IMG/VR virus record: IMGVR_UViG_3300006149_000031
From: a virus
Length of the DNA stretch: 42,085 nt
Direction: 5' to 3' (one strand)
In this document: one piece after another, positions 1-42,085 of the stretch
How the letters are laid out: every line of letters starts with the position of its first letter
Position numbering within the stretch: the first letter of the stretch is position 1
Notes under the pieces: model-generated
The model's database searches: none
The model's input: only the letters and a program-made list of their open reading frames with translations
Told to the model about the DNA's origin: nothing
Made by a program: the position numbers and the translations under genes

Positions 1-77
1 ACCTGCGGAATAGCCGCCAGAGCATTAGCCGCCGCTGTTGCAGAGTTGCCCGCGCTAGTGGCAGAATTCGCGGCATT
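1..77. repeat. Terminal overlap, copy 1 (identical to 42009..42085)
   Basis: Base-by-base comparison of the first and last 77 nt shows identity. The length is typical of an assembler k-mer overlap on a circular or concatemeric template. Confidence 0.95.
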
Positions 78-1046
78 CGTCGCCGCCGTATTGATGCGTC
101 CCTCCGCCTGATCTATAGCCTCTTTAGCGGTTTCGGCGCGCTGGACAAGGGGCGTAATCGCCCCCACCGCTCTCTCCTGCGCCGTTTGCACGGCGGCAAC
201 GGCATCCGTTCGTGCGCCGGCTATATTCTGCTGCGCGGTCTGTGAGGCACGTCCCACGGCAAGAACAGAATCGGCTTGCTTGTCCTGTATGGCAGTAACA
301 GCCTCATTCCCGGCATCAACAATCTTCTTCTCCCCGTTGCTGACCGTTTCCGGCCAAGTGGTAGCCAGCGACTCCACAGCCGTTTTAGCGGCATTGGCGC
401 TCTTGGCGTCACGGGCTGCGTTAGTTGCGGACGTGCCGGCGGCGGTCGCAGAATCGGCGGCAGCATTTTTGGAGGCCCAGGCAGACCCTGCATAGCCTTC
501 CGCCTCTTCGGCCCGTGCAGCAGCGGTGGCTGCCGCGTCCGTTGCTGTCTTGGCTGCCTGGCTCGCCGTTTCCGCATTGGTGGAGGATGTGTTGGCATTC
601 TGTTGCGCCTGTTGGGCCGCGATAATGGAGGCCGTGTTGGAAAGCCACTGGGCCTTGATCGTCTTACTTGCCTCAACAGGTATCGTAATACCCATTGCAG
701 GAATATCGTACACCGTGGACGACTCAACAGGAGCCACAGAATCCACGGCCCCAATATAACCGGAAAACAGCCTCAAATCCTCTCCGGACTCATCCTGTGC
801 ATGAATGGCATACGGCCAGCGGCCAACAGGCAGGGCAGGAAAAGTAAGCTCCAAACAATGTTCTTGCTCGCCGTGTTCAATAACAACGGGCAAGTCTCCC
901 TGTTCCGTCTTCACCACACCGGTGAAAGAAACTCCTGTTACCGGGAACGGAGATTGCGTCACATCCTCGAACAAAAGCCAGCCTATGCGCTTGGCATAGC
1001 CTGCCGTCGTGGACAAATGGCGCGTCATTCCCAGAAAATTTAACAT
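1..1046 (-). CDS. Tail fibre / receptor-binding protein, N-terminal part (gene split by contig linearisation; continues at 42008..41018)
   Basis: Manual translation from ATG at 1046 (MLNFLGMTRHLSTTAGYAKR...) stays open to coordinate 1. Through the overlap it is in frame with ORF 41018..42010, giving 678 aa combined. It has a long Ala/Asn/Thr/Gln-rich shaft-like segment (..NAANSATSAGNSATAAANALAAIPQV..). A late motif lies 34 nt upstream. Confidence 0.7.
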   Translation of the reverse strand, partial: MLNFLGMTRHLSTTAGYAKRIGWLLFEDVTQSPFPVTGVSFTGVVKTEQGDLPVVIEHGEQEHCLELTFPALPVGRWPYAIHAQDESGEDLRLFSGYIGAVDSVAPVESSTVYDIPAMGITIPVEASKTIKAQWLSNTASIIAAQQAQQNANTSSTNAETASQAAKTATDAAATAAARAEEAEGYAGSAWASKNAAADSATAAGTSATNAARDAKSANAAKTAVESLATTWPETVSNGEKKIVDAGNEAVTAIQDKQADSVLAVGRASQTAQQNIAGARTDAVAAVQTAQERAVGAITPLVQRAETAKEAIDQAEGRINTAATNAANSATSAGNSATAAANALAAIPQ

Positions 1047-1062
1047 GGCTCAATCATGAGCC
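1047..1062 (-). promoter_or_regulatory. Perfect 6-bp stem / 4-nt loop hairpin abutting the tail-fibre start codon
   Basis: Plus strand reads GGCTCA-ATCA-TGAGCC, immediately 5' (in gene sense) of ATG 1046. No clear SD is present outside it. Confidence 0.4.
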
Positions 1063-1079
1063 ACAAAACACGGGAAATG

Positions 1080-1112
1080 CAAGTTGGCGAGAATCAATGT
1101 TTTTATCCCTGC
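1080..1112 (-). promoter_or_regulatory. Late-motif copy (gene sense CATTGATTCTCGCCAACTTG), 34 nt upstream of the tail-fibre ATG
   Basis: One of five copies. It is 32/33 identical to the copy at 28118..28150 and overlaps the last codons of the TerS-like gene. Confidence 0.6.
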
Positions 1113-1594
1113 TTCACGGGAGGCTCAAAAGGCAGGGAGGACAGCAGAGTTATAAAATTCTCTCCTGCATCCACTTCCATCTTCTGAGGAGTGTATGCGC
1201 CATCCATCTTGTTAAGCTCGGCAATAGCGGCGATTTTTGAGGGCATCTTAAATTTCGCTCCGGTTTCATCCATGGAAACCTCCTGACAGAGATCGGATGC
1301 GCTACCAACATTGCCGATGGGAGTTGTCACTACGCGGGACAACCATTCCATGCGCTGCTGCCTGGTCAGCACAGCAGACTTATCCAGTTGCTTATTCAAT
1401 TTGTCAATCATTCGCAAAACTTCGTCATCTTTGGACAAACGGGATGCCGCCTTGCTGGCTGCGACATTACTCATATCCTTGCGATTGTGGGCCTTACGAT
1501 AAGCGTCCGCCTTGGACAACTTTTCCGCAACCAGAAGCCTCGCAAACTCCTTCTTCTTCTCGGTCACTTTGGTCTTGTTATCCTTCCTTCTCAT
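1103..1594 (-). CDS. Terminase small subunit-like HTH protein
   Basis: 163 aa. The N-terminal segment KKKEFARLLVAEKLSKADAYRKAHNRKDMSNVAASKAASRLSKDDEVLRMI follows the pattern of P27-type small terminases (F..eY......A...AGY......a...asrLl....V). It has its own late motif upstream. Confidence 0.55.
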   Translation of the reverse strand: MRRKDNKTKVTEKKKEFARLLVAEKLSKADAYRKAHNRKDMSNVAASKAASRLSKDDEVLRMIDKLNKQLDKSAVLTRQQRMEWLSRVVTTPIGNVGSASDLCQEVSMDETGAKFKMPSKIAAIAELNKMDGAYTPQKMEVDAGENFITLLSSLPFEPPVKQG

Positions 1595-1627
1595 ACCAAT
1601 ATTTTACCCTCCTGATTTTCAGCGCGT

Positions 1628-1660
1628 CAATTTGGTGAGAATCAATACTTCTTGCCCGAG
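1628..1660 (-). promoter_or_regulatory. Late-motif copy (gene sense TATTGATTCTCACCAAATTG), 34 nt upstream of the TerS-like ATG
   Basis: Lies in the intergenic gap 1595..1664 and aligns with the four other copies. Confidence 0.55.
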
Positions 1661-1664
1661 ACAA

Positions 1665-1946
1665 TCAACCTGTTGGCTTTGAATCCTCAAGACACTCTAA
1701 AAAATCACGCCCCTGCCTGCTGATATAAAACACGCAAGGCCGTGTGCCGATTCTGATCACGTCGCCGGCCCGCACCAGATAATCCAGCCGGTGAGACACA
1801 TTGCTGGGATCCAAATGGCAACGGGTGGCAATCTCCCGCGACATCCTGCCCGGATGGTCTCGGATTTCCATCAGAATAAGCAGCTGCGACGGACTCACCT
1901 TCCGGTGTATAATGTTCCTCAATAGATTCTTATATTCCTGCTTCAT
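1665..1946 (-). CDS. Winged-helix (MarR/ArsR-like) transcription regulator; candidate late-gene activator
   Basis: 93 aa. SQLLILMEIRDHPGRMSREIATRCHLDPSNVSHRLDYLVRAGDVIRIG is a typical wHTH recognition segment. It is the last early gene directly before the first late motif. Confidence 0.6.
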   Translation of the reverse strand: MKQEYKNLLRNIIHRKVSPSQLLILMEIRDHPGRMSREIATRCHLDPSNVSHRLDYLVRAGDVIRIGTRPCVFYISRQGRDFLECLEDSKPTG

Positions 1947-2959
1947 TCGTCACCTCCCAGTCCCAATTCTTTTCTCCAATTCTTCAATTCTACTGCGGCT
2001 TCTTCGGTGGTCACAACGGGCCCTTCCGGCTGCCGTGGTTCTTCGGGCTTCGGCTTCTTACGGGCCGCTGCCGGCTTCCAGCGTGTCTCTTTTGCCCAGC
2101 GTTCCGCGTGGGTGAGCACATCCCCGAAGCACTCCCAAAACTTCTTGCGGCTGTCCGGCCTCCAAAAAGCTTTCTTCTTGCAGTCCTCCGTCAGTCCTGA
2201 CGCGTAATAATCCCTCAACATCTCCATATCCCGCGGCGTCACCCGTCCCTGTGCTGAACGGTAAGCCTCAAGCGCGGCTGCCTGCTCAATGGCAGTTGGC
2301 ATTGTCCGGGACCATGAAGGGTTGATTTCCAAACAGGCAGCCATGAACCTGGCGGCGCCGGGAGAAGCCCCCAGATCCGCGTGATTGTCGGCGCAGCGCA
2401 TCCCCCGGACGTCGTTCAGGCGTTCCCGAACCGGGAGCGACCGGGCAGGCAGCACAGGAGCAGCGGGCGCTTCTTCCCCCGGTGTACTGTCCACCGTAGT
2501 AGTTTCTCCCCCTATATTCCCTTTCTTTTCTTTTCCTTTCTTTTCGCTTTCCAACGAAGCTTCATTTGCTATCCAACGTTGGTTTCCTACGTCGGAACCA
2601 ACGTTGGTTTCCGGTATAGGTTCCGGCGTTGGTTTCCGGCCTCCCTTACGTCCGTTGGCGCGCGCGATTTCCCTTTTACGCTCAATCTCCCGCTGGGCGT
2701 CGGCAGGGTAAAAAGAAATGACAAGGTCGTTCCCGTCCCAACGGAAAAGGCCGCAGGACTCGGCCACCTCGGAAGCCATGACCCCGCAAGACTGCATCCA
2801 GCGGCGGTCTCCCCAAGACCGTGCCCCGGCAATCCGCCCCATATTCTCCTGGTCACAAGACCAGGCGATCAAAGAAAGCCACGTAGCCCGCTGGGTGGGA
2901 TCAGCGCCTATGTACTCATTGGAGCGGATAACGTAGAGTGGTATATTGATGTATTCCAT
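1943..2959 (-). CDS. Putative replication initiator (lambda O-like organisation: ori iterons inside the linker-coding region)
   Basis: 338 aa with two globular halves joined by a low-complexity linker (..GRKGGRKPTPEPIPETNVGSDVGNQRW..EKKGKEKKG..). The DNA coding that linker carries 25-bp-period iterons and a polypyrimidine tract. ATGA overlap with the downstream gene. No sequence family was recognised with certainty. Confidence 0.4.
   Translation of the reverse strand: MEYINIPLYVIRSNEYIGADPTQRATWLSLIAWSCDQENMGRIAGARSWGDRRWMQSCGVMASEVAESCGLFRWDGNDLVISFYPADAQREIERKREIARANGRKGGRKPTPEPIPETNVGSDVGNQRWIANEASLESEKKGKEKKGNIGGETTTVDSTPGEEAPAAPVLPARSLPVRERLNDVRGMRCADNHADLGASPGAARFMAACLEINPSWSRTMPTAIEQAAALEAYRSAQGRVTPRDMEMLRDYYASGLTEDCKKKAFWRPDSRKKFWECFGDVLTHAERWAKETRWKPAAARKKPKPEEPRQPEGPVVTTEEAAVELKNWRKELGLGGDE
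2504..2552. repeat. Polypyrimidine (plus strand) CTTT-rich tract flanking the iterons
   Basis: tttctccccctatattccctttcttttcttttcctttcttttcgctttcc, a strongly strand-asymmetric tract next to the iterons. Confidence 0.5.
2573..2637. repeat. Three direct iterons at 25-bp period (candidate ori)
   Basis: CCAACGTTGGTTTCC at 2573 and 2598, and CCGGCGTTGGTTTCC at 2623. Each contains the palindrome CCAACGTTGG (imperfect in the third). The 25-nt period is not a multiple of 3, so the repeats are read in different frames. Confidence 0.6.
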
Positions 2960-2963
2960 TATT

Positions 2964-3488
2964 CTATATCCCTTCCGTCTCTTTTGCTTCTACTCCAAAT
3001 GCAGGTGAAAGCTGTATTTTTCTGCCTTGGACAGTATTGATTTTTAGCGGCTTCTGGATGTAAAGACACGCGGTCAAAAGGCACCTTTCAGCGAAGTAAT
3101 TTGCTTCGGGAAATGCTCTGCTGTACCGTATTATCCGAACCCGTCCACCAGGTAGGACATGCAACAAGCCCCACCGTTCCGGCAGGTCATTTTCCATGAT
3201 GATCCCTGGCTCGCAGATGTAATAGCGGCAATAACCCATACCCTCTTGAGGATAAACGCGGAACGGCTTTTTGAGGTCTGCTCGGAAGTCCGCCCGACTG
3301 GTTTTCGCCTCAACCAAAATGCTACCCGAACTCTTGAAACCTATAGCATCGGGCTGCTCGTTTGTAACGATGCAGCTCGGCTCAGCAATCGCCACCCGGC
3401 AACGTTGGGAGCCCAGGAGCCATCGTTCAGCGATTTCGCACAGTTCACGGTGCGTCCTCGGTATTAAAGATGTTGGTTTACGTGCCAT
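2964..3488 (-). CDS. MmcB-like PD-(D/E)XK nuclease
   Basis: 174 aa. Motifs EQPDAIGF ... ILVEAKTSRADFRADLKK (D ... E-x-K followed by SRADF) match the MmcB/DUF1052-type pattern as I remember it. Confidence 0.55.
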   Translation of the reverse strand: MARKPTSLIPRTHRELCEIAERWLLGSQRCRVAIAEPSCIVTNEQPDAIGFKSSGSILVEAKTSRADFRADLKKPFRVYPQEGMGYCRYYICEPGIIMENDLPERWGLLHVLPGGRVRIIRYSRAFPEANYFAERCLLTACLYIQKPLKINTVQGRKIQLSPAFGVEAKETEGI

Positions 3489-3489
3489 A

Positions 3490-4323
3490 TCAAAAAAGCG
3501 TCAGTTGGGGGTTGTAGTTAAGCCACAGGCATTCGATTTTCTTGCCTCCCTGCGTGTCGTAAGAGACCTTGCATTCCTTCCTCCAGCCGGAAAGATGCCT
3601 GGAATAAAGGTCGGAATCATAGCCAGACAGGACAACCTTGCCTTTCAGCGTCTTGAGAAAGACAAGAAGCCGCTCATGGTCTTGCTGGTCGTACTCGTGC
3701 GCGTACCTCGCGCGGTTGCCGCGGGTAGATTGCACATAGGGCGGATCCACGTAATGCAGCGTGTCCGGCGTATCGTACCGGGCCATGACCTGCAGGGCGT
3801 CCATGTTGTTGATCTCGATATTCCGGTTCCGTAGTTCGGCCGCACATTCTCGCACTACGGCCGGATATTCCCGCACTACGGCCGGATATTCCCGCCACGT
3901 TTGAGGATAAGGGGTTGCGTGGAGTAAGCCGTTGCGTTTGAACCCCGGCTTGTGGATGCCTCCGCCGTAGCTCATCATGGAGTTGACGGCAAAGCGGAGA
4001 GCATCTTCCACGGGGTCTTCAGCGATTTCAAATGACCGGGCATAGGCTTCCTGGGCGTAGGGCGTCAATTCCAATAGACTGGCCAGCCGTGCGGATTTTT
4101 CCGGATCCCTCAAAACTTCAAAGAAGTTCACCACCCGGTCATAAAGATCGTTGTAGACCTCCATCCATGCAGGTTGCTTGTTGAGCAGCACCGCACCGGA
4201 ACCGCCGTAGGGTTCAACATAGATTTTGTGAGGCGGGAAAAAGCTGATAATCCAGGGGGCGATTCTGTTCTTTCCTCCGAGGTATCGGGCCAGAGCCCGT
4301 TTACGTAGTGCGCTCGTGTTCAC
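3490..4323 (-). CDS. dam: DNA adenine methyltransferase (D12 class, Dam-like)
   Basis: Motifs YLGGKNRIAPWI, VEPYGGSGAVLL and HYVDPPY. Start chosen at GTG 4323, which has AAGGAGG 5 nt upstream and a GTGA overlap with the upstream stop. The ORF-track start at 4404 is probably an over-extension. Confidence 0.85.
   Translation of the reverse strand: MNTSALRKRALARYLGGKNRIAPWIISFFPPHKIYVEPYGGSGAVLLNKQPAWMEVYNDLYDRVVNFFEVLRDPEKSARLASLLELTPYAQEAYARSFEIAEDPVEDALRFAVNSMMSYGGGIHKPGFKRNGLLHATPYPQTWREYPAVVREYPAVVRECAAELRNRNIEINNMDALQVMARYDTPDTLHYVDPPYVQSTRGNRARYAHEYDQQDHERLLVFLKTLKGKVVLSGYDSDLYSRHLSGWRKECKVSYDTQGGKKIECLWLNYNPQLTLF
3851..3892. repeat. Perfect 2 x 21-bp in-frame tandem duplication inside dam
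   Basis: cgcactacggccggatattcc occurs twice, giving REYPAVV-REYPAVV in the protein. Confidence 0.9.
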
Positions 4324-4661
4324 TCCCCCTCCTTTCTCGGTTCCCAGCGGTCCATGATTTCTGCGATATTGGCATGAGAGCATTCGCAACATGGAACATC
4401 CCATTCAGAATAGTCTGAATATTTGCAGTTACCGCAGTACCTCTCTTTAACCTGCCACGCCCTGCACGCGGACCTCTTCTGCCAAGCGTTAAGCACAAGC
4501 TCATGTTGATGAGTCTCGTTTCTGGCTTGCCTTAAAAGTTTTTGGCGAGTTTTCCCGGGCAACGCTTTGACGGTCGATCTGATACCCTTGTGAGTTAAAA
4601 CAACCTGTTCCCATGCTCCGCCGTACTCAAAAAAAGCTTTCTGTTCAGGCGTCATTTTCAT
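4320..4661 (-). CDS. Hypothetical Cys-rich (possible zinc-binding) early protein
   Basis: 113 aa. C-terminal CGNCKYSDYSEWDVPCCEC cluster. Translationally coupled on both sides. Confidence 0.5.
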   Translation of the reverse strand: MKMTPEQKAFFEYGGAWEQVVLTHKGIRSTVKALPGKTRQKLLRQARNETHQHELVLNAWQKRSACRAWQVKERYCGNCKYSDYSEWDVPCCECSHANIAEIMDRWEPRKEGE

Positions 4662-4797
4662 TTTCTTCCTTTCTTTTTAAAAGAATGACATTAACCGCTT
4701 GAAGAAGACCTTTAACTTTACCAATTAAATAAAGGTAATATCCATACGCGGCGACGGTGGCTAAAAAAACTATAAGTTGTGCAATATCAAATATCAT
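4645..4797 (-). CDS. Small single-TM protein (not in the ORF track, below 60 aa)
   Basis: Manual translation MIFDIAQLIVFLATVAAYGYYLYLIGKVKGLLQAVNVILLKRKEENENDA. GGAAGGAG SD lies just upstream of ATG 4797. It overlaps the next start. Confidence 0.4.
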   Translation of the reverse strand: MIFDIAQLIVFLATVAAYGYYLYLIGKVKGLLQAVNVILLKRKEENENDA

Positions 4798-5056
4798 TGC
4801 TCCTTCCTTTCCAGTATTGCCGCTTGCTCGTCAGTAAGGTACTTCCAAGACTGCGGCGGACGGGTCAGCCCAATGTCAGACAGCGGCACGGCATTAGGGA
4901 GACGCACGGGATCACCGATGAGCCAGCCATAGCAAGGTGTAAGGCTTGCAAGATAATTTTTGTCCAGATGCGCTTCTATGGCAACCCATGCAACGGCTCT
5001 TCCCGGATTTCAAAAAAGTCCACCAAGCGCCGTCAGTATGAAACAGCTTGTCTTCT

Positions 5057-5353
5057 TCATCTGCTTTCATAGTCGGGAACTCCTTTTTGTAACCATGTTT
5101 TCGCTTTCCGAATGGCTTCCTCGTATGTGGTCAATGTCCATCCATAAATTCCCCACTCTTCAGGACTTGGCATGTATTCATCACCAGCCTTTGTTCCGGC
5201 AAAGTCATTGTCAGATTTGCGCTTTCGAATAACCATGACCTCAAAATTCCGGTGTGATTCCTTTTCCTGACTGTAAATGGCAATATCTCCGATACGTGTG
5301 ACAAGCGTGTAAGAATAGCCATGCTTGTTGAATTCTCGCGGTATGGTCTTCAT
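5057..5353 (-). CDS. Hypothetical early protein
   Basis: ORF 5057..5368. The start at 5353 (MKTIPREF..) gives an ATGA overlap with the rusA stop. No family recognised. Confidence 0.5.
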   Translation of the reverse strand: MKTIPREFNKHGYSYTLVTRIGDIAIYSQEKESHRNFEVMVIRKRKSDNDFAGTKAGDEYMPSPEEWGIYGWTLTTYEEAIRKAKTWLQKGVPDYESR

Positions 5354-5769
5354 TTGGTTGGTCTCCATTCTGCAAATTCGATGGTTATTCCGACGTTATC
5401 GCCCCAATATTTGGATGTTCGACCGTCAAAGATTTGTGCATCGTCCGTCCAAAAGCCAAGCTTGGTCATCACATCGTTGAGAGTCTTTTCCATGTTGTCC
5501 CTGTCCGGTTTGGATGTCATCGGGATCTTTCCTAAAATGCGGTTCCGCTTCGGTTCCGACTTTCGCCAAGGAAATACAAATTCCAGGTTCAGAATGATTG
5601 GTCCGGAGAGGGGACGAGGGGGGGCATAGGGCTGTAATAGAGACATGTAGTCACTAATGACCTCCGTCAACTCCGGCTTGTCGGCAAGTTTGTGAAACTT
5701 TCCTATGCGGACAATCTTCTTTGAATGGTGTGTTGTCTTCGGTGGGACGATGGGGAGGAAAATCTTCAT
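5350..5769 (-). CDS. rusA: RusA-family Holliday junction resolvase
   Basis: 139 aa. KPDRDNMEKTLNDVMTKLGFWTDDAQI matches the RusA catalytic Asp cluster pattern (PD.DN..K...D.L......DD.q). Confidence 0.75.
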   Translation of the reverse strand: MKIFLPIVPPKTTHHSKKIVRIGKFHKLADKPELTEVISDYMSLLQPYAPPRPLSGPIILNLEFVFPWRKSEPKRNRILGKIPMTSKPDRDNMEKTLNDVMTKLGFWTDDAQIFDGRTSKYWGDNVGITIEFAEWRPTK

Positions 5770-6254
5770 ATTTCGCCTCCTTCCTCATTTTCATCTCCAT
5801 CAAAATTGAATTCCGGCTGGCAATCATCCGGAAGGAGGGCTACACCTTCTCCCTTCACTTTGATGCTTCCGCTCATGCTGGCATCGGCCCGGAATTTCTG
5901 ATAATCCACTTTTACAGAAAAACTTAAGGACAGGGGTACTAACGCTTCTATGGCTTCCTGTCGGATTTTGTCGTACTTCTTGAGGTTGCAGGATTCCACG
6001 ATAGCACAGGCTACGGCATCAATCTCTCCTTTCAGCTTCTCCATGTGGGGATCTTTTGGAACACTCTCGCACGCCGTCAGGACGGAAGGACGAACCTGCA
6101 GAGGGGCGTAACGGGCGGCTAGTTTCCCCTTGACCGTGTAAACGCGTCGGTCAGGGTGCTGGCAGACGTTTTCCCAGGCCCCGGAAAAATTGGTGAAGGC
6201 CAGAATATTTTCTCCCATAGAAGGGACCAGATAGACTTTTTTTATTTTTTGCAT
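5766..6254 (-). CDS. Hypothetical protein with an acidic C-terminal tail (possible SSB-like accessory of the recombination module)
   Basis: 162 aa ending ..PEFNFDGDENEEGGEI. It sits between the exonuclease and RusA. Function not established. Confidence 0.45.
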   Translation of the reverse strand: MQKIKKVYLVPSMGENILAFTNFSGAWENVCQHPDRRVYTVKGKLAARYAPLQVRPSVLTACESVPKDPHMEKLKGEIDAVACAIVESCNLKKYDKIRQEAIEALVPLSLSFSVKVDYQKFRADASMSGSIKVKGEGVALLPDDCQPEFNFDGDENEEGGEI

Positions 6255-6298
6255 AATATTGTTAGTTAATGTTTAATTTATGAATTCAAATGACATCC

Positions 6299-6937
6299 TC
6301 ATGCGACCTTCTGCCCTTCGGAAAGGATAGGCATGATGCGCTTATAAACGTCCGCGTAATAAATGATAAACCGTTCAAGGGCATCTTGTAGCGTGTCGGT
6401 ATAGCTGTCTCTCTCCACCCGTAAAATCAGGGGCTTGAGACGCCGGCAGTAGCTCATGAAGTACCAGTAGGGCAATCCAGTCACAATCATGGAACCGTGT
6501 ACCTGCGCCTTGTATTGGCCGGGTAATACGCCGTCCAGCAGGTATTCCGCGTGATTTTTTGCAAGAGGGCATTTCAGCTCCACACCCGCCGCGTACTGCC
6601 CATTGATCTTGATCATGCCGTCAGGGGAGCAGCCCACCAGTTCATTGTCTTGGACGATAAATCCCACCTGTTCCACTTCCAGCCCCATGATTCGGCTGAA
6701 TTCTTCCCGCGCTTCCGGTTCCAGTTCTTCCCCGCGGTCCGTGTGGCGGTTTCCTTCCCACTGTATTTCATCAGGACGGATGCGGCTGCAACACATTTCA
6801 ATGGCAAGTTCTCGCCATTGGGAAGAGTCTTTTCCCGAGGGAGTTAAAACCCGGTGAAAATTGCTGGCTGTCAGACGGCCGGCACGGGCACGGAACCAAG
6901 CTTCCGAACGTTGTTCCATGGAGGGCCAGATTTTCAT
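6299..6937 (-). CDS. YqaJ-type (lambda Exo-like) recombination exonuclease
   Basis: MEQRSEAWFRARAGRLTASNFHRVL is the hallmark YqaJ N-terminus. A later GVELKCP (E-x-K) motif is present. Confidence 0.85.
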   Translation of the reverse strand: MKIWPSMEQRSEAWFRARAGRLTASNFHRVLTPSGKDSSQWRELAIEMCCSRIRPDEIQWEGNRHTDRGEELEPEAREEFSRIMGLEVEQVGFIVQDNELVGCSPDGMIKINGQYAAGVELKCPLAKNHAEYLLDGVLPGQYKAQVHGSMIVTGLPYWYFMSYCRRLKPLILRVERDSYTDTLQDALERFIIYYADVYKRIMPILSEGQKVA

Positions 6938-7920
6938 TTCTCACCTCCTTCCGCTATGCAGGCTTTCCAGGCCTCGTTGACGGCTTGAGCAAAATAGGCA
7001 ACGCGGCTTTTGTTGGCGGGGTGAGTAAGCTTCTCTCGGGCATCCTTGAGTTTTGCAAAGGCTTCAAAAACGGATTCCTGGAATTGCCTCCATTCTTCTG
7101 ATTCGCTTTTTGGAGCCGGGAATGTTGCAGGAGCCTGTACCGGTTCCTGGTCAAACGCGGTCATGTTGATGGAGGCGGGGGCCGGAGGGACAGGAGGTTT
7201 GCCCTGTTCTTCCAATTCCGCTTTTGCCCGTTGAGCTTCTTCCCGTGCCTTTCGGGCCTCTTCCTCCAGTCTGGCGCGTTCTGCGGCGGCTTTGGCAACA
7301 TCCTGACGACGACGCAGCTCAGCCTCAACATAGATAGTGGATTTCGTTTCCAGTTCGTCTTCGTCCCACACGAGGTTATCACCGTACAAATCAATGAATT
7401 CACAAATGATTTCACGATTGGTTGTGATGTCTTTGTTTGCTTTTGCCACGGCGGCATCAAGCGCGGCCTCAATGCTTTTAATGGTGCGCTTGTTCTTGAT
7501 GGATTCCGCCATTGTACCGCCAAATAATTTCTTCCTCAAATGGGGAGCGCATTCCAGGCGGGCAAGGGCGTCATCGATTAGCTTATTGCGGATTTTCTCT
7601 TTCTCCCCGGCGATCTTCTTTTCCAGGGTGAGCCGGGCTTGCCGGATTTCTTCACTGGATTCGTCCAGCGCGGCAAAGAATTCATGGAGGCTCTCGGCAT
7701 CCTTCAGGGCTTTTTCCCTGGCCGCCTTGACAGTATCTTCAGCTCCTTTGAGCATTTTGACGTTTTGTTCAGCAAGGCCGAATTCTTCATCGGTTTCGGG
7801 GGTGAGGCTGATACTGTCCAGGACGGTTTTGACGGAGGCGCGGAATTCGGCAAGATTGGAAGAGAGCACTTCGCCTTTGGCGCTCACATTCAGGGGGATA
7901 ATTACAAGTTGTTCGCTCAT
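6934..7920 (-). CDS. Coiled-coil recombination-module protein (DUF1351-like position and composition)
   Basis: 328 aa, highly charged and helical, located between recT and the exonuclease. ATGA overlap downstream. Confidence 0.4.
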   Translation of the reverse strand: MSEQLVIIPLNVSAKGEVLSSNLAEFRASVKTVLDSISLTPETDEEFGLAEQNVKMLKGAEDTVKAAREKALKDAESLHEFFAALDESSEEIRQARLTLEKKIAGEKEKIRNKLIDDALARLECAPHLRKKLFGGTMAESIKNKRTIKSIEAALDAAVAKANKDITTNREIICEFIDLYGDNLVWDEDELETKSTIYVEAELRRRQDVAKAAAERARLEEEARKAREEAQRAKAELEEQGKPPVPPAPASINMTAFDQEPVQAPATFPAPKSESEEWRQFQESVFEAFAKLKDAREKLTHPANKSRVAYFAQAVNEAWKACIAEGGEK

Positions 7921-7925
7921 GGCGT

Positions 7926-8798
7926 TTAAAGGAGGTTTGTGGTGGAGGGTTCGGAGGCTGGGGCCGGTTCCGGCATCGGGGTCGGGTCTTGACGGTCTAA
8001 CGGGTAGTCATCTATGCCGGGGTCATCTTTCGATACAATTTCGCCGTCAATGACAACGCCGTCGTCGATTTTGACGACACGCCCCGTTTCCGCGGCATGG
8101 GAGACTTCAATGGCATTTGCCACTTCCACACTTTTCGGCATGTATTTGAGAACTTGCAGCAGAACCACCTTGCGGGCGTACATTTCGCGGTTTTTGTAGG
8201 AGTAATGCTTTTCTCCGACCTCGTTGTGTGCGTCTCTGTGGCGCCAGATGCGTTCCATGGGCCATGCCTCAATGACAGGGGTTTCCGCTCCGTTAACCCG
8301 GGCGCAGGCATAGGCCCATGTCATTTTGTCCTCATCCCCGTAATTGATGCCGGGGATGTGGCGGAGGATAGGATAGGCTCCAAGCTCAAATTGGAACTGG
8401 TCGCCCTCGTAAACTACCCCCGTCCAGGCGGTAGTCCTGCCCGTGTTGTTGAGCAGTCCTACAAGGCCCTGCCAGCCGGGAACAAAGGTGCACTTACCTT
8501 TGTAGGGGATAAGATATCCCTGCCCGGCTACTCCCGGCTCAAGCCCAAGCTGGGAGGCAATGAGCAAGCTGGAAAAGATACTTACAGCGGAACACCGCTG
8601 CAAGGCTGGGTTTTGTGAAAAGCAAGTTACCGCGAGACGAATCATACGGTCCGGGTTGAGATGGGCCGGCAGAGCGGCGGCAATGGAGGTTTTTGACCTG
8701 GTTAAAAAGCCAGCAAGCTCTTTCGGGGTTGACAGGGTAAGGGCCTGTTGTCCTTGTCTGTCCTCGTATTTTGGTTTATAAGGTTTTGCGTTACTCAT
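7926..8798 (-). CDS. recT: RecT-family single-strand annealing protein
   Basis: ..LPAHLNPDRMIRLAVTCFSQNPALQRCSAVSIFSSLLIASQLGLEPG..GYLIPYKGKCTFVPGWQGL.. matches the RecT core. Start taken at MSNAKPYKPK (8798); the ORF-track start at 8915 looks over-extended. Confidence 0.85.
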   Translation of the reverse strand: MSNAKPYKPKYEDRQGQQALTLSTPKELAGFLTRSKTSIAAALPAHLNPDRMIRLAVTCFSQNPALQRCSAVSIFSSLLIASQLGLEPGVAGQGYLIPYKGKCTFVPGWQGLVGLLNNTGRTTAWTGVVYEGDQFQFELGAYPILRHIPGINYGDEDKMTWAYACARVNGAETPVIEAWPMERIWRHRDAHNEVGEKHYSYKNREMYARKVVLLQVLKYMPKSVEVANAIEVSHAAETGRVVKIDDGVVIDGEIVSKDDPGIDDYPLDRQDPTPMPEPAPASEPSTTNLL

Positions 8799-8862
8799 AA
8801 TCTTTCGACGGATTGTTGTAACAGGCAGGGGATCGGTGGCCGCCGCCCCCCTGCCAACTGAA

Positions 8863-9300
8863 TCATCCTTCGCATTCCTCGCACTCGCATCCAACGATTC
8901 CAAGCATGGCGGCAATGGGATTCATCCTCTTTTTCATTTTCTCTTTTTGCTGTTGTTCAAGGAACAAACGAACACCTTCTCCCATAGTGTTTACATTGCA
9001 ATCAAAGCATTCGTTTGCTTTGAGAAGATAGCCGAAAGCGCTCGTCCACCCGTAAACTTTGAAATTCATTCTCTCAGACTGAAAAACGGAGCTGGAGGAT
9101 TCTAATATGTGCCGAGTTTTTCTTTCTTCCGGGACCTCCAAAAAGGCGGAAAAAATAGCGCGCCCATCGTAACGCTTAATCAAATCAACAAGGTTATCAA
9201 GCGCGGCGCTGATTTCTTCTTTTGTGGATGCAACAGTATCGCAGCAGCAGGCTTCGTCCGGCGTGCAGGACTGCGCATTCTTTTCTTCGGTATTGTCCAT
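8863..9300 (-). CDS. Hypothetical protein with Cys clusters at both termini
   Basis: 145 aa with CTPDEACCCD near the N-terminus and GCECEECEG at the C-terminus. Confidence 0.45.
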   Translation of the reverse strand: MDNTEEKNAQSCTPDEACCCDTVASTKEEISAALDNLVDLIKRYDGRAIFSAFLEVPEERKTRHILESSSSVFQSERMNFKVYGWTSAFGYLLKANECFDCNVNTMGEGVRLFLEQQQKEKMKKRMNPIAAMLGIVGCECEECEG

Positions 9301-9312
9301 TGTATTGGTATT

Positions 9313-9528
9313 CTATTGGTTATTGCGTTTCCTCATACCGTGAGGGCGGGACGGTTTTTCCAAGCCGTCAAAAGCTTTCATGGGAGTGGGAGACTCCGGG
9401 CAAAACCCGGAATGCGGAGACTTGCCCGCCTGGAGCTCGGCGTTATCCAGCTCCACCGCCAGCCAGAACAGGCACGCAGCGGAAAGACCAAAGGAGCAGG
9501 CCCCCAAGAACTTGAAAAAGGTATTCAT
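9313..9528 (-). CDS. Small membrane protein
   Basis: 71 aa with a hydrophobic N-terminus, MNTFFKFLGACSFGLSAACLFWLAV. Confidence 0.45.
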   Translation of the reverse strand: MNTFFKFLGACSFGLSAACLFWLAVELDNAELQAGKSPHSGFCPESPTPMKAFDGLEKPSRPHGMRKRNNQ

Positions 9529-9743
9529 TTGCTCACTCCTCCTTCTCCGTATTCTCGGAGTAACGCCCGGCGGAACTGCTTGCCGTGCACCTTCATCTTC
9601 CCCTGCTTGCCCCAGTACAGGATCTCGATCACATGCCCCTTGTCCTTCAACTCATGGACGGTTCGCTTGATCACATCCCGGTCGGAATCGTACATCAGGG
9701 CCAGGGTCTTGCAGTCGTAAAACTCTGATTCAGGGTAGGTCAT
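9525..9743 (-). CDS. Small hypothetical (possibly DNA-binding) protein
   Basis: 72 aa. ATGA overlap with the downstream gene. Confidence 0.45.
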   Translation of the reverse strand: MTYPESEFYDCKTLALMYDSDRDVIKRTVHELKDKGHVIEILYWGKQGKMKVHGKQFRRALLREYGEGGVSK

Positions 9744-9813
9744 AATATTTTCATTGTTAAAGCTCGTGCCAGCCGAGCAGCTTCAATTCTTCGATCAGGT
9801 CTTCTTCCATGGT

Positions 9814-9981
9814 TCAGTCGTCGTAGTGTCCGTCGGGGTTGTCGCACTGGGGGGCGTGGTCAAAATCCCACTCGTCGATGGCCTGCTCAATCTGCTCCAG
9901 GAGTCCAACCGCAACGCCGTAGGAGATCGCTTCACCGTCCACCCGGATGCACCGGTCTTCGTCGTCGTATTCGATAATCAT
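9814..9981 (-). CDS. Small acidic hypothetical protein (manual, below 60 aa)
   Basis: MIIEYDDEDRCIRVDGEAISYGVAVGLLEQIEQAIDEWDFDHAPQCDNPDGHYDD. ATGA overlap with the upstream small ORF. Confidence 0.35.
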   Translation of the reverse strand: MIIEYDDEDRCIRVDGEAISYGVAVGLLEQIEQAIDEWDFDHAPQCDNPDGHYDD

Positions 9982-10127
9982 GCCCGCTCCTTTCTCATCT
10001 GATCCAGGGTTCTGTTTACCTGGCGTATGATGTGTTTCTCTCCCAGGCTGATACCAAGCATCAACGCGGACAGGTAGCCTGCCATGTTAAGCAGCGTCAC
10101 AACAATAAATTCAGTCCAGTTCATCAT
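9978..10127 (-). CDS. Small single-TM protein (manual, below 60 aa)
   Basis: MMNWTEFIVVTLLNMAGYLSALMLGISLGEKHIIRQVNRTLDQMRKERA. Confidence 0.35.
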   Translation of the reverse strand: MMNWTEFIVVTLLNMAGYLSALMLGISLGEKHIIRQVNRTLDQMRKERA

Positions 10128-10221
10128 TGGTTATTTGTTAGTGATTGATATTGGTTGTTATTACTTAAATAAAAATGGAGAGCCTGCCAATGTAACGCCT
10201 TGGCTTTGAATGTGCTCGTAT

Positions 10222-10303
10222 TGCCTAAATTCATGCGCATGCCGGCTCATTATTCTTGAAGATGAAAGCTGTCAGGCTACTATTCCGTTATGCCTAAATT
10301 CAT
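10222..10303 (+). repeat. Two copies of the 13-mer TGCCTAAATTCAT (10222..10234 and 10291..10303)
   Basis: The second copy covers the ATG of the plus-strand ORF. The first lies just upstream of its -35 and begins a 12-codon mini-ORF with the same first residues (PKF). Confidence 0.7.
10256..10283 (+). promoter_or_regulatory. Sigma70-like promoter TTGAAG-N16-TACTAT, with the -10 ending 6 nt before ATG 10290
   Basis: Read directly from the sequence. The geometry predicts a leaderless or near-leaderless mRNA. Confidence 0.45.
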
Positions 10304-10484
10304 CACAATAGAAGATTCTTCTGGTCGTCCCCATATCGTGAATGCTGATTACATTGCGCTGATTAAGAAGCGCTCCGACGGGACTTATGATTACATCCTC
10401 TCCATCCCTAACGCGAATTCCAGATTCCGCGTTATTCATTCAAACTACCTCCTTTCCTTCTTTACATCTGGCAACAATCATTAG
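10290..10484 (+). CDS. Small plus-strand hypothetical protein in an AT-rich patch, convergent with the early operon
   Basis: 64 aa, MPKFITIEDSSGRPHIVNADYIALIKKRSDGTYDYILSIPNANSRFRV.., with protein-like composition. It has its own promoter and its 3' end overlaps the convergent gene 10440..10700 by 45 nt. Confidence 0.45.
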   Translation: MPKFITIEDSSGRPHIVNADYIALIKKRSDGTYDYILSIPNANSRFRVIHSNYLLSFFTSGNNH

Positions 10485-10700
10485 TTTCTCTTTCCCCCAT
10501 TCAGGGCAAGAGACAGCCAATACCAGGAAACCTTTCCCCAGAACAGGGGAAGGACAGGAACTTATTCTTTCAAACTCGCGTATTTCTCCATCTACTTCGA
10601 GGAAAATGGGGTCGAAATCGGAACAGATCTTGTCCCAGTCATCTGCTTCTTCCTTGGTCAACATCCGAGCGTTCCTCGGTAATTCAGTATTTGTATTCAT
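10440..10700 (-). CDS. Hypothetical early protein
   Basis: 86 aa. Coupled to the upstream small ORF through an ATGA overlap. Confidence 0.5.
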   Translation of the reverse strand: MNTNTELPRNARMLTKEEADDWDKICSDFDPIFLEVDGEIREFERISSCPSPVLGKGFLVLAVSCPEWGKEKLMIVARCKEGKEVV

Positions 10701-10813
10701 TTTTGGTTCTTGTTTTCTTTTCTCCCTTCATGGAGCCCCATCCAAAAGCAGGCGAGAGCTGTGGGAAATTGTTTCCAGATGCCTTCGACAATGTTGGACC
10801 AGTCTATTTCCAT
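10697..10813 (-). CDS. Small hypothetical protein (manual, 38 aa)
   Basis: MEIDWSNIVEGIWKQFPTALACFWMGLHEGRKENKNQK. TAATG overlap upstream and ATGA overlap downstream. Confidence 0.35.
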   Translation of the reverse strand: MEIDWSNIVEGIWKQFPTALACFWMGLHEGRKENKNQK

Positions 10814-11169
10814 TATGCCTCCGGCTTCTTGGGTTCGAGGTTGCTGGACTTCCTTTCTTCATCTCCATCCGCGTGGTCAGCGCCTTGCGGAATACGACGA
10901 CGAATAGCCAGAAGGCAGTAATCGCCTTCCGCCACAACCAGGCAGTCATGCAGCAAATGAGGTTCGTCCGTATAAACGGATGAAGCGAACAATGCTGTTC
11001 TCTCCTTGAGAGGCTTCATTTTGTAAGCCCTGCCCGCAACCTCTACATAGAACTCTCCTTCCTCCGGTAGAGCTGTACGGAGCTCATCTGCGTAAATCAC
11101 CAGTTTCTTATTGGTGTTTTCCCATTGCATACTTGTGGTTCTTTCTTGGGGGGAGGTTTTCATATTCAT
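10813..11169 (-). CDS. Hypothetical early protein
   Basis: 118 aa. ATGA overlap with the first early gene. Confidence 0.5.
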   Translation of the reverse strand: MNMKTSPQERTTSMQWENTNKKLVIYADELRTALPEEGEFYVEVAGRAYKMKPLKERTALFASSVYTDEPHLLHDCLVVAEGDYCLLAIRRRIPQGADHADGDEERKSSNLEPKKPEA

Positions 11170-11366
11170 GCTGCCGGCTTCTTGGGGTTCTTCGGGCGGG
11201 GAAGGTTGCTAGCCGTGGTCAGGTGAACACGGAATCCCCTGCGGAATGATTCTCGTTCAATGATGCGGATAATAGCTTCCGAAGGCTTCAATCCTTCTTC
11301 CGCTTCGGCCAGCAGATGGCTCTTGCAGCCGTCCGGCAATTTGTCTAAGTCGATTTCTGTTTTCAT
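11166..11366 (-). CDS. First gene of the early leftward operon (Cro position; fold not recognised)
   Basis: 66 aa, divergent from the repressor gene across the operator region, with a basic C-terminal tail. Confidence 0.45.
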   Translation of the reverse strand: MKTEIDLDKLPDGCKSHLLAEAEEGLKPSEAIIRIIERESFRRGFRVHLTTASNLPRPKNPKKPAA

Positions 11367-11389
11367 CTATTTCCGTAACTGATGGCCTC

Positions 11390-11418
11390 AAATTACAGCG
11401 TATAACTGAATATTTCAA
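11390..11418 (-). promoter_or_regulatory. Early leftward promoter candidate TTGAAA-N17-TAATTT
   Basis: In the minus-strand sense, the spacer contains the operator CAGTTATACGCTG. Confidence 0.45.
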
Positions 11419-11484
11419 GATATATTTTCAGCATAATACTGAAATTGCTAGGTAACAAGGTGTTGACATATCAGCAAAATGCTG
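11396..11484. promoter_or_regulatory. Three operator-like 13-mers, CAGC-N5-CTG
   Basis: CAGCGTATAACTG at 11396..11408, CAGCATAATACTG at 11429..11441 and CAGCAAAATGCTG at 11472..11484 (the last a perfect palindrome). The outer two lie inside the spacers of the divergent promoters. Confidence 0.6.
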
Positions 11485-11490
11485 TAATAT
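11463..11490 (+). promoter_or_regulatory. Repressor promoter TTGACA-N16-TAATAT, with the -10 ending 6 nt before ATG 11497
   Basis: Near-consensus hexamers read directly. The geometry implies a leaderless mRNA, as for lambda cI transcribed from PRM. Confidence 0.55.
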
Positions 11491-11496
11491 CAATGC

Positions 11497-12258
11497 ATGA
11501 CGACAACAAAAGAAGACGTAAAAAAATGGCTCAAGGTTATTGGTAGAGACAGAGAATGGCTCGCTAACCAATGTGGAGTTTCCAAGCGTCAGGTAGATAA
11601 TTGGCTTTCGTCATCCATCAATATTCCCGCAAAGGCTATCCTTGTTATTCAGCGTCTTATGAACGGAGAAGCCGAATCCTCTCCCCGCATCGTCATCGAC
11701 TTCACAGATGAAGAATGGGACATTATCTGTGAGGCCGCTAAAGCCCACAAAGAAACCTTCCTGGAATTCGTCAATACCGCCATTCAAAATGCCGCCAAAG
11801 AAAAAGAGGCAGCCCGCAAGAAGTTTACCCCGGTAGAAACATTCACAGCCCCTCCCTTGGAGGCTCAGGGACGAATCATCGGCAACATTGCCGCCGGCAA
11901 CCTGGCGGATGGAGACACCATCCCGCAGGACATCTGGTTATACCGCGAACTGGAAAAAGGGGAATACCTGCTACGCGTCAACGGTCACTCTATGGAACCC
12001 TCCATCCCGGACGGCTCCGTGGTCATCATGAAAAAATACACCATCCCTCCCATCCCCAAGTTAGGAACCATTGTTCAATACCACGATGAACGAGGGGTGA
12101 CGCTCAAAAAACTGGTTCGCAGGAAAAACCCGGAAACCGGAAAAATGGAATACGTATTACATCCACTCAATCCCGACTTCGGAGACATCGAACCCATGGA
12201 CGGCGGTAAAATCTCCGGCATCTATGTGGAAACGCTGGAACGCTGGAAGAAAGCTTGA
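11497..12258 (+). CDS. CI-type repressor with a C-terminal LexA/S24 autopeptidase domain
   Basis: N-terminal HTH (EWLANQCGVSKRQVDNWLSS). C-terminal GHSMEPSIPDGSVVIM (catalytic Ser) and VTLKKLV (Lys). Confidence 0.85.
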   Translation: MTTTKEDVKKWLKVIGRDREWLANQCGVSKRQVDNWLSSSINIPAKAILVIQRLMNGEAESSPRIVIDFTDEEWDIICEAAKAHKETFLEFVNTAIQNAAKEKEAARKKFTPVETFTAPPLEAQGRIIGNIAAGNLADGDTIPQDIWLYRELEKGEYLLRVNGHSMEPSIPDGSVVIMKKYTIPPIPKLGTIVQYHDERGVTLKKLVRRKNPETGKMEYVLHPLNPDFGDIEPMDGGKISGIYVETLERWKKA

Positions 12259-12309
12259 CGTAATAGAGAGGTATGTTATAGGTAAACCCTCTTTTTTATT
12301 TTCCGTTAG

Positions 12310-12341
12310 CCGTCCACGTTGGGAAACGCGGGCGGTTTTTT
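12310..12341 (+). terminator. Rho-independent terminator after the repressor gene
   Basis: CCGTCCACG-ttgggaaa-CGCGGGCGG followed by TTTTTT. Confidence 0.55.
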
Positions 12342-12394
12342 ATTGCCATTACAGCCGTGTACAGTAGCATCCTCCCAGAAAAGCGCTCCTGTTC

Positions 12395-12426
12395 AGCCCT
12401 TGGCCTCCGGGTCAGGGGCTTTTTTG
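12395..12426 (+). terminator. Second plus-strand rho-independent terminator
   Basis: AGCCCTTG-gcctccgggt-CAGGGGCT followed by TTTTTG. Confidence 0.5.
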
Positions 12427-12438
12427 TTAAATAAGTTT

Positions 12439-13248
12439 CTACCTAATGAGATCAAAATTATCTAGGTAATAGGTTGCGTCTTCTTGTTTATCTCGGTTAT
12501 AGATAAACAATCCTCTATTGTCTTGCTTGACCTTGATTGTCATTCCGGCGTCTGATGTGCTAATATATCCTCCGTGTTGCATTCTGTTAATATCCCCATT
12601 TTGCAAAATGAGAAAACGATTAGTCATATGCCCATCGCATGAATAGCGGAACACAATCACATAAAATATATTAGCGGTAGAGCTGTTGATAAAATTATTC
12701 GGTTTAATGAAAACAGAAAGCTTGTTTTCTTTGAAAAAAGAAGTTTTAACCTGAATAAAGAAAAATTTGTCTCCTTTTGACGCTGTAATATCAACTCCTT
12801 CATCAGCAGACATAATGCTGGCATTATAGCCACGGAATAATAATTCACTCACTACAGCAAATTCACCACCTTTACCGCAAAAGATCTTGTCGCAGGAAGT
12901 ATTGGAAAAGACAAGAGGGAGTTGTACTTGCTTATCTCCTCCGGGGTTTGGTTTCTTTTTACGGTCAGGTTCTGTTCTGATGACTTGAGTACCTTTTGGC
13001 TCCGGCTTGATCTTATAAAGCCCCTTTCTGGATCTCTTCGTCTTTGGATTGATAACCTTTGCATAAACCGGTGTCTTGCTTTTGACATTGGCTGCCAAAA
13101 AAGAATTAACCTTCTTCTTCATGTCCTCAACGGATGCCCCTTGAAATTCAGCGATATGCTGAACAATATGCTCCGCTATATCGTTTACGTGGGCTTCTTT
13201 CTTACCTAATGCCTTGAAAGAAATTGAAACAGCTTCTTTAATGTCCAT
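12439..13248 (-). CDS. HARE-HTH + PD-(D/E)XK (Hjc/Mrr-like) nuclease; AT-rich moron
   Basis: N-terminus MDIKEAVSISFKALGKKEAHVNDIAEHIVQ...VNSFLAANVKSKTPVYAKVINPKTKRSRKGLYKIK fits the HARE-HTH pattern. C-terminus GKGGEFAVVSELLFRGYNASIMSADEGVDITASKGDKFFFIQVKTS gives an E ... D ... Q-x-K nuclease core. Start at ATG 13248; the ORF-track TTG start at 13284 coincides with the -35 hexamer. GC is far below the flanks (spot counts of roughly 27-42 percent per 60 nt versus about 55 percent). Confidence 0.6.
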   Translation of the reverse strand: MDIKEAVSISFKALGKKEAHVNDIAEHIVQHIAEFQGASVEDMKKKVNSFLAANVKSKTPVYAKVINPKTKRSRKGLYKIKPEPKGTQVIRTEPDRKKKPNPGGDKQVQLPLVFSNTSCDKIFCGKGGEFAVVSELLFRGYNASIMSADEGVDITASKGDKFFFIQVKTSFFKENKLSVFIKPNNFINSSTANIFYVIVFRYSCDGHMTNRFLILQNGDINRMQHGGYISTSDAGMTIKVKQDNRGLFIYNRDKQEDATYYLDNFDLIR

Positions 13249-13255
13249 ATTCTCC

Positions 13256-13284
13256 CTTATATGTATCGGTTCTTTCCAAGTCAA
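13256..13284 (-). promoter_or_regulatory. Sigma70-like promoter TTGACT-N17-TATAAG, with the -10 ending 7 nt before ATG 13248
   Basis: Read directly on the minus strand. Suggests autonomous, lysogen-compatible expression of the nuclease gene. Confidence 0.5.
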
Positions 13285-13341
13285 TAAATTCCTTTCAGAA
13301 AGTTTCGTGGTGCTTTTTAAGAATTTAGCTCTACTATTTCC

Positions 13342-14223
13342 CTACTTCGGAATCTTGAGTTGTATCTGCTTCTTGAAAAAGCTCTTAGCAAAAACTTCGG
13401 CTCCATTACTATTCCAGTCTTCTGCGTTGATCGCGTTCATATTCTTTTCTACCTCCACAACGCATGCATTCCTCTCCTGAAAATCCTTCCAAATCTGATC
13501 TGCCGTAACAACATCTGTTCCCCACAAATTGTTGGCGTTCTTGTAAATCTGGCGGCCTACATCTCTATCTCCGTCACCGATGGTCTCCATCAGGCGATTC
13601 CCAAGCATATAAGCCCGGTCATGTTCGCTAGCCAGATCAAGGAGGGAAACAGCATCTTCGCCCCAACGTACGCGGAATCTCTCTTTCGCCCCTTCATCTC
13701 CGGTAGCAAACAGCACAAGATCCATCAAGACCATCTCCTTGGTATTCGATCCTTTCCTTGCTCTGTAACATTCCATCTTCTCTTCCTGCTTTGCTCTCGC
13801 CTGCTCCTGTTGCATTCGCTCATGGGTGGCCACCTTCTCCAGCCTTTCATTCTCTCTATATTTGACAACAGCAAAAGCGGCGGAAGCAATTACCAGAAGC
13901 ACAAACAGGACTTTAACCGGACCCTTCACCTTCTTCCAGATAATGGACCATGGCGCCATAATGGACAAAAAAAGAACAATGGTTCCGGCATTCACCCACA
14001 TCCAGACCTCTTTCTCCAAATGCACCCGGAAAATGGGATTGTAAAGCAGGGCAATAGCGGCGGCTGACACGCTTCCAAAACAAACTCCCTTCTTCTGTTC
14101 CTGTGCAAATACAAAGACAGCATAAGCACAGACAGCTAAACGCAGGAACATATAATACCCGTAAGGCATCGGCAACAGCGCCACCCCCAGAAGAACGCAA
14201 ACAGCAATCAGCAAGCCTTTCAT
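13342..14223 (-). CDS. Membrane protein: DUF6804-like 4-TM N-domain + coiled coil + copy of the giant protein's N-terminal domain
   Basis: Start at MKGLLIAVCVLLGVALLPMPYGYYMFLRLAVCAYAV..LYNPIFRVHL.. (ATG 14223; the ORF-track start at 14415 runs into the giant gene). The C-terminal ..LDLASEHDRAYMLGNRLMETIGDGDRDVGRQIYKNANNLWGTDVVTADQIWKDFQ.. is identical to aa 145-199 of the giant protein. Confidence 0.65.
   Translation of the reverse strand: MKGLLIAVCVLLGVALLPMPYGYYMFLRLAVCAYAVFVFAQEQKKGVCFGSVSAAAIALLYNPIFRVHLEKEVWMWVNAGTIVLFLSIMAPWSIIWKKVKGPVKVLFVLLVIASAAFAVVKYRENERLEKVATHERMQQEQARAKQEEKMECYRARKGSNTKEMVLMDLVLFATGDEGAKERFRVRWGEDAVSLLDLASEHDRAYMLGNRLMETIGDGDRDVGRQIYKNANNLWGTDVVTADQIWKDFQERNACVVEVEKNMNAINAEDWNSNGAEVFAKSFFKKQIQLKIPK
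13478..13642. repeat. 165-bp direct repeat, copy A (163/165 identical to 23511..23675)
   Basis: Manual alignment finds two mismatches (13498 a vs g; 13618 c vs t). The flanks are homologous but strongly diverged. Confidence 0.9.
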
Positions 14224-14231
14224 GAGTCCAC

Positions 14232-14260
14232 ACCATAATGGCGCACAAAATGAAACACAA
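14232..14260 (-). promoter_or_regulatory. Weak sigma70-like promoter candidate TTGTGT-N17-TATGGT, 8 nt before ATG 14223
   Basis: Read directly. The hexamers are weaker than at the other three sites. Confidence 0.3.
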
Positions 14261-14278
14261 GCTTGCAATATTTTGGAA

Positions 14279-17200
14279 TCACTCCGCCAGCTTAAACCCA
14301 GGCTTGGACAAATTCGCCACCCCAGCCACGGACAAGAGCCAGGACGCCACGGAATCAGCCGCCTTGCTGCGGCTCCCGGCGCCCGCTCCGGCCACGTAAG
14401 CGGCCGCCTTGGCATCCAGCAGAATCAATTCCGCCCAATCGGCAAACGTCATCTCCTTCTCCCCGGTGACGGCTTTCCACGTATTTTTGGCCGCCCGGTA
14501 AATCGCGGAATAATCAATCACTCCGGACGCGGTGCCTGCGTAAATACGCTGTCCAGTCGCCTGCTTGTAGCCAAACTCCACCGCCGCACCCAGCATCGGC
14601 ACCCCGCCAATCATGGCAACAGGAGCCCCCAGCATGGCGCCGAACCATCCGCCGTTCTTCTCCCACTCGTCCTCGTCATCCAGCAGGGCGTGCCACAGGG
14701 CAATCACCGTCTGTTCGGCAACGGACATCATTCCATATAAAGCAAGAGCCTGCCCCCAATTCCCGGAGCTCACATGAGAAACGATCATCCCCACCTTATT
14801 CAACACCTCGGAACTCATAAAACAGGCCATCTTCGCAAACAGGCCCGTGGAAGCCCCCAGCATGCTCTTCTGGCTCTGCGTCAGCGGCTGGGCCACCAGC
14901 TCCAGCGCCCGGGTCACGCTCTGCATGCACAGGGCGTGCATCTCATCATCCGTCATCGGGACGCCGGTCCTTTTTCCTGCCTCTTCCAGCTCGGCCCACT
15001 TCGCGTTATACAGGGCGGCCATGGACACGGCATTGCTCCACACGTCCATCTTCTCAATAGCCCTCATGCCGGCCATGGAAAACCTGATCGCTCCGGTGTA
15101 ATTCTGATCGGAAGCATACCCCATCAGCTGGCTCACCAGCTCCGCCTGAGCGTCATTGGTCCTCGCCCGGAAAGCCTCCGTCTTCATCACCTCAAACACC
15201 CCCATGCGTCCGGTCATGGACATCGTCTGCCCCAGGTGCAGCAGGAAACTCCCCATGCCAACCTCCCCGGCAAACATCCCGTGCATCAGGCCGCTGGTCT
15301 GCTTGAGCATCGTCAGCACGTTCCAGGCCAGCAGGGCCACCGCCTTGGCGCTCTGGAAGCGGCTTGTCGCCTGGGCTCCGGCCAGCAGGGCGCCCCCCTC
15401 CATCACTCCGGCCCCGTCGATCACATCCAGCCAGTGCCGCAGCGAATCAATCCCGTGGCGCCCCATGTGCTCCTTCAGGGACGCTGCCGCCTCCTTGTCC
15501 GCCAGAATGCCGCGCCAGCGGGCAGTAATATCCGCCGTGCAAATATAATTCTCCACCTCGGCGCTCGCCGCCTGGAACACGGCCTCGCAATCCATATTCC
15601 AGGCCAGGTGCAAATTGTGCTTCCGCCTGGGAATCAGCATCCCGTACTTCGCCCCGCCGGCCACGGCATTCGTCTGTTCCCCGAAAGACGCCTTCGTATC
15701 AAGCTTGTGGTCCGCCCGGAACACGGCCCGGAAATAATTCTCCACCGCGGGGAAGGGAACCCCCTCACGCTCCTCATACACACGGGCCAGCAGCTTTCCC
15801 TGCCGGTTCATCAGCTCCCGCAGGCCGTAGCCGAACGCCAGCCCTTCGGCGCCCACAAACTCGCGCAGGCGGGCAACCTCCGCTTCTCCAATGCCTTCAT
15901 TCCGCATCGTCTCCACGTACTCGGCCTGCTCGTAAAGCAAAATGGCATACATCGCCTGGGCGCGGGAAACCTTCAACGTCTCGCCCTTCCTGCCCGGGCG
16001 CACCACTTCCTCCTTCGCCGTAATATTCTTCCTCCTTCTGGCCCGTCCGTCTCCGGCCTTCACCAATTCATCCAGCTCGGCAAGCTGCCGGCGCATCTCC
16101 GGAATAAGCGCTTCCGGCACGGACGCCTTATCGTCGGAAAGCCCCCGGTCATTGTACTCCTTCCTGATTGCCTTGCGTCGTTCCTCCCTCTCCTCAAAAG
16201 ACAACCCCACCCACTCGCGGGCCTCGGCGATCCTCACGGTGCGCTCCACCTTCACCAGCGGATTCAGCACTACGCCGGAATCCCCTGTCTTCTTGAAATC
16301 GGAAAGAACCCTTGCCACATCTTTGGTGCGCTGAACGCCAAAACACCGCTTAACCAGGGCCGTCACCTCCCGGTCCCGGGCGTGCTTCATATTCCTCAAC
16401 GCCACATTCGCCTCGGCAATCGCAGTAACCTCGGCATGCGCCAGACCGCGCAGGGCGGGAATCTTCTTCCATCCATTCAACAGCTGGGAATAAGACTGCA
16501 AACCGTACTTCAGGTACTTGGCCGCCTTCGTTCTCGTAGACGCCTTCGCATCCTCTTCCGCGTCACGTCCTCCCTGGGGAGTGGCCTGCCCAAGCCCTTC
16601 CACAATCTTCTCGGCCTTGAACTTCGTCCGGCGCCTCTCCTCGTCCAACCGGGTGGACCAGGCCGTCCGTCCCGTCGTGATAAACAGGGCAAGGGCGCGC
16701 GCGCAGGCGCGCGTCTGCTCCAGTCCCATCCCGGCCAGATATCCGAACGTGTGCCAATCCTTCAATTCCAGCTCGGCCGCACCCCGTTCCTCTTCGGTGG
16801 ACTGGTTGCTGGAAAGCACGCCCTCCAGCTCCAGCATTCGCTTCTCCTTCGCCTCCTGGTCCGTATTCATCATGGCGACTATCCCGTGCAAATGCCTGTA
16901 ATCCTCCGCGCTCAACTTGCCCTTGTTAAACTTCCCGCTGGCCTTCTTCGTCGGCTGCACGGCCTTGATGCGGGCAACCATCTCCGCCCGCATCTGGTCG
17001 ACGGCATATCGGTCTGCCTGTTCCAGCGTGCGGGCCAGCAGCTTGTCAATCACGGCATCCATGCGCTCGCTGGTATCGTCCATCAGCGTCTCCTTCTTCA
17101 GCTCATCGGAAAGCCATGCCTGACCGTCCTCCAGACGGGTGGCAAGATTCTCGGCAGCTCTCATGTAAGGGTAAAGGCCAAACCTGTACCCCTCCGGCAG

Positions 17201-20200
17201 CGTCTTGTAAATGGAAGCCACCACGGCCATGACCCTTCCGAACGCCTCCGCGCCGTCTCCCTGCTTCACATCGTTGGCCGCGCAAACCCGGCGCCATGTC
17301 TCCAACGCTTTTGCCGTCTGGCTGCGCAGCACCTCCAAACGGTTCTTCTGCGCCTCCCGCTCCAGCGTCACCCAGACACTTTCTCTCGTGGCAAGAGAGA
17401 AACTCGCCGTCGGATCCTCATAATCCGCCCACGCTCCCCCGGTGGACTCGTCCGCAAACGCCGTAATCTTAATATCGTTGCCGTCAAAAATCACGTAATT
17501 ATACGTCTGCTTCTCCTCCGCCTTCCAGCGGGAAAAACCGTCTGCGTACCTGATGCCCCTCACTCCATGCCTTAACAGAAACTCGCTCGCCTCTCTGGGG
17601 CTTCCCAAGGCATCCTCCAACGAGCGGTAAATCTTGCCCCCCATCCAATACCCATTTTCCGGATCCTTGTCGTTGAACAAAGAATACGCTTCTTCCTTGC
17701 CCTCATCCAGAAGCCAATCTCCTATTCTGGATGTTGTAGATGAGCCGTACCCTTTATCCCAAAACAGCAGCTCCCCTCCTTCCATGAAGTCCAAATAATC
17801 CTCCACATTCAGCTCCACGCGGTAATTGGAAGGCATGCCCGTCCTGACCTCTATCTCGTCCAGATGATCAAGCAGAGAAAGTAGAAAGCCTTCCAGCTGG
17901 ACCATTTTCTCCCGCTCCTGGGGATACTCCTCCGCGTGTTTCCTGTTGATTTCAATCTCCTCCATCACCTCTCTGGCGATGTCTGAAACAGTCATGCTTC
18001 CTTTGGAGGCATCAACCAAATCGCCAAGAACAGACCAGGCGATATCTGACGCGTCCTCCTTGGCCTCCGGCAGGGCATCCTTCGGCAAAAAACTATTTAC
18101 CAGGGATCGTTGCATCACTTCTATAACGCCAGTCTCCACCTCCCGGAACTTCCATGTCGTCTTATCCTGCGCGAACTGGTTCATATAACTCCGGTTCACC
18201 TCCGGATTTTCCGCAAAATAAAGTCCCCAGCCATACGCCTGCGCTCCTTCCCCCTTGCCCATGAACGCCGTATCAAACTTGCGAAAACTGTGAGGGGAAG
18301 CATGCAGGGCAGTAATGGAGAACGTCACCCCCGGTTCCGTAATCACAGCGTTGCCCGCCTCAAAATGGCCGTCCCGGAACAAGCCCTGTTCCTGTGCCGA
18401 AACAATGGAAAACGTAATGTCCGGATTCTTCGGATCAAACGTCCCCCGGTTGTTCGTGGAGGACTTGATCTGATTCGGCTCAAAGGCAATGTACTCCGTC
18501 CATTTACCCAGTACAGCAATGAGTCCATCATGTCCTCTTTCTTGAGCACTATCGGCTATCTGGGCCGCTCCTGTCGCATACGGCCGGAATATTCCAAACC
18601 TGTCATCTTCATGAAAATTCCCATCCCAAATATTTAAATAATCGCCTATCTCTTCAGCAGACTTGTAATCATTAAAAATAAACGGATTCCTGATATTCAG
18701 AAACAGAGCCAGCTTCTTGTTCCCGTACGGAGTATTCTCCATATTGGTAAAATAAAATCCTCTACCCCATATACCATAATCAGTAGCAGATCCAATCTTG
18801 GCCTTGTCAAACACCGTGAAATCACCGTATGTCCCATGATACACCACCCTCGGCTCCCCGTTCTCGTCCACCACCTTGGAAGCATTCTGCGGATCCTTCT
18901 CCCAATCGCCAAACCAATTCTTAAACGCCGCCGTGCGCACGGCAAGCCACTGGTCTTCCGTCAGATTCGTTTCCTTCCCGTTCGGGGCCTTCATGAACGT
19001 GCCCGCAGCCACAGCTTCCTTCTTGATTGCCTCTTTTTCCAGAGATAGGGAAAACGTCGCCGGAACAATAGCCCCGTCGTCAAACCGGCATTCCACTTCA
19101 TTCACGTTGACAACATGCGCCCCTTGTGGTAAGGAAAAACCATCTCCCCCGCCAGCGGATTGGGACGGCAGAGCGGCCTTGCTTGCCGATCCTGGACCTA
19201 GGCGCGCGGTGCCGCTATTCGCGTTTGCAGGTTGTCGCTCTGCAAGGGGGAGCTTCTTCCCCAGCGGCTTCTTGCCCTGCCGCACTGGATAAGCCGAGAC
19301 AATGGAATAAAACCCGTCCTTCCGGTCCAATTGCAGCAGCATCCATGAAGAAGGCTGCCTTCCCTTAACCAGCAGCTCACGCCCGGGCGCCACCTCGTAA
19401 AGCTCGCTCACATTCGCCAGAATGGAACTGATATAGCGTTCCGGGGAACGGTCCTTCCAGAAGGAAAACCCGCGGGAAGCCAGGATATGGGTCAGTCCAT
19501 AGCCGCGATGCTCCCCGACATCGGAACCCACCAGCAGCCGCACCGGCATGGCTGGCTGCCTCTTGCGGCGCGGAATCACAAACCAGTCAGGACTTCCGTC
19601 TTCCCGGGTGACGAACGTCTCCGGAGCCAGGACAGTTCCGGAACTATCCATGGCAACCACGGAAAACGTCGCCCCGGAAACGGGCACACGCTCGAACGGA
19701 TTCACTTCACTCGTGCCGTCCCAGGCAAGGGCGCGGTCATGAAGGTGCAGCGCCGGGTCATGGGACTGCCATGCCCCCTTGGCTCTTTCCAAATCATGAA
19801 TGGCCGCATTCAAATCTGCGTCCGTCTCCAGGCGGATGCCCATCCTGCCCGCCAAATCCTTCCGCCGGCTGATGCCTCTGGACTTCTTCAGAAGGGACAG
19901 GCGTTCGGCAATCAGGGAAATCCCCCGGGCCGCAAAGCGGGCCACCTTCTCGCAATCCTCCTGCCAGGACGTATCGTTGCCGAACAAATCAAACGCCTCT
20001 CCCTCCCGGGACTTCTCCGCAGCCACCCGGTCCGCCTCCTTCACATAGGCCGCCACGTAATCCCACGGCTTCCCCTTCTCGCGCAGCTGCAGGGCAAGCA
20101 TCTGTCCCGCCTCCGTTGAAGACAGGCGGCATACCTTCCACGCCTCGTTATCCGTAATCACCCCGTTCTTCAGGCGGGTAAACACCTCATCCCCGGCCAG

Positions 20201-23200
20201 GGTGGCAATATCCCAGCCCATCACATTGGCGGAACCGGGGCGCAAATACCCCTGCGCCTCCATCTCGTCCCGGCCCATATTGGAATTCCGGACAAAAAAA
20301 GCCACCTCCAGCGCGGACGCCTGACCGTCCAGCATATTCTGCCCGACGTCGTGCATCTTCGCCCAAGTGGCGTCATGCGCATCATCTTCTTCATACACGT
20401 AAGCCGGAATAAACTCCACCCCGTCGCGCACGGCCAAATCAAACCGGTGGCGTCCGGTAATCACATGCAGGGCTCCATCCCTGCGCCGCCACACGGAAAT
20501 GGGCTGGGCGTCTTCCCGGAACCATCCCTGAAGCTCGCGCCCCTTCACGGCTCCGCGTTCATTATGATCTCCCTGCTTGAACTGCTCCACATCCGGCGCC
20601 AGGGCCAGGGAATCCACCCGCACCTGGGCAAACACGCAATCCGGCGCCACCCGCACAAACGCGTGATCGCGGAACTCCGCGCCGGCCTCTTCATCGTGTT
20701 CGGCCTCTTCCCCCACCCCCTCCAGGGAGCCGCCGGCATCCTCCACCAGCGGAGCGGGGGATGCCGAATTCCCGGCAATGCCGGTCACGGGATCAGTCTC
20801 ATCCTCCTCTTCCGCGGTCTCTTCCACATCCTCCGCGGCATCCATCCGCGCCATGGACTCTTCCAGTGCCTCCAGCTCGCCCAGCGTCATCGTGGCATCC
20901 CCCGGAGCCCTGCGGGAAGCAAGGTCCGCGTGCACCATCTCCACATCCAGTTTCTGCGCGGCATCCATCCGCGCCTGGCGGAAAACGCTCTCCGTACTCA
21001 CGCCCACGGCCTGCAGGGCGTCTGCCAGGCCTCCGTGCTCTTCCATAAACTTCTTCCCCTCGTCCGTCGCGGCAAACTCGTTCCATTGCTCGCCCATGCG
21101 TATGATGCGGGCGGAATCCTCCAGATTCTTCAGGGCGAACTCCGCGGTGTCCTTCACCCACTGTGGCACGGGCAGGCTCTCAATATCCGCCAGGGAGGAA
21201 GACAGGGACAGGTTGGAAAAACTTTCCACCACGTCCCTGGCATCATGCGCCGGGCCCTCATACGTCCCCAGACTCACGCCGTACCTTCCCAACACGGCGT
21301 CCGCCGCCTGCAAATGCTCCCACAAATCCTGCCAATCCTTCCCGGTCAGGTTCATGTAATGAACCAGGGCGGACTCCTGCACATCCTCCATCACGTTGGC
21401 CGTCGTGGCATGGCCTCCTGCGTAAAGCAGCAGGGAACTCCCAGGATCGGTCGCCATCGTAAACCGGTGGGCGAAGCTGGCCGCCGCCGTGCCGTTCCTG
21501 ATCTCCTCGGATCTCCCCCTCGTAATCTCTCCGGAACGCACTGCATGATCAAGACGCCTCTCAAAAGCCGCCGCCAAATCGGCAATGGAACCAAGCTGAA
21601 CCTTCCCCATCACTTCGGCATCCGTCCTGCTTCTGGCTTCCTGGACGGACACGCCCTCTTCCCGGACAATCGCGTCAATCCTCGCCTGGGCTCGCGCGGC
21701 CACATCCATCAACCCCGGGACGGTCATCCCTCCGGTTTCGGCGGCCGCCTTCCGGTACTCCGCAGGCGCTTCCTCGGACAACATATCCAGCGTCTCAATA
21801 AAATCCATCTTCCCGGCTTCCGAAATCGCGGCATTCCCCAGCACGGCATCCTGCATCACGCGGACGCCATTCAAATAAGCCCCCTGCAGCACTACCTGAA
21901 CCAGGGCGTCCGTCTGCTCCTCGTTCATCTCCACGCTCCTGTCTTCCTCCATCTTCACGCCGTTCACTACAGCGCCCTCCCGCAGGCTCACCTCGTACCT
22001 GTCCGTTCCTTCCAGCTTGCGGATACGGCCAATGTTGGCCTTCTCCAGCACCTTGTCCAGAGCGCCGGACATCTGGTACAGCCGGGCCTCCTGCCGGTCC
22101 GCCAGCTCGGCGCCGGCCTTCCGCGCCCGTTCGGCGGCTCCTTCTGGATCCTTCAATACATCAGTCTCGAAATACTTCTGGGCCAGCGCAGCCTTGTGCT
22201 CCGCCGTGGAAAAAGACGCCATCTCTTCGGCATGCTTCTTCGTATATCCGGCCAGCTGGGCCCGCTGCGCATCCGTCACGAACGCCGCCACTTCCTGCTT
22301 CATCCTCGGAGCGTGGCCGGCAGCCATGGCCGCCACAAACAACGCGCATCCGCCGGACTGCTCCACATCCCCCATCGCCTGAAGCACGGGGCCCACCACC
22401 TCGAAATCCTTCGGCTTCACCTCCATTCCCGTCATCCCGGACAACTTCCGGGCCGTCCACTCGAACAACTCCCCGGCCAGAGGTTCCGCCGCCATCTCTT
22501 CCACGTAGGCAAACGCCGGGGTGGAAAGCATCTTGCCGGTTCTCGTCCCGGCAAAAAACGTGCGCCCCGGCACCTTCGCGGCCAGTCTCGCCAGGGCGCC
22601 GGTTCCCGTCCTGGTCATCAGCTTGTTGATGGCCCCCATGCGCCCGAACACGGAAAACACCCCAAACCCCTTTTCCTCCACCGTATTCCGCAGCCCGTTG
22701 ATCGTCACGTCCACCAGGGAATCCCCGTTGCGGGAGGCGGCATTCCCGGCGTGCCCCATATCCCCGGCCAGCGCCAGGGCCCAGCCGCCGGGAGCCATGT
22801 AGGAAAGGCTCTGCCCGGTGATATTCCCGGCTCCGTTAATCGCCTTGACGTACCAGGACGCATCAGGGCTCGTGCCCCGCATCCGCTGTCCGAACTCGTG
22901 CATCACATCCTGCATCGTATTCAGCGCTTCGCGTCTTTGCTCGTAGCGGTCGAAGAGCTGCCTTTGTCCGTCAAACGTATCCTTCACCCCCTGCAGGGGA
23001 GCAATATTATTGGAATACCACTCTTCCATTCCGCTCATGCCGGGAATGCCCCTCACCGCCTGAACCGCCTTCACGCCCAGGCTCTCCGCGCCGCGCGCCG
23101 TGTCGGCAAAACTTCTATACAAATTGCGCCAGAAAGCAGCGGAATCCGTCTGGCTCTCCTGAACCTTCCGGTCAATCGCGGTCATCAGCAACATCAACGC

Positions 23201-24106
23201 CTGCTGGTCCAGCACCTCATTCCCGTTGACATTCACTGTCAGCAGATCGGCCATGTCCAGCGCGTCGGAGCGCCAGACATCCTCAAACCCGCGCCTCTCG
23301 GCAAAAGCATACGCCCGCCGCGCCCTCATGATGGAATCGGCAGCCTTCTGCGGACTCTCGGCATACTTCAGCAAATCGGCAGGACACGCGTCCCAGCTGC
23401 CTTCCTTCCCGGCTACGCAATCCACTATCCGGCGGGAAATCTCCTCCTGTTCAGTCTGAACCCTCTTCAGATTTTCATTATAGGCGTCCAGCGTCTTCTG
23501 ATGCCTCCCTTGAAAATCCTTCCAAATCTGGTCTGCCGTAACAACATCTGTTCCCCACAAATTGTTGGCGTTCTTGTAAATCTGGCGGCCTACATCTCTA
23601 TCTCCGTCACCGATGGTCTCCATCAGGCGATTCCCAAGCATATAAGCTCGGTCATGTTCGCTAGCCAGATCAAGGCGGTTCAGAGCATCTTGGCCCCAGA
23701 GTTCCGCAGCTTTCTTTCTGCCCTCTCCATCCATGGCCCCGGCCCGCAGCACATCCATCAGCCGGGCCTGCTTATCCTTTCTGCGCCTCTCTTCTCGCTC
23801 TGCTGCGCCGTACATCATCATAGCCCCCTGGTCATGCAGGGATTCAGGATCCGTCAGCTGCGGACGGAACTCCGTTTCGGAAGGATCTTCCGGAGCAGGA
23901 AAAGGGGAAGGAGTGGTTTCCATCACGTCGCTTCCATTCAAAAGATTAATGTCGGCTGCTGCTTGCTCCTGTCCTGTTCCCGGTTCCATCTCCGGCAGGT
24001 GAAATCCGGCGGCAGCCTCGCCCTCCGGCAGCGGCAGGGAGGAAAAAGAAAGATCCAGAGGCATATCCGCAGCGTCGGCCCCGTCAAAGGAAAAATTGTC
24101 GTTCAT
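14279..24106 (-). CDS. Giant (3275 aa) polyvalent virion/ejection protein
   Basis: Single uninterrupted ORF at the end of the internal-protein gene block. It contains a ParB-like module, two ART-like modules and a possible RNase-like module. The C-terminal third is hydrophobic and Gly/Ala-rich (..GGWFGAMLGAPVAMIGGVPMLGAAVEFG..), as expected for an ejection/channel protein. Confidence 0.8.
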   Translation of the reverse strand: MNDNFSFDGADAADMPLDLSFSSLPLPEGEAAAGFHLPEMEPGTGQEQAAADINLLNGSDVMETTPSPFPAPEDPSETEFRPQLTDPESLHDQGAMMMYGAAEREERRRKDKQARLMDVLRAGAMDGEGRKKAAELWGQDALNRLDLASEHDRAYMLGNRLMETIGDGDRDVGRQIYKNANNLWGTDVVTADQIWKDFQGRHQKTLDAYNENLKRVQTEQEEISRRIVDCVAGKEGSWDACPADLLKYAESPQKAADSIMRARRAYAFAERRGFEDVWRSDALDMADLLTVNVNGNEVLDQQALMLLMTAIDRKVQESQTDSAAFWRNLYRSFADTARGAESLGVKAVQAVRGIPGMSGMEEWYSNNIAPLQGVKDTFDGQRQLFDRYEQRREALNTMQDVMHEFGQRMRGTSPDASWYVKAINGAGNITGQSLSYMAPGGWALALAGDMGHAGNAASRNGDSLVDVTINGLRNTVEEKGFGVFSVFGRMGAINKLMTRTGTGALARLAAKVPGRTFFAGTRTGKMLSTPAFAYVEEMAAEPLAGELFEWTARKLSGMTGMEVKPKDFEVVGPVLQAMGDVEQSGGCALFVAAMAAGHAPRMKQEVAAFVTDAQRAQLAGYTKKHAEEMASFSTAEHKAALAQKYFETDVLKDPEGAAERARKAGAELADRQEARLYQMSGALDKVLEKANIGRIRKLEGTDRYEVSLREGAVVNGVKMEEDRSVEMNEEQTDALVQVVLQGAYLNGVRVMQDAVLGNAAISEAGKMDFIETLDMLSEEAPAEYRKAAAETGGMTVPGLMDVAARAQARIDAIVREEGVSVQEARSRTDAEVMGKVQLGSIADLAAAFERRLDHAVRSGEITRGRSEEIRNGTAAASFAHRFTMATDPGSSLLLYAGGHATTANVMEDVQESALVHYMNLTGKDWQDLWEHLQAADAVLGRYGVSLGTYEGPAHDARDVVESFSNLSLSSSLADIESLPVPQWVKDTAEFALKNLEDSARIIRMGEQWNEFAATDEGKKFMEEHGGLADALQAVGVSTESVFRQARMDAAQKLDVEMVHADLASRRAPGDATMTLGELEALEESMARMDAAEDVEETAEEEDETDPVTGIAGNSASPAPLVEDAGGSLEGVGEEAEHDEEAGAEFRDHAFVRVAPDCVFAQVRVDSLALAPDVEQFKQGDHNERGAVKGRELQGWFREDAQPISVWRRRDGALHVITGRHRFDLAVRDGVEFIPAYVYEEDDAHDATWAKMHDVGQNMLDGQASALEVAFFVRNSNMGRDEMEAQGYLRPGSANVMGWDIATLAGDEVFTRLKNGVITDNEAWKVCRLSSTEAGQMLALQLREKGKPWDYVAAYVKEADRVAAEKSREGEAFDLFGNDTSWQEDCEKVARFAARGISLIAERLSLLKKSRGISRRKDLAGRMGIRLETDADLNAAIHDLERAKGAWQSHDPALHLHDRALAWDGTSEVNPFERVPVSGATFSVVAMDSSGTVLAPETFVTREDGSPDWFVIPRRKRQPAMPVRLLVGSDVGEHRGYGLTHILASRGFSFWKDRSPERYISSILANVSELYEVAPGRELLVKGRQPSSWMLLQLDRKDGFYSIVSAYPVRQGKKPLGKKLPLAERQPANANSGTARLGPGSASKAALPSQSAGGGDGFSLPQGAHVVNVNEVECRFDDGAIVPATFSLSLEKEAIKKEAVAAGTFMKAPNGKETNLTEDQWLAVRTAAFKNWFGDWEKDPQNASKVVDENGEPRVVYHGTYGDFTVFDKAKIGSATDYGIWGRGFYFTNMENTPYGNKKLALFLNIRNPFIFNDYKSAEEIGDYLNIWDGNFHEDDRFGIFRPYATGAAQIADSAQERGHDGLIAVLGKWTEYIAFEPNQIKSSTNNRGTFDPKNPDITFSIVSAQEQGLFRDGHFEAGNAVITEPGVTFSITALHASPHSFRKFDTAFMGKGEGAQAYGWGLYFAENPEVNRSYMNQFAQDKTTWKFREVETGVIEVMQRSLVNSFLPKDALPEAKEDASDIAWSVLGDLVDASKGSMTVSDIAREVMEEIEINRKHAEEYPQEREKMVQLEGFLLSLLDHLDEIEVRTGMPSNYRVELNVEDYLDFMEGGELLFWDKGYGSSTTSRIGDWLLDEGKEEAYSLFNDKDPENGYWMGGKIYRSLEDALGSPREASEFLLRHGVRGIRYADGFSRWKAEEKQTYNYVIFDGNDIKITAFADESTGGAWADYEDPTASFSLATRESVWVTLEREAQKNRLEVLRSQTAKALETWRRVCAANDVKQGDGAEAFGRVMAVVASIYKTLPEGYRFGLYPYMRAAENLATRLEDGQAWLSDELKKETLMDDTSERMDAVIDKLLARTLEQADRYAVDQMRAEMVARIKAVQPTKKASGKFNKGKLSAEDYRHLHGIVAMMNTDQEAKEKRMLELEGVLSSNQSTEEERGAAELELKDWHTFGYLAGMGLEQTRACARALALFITTGRTAWSTRLDEERRRTKFKAEKIVEGLGQATPQGGRDAEEDAKASTRTKAAKYLKYGLQSYSQLLNGWKKIPALRGLAHAEVTAIAEANVALRNMKHARDREVTALVKRCFGVQRTKDVARVLSDFKKTGDSGVVLNPLVKVERTVRIAEAREWVGLSFEEREERRKAIRKEYNDRGLSDDKASVPEALIPEMRRQLAELDELVKAGDGRARRRKNITAKEEVVRPGRKGETLKVSRAQAMYAILLYEQAEYVETMRNEGIGEAEVARLREFVGAEGLAFGYGLRELMNRQGKLLARVYEEREGVPFPAVENYFRAVFRADHKLDTKASFGEQTNAVAGGAKYGMLIPRRKHNLHLAWNMDCEAVFQAASAEVENYICTADITARWRGILADKEAAASLKEHMGRHGIDSLRHWLDVIDGAGVMEGGALLAGAQATSRFQSAKAVALLAWNVLTMLKQTSGLMHGMFAGEVGMGSFLLHLGQTMSMTGRMGVFEVMKTEAFRARTNDAQAELVSQLMGYASDQNYTGAIRFSMAGMRAIEKMDVWSNAVSMAALYNAKWAELEEAGKRTGVPMTDDEMHALCMQSVTRALELVAQPLTQSQKSMLGASTGLFAKMACFMSSEVLNKVGMIVSHVSSGNWGQALALYGMMSVAEQTVIALWHALLDDEDEWEKNGGWFGAMLGAPVAMIGGVPMLGAAVEFGYKQATGQRIYAGTASGVIDYSAIYRAAKNTWKAVTGEKEMTFADWAELILLDAKAAAYVAGAGAGSRSKAADSVASWLLSVAGVANLSKPGFKLAE
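17459..18331 (-). other. Second, diverged module with parallel motif layout (aa ~1926-2216)
   Basis: TALHASPHSFRKFDTAFMGKGEGAQAYGWGLYFAEN ... GVRGIRYADGFSR..TYNYVIFDGNDIKITAF has the same order of H / aromatic-YF / terminal strand motifs as the preceding module, with a large insert. Confidence 0.35.
18407..18964 (-). other. ADP-ribosyltransferase-like module (H-Y-E type, polyvalent-protein family), aa ~1715-1900
   Basis: AAFKNWFGDWEKD..KVVDENGEPRVVYHGTYGDFTVFD (H), GIWGRGFYFTN (Y), KWTEYIAFEPNQIKSSTNNRGTFDPKNPDITFSI (E). Confidence 0.65.
19277..19669 (-). other. Unassigned module (aa ~1480-1610) with a GEHRGYGLTHILASRG motif; possible PBECR-type RNase
   Basis: The G.G..HI...R motif is reminiscent of phage Barnase-EndoU-ColE5/D-RelE-like domains found in polyvalent proteins. 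Assignment from memory only. Confidence 0.25.
20267..20659 (-). other. ParB/Srx-fold nuclease-like domain of the giant protein (aa ~1150-1280)
   Basis: ..ISVWRRRDGALHVITGRHRFDLAVRDGVEFIPAYVY.. resembles the ParB motif (DG..y.vidGhHRl.Aa...G...iP). Confidence 0.6.
23511..23675. repeat. 165-bp direct repeat, copy B (inside the giant gene, aa 145-199)
   Basis: See copy A. Confidence 0.9.
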
Positions 24107-24135
24107 AGTGAAAAATATTTATAATATGTTCAATG

Positions 24136-26493
24136 TTAAAATGATTTGTAATACTTGCTTACGCCGTTGACCCAATGCTTATTCAATCCGCGCGGATCAT
24201 TCCCGGCTCCTGCCGGAGCGTACTTCCCTCCAATGGCGGCAATCGTCGTCAACCCCTGGTCCAGATAATGCTTCCTCAACAGGCGGGCGGCGTAATTAAT
24301 GCTCTCTTCCACGGAGGAAAAAGTGCGCGGTCCCCCTCCATTCGGGCTGATGCCCATGGCGTTATTCTTGCGCAGGAAAGCGGCGCTCGTTCCCTTGCCG
24401 GTCTCGTGCATGGCAATAGCCATCAACAGCTTCGGATCCACGCCATACTTCCTTCCCGCATCATAAAAAGCCTGGCTGTACTGTCCCAGCCCCCCCAGCT
24501 TGGCGGCAGGCACCCTGGACTCTCCGGCATCCTGCTCCCAATCCTGGCTTCCCGGATATTCTCTCTTGAAAAACTCCCTCATTTCCGGGCTGGCAGGGGA
24601 AATCGTCACATTCGTATCCATCTTGGAAGAAAACGTCATCCGCAGCTTGCTGGCGCCGGACAGGGTAAGCTGGGGGGAACTCCCCCTGGTGTAGCCCACC
24701 ACGGGAAGGGGCTTCCCGCGGCGGGAAGAAGAGGAAGAAGGAACCAGGGCGGCCAGTCCGGAAACGTCGTCGCCAAACCGCTGCCTCATGCTCTCCGGCA
24801 GAAGAATGCCGGCGGGCGCGTTCGTATTCACGGTATCTACGGAAACCATGGCAGGGAACGTAAACGGCTTGCGCAACATATCCTTCCGGCGCAGCGTCTG
24901 CTTCTCCCCTTCACTCAATAATTTGGGGCCAGCATTAAACCGTTCACTATCCCTATCTCTCCATTTCTCGCTTGCAGTCTGCTGGTATTCATCCATCAAT
25001 CTCCCACGACTCGGAATAACTAAATCATTGCGACCTGTTACTTTTCTTAAAATAGTCTGAAGCATATCCTCCTGCAAAACATAGGAAGGCTCCTTCCCGT
25101 TCCCCTGCACCTCTCCATCAAACCAGGCCTCAAAATCATCACGAACGGCAATCTCGGTCTTGGCGGCAAGATTCTTTTGCAGGTTCTCAATCTTCTCCTT
25201 CTTGAACCTCTTGATCCATGTATCTTCACTGTCTTTGGGTGTGTCGGACCCTTTGGAGGAATCAGCGTAGAGTTGCCAGGCATTCTTCGCCTCGGCATCA
25301 AGAGTGCCAATGACGTTATTATAATCCGCCTGACGGTACAACGGAGCCCCATCCATCTCCTTCATGCGCTCGGAAACATTCAACATCTTGTACTTTTCCT
25401 TGCGCTTGGCCCACTTATCCATGCGGTTCAAAACATCCTTCTGGAACTCGGCTGACTTCGCGTAACGCTTGCACAGAAGGATCACATTTTCCTTCTTGCT
25501 CGCCAAATCCGGCCCTTCTTCTCCAGCCCTCACCATATCCGCAACCCGGTAAATGAAAGAATCAATCTGCGGAGCGCAGGCGCTGTAATCCCCGTCGCGC
25601 TCATAAACCGCATGAAACCCCAATTCTTCCTGATAGACGGGACCGGACAGCAAAGCATTCGTCACGGCCTGCCTGTCGTTCTTTGACTTAGGACGGGAAG
25701 CCGTCTGCTCGACTACCTCCGTAAGCCTGTTGTCGTCCTGACGCCGCAAAGAACGCATCATCTCATCCTGTTCGGAGGCGGAAAAATACCCGTCCAGCTC
25801 CCCGCGGTTAATCATCTCGGCGGCAAGATCCGGGTTAGTCGCGGCCAGGTTCTCAAAATGATGGCGGGAAGCCTTCTTCCTCCCTCTCAATAAACGCAGC
25901 TCACCTTCGTCACGGGAAATCGTGCCGGAAGCTACGGCGTCATCAACAGACCTCTCGTAACCGCCCCAATCCTGCTTCTCCTCGGCCAGCTTCAAACTCG
26001 TATCGAAAGCCTGTCTGGCAACGCCCAGCTGATGTTTGGCAGCCAGCCCCCAATAACGTTCCGGCAGGCTTGACCTCACGGAAGCCCTGACAGCCTCCGC
26101 CTTCATGGCGCTCTCCGGGTGGAAAAAACTGCCACCCAGCGCGTCAATCTTCTGGCCGAACTCGTAAGCCAAATCTTTCAGCTTCCCCTGCCGGATGGAA
26201 CCGTCCTTCTCAAAAACGCTCTCCTTCGTGCCCGGCGCGAAAGCCAGCATCCTGGAAAACTTCGCGTCGGACTCGTCCCGGATGCGTCGCAGCTCCACCT
26301 CCTGCCGCTGCATCTCCCCGAAATCGGAAATCCTGGCAAACGCCTCCGCGCTCCCCTGAACCGCCTCTTCGGCCTTCTGGACGGACGCGCCCAGCACCTG
26401 GCCCTGATCGCCATTGGCGGCCCGCGCCGCGACACCGGGATCAGCCTTGGCCGTCTGCAGGGACGGCCCGCCGTATAAAGAAAACTCGCTCAT
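24136..26493 (-). CDS. Internal virion protein with a C-terminal lytic transglycosylase (SLT) domain
   Basis: 785 aa. C-terminal ..YGVDPKLLMAIAMHETGKGTSAAF..NNAMGI.. carries the SLT catalytic E-[ST]-G motif. Its position is analogous to T7 gp16. Confidence 0.75.
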   Translation of the reverse strand: MSEFSLYGGPSLQTAKADPGVAARAANGDQGQVLGASVQKAEEAVQGSAEAFARISDFGEMQRQEVELRRIRDESDAKFSRMLAFAPGTKESVFEKDGSIRQGKLKDLAYEFGQKIDALGGSFFHPESAMKAEAVRASVRSSLPERYWGLAAKHQLGVARQAFDTSLKLAEEKQDWGGYERSVDDAVASGTISRDEGELRLLRGRKKASRHHFENLAATNPDLAAEMINRGELDGYFSASEQDEMMRSLRRQDDNRLTEVVEQTASRPKSKNDRQAVTNALLSGPVYQEELGFHAVYERDGDYSACAPQIDSFIYRVADMVRAGEEGPDLASKKENVILLCKRYAKSAEFQKDVLNRMDKWAKRKEKYKMLNVSERMKEMDGAPLYRQADYNNVIGTLDAEAKNAWQLYADSSKGSDTPKDSEDTWIKRFKKEKIENLQKNLAAKTEIAVRDDFEAWFDGEVQGNGKEPSYVLQEDMLQTILRKVTGRNDLVIPSRGRLMDEYQQTASEKWRDRDSERFNAGPKLLSEGEKQTLRRKDMLRKPFTFPAMVSVDTVNTNAPAGILLPESMRQRFGDDVSGLAALVPSSSSSRRGKPLPVVGYTRGSSPQLTLSGASKLRMTFSSKMDTNVTISPASPEMREFFKREYPGSQDWEQDAGESRVPAAKLGGLGQYSQAFYDAGRKYGVDPKLLMAIAMHETGKGTSAAFLRKNNAMGISPNGGGPRTFSSVEESINYAARLLRKHYLDQGLTTIAAIGGKYAPAGAGNDPRGLNKHWVNGVSKYYKSF

Positions 26494-26843
26494 CGTGATA
26501 TAAAACCGGTAAGTTGATCAATGGAAAAAACATGCACCTTCGGCCCGCGCAAAAACCGCTGCCAGGCCACATGCGTAAAACCTCTGCGGGAAAACTGCCG
26601 GGCCAGCCGGGCCAGCTCGCGCGGCTCCCCGGCCGCCCACCACACAAACAAGCACCTCTCCGGAAGATCCGGCATGCCCACAGGAGGAAAACACAACTCA
26701 CCCAGCCTCTCGGAGGGCAGAGCCAGGCACACCTCCTCCGGGGAAACGAACGCCAGCCCCAGGGACGCGCAATCCTTCACATCCGTCCACAAATCCCGGC
26801 CCACCTCCGCATAAGCGCTCACGGTCGCATCAAACGCATTCAT
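26490..26843 (-). CDS. Hypothetical virion-module protein
   Basis: Start at MNAFDATVSAY (26843) gives an ATGA overlap with the upstream stop. There is also an ATGA overlap downstream. Confidence 0.45.
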   Translation of the reverse strand: MNAFDATVSAYAEVGRDLWTDVKDCASLGLAFVSPEEVCLALPSERLGELCFPPVGMPDLPERCLFVWWAAGEPRELARLARQFSRRGFTHVAWQRFLRGPKVHVFSIDQLTGFISR

Positions 26844-27535
26844 CGCCACACGCTCCTGTAAGGATTCCACTTCTGGCCGCCCAGGTAATCGTAAAAAGAA
26901 AACCCGCTCTTCTCCGGACTCGCCGCCCAGGCCCCCAGCGTCATCATCCCCAGGCGGGGATCCGCCGTAGACCCGGGAAACACGCTCCCGGCCAAACCGC
27001 CCAGATCATAACCGGCAAAAAACCCCTGGTCGGCCGTCGTCGAACCGAAAGCCCCCATTCCGGCGCCAATGCTGCCTATCAAAGCCCCGCCAAGCTGAAT
27101 CCCCGTGGACACCAGGGCCCCGGAAGCGGCGGACTTATAAGCCGCCGCCTGATTCTGCGCGCTCACCAGCGCGGCATCCCCCTCCCAGCGCTGCATCGCC
27201 GCCTCATAGCGCTTGCTCTGGTCGCTGATCGCCGCGCCCAGGGACAAATCGGAAATCTGCTTCTCCAGCACTTCGGCCGCGGCAAGCTCCGCCTGGCTGC
27301 CGGACCCCTCGGAAGTAAACCCGGAAGCGCCCCTCCCAGCCCGCACGGAAGCCGTGGCGGCCGTCTGATTGCGCCTGGCTGTCGCCATATTCTCGGCGGC
27401 AAGACGCAAAGCGGAAGCGGACTCCGCCTCGGTATTGGCCGCATTCACATACGCGGCATCCCGCGCCGCCCGTCCCTGTGCCAGCGCGCTCTTCGCGTTG
27501 GCCCTGTTCGTCGCATAAGAACCGATACTGCCCAT
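26840..27535 (-). CDS. Gly/Ala-rich internal virion (ejection) protein
   Basis: 231 aa. Ala-rich helical N-half and Gly-rich hydrophobic C-half (..GIQLGGALIGSIGAGMGAFG..). Confidence 0.5.
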   Translation of the reverse strand: MGSIGSYATNRANAKSALAQGRAARDAAYVNAANTEAESASALRLAAENMATARRNQTAATASVRAGRGASGFTSEGSGSQAELAAAEVLEKQISDLSLGAAISDQSKRYEAAMQRWEGDAALVSAQNQAAAYKSAASGALVSTGIQLGGALIGSIGAGMGAFGSTTADQGFFAGYDLGGLAGSVFPGSTADPRLGMMTLGAWAASPEKSGFSFYDYLGGQKWNPYRSVWR

Positions 27536-27539
27536 AACC

Positions 27540-28085
27540 CTACAAAATGGAACGATCCAAAATATCCTTCAGCGGATGCTGGTCATTGCTCCCGCGCTGG
27601 CTCACATCGTGATACAGGGCGTCGGCAACATACCCCCTGTACAACTCCAAAAACACGCCCACATTCTGCGGCTTGCCCGTCACCGTGGCCGCCACCTTGG
27701 AAGCCAGCAAACACTTCACGGCCTCCACAAACAAAGGCTCATGATCCGGCAGCATCTCTGCCAAAGCCGCCTCATTGGACAAAAACCGCACCTGCAGCAG
27801 GGAAGGAGCTTCCTCGCAAATCACCACGCGGCCGGCCATGCGCCAGCGCCTGGCCTCCACCTTCAACAACTTCAGGCAATCCTCCGGCAGCGGAAACCGG
27901 CCGTTCCCCTCCGGGCACGCCAGCACGGCCTCCTTCGTGGCAAACGACCACGGGCCATAGGAAACGGCCTCCAGCATCACGGATGGAAACCACAACTCGC
28001 AAGCCCTGGCCGCCGGGGAATCCATCACAAACTCCTGATCCCCCAGCAGGGAAAGGCACTGTGAAAAAAACGTCAGCTTATCCAT
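27540..28085 (-). CDS. Head-tail adaptor / tail tubular protein A-like
   Basis: 181 aa starting at MDKLTFFSQCLSLLGDQEF.. (ATG 28085). The N-terminal pattern L..LG......d....a......L....W.Fa resembles the gp11/adaptor class. A late motif lies 33 nt upstream. Confidence 0.45.
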   Translation of the reverse strand: MDKLTFFSQCLSLLGDQEFVMDSPAARACELWFPSVMLEAVSYGPWSFATKEAVLACPEGNGRFPLPEDCLKLLKVEARRWRMAGRVVICEEAPSLLQVRFLSNEAALAEMLPDHEPLFVEAVKCLLASKVAATVTGKPQNVGVFLELYRGYVADALYHDVSQRGSNDQHPLKDILDRSIL

Positions 28086-28117
28086 TCCCCAACAATCGCA
28101 TGAGGGCGGACTTCCTT

Positions 28118-28150
28118 CAAGTTGGCGAGAATCAATGTTTCTATCCCTGC
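28118..28150 (-). promoter_or_regulatory. Late-motif copy (gene sense CATTGATTCTCGCCAACTTG), 33 nt upstream of ATG 28085
   Basis: Lies in the intergenic gap after the terL stop. It is 32/33 identical to the copy at 1080..1112. Confidence 0.6.
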
Positions 28151-28156
28151 CGCATC

Positions 28157-29770
28157 TCAATAAAGCATCCCCTCCAGAGCGTCGGGGCGTCTGTGAGGCC
28201 TCTTCACCTTCTCCGGCTCCCCTGCATGACCGGACACCAGGCCGCGGCTCACCGCCTCCGCAAAGGTTCGTGCGGCATCCGCGCCATGGGAACAGGCGTC
28301 ATGAAGCGGCATCTCCCGCACGCACCCGTTGGACCCCGGCGGCAAACTGCGGTAATACTCCAGGGAACCCACCCCGGAAACATACTTCTGCCCGTCAATC
28401 TCCGGGCGCCGGTTGCAGCGCTCATGAAACACGCAAAAACGCAGCATATTCCGCAGCGCGTTAATCCCGGTCCAGACATCGGACGTGCGCGGCACGATCG
28501 CCGTGCGGAACCCGGCCCGCTGCAGCACGGACTCAAAAGAAGTCTTGGAAAAATCCCTCCTGGCCGCATCGTGCGGCAGCAGGTGCAGGGCGACAGGCCC
28601 GAACTCCCTCTCCCTCATCCGGATCTGCCCCACGTAATAATCAACCGCCTGATTATTCCCGGCAATATAATCCAGCGCGTAATACCTGCCGCCCACCACC
28701 TGCCAAAGCCAAATCGCCATAAAATCGCTCAACCCCAAATCCCAGGAAGCATAAATCGGAGCCACGTCATCCACTTCAAACTCGGCTGCGATCCTCCCCT
28801 CGGCCCGCAGGGCAGAAATCCACCTCCCGTAAATAGCCCCCTCCACGGACGTCTGCAAAGCCTCCTCCGGCACGGTGGGAAACTCCTGCTTCACCTCCGC
28901 CCCGTTAATCCTGTACTGGGTAGCGTACCACGCCTTCTGCCCCTCGGACAACTCAATCCCGTAACGCCTCTTCAAATCGGAAAAATAATCCCGCAAAAAA
29001 TCATCCAGCCTCGGCTCCACCCCCTCCAGGCAATACTCCCGATGCTGAATCCAGGAAAAAAAGAAAAACCTGAAATCCAGGCTGGAAAGAGGCTTGCCCA
29101 CCATCTCCATAGCCTGCTCCATCAACTGGTAAGCCAGCCCGGCCTTCCCTCCCTCGTGGGTGGACTCCATCACCACCACGCAGCTCTTGCCAACGGTATT
29201 CAACGCGCCCGTGCGGATCTTCCTGGCCCTGGCCGGATCATGCAGCGCCGTATAGGAAAACTCGGAAATATGCAAAAACTGGAGAGTGGACCCGCGCAAA
29301 TTAACCCCTACATCAACAGACCCGTTCGTGGACCAGGCCATGCGGGTGGCCCTCTTCTCCACCACAGCGCACCCCTCCTTAACCATCCTCCCCAAAGCAG
29401 CCAGCGCCCGGTCCTCCATCGTCGGATTCTCCGGCAAAAAATCCAAATGCTCATAAGCAAAAGCAATCTTGCGCAGCTTGGCCTCCCCGTCCTCCAGCGT
29501 CTTATCAATAATCCCGCAATGCTGATTCCTCCCAAACAGGCAAAGATCCAGCATATAAATGGCGCAAAACGTAGAAATCCCCAGCTGGCGCACCTTCAAA
29601 ATCGTATTGCGGAACCAAAGCCCGTGAAAAAGCTCCTCCTGGGCCCAATTCGGGCGGAAGCGCACCATCCGGCCCTCCTTATCCTCAATCCAATACAAAT
29701 GATTAAGGCGCCACCACCTGTCGGCCAGCAGCTCCTTCCAATCCGGTCTCGTCTTCGCAGGCTCCGTCAT
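28157..29770 (-). CDS. terL: Terminase large subunit
   Basis: 537 aa. ILKVRQLGISTF (Walker A-like), CVVVMESTHEG (Walker B-like), and C-terminal nuclease motifs ASWDLGLSDFMAIW and LLPHDAARRD. Confidence 0.85.
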   Translation of the reverse strand: MTEPAKTRPDWKELLADRWWRLNHLYWIEDKEGRMVRFRPNWAQEELFHGLWFRNTILKVRQLGISTFCAIYMLDLCLFGRNQHCGIIDKTLEDGEAKLRKIAFAYEHLDFLPENPTMEDRALAALGRMVKEGCAVVEKRATRMAWSTNGSVDVGVNLRGSTLQFLHISEFSYTALHDPARARKIRTGALNTVGKSCVVVMESTHEGGKAGLAYQLMEQAMEMVGKPLSSLDFRFFFFSWIQHREYCLEGVEPRLDDFLRDYFSDLKRRYGIELSEGQKAWYATQYRINGAEVKQEFPTVPEEALQTSVEGAIYGRWISALRAEGRIAAEFEVDDVAPIYASWDLGLSDFMAIWLWQVVGGRYYALDYIAGNNQAVDYYVGQIRMREREFGPVALHLLPHDAARRDFSKTSFESVLQRAGFRTAIVPRTSDVWTGINALRNMLRFCVFHERCNRRPEIDGQKYVSGVGSLEYYRSLPPGSNGCVREMPLHDACSHGADAARTFAEAVSRGLVSGHAGEPEKVKRPHRRPDALEGMLY

Positions 29771-32700
29771 TGCGTATCAACAGCTAAAAACTCAAGGGGG
29801 CGGTCCCCGGAAACCCGGATGCCAAACCGCACATCCCGCCTCCACATGGCGGACGGAAGCACCTCATGCCATCCCCGTTCCATCGTCCTGGTCTTGCTCA
29901 ACCGGTCCCAGGCGCTCCCGTCATTGGACACCTCAATACCGGCCGGGGCCGTATCGGAAGCAAAAAACACGCGCACGGCCGCGGCCTGTCTATCCCTGCC
30001 CAGGGACTCCGCCACATCCAGCGCATTCGTCACCACCGTGGACGTAAAATCCCACGCGCCGGCATCCACAAACGGGCCGTCCGGATCAAACACCTCCACA
30101 AACCGCCCATCCTCACGCTCCACGGACACAAACAGCAAATCCTCCCCGGTCCCATTGGGCAGCACCACGGCGTTGGACATCCGCCCCTCCGTCCTGTGAC
30201 GGTGCCAGGCATGCACCTGGTGCATGCTATTATAAGTCATCAGCGCCAGCGTGCCGTCCGCCAGGGTCATCACCGCCCGCGGGTGGGGCTTCCTCATAAA
30301 ATCCCCGGAAGTAACCCCGCCGCCGCCGGCCAGCACATGATCGGCGAACACCGTCAAATCGCGGGACACAAACCCGTCGCTCTCATAATCATACCCGTAC
30401 TGATACACCCGTCCGCCGCCCCTCTCCACATACAGCACCTTATCGGTCGCCATCAGGGCCGGCACATCGGAAGACCCCACAAACCCGTGGCTGTCCGCCC
30501 GCGCGTTGGCGTAAGTCATCACCCCCTGGCCCCCGGACACCGTCCACTCCGCGTCCGCCGTCCCCAGCAGCAGCTGGGAACTCTGCGCCATCAGCCAGCA
30601 AATCCTGTTCTGCGTTGTGGTGCTCAACGTCAAAGCCAGCGCGGAATCATCCTGCTTCCCCACCTCGAAACTGTTGAGGTCATCCGTCTTGCTCAACCAC
30701 ACCGTCTGCGGCTGGGCCTGCGTAGCGGCCAACACCAGGCGCTGCTGAAACACATCCACCAGGGAAGGAAACCCGTACACCCCCCGGAACGCCGCGAAAC
30801 TCCACATCAACGACTCCCCGGACGGAGGAACCCCCTCCGGAACCGCGGAAACATTATCCCAAAGAGAATACTCCGCGGAAGCCGTCACCTCGGCAGCCTC
30901 CGCCTCCATCCACGCCGTGCAGGCCGGCACCTCCACCCGCACCCGGGAACGCAACTTCACATTACTCTCCGTCCATGCCTGTACGCTAATCAAAAACAAA
31001 CCATCCTCCGGCACCGTGTAAGACGCCTCCTCCATCGCGCTGAACACCTCCGCATACCTGCCGCCGGACATCCCCTTGATCGTGGAAGGCAGCACAATCT
31101 CCATCCCCGACTGGACAGACCTCCATCCCTGCAGCGTCACCACCGTACCCGCCGTTAAAAAACGGCTCATGAAAATGCTGGCCGCATTCCCGTTCCCGCT
31201 CTTATTGACGGACTCCGCCGCCTGCGTCCACTCCAGGCGCACCATGCTCCCGGCGCCCACATCATCCGTCGTCAGCCCCCTGGGCCTCACCGTCAGCGTC
31301 CGCCCCTCTCTGGACAACGGACACTCCCCGGAAAAACGCTCCCCGTCAACCACCAGGGCATTCACTGCGGGCAACCCGGCATACACGCAATAATCATACG
31401 CATCGCCCTCCAAAGGCAGCGTCAACTTCAACACGTCGCTGGTGGACAACCCCGCCGCGGACATCTCCTCCCGGACTTCCGGCTTCACCACCCCGGAAGC
31501 CACCCCGGAAAACTCCGCCTGACACTCGGCAGCCTCCAGCGTACTGCCCTTATCATGAACAACCTTAACCGTATAAAACCCGCTGGCCGGCGCGGTATAC
31601 ACATCCGCACTGCTCTTCCAAACCGTCGTAAACTGCGCATCCCCGGCGGACCAGGCCGTCAACCGAACCACCGCGCCCTCACCCATTCCGGTCAGGGCGT
31701 TCCCCGTCACATTCACGTCAAACCTCGCCCCGGCTGGCCAAAAATCCGTCCTCATCCCGCGGGCGTCCAGCGTCACGGCCCCGGATTTGCGCGGCTCCGT
31801 CCAGGCAAACCGGACCGTCTTCCCGTCCTCCAGCGCATCCGCGGGCAGCCCCCTGGGCGTCACGTCAACACCGTCGGGCCCCAGCGTCAGCACGGCGGAC
31901 GCCCCCGGAACCTCCACCTCATCCACCCACACGCGGCTTGCCCGGATGGAAGACGCCGTACAGGTCAGGAAATGCCGCAACGCCGGCGTGGCGGGAACCG
32001 AAAACCGCTGTATGGAAGCAGGCCGGGAGCCGGAACGCAGCCGCAGCACCACATCCTTCTTATAAGCATCCACCACCAGCTTATTCCCGCAGCTGTCCGG
32101 AGGAAACCCCTGGCTGGGATCGGAACCGCTGGAAAGCCGGGACTCATACAACATCAGGCGCAGGTAGCACTCCTCTTCGCTCTCGTCCCCGGTAATCTGC
32201 AAATTGGAAGCCGAGCCAACCATGGAAGTGGACGTCCCCAGCAGCTGCCAATCCTCATCGGGAAAACGCCGCTCCACGGCATACGTGCCGTACCACTCCT
32301 TACTGCACCAAAACTTCCATGTCCCCTTGCAGGTAATCGTATTGGAATGGCAAATCACGCCCTTATGAAAATGCTCCGGATAATCCGCCGGAGACGTCAG
32401 GCCGTCCACAAAATCCGCCGCCCCGTTAAAATCCCTGTCGCACGTCCACCAGGACCAATAACTCCCCTCATTGAGGCAGAGCTTTTTCCCAGCCGTGAAA
32501 GCGCTGGCCGCCGTAAACGCCCCGGCAACCACCCAGCCCTGGCGAATCACGGCCCCCGTGCTGAACCCGGTCTGCTGGGGCACCGTCACCTGGACGCGCA
32601 TCACATCCCCCTCATTCACCGCCGCGTCCGCATCGGACGCATGCTCCCCGAAAGACACCCTGTAACACCCCTCATCCAGCGTCAGGCGCACCGGAAAATC

Positions 32701-33156
32701 CCGGAACTCCTCATACCGCCAGGGGCGGGCCTTAAACTCATAGGGCGCCAGGGAAAACATGCCCTCGTCATCCCGTCTCAGCACCATCAGCTCATGCGTA
32801 GGGCAGGCCAGAAACAACATGCTGTTCACCTGCTTGTGGCGCAGGGCGGCAACGTCAGCCGCCGTCCACACGGAAGGCAGGGAGGCAACCACATCCCCCT
32901 CAACGGACAACACGCGCAGCAGAGAAGGAGCCACCTCCACAAGAAAACGGTCATTGGTGGAATAAACATAGGGAAGAAGAAGGGAACCCTCCAAAGCGGC
33001 GGCCACCCTCCTCATCCCGTGCCGCCGGGAAACTCCCCCCGTTTGGGAAACATCCACATTCTCCAGCACGGACGCCCCGCGATGATAAACATCCAGATCC
33101 GGACGCGCGGCAATCCCGGGCGAAAGCTCGCCTCCATTAAAGGAAATCCTCTTCAT
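29767..33156 (-). CDS. Large tail/nozzle protein (tail tubular protein B-like), 1129 aa
   Basis: Start at MKRISFNGGELSPGIAARPDLDVYHRGASVLENVDVSQTGGVSRRHGMRRV (ATG 33156), an N-terminal pattern typical of podovirus tail/nozzle proteins. ATGA overlap with terL. A late motif lies 36 nt upstream. Confidence 0.55.
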   Translation of the reverse strand: MKRISFNGGELSPGIAARPDLDVYHRGASVLENVDVSQTGGVSRRHGMRRVAAALEGSLLLPYVYSTNDRFLVEVAPSLLRVLSVEGDVVASLPSVWTAADVAALRHKQVNSMLFLACPTHELMVLRRDDEGMFSLAPYEFKARPWRYEEFRDFPVRLTLDEGCYRVSFGEHASDADAAVNEGDVMRVQVTVPQQTGFSTGAVIRQGWVVAGAFTAASAFTAGKKLCLNEGSYWSWWTCDRDFNGAADFVDGLTSPADYPEHFHKGVICHSNTITCKGTWKFWCSKEWYGTYAVERRFPDEDWQLLGTSTSMVGSASNLQITGDESEEECYLRLMLYESRLSSGSDPSQGFPPDSCGNKLVVDAYKKDVVLRLRSGSRPASIQRFSVPATPALRHFLTCTASSIRASRVWVDEVEVPGASAVLTLGPDGVDVTPRGLPADALEDGKTVRFAWTEPRKSGAVTLDARGMRTDFWPAGARFDVNVTGNALTGMGEGAVVRLTAWSAGDAQFTTVWKSSADVYTAPASGFYTVKVVHDKGSTLEAAECQAEFSGVASGVVKPEVREEMSAAGLSTSDVLKLTLPLEGDAYDYCVYAGLPAVNALVVDGERFSGECPLSREGRTLTVRPRGLTTDDVGAGSMVRLEWTQAAESVNKSGNGNAASIFMSRFLTAGTVVTLQGWRSVQSGMEIVLPSTIKGMSGGRYAEVFSAMEEASYTVPEDGLFLISVQAWTESNVKLRSRVRVEVPACTAWMEAEAAEVTASAEYSLWDNVSAVPEGVPPSGESLMWSFAAFRGVYGFPSLVDVFQQRLVLAATQAQPQTVWLSKTDDLNSFEVGKQDDSALALTLSTTTQNRICWLMAQSSQLLLGTADAEWTVSGGQGVMTYANARADSHGFVGSSDVPALMATDKVLYVERGGGRVYQYGYDYESDGFVSRDLTVFADHVLAGGGGVTSGDFMRKPHPRAVMTLADGTLALMTYNSMHQVHAWHRHRTEGRMSNAVVLPNGTGEDLLFVSVEREDGRFVEVFDPDGPFVDAGAWDFTSTVVTNALDVAESLGRDRQAAAVRVFFASDTAPAGIEVSNDGSAWDRLSKTRTMERGWHEVLPSAMWRRDVRFGIRVSGDRPLEFLAVDTQ

Positions 33157-33191
33157 TTCCCCTGAACATAACCCAGGGCGTTCAACCGGGG

Positions 33192-33222
33192 CAAGTTGGC
33201 GAAAATCAACGTTTCTTCTCCG
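33192..33222 (-). promoter_or_regulatory. Late-motif copy (gene sense CGTTGATTTTCGCCAACTTG), 36 nt upstream of ATG 33156
   Basis: Intergenic, immediately downstream (in gene sense) of a strong terminator. Confidence 0.55.
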
Positions 33223-33228
33223 GAACAG

Positions 33229-33260
33229 CAAAAAGGGCCGCCTCCATGCAGAGACGGCCC
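33229..33260 (-). terminator. Rho-independent terminator after the capsid/decoration genes
   Basis: Minus sense GGGCCGTCTC-tgcatg-GAGGCGGCCC followed by TTTTTG. Confidence 0.65.
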
Positions 33261-33285
33261 TATGGACAAACCGACGGAAAAAAAA

Positions 33286-33741
33286 CTACTGAATACCGTA
33301 AGCAATAGCAAAAACAAGCTTCTTGCCGGCGGTCACCGCCGGTGTTCCGCCCACCTTCGCGTAAACCATCGTCACAGCATCCACCGGCCCCGTGGAAACC
33401 GCCTGGGAACCCTTCGTCAACTGATAAGTCCCGGCGGCGGTCACGGTCAGGGAGGCGGAAAAAGCATCCGCCGCCTCCTTCGTTCCCACGGTCAGCTGCA
33501 GCGTCCCCACGCCTTCGGAAACGACATGGGAAAGCTGCGGCAGCACGCGGGCTCCACAGGGAACATTGCAAATGGCGATCAGGTCATCGGCCGCCAGGGA
33601 CGCGGGCATGATGAACTCCGCCGTAGCCACATGGACCCCGGCGCCGGTATGGATGGCCGCCAGCTGCGGCACCGTCGGCAGGCCGGTCCGATCCGCAAGG
33701 GCAAGCTGTTTCTCTGCAATAACTGTTTGATACGTTGCCAT
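33286..33741 (-). CDS. Head decoration / minor capsid protein (DUF2190-like)
   Basis: 151 aa from MATYQTVIAEKQ.. (ATG 33741), directly after the capsid gene, with Ala/Gly/Val/Thr-rich beta-type composition. Confidence 0.45.
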   Translation of the reverse strand: MATYQTVIAEKQLALADRTGLPTVPQLAAIHTGAGVHVATAEFIMPASLAADDLIAICNVPCGARVLPQLSHVVSEGVGTLQLTVGTKEAADAFSASLTVTAAGTYQLTKGSQAVSTGPVDAVTMVYAKVGGTPAVTAGKKLVFAIAYGIQ

Positions 33742-33773
33742 AATCAATAAAATAAAATGTGTTGTTATCCTAA

Positions 33774-34742
33774 TTAAGAAAGCTGCTTGCACTTAATCTG
33801 CACAAACGCCTCTTCGCGCATGCGGGTGGCTCCCATAATCGTCTTAAGGCCGATCTGGATCGTGTCCTCCTTATCGGAGCGCTTCTCCACCGTCACCTTA
33901 TTCTGCTTCCAAGAACCGAAATACAGGGAATTCTTCATCCACATCGGGCAAATGATATCCCCGTCCTCGTCAAGCGGCAAATTGGGAGCAATGATAAACT
34001 GAATCCCCATAATCGGATCCAGGGCGCCGTTGCTCTTGCGCAGGGAGGAAAAACCGAAATCCGCCTTCTGCAGACGCTCGTCATTAATCAGGGCCTCGCG
34101 CATGCGGGGAGTAATCGCGCAGCACACCTGGTCGCCGTAGGCATTGGAAGCATCATCCAGAATCCCGTTCTCCTGCAGCAGCGTAATACCACGGTTCAGC
34201 TTCTCAATCGTCAGCGGGCAATCCTTAGCCGTGCCGCCGGTATAATCGACTGCCACCACATTAGCCTCCAGCAATTCCAGCTGTTCCATGCCGTCATTGC
34301 CGGCAAACGCCGTCCCGAAAATGCCGCCCTTGGACGGCACATATACCCCTCCCTGCTTCTTCAGGCCGAACAAAACATCGTCCATCTTGCGGGCAGCCGC
34401 GTACTTCAGCGCGTTAATCGTCTGCGTCACGGGAGCGTCCAGGCCGTGCAGGAAAATATCGTCATCCTCATCATAGCCCAAATGCTTCGAAAAACTAACC
34501 GGCAGCATCCGGCGCTTGAAATAATCAAGCTCGTCCAACACAATATCCTGCATCCGGCCCTGCTTCTCATTCAGCTCCGTAGTACCGACAAAACTGAACT
34601 CCTGGAGCTTGCCCGTCAAACCGGACTTGATCACGCAGAAACGTTCCAGGCGGGACGTAGCCTGCTGAACCTGCTCCTGCCACTGGTTATCGTAAGTCTC
34701 CTGATAAAGATCGGAGATGGGTAAAGTGTAATTACTTGGCAT
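33774..34742 (-). CDS. Major capsid protein
   Basis: 322 aa from MPSNYTLPISDLYQ.. (ATG 34742). Size and position follow the scaffold gene, with the integrase cassette intervening. A late motif lies 33 nt upstream. Confidence 0.65.
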   Translation of the reverse strand: MPSNYTLPISDLYQETYDNQWQEQVQQATSRLERFCVIKSGLTGKLQEFSFVGTTELNEKQGRMQDIVLDELDYFKRRMLPVSFSKHLGYDEDDDIFLHGLDAPVTQTINALKYAAARKMDDVLFGLKKQGGVYVPSKGGIFGTAFAGNDGMEQLELLEANVVAVDYTGGTAKDCPLTIEKLNRGITLLQENGILDDASNAYGDQVCCAITPRMREALINDERLQKADFGFSSLRKSNGALDPIMGIQFIIAPNLPLDEDGDIICPMWMKNSLYFGSWKQNKVTVEKRSDKEDTIQIGLKTIMGATRMREEAFVQIKCKQLS

Positions 34743-34774
34743 GCTTCCATCAGGGGACAGAAACCGCACATTTG

Positions 34775-34800
34775 CAAGTTGCCGAGTGTCAATTCAGTTG
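34775..34800 (-). promoter_or_regulatory. Late-motif copy (gene sense AATTGACACTCGGCAACTTG), 33 nt upstream of the capsid ATG
   Basis: The most diverged of the five copies, but it keeps the invariant TTGA..TC..CAA.TTG positions and the same spacing. Confidence 0.5.
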
Positions 34801-34839
34801 CAGAATCTCCAATTCGGCATCTTGTCTCTGTCATACAGA

Positions 34840-35027
34840 CGTTACAGAAGTGTTACAAATTGAAGCAAATTATTTATAGAAATAAACTTAACACCCACTC
34901 TCTCCGCCAAAAGTTTCTGTAAGAAAACCTACGTAAACCTTGATAACGTAGGGGATTATGAATAAGGTTCGTGTAGGTTTTCTTACGCGAACCTTATTAC
35001 AAAACCATTACAGAAGATATTACAGGT
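34840..35027. promoter_or_regulatory. Candidate attP / integrase control region
   Basis: TTACAGAAG occurs at 34842 and 35008, with further TTACA(A/G) copies at 34853, 34996 and 35020. Nested inverted repeats: GTAAGAAAACCTAC 34919..34932 / GTAGGTTTTCTTAC 34973..34986; CCTACGT 34928 / ACGTAGG 34946; AATAAGGTTCG 34961..34971 / CGAACCTTATT 34988..34998. Confidence 0.45.
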
Positions 35028-36167
35028 ATGAGCAAACCTTTTTACAAGGGGCGTCTGTCCATCAACAAGGAAAAATCCTCGCCCTACTGGATGGTGACAT
35101 TTCAGGGGCCGGACGGCAAGATGAAGCGCCGTTCCACGAAAGTTCCTGTGAATGGCGGCGAGTTCGAGGGAGACCGCATCACGGCCAAGCTGGCGGAACG
35201 TATCGCCTACCAGCGGGGCGTGCAGATAGCCTGCGCGGAAGCGGAAGAATACCAGGTGCACAACAATGTTTCCGTGCGGACTTGGTGTGACGGATTTGTT
35301 GGGCGCAAGGCGGCTCTTGTCTCCGAACAGACGGCCTACAATGCCAGAACCGCCTGCAAGCATTTTTACGAGTATCTGGGGGCGCGGGCGAACGCCCCCC
35401 TTCGCCTGATCACCAAGGCGGACATCAAAGGCTTTGTGGCGGCTCGCCGCGAACTGGTGCGGCAAAAGACTGTGTACAAGGATATGTCCGTTCTTTCCCA
35501 GGCATTCGCGGATGCCGTGGATTCAGAAGTAATTGACCGCAATCCGTGCGCCGGCGTTTCCATTCCCCCGGACCGTGCCGGGGAAAAGCTGCACAAGGAA
35601 GCCTTCACACTCGACGAGATCCGCTACATGATTGAGCATTTCCCGCCCCTGTGGAGTTCCGCGGTACGCTGCTCGTTTGAAACCTACGGCCAGCGGCTGG
35701 GGGATATTCTGCGCCTCAACTGGAATCAGTTTGACTGGGAACGCCGCATCGTGCGCTTTGACACGGGCAAAACGGGGCGCTGGATGGACCAGCCCATGAG
35801 AGAAGGCTTTTACCAATGGGCGCTTGCCCGCTGGAAGGAAGCGGGGGAACCGGCGGATGAACTACTTCACGCGCCCCTGCTGGCCCTGGGGGATGGCGCG
35901 TCCTATCAATTCGGCCTCCTGTTGCGCACCCATGGCATCGGCGTGGTGCATGGAGCGGCCGGCGGCCGCAGAAGGAGGATGAACAGCAAGTCCTTCCACA
36001 GCATTCGGGCCACGGCGGCCACGTTGTTGCAGGCATCAGGCGTATCGCAGGGGCTGGCCATGGAGCTGGTGGGGCATGACTCTTCCGCCGTGCATAGCGT
36101 GTACATCCGCCCCTCCGTGGATCAGCTGCGCTCCGCTGCGGAATCCCTACCGGAACTTCTTCCTTAA
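35028..36167 (+). CDS. int: Tyrosine integrase
   Basis: 379 aa with catalytic signature GQRLGDILRL (Arg), FHSIRATAAT (H-x-x-R) and LVGHDSSAVHSVYIR (His, Tyr). Confidence 0.9.
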   Translation: MSKPFYKGRLSINKEKSSPYWMVTFQGPDGKMKRRSTKVPVNGGEFEGDRITAKLAERIAYQRGVQIACAEAEEYQVHNNVSVRTWCDGFVGRKAALVSEQTAYNARTACKHFYEYLGARANAPLRLITKADIKGFVAARRELVRQKTVYKDMSVLSQAFADAVDSEVIDRNPCAGVSIPPDRAGEKLHKEAFTLDEIRYMIEHFPPLWSSAVRCSFETYGQRLGDILRLNWNQFDWERRIVRFDTGKTGRWMDQPMREGFYQWALARWKEAGEPADELLHAPLLALGDGASYQFGLLLRTHGIGVVHGAAGGRRRRMNSKSFHSIRATAATLLQASGVSQGLAMELVGHDSSAVHSVYIRPSVDQLRSAAESLPELLP

Positions 36168-36199
36168 AAAAGCCCTGCTCCCAAAAAGGAAACAGGGCT
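36165..36199 (-). terminator. Rho-independent terminator after the scaffold gene (hairpin shared with the int 3' end)
   Basis: Minus sense AGCCCTG-15 nt-CAGGGCT followed by TTTTTT. Confidence 0.55.
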
Positions 36200-36220
36200 T
36201 GCTGGAAAAGCAATATCTGC

Positions 36221-36973
36221 TTACGCACCCATCAGTCGCATATACTTGGCCCTCACCTCGGCAAAACGCGGATGGTCGCAATCGTGGAATGCCGAATAAT
36301 CCGGGTGTTCCGGATCGTGCATCATGCGCCGGGCTTCGCCGCGGGCCTGCTGTTCCTGCCGTCCGGGAGGCGCCGGAAGAGCCGGCTCGTCCAGAATCCG
36401 GCCTACTGCATCCAGAATCCTGTACATGGCCGGATGATCGGCAATGCCCATCTCATTAAACACGCTCTGGTCGATACCGGCCATGCGGCACAACCTCCCG
36501 GCCATTTGAACGGCGCGCATCTGGCGTGCGTCGCTGTCCCGGCCCCACTCTCCATCCAGCTGTCTCCAGGCCTCTTCCATGGCGGCATCCTGCGCCTGCT
36601 TCTGTTCGGTCGCTTTGGCCGCCAGACGCGCATCCATATCCTTGATAAACGCGGAAAGCCCCTCGACAGGAAGCCCGTGGGCCTTGCCGGTCTCGGTCAG
36701 CAACTGCTGCAGCGTCTCGTCTCCAGAAAACGTATCATCGAACGTCAACACGTAATCCCCCTGGGAAGGCGGATCTCCCTGCGGAGAACCCGGATCCGAT
36801 GGGGGAGGAGGGTTCGGCTGCTCATCATCCGCCGGAGTCGGCTCCGGTGCAGGATTAGCCAGGCTGGGACGTCCGGAAGCGGAAGGGGCGGCGGAACCTC
36901 CTCCGCCACCGCCTCCATTCTCCGGAGCCTCTTCAAAAAGAAACCGGTTATGGTACAACTTAAATAAAATCAT
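36221..36973 (-). CDS. Scaffolding protein
   Basis: 250 aa from MILFKLYHNRF (ATG 36973). Has Gly7 and Pro-rich low-complexity regions followed by a charged helical region. Positioned just after the portal-associated genes. Confidence 0.5.
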   Translation of the reverse strand: MILFKLYHNRFLFEEAPENGGGGGGGSAAPSASGRPSLANPAPEPTPADDEQPNPPPPSDPGSPQGDPPSQGDYVLTFDDTFSGDETLQQLLTETGKAHGLPVEGLSAFIKDMDARLAAKATEQKQAQDAAMEEAWRQLDGEWGRDSDARQMRAVQMAGRLCRMAGIDQSVFNEMGIADHPAMYRILDAVGRILDEPALPAPPGRQEQQARGEARRMMHDPEHPDYSAFHDCDHPRFAEVRAKYMRLMGA

Positions 36974-36983
36974 GGTACTTCTT

Positions 36984-37235
36984 CTATATCTCTTCTTCTG
37001 GTTCGTAATGATTGCCCATGACCGCTTCGATGAACAAAACCACCTCGCGGTAGGCGTCTCGACGCATAGCGTCAAGGGGGTCGTAAGAACCGGCCTTCCC
37101 CTGGAAACAGGGAAGATCGGTCTGGAAATGTCTCTTCAGCTCCTCCAGGACTTCCGGATTCCTGAATGCTTCCCGGAAAATCCTTCTGCGGCGCTTCATG
37201 TACTGTTCGTACTTATTGGTGGGGTCTGTCTTCAT
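36984..37235 (-). CDS. Small Bbp19-like protein
   Basis: 83 aa. FREAFRNPEVLEELKRHFQTDLPCFQ..SYDPLDAMRRDAYREVVLFI resembles the BPP-1 Bbp19-type pattern as I remember it. ATGA overlap with the portal gene. Confidence 0.4.
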   Translation of the reverse strand: MKTDPTNKYEQYMKRRRRIFREAFRNPEVLEELKRHFQTDLPCFQGKAGSYDPLDAMRRDAYREVVLFIEAVMGNHYEPEEEI

Positions 37236-38881
37236 GTCGTTTGTAAAGCCTGCTGGGCCTGGGCATTATTCCTGTTAGCCACGGAGGACTGTTCGGCAAT
37301 GGCTGCCTGTATGGCCGCTTCCTGCTGATTCTTCCTTTCAGTCTCCTTCTCCTTCACCTCATCCTCTGTCGCCTTGCACTCCATCGGGGCGCCCTTGGAA
37401 TCGTAAATCAATTCCCCGGCCTTATTGAGATTCACAATATCCAGCAGCTCCGGTCGGCCGGTCATCTGCGACAAAGTGCCGATAGACTCAAGAGCCGTCA
37501 TCAAGCCGTCCGTCTGTGTACGTGCAATCGCCTGGGCAATCTTGCCCATGAACTGAACCTGGGGGACGGCCAGGCGTGTAGGAGCGCCCCGCCGGTTGAC
37601 CTCAAACACGCCCTGAACCGGCTCCGGAAGTTTCCCGGCGCGGTACAACAGGGCCATAATACGCTGGCACATCATCCTGAAATCGCTCACAAACAACGTA
37701 AAAGAAGGCGTAAACCCAAGCACCTTCTCGGCTTCCCGGGCCGCCACCTCCGTAGCCGTCATCTGGCGGTCGATGCGGGAAACGGTTTCCAGCATGGGAA
37801 CGTAAAAAGCCTCTTCAATCTTGGCGTACAGGCCCCGCAGGTATTCCAGCCCGATATCATACTCCCCTTGTGTGCCCCATTCGCGCGGCAAGCCAAGTTC
37901 CGCCGCTTCCGGAGAAATGACGGTCCTGCCTCCGGCGCGCAAATCCACCTCCCCATACTGCTCTGCCAGCAGGAAAAGCCTCGGATAAGCCTTTGTCTGT
38001 CCCAGCGTGTAAAGAATCTTCTCCATGTCGATAGCCATGCGGATCGTGCGCCGCGCGAACCATGCCGGTCCCACCCCGTAGGGGCTGTCTCCCCAGCGCA
38101 GAAAGCGCGTCACCAGAAACGGAAATTCGAAAAAACCGCTCTCAAACACAATCTTCTTATCGTCCAACGAAATAATGACGTCCTTCCACGCTCTCTTGCC
38201 AGGCGGCACATGGTCGGACAACAGCTTGCCCTGCGGGTTAGGCAGGACGCATTGCACAAACTCGAAAGAATCCGTATAGCGTCTCCTGGCATCCTTGAGC
38301 GCTCTCCGCACTTTTGGGCCCAGAGCCTCCTCCTTCCACTTCTGCGCCGCCTGGTGAGCCGTCAGCCGGAACCAGCGCACCAGCGTATCAACATCCCCTG
38401 ACTCCGACTCCGCGATAGCGTAAGTTCCCGTGGGAATGTGCCGGAAAATCAGCTGCCTGTTAATATTCATCTCGGCAAACATGCAGCCGGTTCCCGTCAG
38501 GCAGCGATCAAGGTAAACCTCATGAATCACTGAATAAAAATTGGAAACGGCAAGTTCCCGCTCCATCACCTCCGTAACCTTGCTGTACCAATCATTCAAA
38601 GCCTGATTCCCATCCTTATTAAAACCTACCGGGCGCAAGGTAAACCAGCGCCTGTCCAAAGGCGTAATATAAGTCAAATGGGCGGATGCCAGCTTCTTCA
38701 GGCTGTTATTGGCGACGTCGCTATGCTCCAATCCACCGCTGTGATCAGGTACGCGGTCGGGATAAGCGTTGCCCGTAGCCCTGGGCATGATAATACGGCG
38801 CATTTCATCCCAGCCGCCTTCAAAAGCGGCGCGTTCCGTGCGCAGATTATCTGCCAGGGAAATGTAATCGCGTACCTCCAT
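37232..38881 (-). CDS. Portal (head-to-tail connector) protein, podovirus type
   Basis: 549 aa. N-terminal ..RTERAAFEGGWDEMRRIIMPR.. and ..LTYITPLDRRWFTLRP.. fit the T7 gp8-like connector family. Confidence 0.75.
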   Translation of the reverse strand: MEVRDYISLADNLRTERAAFEGGWDEMRRIIMPRATGNAYPDRVPDHSGGLEHSDVANNSLKKLASAHLTYITPLDRRWFTLRPVGFNKDGNQALNDWYSKVTEVMERELAVSNFYSVIHEVYLDRCLTGTGCMFAEMNINRQLIFRHIPTGTYAIAESESGDVDTLVRWFRLTAHQAAQKWKEEALGPKVRRALKDARRRYTDSFEFVQCVLPNPQGKLLSDHVPPGKRAWKDVIISLDDKKIVFESGFFEFPFLVTRFLRWGDSPYGVGPAWFARRTIRMAIDMEKILYTLGQTKAYPRLFLLAEQYGEVDLRAGGRTVISPEAAELGLPREWGTQGEYDIGLEYLRGLYAKIEEAFYVPMLETVSRIDRQMTATEVAAREAEKVLGFTPSFTLFVSDFRMMCQRIMALLYRAGKLPEPVQGVFEVNRRGAPTRLAVPQVQFMGKIAQAIARTQTDGLMTALESIGTLSQMTGRPELLDIVNLNKAGELIYDSKGAPMECKATEDEVKEKETERKNQQEAAIQAAIAEQSSVANRNNAQAQQALQTT

Positions 38882-38886
38882 GGCTG

Positions 38887-39096
38887 CTATCCCAGGGTTT
38901 TGCGCAACGTGGACAAACCGCCGGACAGATTCGGATTATTCACCGTATCGGACAGCTTCAACCTGCGCTTACTTTTGGTCTGAACATCCTCCGAAGCATC
39001 GGAAACAGACTTCTCCGTAGCCGTCGGATTCAGCGGCTCTTCTACTACCGGCGGAGCCGGAGCCTGTGTCACTTTAGGTTTGAAAATAGATCCCAT
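38887..39096 (-). CDS. Small hypothetical protein upstream of the portal gene
   Basis: 69 aa from MGSIFKPKVTQAP (ATG 39096). The ORF-track start at 39171 overlaps the amidase gene. Confidence 0.4.
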   Translation of the reverse strand: MGSIFKPKVTQAPAPPVVEEPLNPTATEKSVSDASEDVQTKSKRRLKLSDTVNNPNLSGGLSTLRKTLG

Positions 39097-39115
39097 AACA
39101 ACTAATGGAAAACAA

Positions 39116-39658
39116 CTAAACAAGCTCCTGCGCCGTAAAATCCCGGACGCCCTCGGCAATCGCGTTGGCAATGCTCTCCGGATGATGCTTCATGATATCC
39201 GCATCCCCGGCGTTACTGATAAACCCGCATTCGCACAATACCCATGGCATACGAGTCTGCTTGAGGATGGCCAGCCCCGGCCGGGCTTGAATCGTATTGG
39301 CTCGTCCCGGCAGAAGGTCTGCCAGAGGCTCGGCGATACAGGCGGCCAGGCGGCTTCCCTGAACAGATCCAGGATAAAAGCATACATGAGCGCCACAGGC
39401 ATTCTGTCTGTCATGGGCGCAATCGCAATGCAGGGAAATACCGAAGTCGTATCCGTCCGCATTGGCAACCTTGATGGTGGCGTTCAGGTCTTCCGTATTG
39501 CCTTTGTCCGGAAAGTCAAGAACATGGACGGTATGTCCCATATCCTTCAACTGCGCAAAAAGATGGCGTGCTATCACACATGCCACGTCGTGCTCTTCCA
39601 GCCCGTTTCCACGAGCTCCGGTTCCTTTGGCGTGTCCGATGTCTAAAGCGATATTCAT
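39116..39658 (-). CDS. N-acetylmuramoyl-L-alanine amidase (endolysin)
   Basis: 180 aa with ALDIGHAKGTGARGNGLEEHD, ISLHCDC and LCECGFISN, consistent with Amidase_3-type zinc ligands and layout. Confidence 0.8.
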   Translation of the reverse strand: MNIALDIGHAKGTGARGNGLEEHDVACVIARHLFAQLKDMGHTVHVLDFPDKGNTEDLNATIKVANADGYDFGISLHCDCAHDRQNACGAHVCFYPGSVQGSRLAACIAEPLADLLPGRANTIQARPGLAILKQTRMPWVLCECGFISNAGDADIMKHHPESIANAIAEGVRDFTAQELV

Positions 39659-39840
39659 TTGTTCAGGTATTGGTTAATAAGATGTTCCGGCAAGTCATAC
39701 TCCACGTAGGTGCTGTTGAGATGCCATTCCGCGTGTTGGGCTTTGTAGGCTGTACGCTGCTTCCTGCTGTGCAGCATGTGCATCTCCTGCTTGCGTCCGG
39801 GAGTTTCAATGACGAGTAAATAAAGGTATCGTTCCGGCAT
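39655..39840 (-). CDS. Small hypothetical protein in the lysis cassette
   Basis: 61 aa. ATGA overlap with the amidase gene. Confidence 0.4.
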   Translation of the reverse strand: MPERYLYLLVIETPGRKQEMHMLHSRKQRTAYKAQHAEWHLNSTYVEYDLPEHLINQYLNK

Positions 39841-39909
39841 GGTTAATTAAGTTATAAACTATTGGCTATGAGATAAAGGGAACTTGTAAGAAAAACTTTA
39901 CAGTTGGAA

Positions 39910-40137
39910 TTAATCTCGCTGTTTAAGCTGTTGCTGGTGGTAATTCTCCAAATGCTGGAGACGGGTATCCATCGTCCGCAGGATCTCCGCCGTATGGGCC
40001 GCGTTGGTAGCCTGTTCCTTCACCACCTCGCGGAAATCCAGGTAGATGAACACGGCTATCACAAAACCGCCGAAAGTGACGATCTCACGCGTATAATCGC
40101 GGATCACTCCCAGATATTCCTTGAGGGGTTTGCACAT
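39910..40137 (-). CDS. Holin candidate (single TM)
   Basis: 75 aa from MCKPLKEYLGVIRDYTREIVTFGGFVIAVFIYLDF.. (ATG 40137), with a charged C-terminal helix. Confidence 0.4.
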   Translation of the reverse strand: MCKPLKEYLGVIRDYTREIVTFGGFVIAVFIYLDFREVVKEQATNAAHTAEILRTMDTRLQHLENYHQQQLKQRD

Positions 40138-40141
40138 GGCC

Positions 40142-40609
40142 TTATTTCTTGGAAGGTACGATCTGAACAACGGGCGGAACGTCCGTTTCCGGCTGGGCCT
40201 GACTGTAGGAGATATGCCCCTGCTCAATGACGAGGCAGGAGCCGTCTTTGCAGACCACCGTCTTTTCCGGCGTCACGTCCACGGAGTGCCCGCAGCCGGA
40301 GAGGGACATTCCCAAACCGCCAAGGATGGCGCCGACAATACCCACCCCGGCCCAATAGAGGGCTTTCTTCCAGCCGGTGGAGGTCTTGGCCTGCCCGGTG
40401 AGGTAGCTCCTTACATCTTCCATCGCATGTTCTGCAATGGTTGGTAGCGCTTGATGTGCAACAGCCAGCCATCCGGCCTTATCATCGTCCGAAAGGTCAG
40501 CGTATTCCAGCATCGGCCTATGCGTGGACAGGTTCTTGGCGATGGCATAGGTATGGTACAGGTCCTTAGCTATTGCCTCCGCGTGATTGCATTGATTGTT
40601 AGTAGTCAT
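40142..40609 (-). CDS. Membrane protein with an internal TM + lipobox (spanin-like candidate)
   Basis: 155 aa: a soluble N-domain of about 85 aa, then ALYWAGVGIVGAILGGLGMSLSGC (TM ending in an L-S-G-C lipobox), then a tail of about 50 aa. Confidence 0.4.
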   Translation of the reverse strand: MTTNNQCNHAEAIAKDLYHTYAIAKNLSTHRPMLEYADLSDDDKAGWLAVAHQALPTIAEHAMEDVRSYLTGQAKTSTGWKKALYWAGVGIVGAILGGLGMSLSGCGHSVDVTPEKTVVCKDGSCLVIEQGHISYSQAQPETDVPPVVQIVPSKK

Positions 40610-41025
40610 TTGATTATGTTGTTATTGGTAGGGGTAGTGAAGAAATTGAAAAACGCCACGGCGGCGAGGTCGGTCAGGATAAAAGCCGGGTAGTCACGGG
40701 CAGTGAACACCCTGCGTCCCCCGTGGGGATTAACGGCCTCCACGGTCAAATCCACGGCTTCCACCGTCCGCATGGGGTCATCCTCCTCCGGAGCGTAAAA
40801 CTCTTTCAGCCGCGCCCACACCTGCACCGCCAGCCACGGTTCCGCCAGTCCAACCAGCGCGGCAACGACGGCCTCCATGGCCGGAGCCTGATCCGCGGGT
40901 ATATCGTCCTGATTAAAGCGGGCCGGAGGTCTATAACCGCCCGCGTCCCGGTAAATGGGCGTCAGGGTGAATTCCTGCCAGTTGCCGGGCCGGGGGAACT
41001 GAATCTGTATTTCTGAATTATTCAT
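40606..41025 (-). CDS. Hypothetical protein directly downstream of the tail fibre gene (possible fibre chaperone)
   Basis: 139 aa. Overlaps the tail-fibre stop by 8 nt. Confidence 0.35.
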   Translation of the reverse strand: MNNSEIQIQFPRPGNWQEFTLTPIYRDAGGYRPPARFNQDDIPADQAPAMEAVVAALVGLAEPWLAVQVWARLKEFYAPEEDDPMRTVEAVDLTVEAVNPHGGRRVFTARDYPAFILTDLAAVAFFNFFTTPTNNNIIK

Positions 41026-42085
41026 AAGGTGTAAATTCTGTTACGGTGGTTGACTGTATCAACCGGGTTTCCAACGCCCGGAACGCATCATAAGCCCCAT
41101 TAGGCTGGTTATACCCCGGAGCCGTCATCTGCCGCATCGCTCCAAGATAACTATGCGTATTGGTCCCGTCGCTATCCCAATACAAAGCCCCAACGCCAGT
41201 CCAGGAGAACGTGTCAACAACGCCGTGCATGTCGGCAATGCACAACAAACGGCGAGAATCCGCCGCATTAGAGCCAATCCACAATCCCGCTCTGACGTCG
41301 CGGCCCGGCCTATCCTGTTGATAAGAAAGAAACATATTGCAGGACGGGTTGGTATTGGTGGACGGGAAAACGGAAAGCGTTTCATAACATAACCACTTGG
41401 CCTGAGTGGAATCATAGACGAGTTCCCTCACCCTCACCGGATAACCCGCCGGATTCATGGACGCGTCATTAACCATGTAAAACGTCACATCAACAAACCG
41501 CGGGAAACTCGCGGTACTACCGGAGGCCGGAGACAGCGTGAACATATCCATCTCCGCCGCCGTCTTCTTGACGAAATTTCCCGGCCTTCCCAACGAGAAA
41601 GTCAGTTTGCGGGCGGCAGTACTGCCGGTATTGCCCAAAGCGACTGGCAGGACAAACCCGCTCCATCCAGAATAATTGGATACTCCTAAAAATGGATTTA
41701 TCAGGTTAATCTGAATTGTTCCCGGATATGCGGACATCTTGCGGAGTCGCCACACCTGGCCGGGAACCGTCTGTTCTACGGCGACGCTCTCGCCGTACAA
41801 ATTAAAATCAGAAAGGAAACTCTGAGGAGAAAACGCCTCCGTCACGGCGGCCAGCCCGGAAGCGTACAGGCGATTAACGCCGGATTCATTGGTCGGCGCC
41901 CCCACGGCCAGCGGGATGTTGATGCCGCCGTTGGCGTTGACGGTCCCGTCAAACGTGCCTCCCGCGGCAGTGATATTGCCGGGAAGCGTCATGTTGCCGG
42001 ATTCGTCCACCTGCGGAATAGCCGCCAGAGCATTAGCCGCCGCTGTTGCAGAGTTGCCCGCGCTAGTGGCAGAATTCGCGGCATT
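41018..42085 (-). CDS. Tail fibre / receptor-binding protein, C-terminal part (continuation of 1046..1 across the circular junction)
   Basis: The frame is continuous through the 77-nt overlap (..AAIPQ-VDESGNMTLPGNITAAGGTFDG..). The 'M' at 42010 in the ORF track is an internal GTG (Val). Confidence 0.7.
   Translation of the reverse strand, partial: NAANSATSAGNSATAAANALAAIPQVDESGNMTLPGNITAAGGTFDGTVNANGGINIPLAVGAPTNESGVNRLYASGLAAVTEAFSPQSFLSDFNLYGESVAVEQTVPGQVWRLRKMSAYPGTIQINLINPFLGVSNYSGWSGFVLPVALGNTGSTAARKLTFSLGRPGNFVKKTAAEMDMFTLSPASGSTASFPRFVDVTFYMVNDASMNPAGYPVRVRELVYDSTQAKWLCYETLSVFPSTNTNPSCNMFLSYQQDRPGRDVRAGLWIGSNAADSRRLLCIADMHGVVDTFSWTGVGALYWDSDGTNTHSYLGAMRQMTAPGYNQPNGAYDAFRALETRLIQSTTVTEFTPYE
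42009..42085. repeat. Terminal overlap, copy 2 (identical to 1..77)
   Basis: See copy 1. Confidence 0.95.

Follow-up and report, generated by a model that had tools for sequence, protein, structure and literature searches.

We find that a 42,085-nt viral sequence (IMG/VR record IMGVR_UViG_3300006149_000031, hereafter the window) carries a small, AT-rich gene whose product joins an N-terminal HARE-HTH winged helix to a C-terminal PD-(D/E)XK nuclease domain. In our best reading, to which we give a probability of roughly 60%, this is a dispensable moron, recently acquired by horizontal transfer and encoding a solitary restriction-type endonuclease that would provide prophage-borne immunity against invading DNA, with the defence function drawn from context. 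Most likely, the nuclease is expressed in the lysogen, is Mrr-like, and would protect the Akkermansia lysogen from other phages. Observed directly are the domain architecture, the conservation of catalytic residues, the gain and loss of the cassette, a conserved promoter-like element, and the occurrence of family members beside repressor and restriction-modification (R-M) genes. The features discussed below are collected in Table 1.

Table 1. Positions of the nuclease gene, its parts and its surroundings in the window.
Feature	Position	Strand	Basis
Phage D12-class N6-adenine DNA methyltransferase	3490..4404	-	Pfam MethyltransfD12 5.6e-18, DPPY motif
cI-type repressor (HTH + Peptidase_S24)	11497..12258	+	convergent with nuclease gene; Pfam Peptidase_S24 3e-9, phrog_4 transcriptional repressor
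GC-rich hairpin, backbone terminator between late unit and repressor gene	12395..12420		terminator scan
Mobile cassette, 906 nt	12429..13334	-	BLASTN of L154, L155, L157 and junction alignment
Nuclease gene CDS	12439..13248	-	ATG 13248, stop 12439-12441; homologues begin MDIKEAV
PD-(D/E)XK nuclease domain (residues about 121-269)	12442..12888	-	invariant columns, Foldseek, homologues' Pfam matches
Lys/Pro-rich flexible linker (residues about 83-120)	12889..13002	-	predicted structure, alignment
HARE-HTH winged-helix domain (residues 1-82)	13003..13248	-	predicted structure, hhalign, Foldseek
Promoter-like element TTGACT-N17-TATAAG	13256..13284	-	sequence and conservation in seven loci
DUF6804 membrane protein, 293 aa, last backbone gene before insert	13342..14223	-	Pfam DUF6804 2e-19

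The minus-strand coding sequence at 12439..13248 translates to a protein of 269 aa. The listed ORF (12439..13284) is longer and opens on a TTG that is itself the beginning of the TTGACT hexamer; because close homologues begin at MDIKEAV, the true start is almost certainly the ATG at 13248 rather than this TTG. The protein found no match by TBLASTN in 50,697 GenBank phage records, and gave only sub-threshold or uninformative matches in Pfam, NCBIfam, PADLOC and PHROGs (the last to phrog_5018, function unknown). Sequence searches of the PDB, whether with the protein sequence itself or with profiles of the whole protein or its N-terminus, returned just weak forkhead matches (E about 1). Homologues nevertheless number 535 at E ≤ 1e-3, and 283 cluster representatives (50% identity) were recovered at E ≤ 1e-30 from 1.84 billion proteins searched: the family is small yet widespread. 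Among family members of 320-460 aa with N-terminal extensions, which we examined for fusions, no further Pfam domain was found.

The C-terminal domain belongs with PD-(D/E)XK nucleases such as Hjc, I-Ssp6803I and DREN, and is predicted to be catalytically active. In an alignment of 68 family sequences (27-96% identity), the motifs GGEF (127-130), EGVDI (150-154) and IQVKT (165-169) fall on invariant columns, and residues E129, E135, D149, D153, Q166, V167, K168 and R201 are invariant. The AlphaFold model (pLDDT 90) has a core of alpha-beta-beta-beta-alpha-beta fold, comprising helices 122-139 and 186-190 and strands 143-146, 155-159, 162-172 and 194-205; the model bears one extra N-terminal residue, such that its numbers minus 1 give Met1 numbering. 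Foldseek matched this model with probability 1.0 to Hjc, the SPARDA nuclease DREN, I-Ssp6803I, SwaI and EcoRV, with archaeal Hjc/Hje on top; TMt values were 0.58-0.63 for the nuclease core against I-Ssp6803I/Hjc and 0.61-0.67 for the nuclease domain against 2ost. Among BFVD viral structures, only the nuclease domain found matches, and a two-domain relative was absent. By Pfam, 44 of the 68 homologues match PDDEXK_5 (at E < 0.01, best 1e-9), 15 match DUF4365 and five match Mrr_cat_2, while the window protein reaches PDDEXK_5 (PF11645) at 13.4 bits (E 0.079), below the gathering cut-off of 26.1. Within Q166-x-K168, Q takes the place of an acidic residue, as in the PD-QxK of Mrr (PMC11037411).

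HARE-HTH domains also occur in RNA polymerase delta subunits and human ASXL proteins, and their ligand is in dispute, with 6mA and cytosine modifications as the contenders. The ASXL1 domain selectively bound 6mA DNA in pull-downs (PMC6591016). The N-terminus of the window protein is a diverged member of this group. Its own sequence has no match to PF05066 at E ≤ 1 in a Pfam scan, whereas 22 of the 68 full-length homologues match that model (best 9e-18). An N-terminal profile of the window's subfamily aligned by hhalign to Pfam-positive HARE-HTH domains with a probability of 97.5% (E 5e-12, 87 columns), where the target set comprised nine HARE-HTH domains that all match PF05066 (best 3.7e-18). 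The AF2 model of the domain has the topology H-b-H-H-b-b at pLDDT 84-95. Its top PDB matches in Foldseek are forkhead winged helices (TM 0.64-0.70), and solved HARE-HTH structures, such as that of the RNA polymerase delta subunit, do not appear among the top 50. Between the two domains lies a linker with a pLDDT of 56-72 and no predicted secondary structure in the AlphaFold model; its length varies within the family, where the alignment columns are indel-rich. This architecture agrees with an earlier sequence-only reading, which had proposed a HARE-HTH over the N-terminal ~90 aa and a Hjc/Mrr-like core of the form GGEF...EGVDI...IQVKT. We also looked for the outcome named there as refuting it, a non-catalytic fold or a missing catalytic triad, and found a nuclease-type fold with catalytic residues invariant in all 68 sequences.

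The position of archaeal Hjc/Hje at the head of the structural matches, together with one source's naming of a homologue as a 'Holliday junction resolvase', raises the idea of a phage recombination or packaging nuclease, in which an Hjc-like resolvase would be tethered to DNA by its winged helix. We regard this as very improbable. The phage already encodes RusA, RecT and YqaJ; the gene lies outside the recombination module and is foreign in composition; near-identical phages do without it; and the family also occurs in non-phage chromosomes beside R-M genes.

Comparison with these near-identical phages defines the extent of the insert. Relatives L154, L155 and L157 carry 19 nt (AGTTCAGTTTTTTGAAAAG) in place of the 906 nt of the window, such that the empty site reads GGAAATA-AGTTCAGTTTTTTGAAAAG-AACAAAAAAGCCCC, and the flanks of L154 are 99.4% identical to the window by BLASTN. 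Because a near-identical phage lacks exactly the cassette interval, the nuclease gene is a true dispensable moron, acquired horizontally. The insertion site falls between the stop codon of the last late gene and the late terminator. The latter, the GC-rich hairpin, reads as A6-hairpin on the gene strand and as hairpin-T6 on the + strand, and shows compensatory changes in L016/L073. We considered it as a part of the cassette and rejected this, since the empty-site relatives carry it and it must belong to the backbone.

Composition is consistent with this history. The nuclease gene has a GC content of 38.3%, against 55.6% for the window, and no other 813-nt segment of the window is as low (~3 SD under the mean); its GC3 is 0.39, against 0.72 for the neighbouring giant gene. 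Across the family, the genes are AT-richer than their flanks in 57 of 61 clusters, by a median of 8 points. Horizontal acquisition of a moron, a sharp drop in GC, and a site between the end of the late operon and cI had all been suggested from the sequence, and each is borne out: empty-site relatives show gain or loss of the exact cassette, and the repressor gene lies convergent on its far side.

A sharp presence/absence polymorphism at a single intergenic site, involving an AT-rich gene with its own putative promoter, could also reflect a selfish homing-type endonuclease. Here a free-standing PD-(D/E)XK enzyme would use its HARE-HTH domain to recognize a long site and would spread through cleavage of phage genomes that lack the cassette. 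PDDEXK_5, the family to which the nuclease domain comes closest, was founded on a homing endonuclease, I-Ssp6803I (PMC3424549). The distribution of the cassette argues against such a mode of spread. In Akkermansia phages, it lies every time in the interval that separates the giant virion-protein gene from the immunity region, but behind three different upstream genes, so that one and the same cassette is joined to three left flanks unrelated to each other; other family members occupy many unrelated contexts. Furthermore, we found no duplicated or split target, and the recurrent operon coupling to repressor and hsdR genes described below would be unexpected. Homing therefore appears to us quite unlikely.

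The cassette appears to bring its own promoter. On the minus strand, TTGACT (13284->13279) is followed by a 17-nt spacer and TATAAG (13261->13256), with 7 nt remaining to the ATG. In seven loci that fall into three unrelated upstream contexts, TTGACT is invariant and TATA(A/C)(G/A/A) is conserved, as is the spacing. Because the conserved TTGACT-N17-TATAxx ends 6-7 nt before the ATG, the mRNA made from this putative promoter is probably leaderless. We set aside a Shine-Dalgarno-like GGGAGAA before the ATG, which is unconserved among cassettes and falls outside the predicted transcript. The element that had been claimed from the sequence as a consensus promoter directly on the ATG is present and conserved but only near-consensus: it fits 10 of 12 positions of a consensus that may not be that of Verrucomicrobia. 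Lacking the final T of the -10 element, it was not among the elements listed by a consensus promoter scan of the window.

This element bears on when the nuclease would be made. The gene is the last of the minus-strand late/structural transcription unit. Because it occupies that end position and is convergent with the repressor gene, the lysogen would express it wholly from the putative promoter, if at all. The repressor region shares 90% DNA identity with that of Akkermansia phage Chambord, and the DUF6804 neighbour has a homologue in L002 that is likewise called at 293 aa. Nothing homologous to the C5-methylase of Chambord was found in the window. The phage's own D12 methylase gene belongs to the early region, in another transcription unit about 8 kb from the nuclease gene, and is a possible partner in trans or a possible constraint on nuclease specificity. 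This N6-adenine methylase would be awkward for a nuclease that targets 6mA, and fits equally well with a nuclease blocked by methylation.

Neighbourhoods across the family point towards lysogeny. Across 63 clusters, only one neighbour family recurs: an S24 repressor of cI type, about 220 aa long, found upstream of the nuclease gene in 15 of them; it sits at -1 (19 loci) or -2 (seven loci), co-oriented with the nuclease gene and mostly with gaps of <100 nt. Pfam likewise identifies Peptidase_S24 in 9/57 and HTH_3 in 10/57 upstream neighbours. Downstream neighbours over 61 clusters include no methyltransferase family and no other fixed partner. A separate pattern holds in a candidate-phyla cluster of 37 loci, where a variable gene precedes the nuclease gene at a distance of 1-10 nt. 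In seven of these loci the upstream gene encodes about 1000 aa; sampling two of them (L093, L138) identified type I HsdR, and the other upstream neighbours sampled include one HsdS, one reverse transcriptase and five Dam-like D12 methylases. Outside this branch, defence genes are just modestly enriched among immediate neighbours; that of L005 is an AAA_15/AAA_21 ATPase.

Some of these neighbours suggest a classical R-M-like nuclease, blocked by methylation, with the phage D12 N6-adenine methylase acting in trans. In the lytic phase, the methylase would mark the phage's own DNA and the nuclease would degrade unmethylated host or competitor DNA, or the two together would form an addiction module. 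Consistent with this, the phage encodes the methylase, the nuclease gene lies at the end of the late unit, and HARE-HTH nucleases have been placed within N6A-modifying R-M systems (PMC4738411). In addition, a D12 methylase precedes the nuclease gene by 4-8 nt at 5 of 149 loci, all in the one candidate-phyla cluster, is found further upstream at a sixth locus of that cluster (L139), and lies 3.7 kb away in L007. The pairing at the five loci suggests cleavage of unmodified DNA there, at least in that branch. At no locus outside this cluster is a methylase adjacent, however, and the cassette moves without any. The window methylase is distant, lies in the early operon, and is of a D12 subgroup unlike the candidate-phyla ones. 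Moreover, in 15 clusters the gene appears to be co-transcribed with the lysogenic repressor, at a time when an early methylase would be silent and could not protect the host chromosome. For the window, we consider the R-M-like arrangement unlikely.

We instead favour the solitary restriction nuclease, a reading in which we infer that the gene is transcribed in the lysogen and that its product cuts DNA, depends on modification to do so and acts against phages. The gene would be transcribed as a leaderless message from its own promoter, independently of the late operon, and we propose that the nuclease is for this reason made in the lysogen. Its HARE-HTH winged helix would bind duplex DNA and discriminate its modification state, and the flexible Lys/Pro linker would bring in the PD-(D/E)XK domain (E135, D153, Q166-x-K168), probably dimeric like Hjc and Mrr, to cut the bound DNA. 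Because the gene travels without a methyltransferase, its specificity is most likely modification-dependent (Type IV, Mrr-like), such that modified competitor-phage DNA would be cut and the unmodified host chromosome spared.

Extended to the family, this would describe an unnamed single-gene anti-phage system: a HARE-HTH-guided nuclease, constantly present in the lysogen and destroying modified DNA of rival phages, which is wired into the cI-repressor operon, or carried as a leaderless moron beside it, in temperate phages of several bacterial phyla. We hold this broader proposal tentatively, at slightly less than even odds. If true, it would give experiments their first tractable HARE-HTH 'reader' from a prokaryote, and the family could settle which DNA modification is sensed by a domain that is also found in human ASXL1; cutting by a 269-aa bacterial enzyme would report what the domain reads, making the ligand question directly testable. 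The cassette would likewise represent a compact immunity gene, about 0.9 kb long and equipped with a promoter, that passes between phages of the gut bacterium Akkermansia, itself of interest as a probiotic, and would shape which phages superinfect a lysogen. Linkage to the repressor operon also offers a simple genomic rule for finding further lysogen-expressed defence cargo.

Among characterized enzymes, the window protein resembles EcoKMrr in combining an N-terminal winged helix and a C-terminal PD-QxK nuclease on one polypeptide of about 270-300 aa, and in having no cognate methylase. The mrr gene of E. coli adjoins hsdR, as do candidate-phyla relatives of the nuclease gene, and the TGDGGIDG catalytic loop of EcoKMrr aligns with SADEGVDI of the window protein. 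The winged helix, however, is a HARE-HTH domain here and Mrr_N in EcoKMrr. We rejected membership in the Mrr family: hhalign against EcoKMrr was not significant (probability 0.2%), aligning the catalytic loop alone, and Mrr_cat matched the window protein at E 0.17. The likeness is functional and architectural. Nor does the gene have the adjacent cognate methyltransferase of a classical Type II-like R-M endonuclease: no methylase lies in or adjoining the cassette, and the only one found in the window is that of the early region. With I-Ssp6803I/PDDEXK_5 and archaeal Hjc, the protein shares the core fold and catalytic residues in the pattern E...D...(E/Q)xK. Both of these lack a HARE-HTH, and the former acts in homing while the latter resolves junctions.

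As a prophage-borne accessory gene next to or downstream of a repressor, with presumed phage exclusion, the moron also recalls lambda rexAB and sieB, as well as HhiV4I, a prophage-encoded winged-helix-nuclease fusion of PUA-wH-HNH type that cuts 6mA DNA (PMC11037411). The repressor-nuclease gene order seen across the family is of the cI-rexAB type. The proteins are nonetheless unrelated to that of the window, and RexAB is not a nuclease.

The closest parallel in architecture is with fusions of HARE-HTH to restriction endonucleases, which gave the domain its name; Aravind and Iyer, in 2012, reportedly described such proteins computationally. The sequence-only reading could assign the gene to no named defence system. 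The PADLOC search that it proposed indeed yields none: PADLOC-DB v2, which covers Shedu and the PD-T4/T7/lambda nucleases among others, gave no match to the window protein at E ≤ 1, and only weak matches among the 68 homologues, to PDC-S01 in six (best 1e-4) and REase_II in one. The family is missing from present catalogues of defence systems. The architecture itself, however, is recognized in comparative-genomics papers, where HARE-HTH domains fused to REase domains are predicted to discriminate modified DNA (PMC4738411, PMC10853773, PMC12839542). In these papers we did not find a description of the lysogeny-repressor operon, which is the dominant conserved context of the present family. The described fusions and the present family share an N-terminal HARE-HTH, a C-terminal PD-(D/E)XK domain and a predicted ability to tell modified DNA from unmodified. 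N6A methylases, type I R-M and further defence loci are found in association with both. The described fusions centre on R-M, Dnd and BREX neighbourhoods, whereas the gene analysed here is a solitary phage moron.

The open reading frame listed for the nuclease begins at a TTG that is itself the first three bases, on the minus strand, of the TTGACT hexamer of a promoter-like element. Because close homologues (72-96% identity) begin with MDIKEAV, we place the start at the ATG at 13248, giving a 269-aa protein. The sharp drop in composition described in the sequence-only reading is borne out: the gene has 38.3% GC against 55.6% for the window, a GC3 of 0.39 against 0.72 in the nearby giant gene, and is the lowest-GC 813-nt window of the whole sequence (~3 SD under the mean). 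The bias extends to the family: in 57 of 61 clusters the nuclease gene exceeds its flanks in AT content, as is characteristic of mobile defence genes.

Nearly all genes of the window are transcribed from the minus strand. The window is related to Akkermansia phages, with 90% DNA identity to phage Chambord in the repressor region. The nuclease gene lies where it had been placed, past the end of the late unit and next to cI, with the DUF6804 gene on one side and the convergent S24 repressor gene on the other. With the small terminase at one end (1-1600) and structural genes filling the opposite end (24136-42085), all on the minus strand, the 42-kb window is probably a circularly permuted, near-complete phage genome; a general scan of window ORFs showed no integrase among those covered. 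Through a 260-nt direct repeat (85% identity; 13468-13727 and 23501-23760), an N-terminal segment of the 3275-aa protein is duplicated near the C-terminus of the DUF6804 membrane protein (LDLASEHDRAYMLGNRLMETIGDGDRDVGRQIYKNANNLWGTDVVTADQIWKDFQ); the repeat may represent an interaction module common to both proteins or the scar of a recombination event. The relative of the 3275-aa ORF in L005, a collected locus, carries a PBECR3 toxin-like nuclease domain; the 3275-aa product has the look of a 'polyvalent' phage protein, carried in the virion or injected.

Features of the window around the nuclease gene and along the phage genome
Feature	Coordinates	Strand	Remark
Small terminase	1103..1594	-	
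Early, recombination and replication genes	~11366 down to ~1900	-	include the next four
D12 N6-adenine DNA methylase	3490-4404	-	early region
RusA	5350-5769	-	early region
YqaJ exonuclease	6299-6937	-	early region
RecT	7926-8915	-	early region
Repressor promoter-like element	11463-11499	+	scan; TTGACA-16-TAATAT, ends 6 nt before ATG 11497
HTH-Peptidase_S24 repressor	11497..12258	+	sole clear plus-strand gene; converges on nuclease gene
Terminator hairpin, backbone	12395-12420		also in empty-site relatives
Nuclease ORF as listed	12439..13284	-	begins at TTG
Nuclease promoter-like element	13256..13284	-	sequence; TTGACT (13284-13279), 17 nt, TATAAG (13261-13256), then GGAGAAT, ATG
DUF6804 membrane protein	13342..14223	-	between 3275-aa ORF and nuclease gene
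3275-aa ORF	14279..24106	-	after structural genes
Structural genes	42010 down to 24136	-	

Five viral contigs contained a 19-mer taken from the 3' end of the DUF6804 gene. In three of these (L154, L155 and L157), the backbone reads DUF6804 stop codon and GGAAATA, 19 nt (AGTTCAGTTTTTTGAAAAG), then AACAAAAAAGCCCC..., a terminator hairpin. In place of those 19 nt the window has 906 nt (12429..13334) comprising the promoter-like element and the gene, and the left flank of L154 is 99.4% identical to the window over 1066 nt. Since the empty-site contigs run into the same hairpin, the hairpin belongs to the backbone, and the insert separates the last late gene from the late terminator. The nuclease gene is a true moron. 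These three contigs lack it, removing the earlier concern that the protein might be needed for the phage's own replication, and the gene is dispensable for phage growth. A role as the phage's resolvase is unlikely, because RusA is already present and the gene is dispensable.

Other Akkermansia phage contigs carry the same cassette (72-96% protein identity); the gene upstream of it differs, but in every case it lies in the interval from the giant gene to the immunity region. In L005 the nuclease gene is followed by a 572-aa ATPase gene and then an S24 repressor, and Chambord carries a C5-type methylase and other genes instead, beside the repressor; the site is a cargo hot spot. The L005 ATPase (AAA_15/AAA_21, OLD/Abi-type; 8909-10627, minus strand), in a cassette context 88% identical, is a second candidate defence cargo at this site. 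Since the flanks of the cassette are of several unrelated kinds, a homing-endonuclease role is unlikely.

The earlier description of a consensus promoter at the ATG holds in part: TTGACT-17-TATAAG is present 7 nt before the ATG, but it matches only 10 of 12 consensus positions and lacks the final T, which is why the promoter scan did not report it. Conservation is more persuasive than this score for a putative promoter. Among seven loci that represent three unrelated upstream contexts, similarity starts ~55 nt before the ATG, with TTGACT invariant, TATA(A/C)(G/A) kept and spacing fixed; Shine-Dalgarno-like bases are not conserved across them. As the -10 ends 6-7 nt before the ATG, a leaderless nuclease mRNA is predicted. 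The repressor gene's element has the same geometry, which recalls lambda PRM, and the position of its TAATAT indicates that the repressor mRNA is probably leaderless too, like that of lambda cI from PRM.

Direct scans of the window protein were all sub-threshold (PDDEXK_5, E 0.08; Mrr_cat, 0.17; DUF6661, 0.05), and HARE-HTH gave no match. The nuclease family is nonetheless real: we found 535 homologues in a 5.8-billion-protein set, with 283 matches at E<=1e-30 and 1463 at E<=1e-3 among 1.84 billion 50%-identity representatives, nearly all of them 240-290 aa and aligned end to end. Among 68 aligned members, 44 match PDDEXK_5, 22 HARE-HTH (best 9e-18), 15 DUF4365 and five Mrr_cat_2. The N-terminal-domain profile of the window's own subfamily (A7) was compared with nine N-terminal domains, all PF05066-positive (best 3.7e-18), and hhalign gave a probability of 97.5% (E 5e-12, 87 columns). 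An AlphaFold model built with the family alignment (mean pLDDT 90.2) has three parts: the winged helix (H-b-H-H-b-b), a Lys/Pro linker (~35 residues, modelled with low confidence), and a nuclease core of alpha-beta-beta-beta-alpha-beta topology that bears an additional beta subdomain at its C-terminal end. Foldseek matched the N-terminal domain to forkhead winged helices (TM 0.64-0.70) and the C-terminal half to Hjc/Hje resolvases, the SPARDA DREN nuclease, the homing endonuclease I-Ssp6803I, SwaI and EcoRV. G125, G128, E129, E135, D149, G151, D153, Q166, V167, K168 and R201 (Met1 numbering) are invariant, and the E...D...QxK site is intact in the window protein, a "PD-QxK" variant known from Mrr (PMC11037411). 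Both halves of the proposed architecture, an N-terminal HARE-HTH and a C-terminal Hjc/Mrr-like core, are thus upheld.

Across 149 loci from viral contigs and genomes, with nuclease genes in 63 clusters at 70% identity, the only neighbour family recurring across clusters is repressor-like (~220 aa; 28 loci, 15 clusters). It lies at -1 in 19 loci and -2 in seven, always co-oriented and mostly <100 nt away; among 57 upstream neighbours, Pfam assigns Peptidase_S24 to 9 and HTH_3 to 10. Flanks in these prophages are typical of immunity and early regions, for example RecT and a divergent HTH_17 gene. Downstream, we found no recurrent partner and no methyltransferase across the family loci. In many temperate phages, therefore, the nuclease gene is part of the repressor operon. 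Two loci from a Porphyromonadaceae genome (L011, 6330-8487; L013, 5320-7477) carry an S24 repressor, nuclease and 219-aa gene with nothing else between the MatE and DUF362 genes, whereas L012 has the same trio within a full prophage; the isolated trio resembles what is left of a prophage that has decayed. At a prophage edge in L008/L009 (8072-14490), a HigB/HigA pair and an MksE/DUF3584 (Mks/Wadjet-like) cluster lie just past the nuclease gene, a further sign of a defence-rich neighbourhood.

These data fit a solitary restriction-type nuclease that would be made in the lysogen, with the HARE-HTH predicted to read DNA and the PD-QxK domain predicted to cleave it. The main rival, a classical R-M-like nuclease, draws on the phage's own D12 methylase, which constrains the possible targets, and on methylase-nuclease pairs in a second context, a 37-locus cluster of mostly candidate-phyla (Patescibacteria) bacteria. 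There the nuclease gene follows a variable upstream gene by 1-10 nt. In five loci that gene encodes a D12 methylase; in seven (L093, L094, L097, L132, L138, L151, L152; about 2700-6435) it encodes a ~1000-aa product with a gap or overlap of <=25 nt, identified as type I HsdR in both loci sampled (L093, L138). Other sampled neighbours were one HsdS, one reverse transcriptase and one KilA-N protein. We favour modification-dependent (Type IV, Mrr-like) cleavage by the solitary nuclease, because the cassette moves without any methylase and because the nuclease would be co-expressed with repressors while early phage methylases are silent, so that cutting unmodified DNA would kill the lysogen.

A HARE-HTH fused to a restriction-endonuclease fold is the architecture that named the domain, and the Aravind group has repeatedly predicted that, in the setting of R-M, Dnd and BREX systems, such fusions discriminate modified DNA (PMC4738411, PMC10853773, PMC12839542); the window protein therefore belongs to an already predicted kind. 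Our literature search turned up no experiments with a bacterial member, and HARE-HTH binding data come from human ASXL1 only (PMC6591016). A PADLOC scan of the window protein returned nothing, in line with the earlier view that it corresponds to no named defence system. New here are the exact layout of the moron, defined against an empty site, the cassette with its putative leaderless promoter, and the strong association with repressor operons of the cI type, which together make the gene a good, cheap candidate for experimental validation. The window protein is Mrr-like in its architecture and its likely mode of action, but fails the sequence tests for the Mrr family, including that against Mrr_cat. 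The nuclease gene after hsdR in candidate-phyla genomes mirrors E. coli K-12, where mrr adjoins hsdR, and its place in the repressor operon of many temperate phages is likewise that of lambda rexAB.

Follow-up and report, generated by a model that had tools for sequence, protein, structure and literature searches.

Why do two otherwise unrelated genes of one gut phage share a stretch of 165 bp that is almost identical in both, and what becomes of a genome that carries such a repeat? The question is raised by the IMG/VR record IMGVR_UViG_3300006149_000031, a stretch of 42,085 nucleotides that was analysed at its full length and is called the window below. Its assembly is circular, with positions 1–77 returning as 42009–42085 and a unit of 42008 bp. 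An initial annotation, made from the letters alone, had taken the repeat as a sign of recent gene conversion or constraint and as a possible switch between genomes with and without an effector gene. As described here, this one short coding repeat appears to have two roles, being the record of conversion and at the same time the pair of end points for a deletion. The phages concerned are temperate and podovirus-like, form a family whose host is likely Akkermansia, and have a related chromosomal island.

Repeat pair and gene context

The two copies (Table 1) are direct and 163/165 identical in a pairwise comparison, just as had been claimed, and they lie in register at a spacing of 10033 bp from start to start. 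Both are located on the minus strand and are read in the same frame. The two mismatches, 13498/23531 (A/G) and 13615/23648 (C/T), are synonymous changes at third codon positions (on the coding strand C and A in the giant copy, T and G in the copy of the small gene), all 55 encoded residues are the same in both copies, and the longest perfect run between them amounts to 116 nt (13499–13614). The diverged but homologous flanks that had been described were found on the gene-5' side, where the adjoining 100 nt show an in-register identity of 55/100; on the gene-3' side the value of 30/100 is at the random level and the flanks are unrelated. The repeat is part of a wider homologous segment of about 260 nt, which encodes a conserved domain, called N-domain below. 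Its AF2 model consists of five helices at low confidence (pLDDT 67); comparison of the model with known folds gave no match, and no Pfam model matches the domain.

Table 1: Features of the window that are discussed in the text.
Feature	Position	Strand	Description
RusA-like resolvase	5350..5769		PHROG match
RecE-like exonuclease pieces	6299..6937 and 6934..7920	-	PHROG matches
RecT-like annealing protein	7926..8915	-	PHROG match
S24/LexA-type repressor gene	11497..12258	+	convergent with the late operon that the membrane gene closes
Terminator-like hairpin	12395-12420		between repressor gene and membrane gene
DUF6804 membrane protein gene	13342..14223	-	293 aa; directly downstream of the giant gene
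Wider homologous stretch, membrane gene	13468..13727	-	pairs with 23501-23760, 85% identity overall; diverged outside the 165-bp core
Repeat copy A	13478..13642	-	codons 195-249 of the DUF6804 membrane protein (293 aa); putative conversion recipient
Deletable segment	13643..23675 (equivalently 13478-23510)		10,033 bp lost by recombination between the copies
Giant polyvalent protein gene	14279..24106	-	3275 aa: acidic leader, N-domain, ART-PolyVal at aa 1747-1890, hydrophobic C-terminal region
Wider homologous stretch, giant gene	23501..23760	-	conserved N-terminal helical domain, about aa 115-200
Repeat copy B	23511..23675	-	codons 145-199 of the giant protein (LDLASEHDRAYMLGNRLMETIGDGDRDVGRQIYKNANNLWGTDVVTADQIWKDFQ); putative conversion donor allele
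Upstream neighbour of the giant gene	24136..26493	-	785 aa, C-terminal glucosaminidase domain

The giant protein matches PF18760 (ART-PolyVal, E = 8.7e-25), the sole effector domain that could be named, as well as PHROG 30335 and 21376, and its relatives comprise 3000–3700 aa. Its gene follows the tail genes and the glucosaminidase protein in a podovirus-like late operon, and this position makes it probable that the virion carries the protein and ejects it into the host together with the DNA. Being very large and multidomain, with a polyvalent-type effector domain and a gene among the virion genes, it belongs to the polyvalent proteins, a class whose packaging and injection along with the DNA is predicted in the retrieved passages of the describing paper (Iyer et al. 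2017, PMC5512222). The window thus resembles that class in its ART-PolyVal protein encoded among virion genes, whereas the N-domain, its copy in a membrane protein and the repeat-mediated loss of cargo described below are not mentioned in those passages.

The second copy belongs to the membrane protein, whose open reading frame spans 13342–14415 with the true start at the ATG at 14223, matching the database proteins P0016–P0018. An N-terminal DUF6804 domain with several hydrophobic segments (PF20619, E = 2.2e-19, 69.8 bits against a gathering cut-off of 27, residues 68–153 of the long ORF) is followed by a charged linker, the C-terminal copy of the N-domain and a tail of 44 aa.

Origin of the repeat identity

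Of the two causes that had been considered for the near-identity, recent conversion and strong constraint, the comparison of genomes supports the first and speaks against the second at the nucleotide level, as the copies are near-identical within a genome but 13–36% apart between lineages. A simple old duplication had already been dismissed, and rightly so, because alleles match within a genome and differ between lineages. In the IMG/VR contig 3300045988_184047 the two copies are again 163/165 identical, in 3300029121_000169 they are 190/192 identical with an allele different from that of the window, and in the ENA scaffold L056 they agree in 55/55 over the visible part and represent a further allele (TTEQ variant). 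Matching on one and the same contig was seen in three lineages, each with its own allele, and judged across contigs rather than on a single one it would extend to a fourth (lineage 3). The patch differs by 13% between the alleles of the window, 3300029121_000169 and L056 (143–145/165 identical), and by 33–36% between lineage 3 and the other alleles (105–111/165). Differences between type-1 and type-2 are mostly synonymous, with three amino acid changes in 55 residues.

The flanks follow a different course. Across lineages those of the membrane gene are 92–98% identical while its patch ranges from 64% to 100%; between the window and L037, L038 or L042 the flanks are 147/150 and 119/129 identical and the patch only 108–111/165. 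In the giant genes patch and flanks diverge together between lineages, and for this reason the patch can be regarded as native to the giant gene; conversion appears, from these comparisons, to run from the giant to the small gene. Each patch of a membrane gene or hybrid gene has a giant-gene match of 155–165/165 somewhere in the set, except that of L056, where the best match is 143/165 and the N-terminus of its own giant protein is cut off. Even sub-alleles track each other, as L037 matches the L019/L026 type and L006 the L018 type, and among close relatives both paralogues are polymorphic at the same two sites. The small gene of L048 equals the giant gene of the window at 165/165, and that of L047 the giant gene of L001 at 164/165. 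In 3300029121_000169 the tract exceeds the 165 nt of the window by about 23 nt at the 5' end and by about 6 nt at the 3' end, and such differing end points mean that conversion has happened more than once.

The locus therefore shows the pattern of concerted evolution: a tract near-identical even at synonymous sites beside a diverged homologous flank, paralogues that resemble each other within a genome more than orthologues do across genomes, in contrast to flanks that follow orthology, and independent events visible from different tract ends (165 and 192 nt) and shared polymorphism. Gene conversion is thereby strongly supported as the explanation of the repeat identity, and it would be ongoing and recurring in several lineages, linking the gene of a giant, putatively injected effector to its membrane-protein neighbour.

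There is next to no chance that the identity reflects nucleotide-level constraint, be it a cis-acting DNA site or a structured RNA, or the template and variable repeat of a diversity-generating retroelement. It is true that the patch is predicted to fold as RNA with slightly higher stability than shuffled sequences do (z = -1.96) and that one copy lies near a protein C-terminus like variable repeats do. However, when genomes are compared, the patch (87% and 64–67% identity) has diverged at least as quickly as its flanks, a search of Rfam with the patch gave no family, the two mismatches are not adenine-specific and no reverse transcriptase was found in those window proteins that were scanned with Pfam or PHROGs. 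The between-genome comparison and this last result led us to reject both ideas.

Patches diverged like their flanks in related genomes had been named as a sign of a chimeric assembly. Diverged membrane-gene patches do occur in L006, L010, L037, L038 and L042, but each of them corresponds to the allele of the different giant-protein lineage to which the genome itself belongs, and this speaks for conversion and against a chimera. The converted membrane gene with the same patch and flanks was moreover assembled independently from other samples, in L045, L046, L047, 3300045988_184047 and the 30-kb contig L048, which has a coverage of 71x.

Probable loss of the effector gene

Owing to its direct orientation, the common reading frame and the perfect run of 116 nt, the repeat should also be a substrate for deletion. 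A loss of about 10.0 kb with formation of a short hybrid had indeed been predicted, removing nearly the whole giant gene and the transmembrane part of the membrane gene. The virtual deletion product is a circle of 31,975 bp with an in-frame ORF of 243 aa, which joins aa 1–199 of the giant protein to the 44-aa tail of the membrane protein. It is colinear with L040 (2645 nt, 97.5%), L002 (675 nt, 99.3%) and L003 (464 nt, 99.6%). The exact junction and the in-frame hybrid were found in many independent public assemblies: the 243-aa protein (P0045) is encoded without any change on 14 public contigs across NCBI, JGI, ENA and Logan, including the Logan contigs L074 and L076, the MAG contig L073 and the 62-kb scaffold L069. 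One repeat copy joined to both outer flanks in colinear arrangement is present in L040/L070, L002, L003 and L069–L076. Lineage 3 has a parallel hybrid of 259 aa (P0014, P0035) on at least 10 contigs (L039, L043, L044, L052–L055, L077–L081), and both hybrids are 97–99% identical to the corresponding full phages on either side of the junction. The comparison of related genomes that had been suggested thus yielded full as well as deleted arrangements, which shows, as far as assembled genomes can tell, that in nature the presence of the giant polyvalent protein is optional.

A reader may suspect an assembly artefact, with the window as a chimera or the 10-kb loop being skipped at a collapsed repeat. 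Several of the contigs with the hybrid are short or poorly covered, among them L002, L003 and L055 (L003 has 1.8x, L040 3.6x), contigs L034 and L036 begin and L066 ends at the patch, and scaffold L004, with an N-run inside it, demonstrates that scaffolding over this repeat may be misleading. Against this, the junction is free of N in L002, L040 and L069–L076, the hybrid recurs in Logan contigs, a MEGAHIT contig, SPAdes contigs, a JGI scaffold and an NCBI MAG, and it also lies in a chromosomal island between bacterial genes, where no 10-kb loop is expected. Logan contigs are built with k=31 and, as far as is known, do not resolve repeats, so that they should have come out broken if the sample had contained a second arrangement. 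Together with the independently assembled membrane genes this already largely refutes an artefact, which we regard as highly improbable.

The most probable overall explanation, in which we have considerable confidence, is a conversion tract between paralogous domain copies combined with repeat-mediated deletion. The two copies of a helical domain of about 90 aa make up the N-terminal module of the giant protein and the C-terminal module of the membrane protein, and homologous recombination would repeatedly overwrite the core of the membrane copy with the resident giant-gene allele, so that both evolve in concert. A crossover or single-strand annealing between the copies would remove the intervening 10,033 bp and fuse codons 1–199 of the giant gene to the membrane gene's final 44 codons. 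Recombination by RecT and an exonuclease had been proposed; the phage does encode RecT, a RecE-like exonuclease and RusA, but their part in the process is presumed, and they may act together with host functions.

The built-in switch that had been suggested is not supported. A programmed switch by site-specific inversion or excision, or phase variation, does not fit, as the boundaries are 165 bp of coding homology and the excised segment cannot re-enter, making the deletion one-way for a single genome. A dedicated recombinase or specific site was not found: the only integrase of the window lies 11 kb from the repeat boundaries, beside a putative attP.

Short genes on a chromosomal island

The expected phage genome of about 32 kb was not what most of the long hybrid contigs represent. 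Those of 62 kb, 30.9 kb and 17.4 kb are bacterial chromosome, likely of Akkermansia, with a prophage-derived island of about 7 kb in the gene order integrase, two small genes (203 aa and 239 aa), lysin, hybrid and repressor; phage early genes accompany the hybrid only in L072, a gap-rich scaffold. In all deletion-type contigs the gene of the 785-aa glucosaminidase protein is directly followed by the hybrid gene.

One island architecture holds type-1 and type-3 hybrids at the same chromosomal flanks, which points to a long-lived element, and the short gene could be old and exchange alleles with phages instead of arising by repeated deletion. If so, the short gene of N-leader, domain and 44-aa tail would be ancestral, and the full form would result from a cassette (giant body, DUF6804 gene and second domain copy) inserted within the domain-coding stretch; the direct repeats would be scars of a Campbell-type insertion and the hybrids no deletion products. 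The conservation of the 44-aa tail in all forms, full and short, and the intact ORF, identical on 14 contigs, fit this as well. We nevertheless consider it unlikely. N-domain giants occur in many lineages, some without a DUF6804 gene or second copy (L013, L031), so that the fusion of N-domain and body is widespread and probably old, and the 5' part of the membrane gene's domain has diverged, indicating an old paralogue rather than a recent insertion scar. An intramolecular deletion also requires a single event, an insertion a circular 10-kb donor, and the close identity of the hybrids to full phages on both sides of the junction again argues against insertion. As the structures themselves do not give a direction, we infer from these points that the short form arose by deletion and is not ancestral. 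With the in-frame deletion the genome loses a quarter of its length and the effector cargo in its entirety, and the small helical domain would be the conserved core that outlasts this loss.

Possible role of the matched domains

The pairing suggests a testable functional link between giant proteins and DUF6804 membrane proteins. Conversion might only restore a matching that is held by selection, because the domain copies have to bind one another or a common, allele-specific partner; the membrane protein could then be a tether or a self-specific decoy for the ejected giant protein. The copies match wherever both genes could be typed (on the same contig for three allele classes, for lineage 3 by inference), and L037 and L038 differ in their patch sub-alleles while their giant C-termini and membrane-gene flanks are 99.9% identical. 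All 13 IMG/VR loci retrieved with a DUF6804 query (13/13) have the DUF6804 gene immediately 3' of the giant gene. In the examples seen, the DUF6804 protein bears the domain only where the giant protein has an N-domain, and where giants carry another N-terminal module (L066/L067, L059) it has no domain or a Cys-rich one. Yet frequent neutral conversion at high identity predicts the identical pattern, fully typed genomes are few, the domain model is of low confidence without a fold match, and N-domain giants occur without a DUF6804 partner, so that the pairing is not essential. Selection for matching is therefore a tentative alternative to which we give some weight.

It is less likely still that the N-terminal domain of the ejected giant protein serves in docking or oligomerisation and that the membrane-anchored copy, kept matched to it by selection and not by frequent recombination alone, acts as self-specific tether or decoy, with the repeat as a self-recognition module and a hinge between cargo-present and cargo-absent forms. 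In that case superinfection exclusion or a checkpoint of assembly or ejection would be conceivable roles, and the free hybrid of 243–259 aa in the likely Akkermansia islands could be a domesticated, allele-specific protection.

Comparison with related systems

The phenomenon varies a known theme, conversion and deletion mediated by repeats. Gene conversion is known to drive the concerted evolution of paralogues, for example of bacterial tufA/tufB or of the rRNA operons. Common to these and the phage locus are a near-identity tract including synonymous sites within diverged paralogues, tract paralogues that are closer than orthologues, and recurrent tracts with varying ends. Here, however, the paralogous part is a single domain, which a phage effector of 3275 aa carries at its N-terminus and a membrane protein, elsewhere unrelated to it, at its C-terminus; the genome is that of a 42-kb phage, and transfer apparently is directional from giant to small gene.

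In the activation of Rhs orphans in Salmonella, the main rhs/cdi toxin gene recombines with a downstream orphan module via a short homologous stretch. Both systems have direct coding repeats, one in an effector gene of very large size and one in a gene fragment downstream of it, and in both recombination drops the intervening DNA to give an in-frame fusion with a new C-terminus. In contrast, the phage fusion loses the effector cargo without a new toxin being swapped in, the shared stretch is located at the N-terminal end of the giant gene and there is no sign of immunity gene logic.

Classical phage genetics knows both the deletion of DNA between short direct repeats and a modular mosaicism that arises by homologous recombination, and here too phage annealing and exonuclease functions would act on intragenomic repeats to remove non-essential DNA. 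What differs is that conversion between functional coding domains would create and renew the repeat, and that the end points are fixed in such a way that the ORF is preserved.

Results and Discussion

A stretch of 165 bp occurs twice in the window, once in the gene of a giant polyvalent protein and once in the gene of a DUF6804 membrane protein just downstream, with both copies in frame. They lie in register 10,033 bp apart and agree at 163 of 165 bases, the longest perfect run being 116 nt; both mismatches (13498/23531 and 13615/23648) are synonymous third-position differences. The adjoining 100 nt are 55% identical on the gene-5' side, that is homologous but diverged, and 30% identical on the gene-3' side, which is the random level, confirming the near-identical direct repeat with diverged flank that had been described in the initial annotation. 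The assembly itself is circular with a unit of 42,008 bp. The genome belongs to a temperate phage with a podovirus-like portal (~27% identical to the portals of Burkholderia phage BcepC6B and Pelagibacter phage HTVC010P), and it also encodes a major head protein, tail proteins, an integrase, an S24 repressor and the recombination genes RecT, RecE-like exonuclease and RusA.

Features of the window and their coordinates
Feature	Position	Strand	Remarks
Giant ORF, 3275 aa	14279..24106	-	repeat copy = residues 145-199
Membrane protein gene, 293 aa	13342..14223	-	repeat copy = residues 195-249
Repeat copy in giant gene	23511-23675	-	
Repeat copy in membrane gene	13478-13642	-	
Terminal recurrence	1-77; 42009-42085		bases 1-77 recur at the end
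Match to ~3-kb island block	26011-23501; 13665-13335; 12428-12334		
30-nt motif, three copies	20823-20852; 20946-20975; 22098-22127		inside giant gene; 70-87% identity
33-nt motif, four copies	1080-1112; 1628-1660; 28118-28150; 33192-33224		all at gene boundaries or starts
Integrase gene	35028-36167	+	within the minus-strand late operon, flanked by the genes for the major head protein and a protease/scaffold-like protein
Imperfect inverted repeat, 32 nt	34910-34941 / 34964-34995		just upstream of integrase gene
Low-G+C segment (42-45%)	12429-13334		between membrane gene and terminator
269-281-aa ORF	12439..13284		in low-G+C segment
Amidase_3 endolysin gene	39116-39658		far from the giant/DUF6804 pair; small ORFs adjoin

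The only part of the giant protein that can be named by Pfam is an ART-PolyVal ADP-ribosyltransferase domain (aa 1747-1890), and through this domain it belongs to the polyvalent proteins as outlined by Iyer et al. (PMC5512222). Its gene follows the tail genes and the gene of a 785-aa glucosaminidase protein. As this position codes for internal, ejected virion proteins in T7-like phages, the giant would by analogy be placed among them. The 30-nt motif found three times inside the gene appears to match repeated ...ARMDAA... peptide motifs in the translation. The 293-aa protein, whose start was set by where the database proteins P0016-P0018 begin, has its DUF6804 membrane region at the N-terminus, joined by a charged linker to the shared domain, and ends in a 44-aa tail.

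The proposed recent gene conversion is well supported by the matching of alleles within the same contig and by the contrast between flanks and patch. When 14 copies were aligned site by site and 59 occurrences were tabulated more widely, the patch of the membrane gene always proved to carry a giant-gene allele between flanks of the membrane-gene type. Outside the window, the two genes of one genome agree at 163/165 bases in IMG/VR 3300045988_184047 and at 190/192 in IMG/VR 3300029121_000169, which carries a different allele (87% identical to that of the window) in a tract that is longer by about 23 nt on the 5' and a few nt on the 3' side. The ENA scaffold L056 starts inside the patch of its giant gene, and its first 55 nt are identical to its own membrane-gene patch (55/55), including the lineage-specific TTEQ variant. 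A third lineage of giants, about 25% identical to the window giant over most of the length, has its patch alleles in the contigs L006, L010, L037, L038 and L042, with the matching drawn across contigs and not within one contig; the giant C-termini of the last four are 99% identical to lineage-3 giants and even the sub-alleles correspond (L037 to the L019/L026 type, L006 to the L018 type). Between the membrane genes of the window and those of L037, L038 and L042 the flanks agree at 147/150 and 119/129 positions but the patch only at 108-111/165, whereas in the giant genes patch and flanks diverge together, which points to the giant gene as the donor. Constraint on the protein or the nucleotide sequence does not account for the identity within a genome, since the type-1 allele of the window and the type-2 allele differ at about 21/165 bases but at just 3/55 residues. 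Two polymorphic patch sites were found in both paralogues among close relatives, which indicates that exchange between them continues. The analysis also tested for a diversity-generating retroelement, for a cis-acting site, for a structured RNA and for an assembly chimera, and rejected all four.

In L037 and L038 the giant C-termini agree at 99.9% and the membrane-gene flanks are equal, but the sub-alleles of the patch differ (EEDRSYMLGMWLEEVLGDGDRD vs EEERSYMLGMRLAEVLGDGDSD), which suggests that one of the two contigs has very recently undergone conversion or exchange.

Recombination between the two copies would remove 10,033 bp and leave an ORF of 243 aa made of giant residues 1-199 and the 44-aa tail, and such a short hybrid protein, predicted initially, does occur in nature. 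The hybrids P0001 and P0002 were among the matches of a protein search, three contigs (L002, L003 and L040) run continuously along the virtual deletion product (97.5-99.6%), and the exact 243-aa hybrid (P0045) is present on 14 contigs from NCBI, JGI, ENA and Logan, including two Logan contigs, a MEGAHIT contig, a MAG contig and a 62-kb scaffold. Logan contigs are built at k=31 with repeats unresolved, and a second arrangement in the sample should break them; no N is found within the junction stretches. Lineage 3 has a parallel hybrid of 259 aa (P0014, P0035 and relatives) on at least 10 contigs. On all this evidence the predicted junction is real and common.

In the 65-kb contig L051 (10001-13589) a lineage-3 giant is reduced to 474 aa with a different C-terminus, and the genes after it code for a 274-aa protein, DnaB and a MarR-type protein; this is a second, repeat-independent route to missing cargo.

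A viable phage genome of ~32 kb, as had been expected from the deletion, was not demonstrated, because most of the long contigs with the hybrid represent a chromosomal island and the gap-rich scaffold L072 is the only one in which the hybrid is followed by window-like phage early genes. The 30,889-bp contig NODE_780 (L040, identical with L070) was considered as a complete deletion genome and rejected, as its gene map is that of a bacterial chromosome with a 7-kb island and the fit in size is a coincidence. The ~7-kb island, seen at L069 5113-12283 and in L071, L077 and L078, has bacterial genes on either side and the gene order integrase, 203 aa, 239 aa, lysin, short hybrid, S24 repressor and 108 aa. 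Its integrase is 94% identical to that of the window at the amino acid level and inverted relative to the arrangement there, and its two small genes are 31-34% identical to the 206- and 231-aa proteins of the window. The island occurs as a type-1 and a lineage-3 allelic version at the same two left-flank contexts (FGE-sulfatase/trypsin or ProRS), and in the lineage-3 version the lysin gene is split into two ORFs of 530 and 247 aa. Just a ~3-kb block of the type-1 island is 96-98% identical to the window, the remainder being far more diverged, and this block looks like the result of a recent exchange with a window-type phage.

The island raises a possible alternative, in which the short gene has long persisted as such and exchanges its alleles with those of phages. 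We regard deletion as more likely, since giants with the N-domain are widespread, also without any second copy, since the copy in the membrane gene keeps its own diverged 5' part, and since a single intramolecular event is enough. This deletion does not amount to the built-in switch suggested initially: nothing points to programmed or reversible switching, no dedicated recombinase or specific site was found at the repeat boundaries, and the excised segment would have no way back.

The shared domain is a conserved N-terminal module (about aa 100-230) of giants with 3000-3700 aa, found in 26 contigs of IMG/VR and in several from metagenomes. Its family is small, as a profile search among 1.84 billion representative proteins gave just 15 clusters, all from this phage group. 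Pfam, PHROGs and PADLOC name neither this domain nor the 281-aa neighbour nor most of the giant. A sequence search of the PDB gave no match below E = 0.09, and the AF2 model from a 12-sequence alignment, five helices of low confidence (pLDDT 67), had a best E of about 1 in Foldseek against PDB and BFVD.

In 13 IMG/VR loci the DUF6804 gene lies directly downstream of the giant gene, and its C-terminal extension is of three kinds: none (95 aa), a Cys-rich zinc-ribbon-like module (235-253 aa) or the N-domain copy (293 aa). The variation was seen downstream of the giants in L059, L060, L063, L066, L067 and L068 (about 10001-10750 each). At least two different modules can form the N-terminus of the giants, one being the P0019/L067/L059 type that ends in AVW(K/Q)DF, and among the examples seen the domain copy is present only where the giant has the N-domain, the giants of L066/L067 and L059 having a different module. 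The converse fails, as L013 and L031 have N-domain giants without a DUF6804 gene. That the extension always mirrors the N-terminus of the giant was rejected, since the Cys-rich extension in L059 is not similar to its giant, and an apparent stand-alone domain gene after the membrane gene in L004 was dismissed because the patch there contains a run of N. A docking or self-association module would fit the constant allele matching, the tight pairing of the genes and the survival of the N-terminal module upon cargo loss, and the membrane-anchored, allele-matched copy could act as a tether or decoy, although frequent neutral conversion would yield the same pattern. A role of the DUF6804 protein as holin is less likely, as the lysis cassette probably sits at 39-41 kb around the Amidase_3 endolysin gene with its small ORFs.

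The host is likely Akkermansia, judging from two cluster members named 'uncultured Akkermansia sp.' by NCBI and from the G+C content of the window of about 55%, which we take to fit this genus; likewise, the chromosome carrying the island is likely from Akkermansia. The 11.5-kb region had no megablast match among the GenBank phages, scans of GTDB representative genomes with the domain and the portal found no relative, and literature searches on DUF6804, on genomes of Akkermansia phages and on polyvalent proteins in prophages of this genus gave nothing relevant. Repeat-mediated conversion and deletion are already known, and here they occur in phages, likely of Akkermansia, that form an undescribed family and carry giant polyvalent proteins.

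Three further features of the window were observed. The low-G+C segment is missing in L001, L002, L040 and others and found in L035, L036, L041, L045 and L048, and therefore looks like a moron-type insertion/deletion polymorphism; its ORF has no Pfam or PADLOC match and only a weak one to PHROG 5018. The inverted repeat upstream of the integrase gene may be attP or an operator. The 33-nt motif, with the consensus GCAGGGATAGAAACATTGATTCTCGCCAACTTG on the coding (minus) strand and 97% identity between the best two copies, could be a phage-specific promoter or other regulatory site.

Follow-up and report, generated by a model that had tools for sequence, protein, structure and literature searches.

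In bacteriophage Mu, the late promoters Plys, PI, PP and Pmom are activated by the C protein and present a recognisable -10 element together with a poor -35 element, the activator site overlapping the -35 and being centred near -43. The C protein is a small helix-turn-helix member of the Mor/C family whose gene is the last one before the late region; its site is a clear dyad, the late transcripts are leadered, and the host is enterobacterial. In other phages, Ogr is a zinc-finger protein acting on a site near -55 (TGT-N12-ACA) whereas the Lpa box, located near -22, is made up of an inverted repeat of 9 bp; leaderless transcripts are a feature of neither system. A leaderless transcript is produced in phage lambda, in which cI is transcribed from PRM without a leader. 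The MarR family consists mostly of repressors that bind palindromes, and it also includes SlyA and RovA, which act positively. In phages of Gram-positive bacteria, the activators RinA, LtrC and ArpU are encoded immediately upstream of terS and turn on packaging, morphogenesis and lysis (PMC3152322, PMC3753634). Moreover, Cappable-seq of a mouse gut community revealed that approximately 10% of the transcription start sites of Akkermansia muciniphila were leaderless and that its promoters carried -35/-10 signals (PMC4782308).

The locus analysed here is of a kind already known, that of activator-dependent phage late promoters, in a phage group that is itself unstudied; a literature search by titles and abstracts returned no publication on gene regulation or promoters of Akkermansia phages. 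The window, which is the whole stretch of 42,085 nt (IMG/VR record IMGVR_UViG_3300006149_000031), harbors five copies of a conserved box. The reading favored here, with a rough probability of 0.6, is that these are the activator boxes of five weak sigma70-type late promoters with leaderless starts, and that a winged helix-turn-helix (wHTH) protein of MarR fold acts as the activator. In this mechanism, the five boxes would be the upstream activator-binding elements of five late promoters, the final TTG of each box would provide the conserved half of a -35 hexamer, and a weak -10 (nATnnT) would follow 17-18 nt after this TTG, with the ATG 6 nt later (8 nt at the tail promoter). Transcription would then start at the A of the ATG or 2-3 nt before it, giving leaderless late mRNAs, and the box would have the geometry of a class II activator site abutting or overlapping the -35. 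The wHTH protein would accumulate from the early operon and subsequently turn on all five late units. Such an organization would resemble that of Mu in its four to five dispersed late promoters, its -35-overlapping activator site and its small helix-turn-helix protein from the last pre-late gene, but the candidate here is a MarR-type winged helix unlike C, the box is asymmetric, and the targets are predicted to be leaderless. As in P2/186/P4 (Ogr-Delta-B) and P1 (Lpa), several late operons carry one phage-specific box each, fixed in relation to a sigma70 -10; in those phages a small phage activator reads the box, whereas the wHTH protein is only a candidate for this role.

The first and last 77 nt of the window are identical, indicating a circular assembly with a true length of 42,008 bp, and the window ends are crossed by contigs of relatives. 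The G+C content is about 56%, and nearly all genes lie on the minus strand. An Akkermansia metagenome-assembled genome (MAG) was the sole relative of TerL in the genome collection, and the host is very probably Akkermansia. The relatives are integrated prophages from human-gut assemblies, and megablast of 9 kb of the window against GenBank phages gave no match. Annotation with PHROGs and Pfam identified a CI-like repressor gene on the plus strand (11497-12258) and an early leftward operon encoding, in this order, a Cro-like protein, RecT, a RecE-like exonuclease, RusA, a methyltransferase, a 338-aa protein and, last, the 93-aa wHTH protein. A tyrosine integrase gene is found on the opposite strand (35028-36167). 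The phage, with its CI-like repressor and canonical sigma70 early promoters, is temperate.

A sequence-only reading of this DNA had proposed that the boxes precede late gene blocks, and this was borne out, since the five boxes head five late units. Box 1 precedes gene X, which spans the window junction and encodes a tail-fibre-like protein of 678 aa, followed by small genes, an Amidase_3 endolysin gene, the portal gene and a protease/scaffold gene (down to 36221). Box 2 heads terS (1594-1103, minus strand). Box 3 heads a unit composed of an adaptor-like tail gene (phrog_394 match), a gene for a 785-aa protein with a glucosaminidase domain, and the gene for a 3275-aa polyvalent protein, which is largely unannotated, ART-PolyVal being its sole domain match. 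Box 4 heads the genes of a 1129-aa tail protein and TerL, and box 5 the major capsid protein gene (MCP; 34742-33774, phrog_3437 match). The MCP unit is closed by an intrinsic terminator on the minus strand (33261-33234), with a 12-bp stem and a T-run, just upstream of site 4. Terminators had previously been proposed to precede two box copies, but this is the only clear one that does; a terminator-like hairpin near site 1 (1065-1044) is placed downstream of the box.

The same reading had described five copies of a 20-nt element, which were all found on the minus strand at 1080-1099, 1628-1647, 28118-28137, 33192-33211 and 34775-34794, those at 1080-1099 and 28118-28137 being identical. The pattern of its invariant positions, TTGANNNTCNNCAANTTG, matched the window five times, in each case on the minus (gene) strand, whereas dinucleotide-preserving shuffles predict 0.01 matches. 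A weight matrix made from 14 sequence variants and scanned over both strands gave bimodal scores, in which the five sites reached 26-32 bits and nothing on either strand scored between 8 and 26 bits. The bimodal scores and the shuffle result together rule out a chance pattern and fix the set at exactly five, so that the five-box observation is confirmed. The core of the element stood, but its length had to be revised to a unit of about 29 bases that includes an A-rich 5′ extension of 11 nt (GGnAAnAAnnn), as exemplified by GGCAAGAAGTA and GGATAGAAACA; this extension accompanies the box even where the upstream gene differs (L006, L010 and L014). The gap to the ATG, given earlier as 33-36 nt, measured 33, 33, 32, 35 and 32 nt at sites 1 to 5, respectively. 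Concerning internal symmetry, a strong dyad or direct-repeat structure was rejected, the box containing only a weak TTG-N8-CAA dyad (3 bp) and a GGCAA...GSCAA repeat 20 nt apart.

All five boxes and their putative core promoters are on the minus strand. At site 1 (P_X), the box (GGATAAAAACA followed by the core TTGATTCTCGCCAACTTG; 1080..1108) overlaps the terS stop codon with its 5′ part, and the core promoter (1044..1082) would comprise the -35 TTGCAT (1082-1077), an 18-nt spacer, the -10 CATGAT (1058-1053), 6 nt, and the ATG (1046-1044). The box of site 2 (P_terS; 1628..1656), formed by the extension GGCAAGAAGTA and the core TTGATTCTCACCAAATTG, precedes a core promoter (1592..1630) with TTGACG, an 18-nt spacer, TAAAAT (1606-1601), and the ATG 6 nt later (1594-1592). 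At site 3 (P_adaptor), the box (GGATAGAAACA and TTGATTCTCGCCAACTTG; 28118..28146) overlaps the TerL stop codon, and TTGAAG is separated by 17 nt from (TGc)GATTGT (28097-28092), which ends 6 nt before the ATG (28085-28083), the whole core promoter covering 28083..28120. The box of site 4 (P_tail; GAGAAGAAACG and TTGATTTTCGCCAACTTG; 33192..33220) is followed by a core promoter at 33154..33194, in which TTGCCC, an 18-nt spacer and TATGTT (33170-33165) precede by 8 nt the ATG at 33156-33154. Finally, the box of site 5 (P_mcp; CTGCAACTGAA and TTGACACTCGGCAACTTG; 34775..34803) adjoins, in the prophage, the inferred attP/att end, and its core promoter (34740..34777) contains TTGCAA, a 17-nt spacer, CCTGAT (34754-34749), 6 nt, and the ATG (34742-34740).

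It had been claimed that no -10 hexamer occurs at sigma70 spacing, which is not the case: once the 3′ TTG of the box is read as the -35, a weak -10 is found 17-18 nt past it; the earlier search had run downstream of the 5′ TTGA. This TTG does not vary among the five sites, and 20-21 nt separate the box from the hexamer in every variant. The hexamers carry A at position 2 and T at position 6 at four of the five sites, the MCP site CCTGAT having C at position 2. In terms of consensus matches, P_terS reaches 10/12 and the other four 7-8/12, and a generic promoter scan detected P_terS alone among the five late promoters. The -35, the -10 and their spacing are therefore of sigma70 type (16-18 nt), though weakly so (7-10/12), and weak core elements are typical of activator-dependent promoters; on the other side, the weakness of the hexamers, the missing A2 of CCTGAT and the longer discriminator of the tail promoter count against the favored reading. 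Two other placements of the promoter elements were considered and rejected: the 5′ TTGAYW of the box as the -35, which has no -10-like sequence 17 nt downstream, and the terminal TG of the box as part of an extended -10, no -10 being found after the TG.

The conservation of this box, hereafter box A, was followed in IMG/VR loci whose TerL is 98-100% or 88% identical and whose TerS is 77-100% identical to those of the window. A scan of 1.27 Mb from these relatives with the degenerate pattern KTGAYWYTCRSCAAMTTG, allowing up to two mismatches, retrieved 209 copies, of which all lie on the gene strand and none on the opposite one. They represent 54 unique sequence contexts, all before the same five gene classes, and in each of these the distance to the first ATG downstream is 32-36 nt. 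Frequent occurrence within coding regions of related genomes had been named beforehand as a test of the proposal, and the box was not found inside them. Scans of IMG/VR with degenerate box patterns yielded mostly single chance matches in unrelated contigs. In the clade with 88% TerL identity the box reads GTGACACTCGSCAACTTG, and positions 5-6 of the box are free, since the window itself has TT and CA variants. The earlier description of the box-to-ATG sequence as not conserved was right except for the -10 hexamer. At P_tail, the spacer has almost wholly diverged among relatives and the hexamer is kept as TATGTT, TATATT or TATAGT; at P_mcp, the hexamer is CCTGAT or CATGAA. A hexamer that is kept while its spacer diverges is, as judged from these alignments, the phylogenetic footprint expected of a -10. 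Consequently, the proposal of a late promoter or activator site was upheld insofar as the element is promoter-associated, lineage-specific and oriented, but not insofar as it was held to be sigma70-free.

In a distant clade whose TerL is 43% identical, an unrelated box B, CGTKTGYGGGAATAGSTKTTTT, occupies the equivalent places, including the one directly after TerL. This clade comprises L001, from an Akkermansia MAG, and the IMG/VR contigs behind L035, L036 and L106, the last of which supplied the wHTH-terS region. An extended -10 (TGnTAnnAT) comes 10-11 nt after box B, and the ATG lies exactly 6 nt after this -10 at seven of eight sites and 9 nt after it at the eighth. The box-A promoters keep the -35 TTG and mostly have no TG extension, whereas the box-B promoters have no -35 and always have the TG extension, which suggests that the two types sensibly compensate for each other's missing elements. 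The search for a third box type extended to the clades whose TerS is 63%, 58% and 45% identical, in which no repeated box could be defined, because each locus offers one intergenic late promoter and the prophage contigs stop immediately past TerL. When L348 was searched for repeats, only coding-region noise and an 11-nt tandem array emerged.

The position of the putative -10 elements suggests that the late transcripts are probably leaderless. Between the end of the -10 and the ATG there are 6 nt at four sites and 8 nt at the remaining one, the tail promoter (a discriminator of 8-9 nt), and with 6 nt the expected start falls on the A of the ATG. The start codon is ATG in all five box-linked genes, as backed by the N-termini of homologues. 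No Shine-Dalgarno sequence occurs at 6-9 nt spacing before these genes, in which G-rich stretches lie 1-2 nt from the ATG instead; in those internal genes whose ribosome-binding site is clear, GGAGG precedes the ATG by 6-9 nt. The five genes thus combine an AUG start with the lack of a Shine-Dalgarno at functional spacing, as leaderless genes do. The fixed distance between box and ATG, which the earlier reading had left unexplained, would follow from a transcription start that coincides with the ATG or is no more than 2-3 nt away from it. A near-consensus promoter of the same register precedes the repressor gene, TTGACA-16-TAATAT-caatgc (6 nt)-ATG. Similarly to lambda cI and to the leaderless starts of A. 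muciniphila, the -10 is placed 6-7 nt upstream of the AUG with no Shine-Dalgarno; unlike lambda cI, the prediction here concerns the first gene of every late operon plus the repressor gene, and it was drawn from sequence alone. When the A of the ATG is taken as +1, the 18-bp core of the box extends from about -51 to -33 and the extension reaches -61 to -64. The core centre then falls at -41.5/-42.5 for four sites and at -44.5 for the tail site, so that, given the leaderless assumption, the box has the position of class II activator sites, overlapping the -35 with a centre close to -41.5.

The wHTH gene had been pointed out as encoding a candidate activator, and it is upheld as the best candidate. 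It encodes 93 aa on the minus strand (1665..1946) and closes the early operon immediately before P_terS, and its product is the only early protein present in all box-bearing relatives examined. The protein scored 32.1 bits with Pfam MarR_2, against a cut-off of 27 bits, and its AlphaFold2 model (pLDDT 86.7) displayed alpha1, alpha2, the helix-turn-helix, the wing and alpha5, without alpha6. Nearly all of the best 50 PDB matches listed by Foldseek were MarR-family regulators (TM about 0.75, query-normalised). Both the profile score above threshold and the fold assign it to the MarR-type wHTH proteins. As for SlyA, RovA and OhrR, its winged helix-turn-helix is accompanied by the alpha1 and alpha5 helices of the MarR dimer interface; unlike them, it has only 93 aa without the C-terminal alpha6, its putative site is asymmetric, and no ligand-binding role is expected. 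It would also depart from MarR repressors and counter-silencers by acting as a class II activator.

Pronounced mosaicism marks the early region of the box-A phages. When 20 early proteins were profiled over the 23 box-A relatives with a full 10-kb flank upstream of terS, the wHTH protein was the only one present in 23/23, with at least 86% identity, and the next most frequent ones, of 71 and 72 aa, were found in 22/23 and 21/23, which counts against the assignment to the wHTH protein. Its recognition helix, DPSNVSHRL (DPSNVSHRLDYL), is essentially invariant across the aligned box-A relatives (63-85% identity to the window protein). The related L266 clade, whose wHTH protein is 32-36% identical, lacks box A and has SSSRLCFHLNTL as its recognition helix. 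Four other clades (L106, which is the box-B clade, L266, L294 and L288) likewise have a wHTH gene immediately before terS, and the recognition helix differs in each of them. The box-A and box-B wHTH proteins showed no significant homology, since BLASTP gave nothing and hhalign gave an E of 0.009 at low probability; the two are regarded only as positional analogues. The link between wHTH protein and box is correlative, consisting of co-occurrence in two box types and of synteny, and the protein that binds the box would be this one on those grounds. Against it stand the usual repressor role of MarR proteins and their palindromic operators, the box being oriented and asymmetric with only the 3-bp TTG-N8-CAA dyad conserved. 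Similarly to RinA/LtrC/ArpU, the wHTH gene (1665-1946) lies immediately upstream of terS and the synteny is kept across clades while the sequences diverge. Unlike those systems, which have essentially one promoter upstream of terS driving one long operon, five promoters are found here; moreover, the protein matches no RinA or ArpU model, Pfam and NCBIfam giving only MarR/ArsR-type matches, and terS of some Akkermansia clades has no box.

The MarR fold also gives its weight to a different reading, in which the box would be an operator that keeps the late promoters shut in the lysogen or in early infection, bound by the wHTH protein or another repressor, as in promoter-proximal operators and the stoperators of mycobacteriophages. 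MarR proteins are mostly repressors; a protein bound over the -35 could equally occlude RNA polymerase; P_terS, with its near-consensus elements (TTGACG-18-TAAAAT, 10/12), might need no activation, and the sites are oriented and intergenic in the manner of stoperators. Nevertheless, stoperators share their site with the immunity operator, and the operator-like repeats of the immunity region (11380-11490, TCAG-N8/9-GCTGWAA) are unrelated to the box, of which the weight-matrix scan found no copy there. Given this difference, the box is not read by the CI-like repressor. Four of the five promoters, at 7-8/12 and with a poor -10, are of the activator-dependent type, and the box centre at -41.5/-42.5 fits class II activation. 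The wHTH gene, being last in the lytic early operon, would be expressed just before the late genes are needed, a position comparable to those of Mu C, lambda Q and RinA. For these reasons a repressor operator appears unlikely, and we infer that the sign of the regulation would be activation.

It was also considered that the box might be a complete promoter or specificity element for a machinery other than sigma70, be it an alternative sigma of the host or an unrecognised polymerase or sigma-like factor encoded by the phage, in which case a leader of about 30 nt, beginning just past the box, would be transcribed and a hairpin would cover the start codon at some sites. A conserved block of 18-29 nt that is asymmetric and oriented is indeed similar to the promoters of single-subunit polymerases and alternative sigma factors, and the 3275-aa protein with its scarce annotation could leave room for such a function. 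The main support comes from several sites at which the -10 is flanked by an inverted repeat extending to the ATG, with z down to -3.4 at site 1 (GGCTCA-tgat-TGAGCC), where the hairpin-like repeat (1065-1044) spans the -10 and the ATG of X. Such box-to-ATG repeats folded significantly better than shuffles in three of eight tested sequences; ending at the ATG, they would make more sense within a transcribed leader, which would count against the leaderless model. On the other hand, they are absent at two window sites and in the whole box-B clade, which presents a textbook extended -10 6 nt from the ATG, and a hairpin over an ATG without a Shine-Dalgarno would be a poor design for capsid-level expression. 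In agreement with the earlier statement that no phage RNA polymerase gene is present, neither a polymerase nor a sigma factor domain was detected in any ORF with PHROGs and Pfam, and no further DNA-binding domain was found among the early and structural proteins. The absence of a sigma54 signature was likewise corroborated, GGCAAC and TTGC being only about 7 nt apart instead of the 10 nt required between GG and GC (-24/-12), and sigma54 and ECF promoters were rejected since their spacings do not fit. The phage is, moreover, a temperate one with a CI-like repressor and canonical sigma70 early promoters, and its late sites keep the register of TTG, 17-18 nt, A2-T6 hexamer, 6 nt and ATG while the spacers diverge. 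A machinery other than sigma70 thus appears distinctly unlikely, and the box with its core looks like a host-sigma70 promoter furnished with an activator box rather than a promoter for a different polymerase.

Finally, that the boxes are non-transcriptional, as packaging or terminase recognition sites or as homology linkers for modular recombination, is extremely improbable. In its favor, the wHTH gene adjoins terS, some terminase accessory proteins are winged helices, and the boxes lie at mosaic junctions (some relatives have an extra gene after TerL, in which case the box remains with the adaptor gene, and the 88% clade has a copy of the MCP-type promoter in front of X). Neither a pac site nor a linker needs a fixed register to a -10-like hexamer and an ATG across five genes and 54 variants, or a strand bias of 209 to 0, and recombination at repeated promoters is an expected side effect rather than a function.

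The preferred reading of activator-dependent sigma70 promoters may be extended, with somewhat less than even confidence, to the temperate phages of Akkermansia in general, which would encode beside terS a new family of miniature MarR-fold late activators, each pairing a lineage-specific recognition helix with a box of about 25-30 bp at about -42, and in which the late programme and the repressor would be leaderless. The box is a simple marker for late operons and gene starts in related metagenomic contigs. If the reading is true, Akkermansia, a gut bacterium that is genetically intractable, would gain a promoter/activator pair that is orthogonal, compact and portable; a small activator with a 60-bp promoter that is silent without it would, if confirmed, constitute an expression switch for Akkermansia engineering. 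Confirmation would also add evidence for systematic leaderless initiation in Akkermansia phages and, together with box B, would furnish a second example set of activator-box co-diversification. It would, above all, result in a complete late-transcription map of a common human-gut prophage, in which five units are governed by one switch.

The first 77 nt of the window (1-77) are identical to its last 77 nt (42009-42085), which makes it a circular assembly with a true length of 42,008 bp. The window ends cut through a gene encoding a tail-fibre-like product of 678 aa (gene X, 1046..1 joined to 42008..41018), the C-terminal part of which varies among relatives.

In several of the promoters carrying box A, the late box of about 29 bases found upstream of late-gene blocks, the hexamer resembling a -10 is flanked by inverted repeats that extend as far as the ATG (RNA-fold z-scores of -2.1 to -3.4). 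These repeats were observed at 1044-1065 and 34740-34775 in the window, and also in promoters of the relatives whose TerL is 88% identical, for example from L019 11009 and L027 1038 onward. No such repeats are present at the terS or tail promoters, nor in a distant clade of Akkermansia phages that has its own late box (box B). In this clade, the sequence CGTKTGYGGGAATAGSTKTTTT is followed by an extended -10 (TGnTAnnAT), with the ATG 6 nt further on; the box occurs at L001 259, 1375, 2499 and 11724, at L036 108, 1233 and 11658, and at L106 ~745. A second, degenerate copy of box B lies 21 nt upstream at two of the sites (L001 1354 and L036 87).

In the immunity region (11380-11500), the CI-like repressor gene is preceded by a near-consensus promoter (TTGACA-16-TAATAT-caatgc-ATG), which diverges from an early promoter (TTGAAA-17-TAATTT), and three operator-like repeats (TCAG-N8/9-GCTGWAA) are placed between them. 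Since the repressor promoter ends 6 nt before the ATG, its transcript would be leaderless, as is the lambda cI mRNA produced from PRM.

The early region upstream of terS displays extreme mosaicism among the box-A phages (relatives L037-L075), in which the methyltransferase and replication genes are variable and essentially all 23 relatives have other genes in place of the window's RecT/RecE/RusA module. The near-universal early genes in this set are limited to that of the winged-helix protein (wHTH) and two small ORFs, located at 9313-9528 and 9525-9743 in the window. In a more distant Akkermansia-type phage contig, L348, an array of about eight tandem 11-nt repeats (TGTCAGACAnn, 7164-7250) has the appearance of iterons or of a replication origin.

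A giant ORF on the minus strand (14279-24106) occupies about 23% of the genome, and its 3275-aa product is probably an ejected virion protein. The sole domain detected in this product is ART-PolyVal (aa 1747-1890), the ADP-ribosyltransferase found in polyvalent proteins. Between this gene and the immunity region, there is a DUF6804 protein gene (13342-14415, minus strand), possibly a moron or a gene for lysogenic conversion. With its start as called, it shares about 137 nt with the 3′ end of the giant ORF.

The tyrosine integrase gene (35028-36167, plus strand) is found amid morphogenesis genes, on the strand opposite to them, with the scaffold/protease gene on one side and the capsid promoter on the other. 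Prophage contigs of relatives stop at about 34894-35037 in window coordinates, and other contigs begin at a distance of 120-250 nt from the capsid box, on its upstream side; because contigs end and start there, attP is probably located around 34800-35027. Integration at this site would split the late region, so that the capsid promoter and int would come to lie at opposite ends of the prophage.
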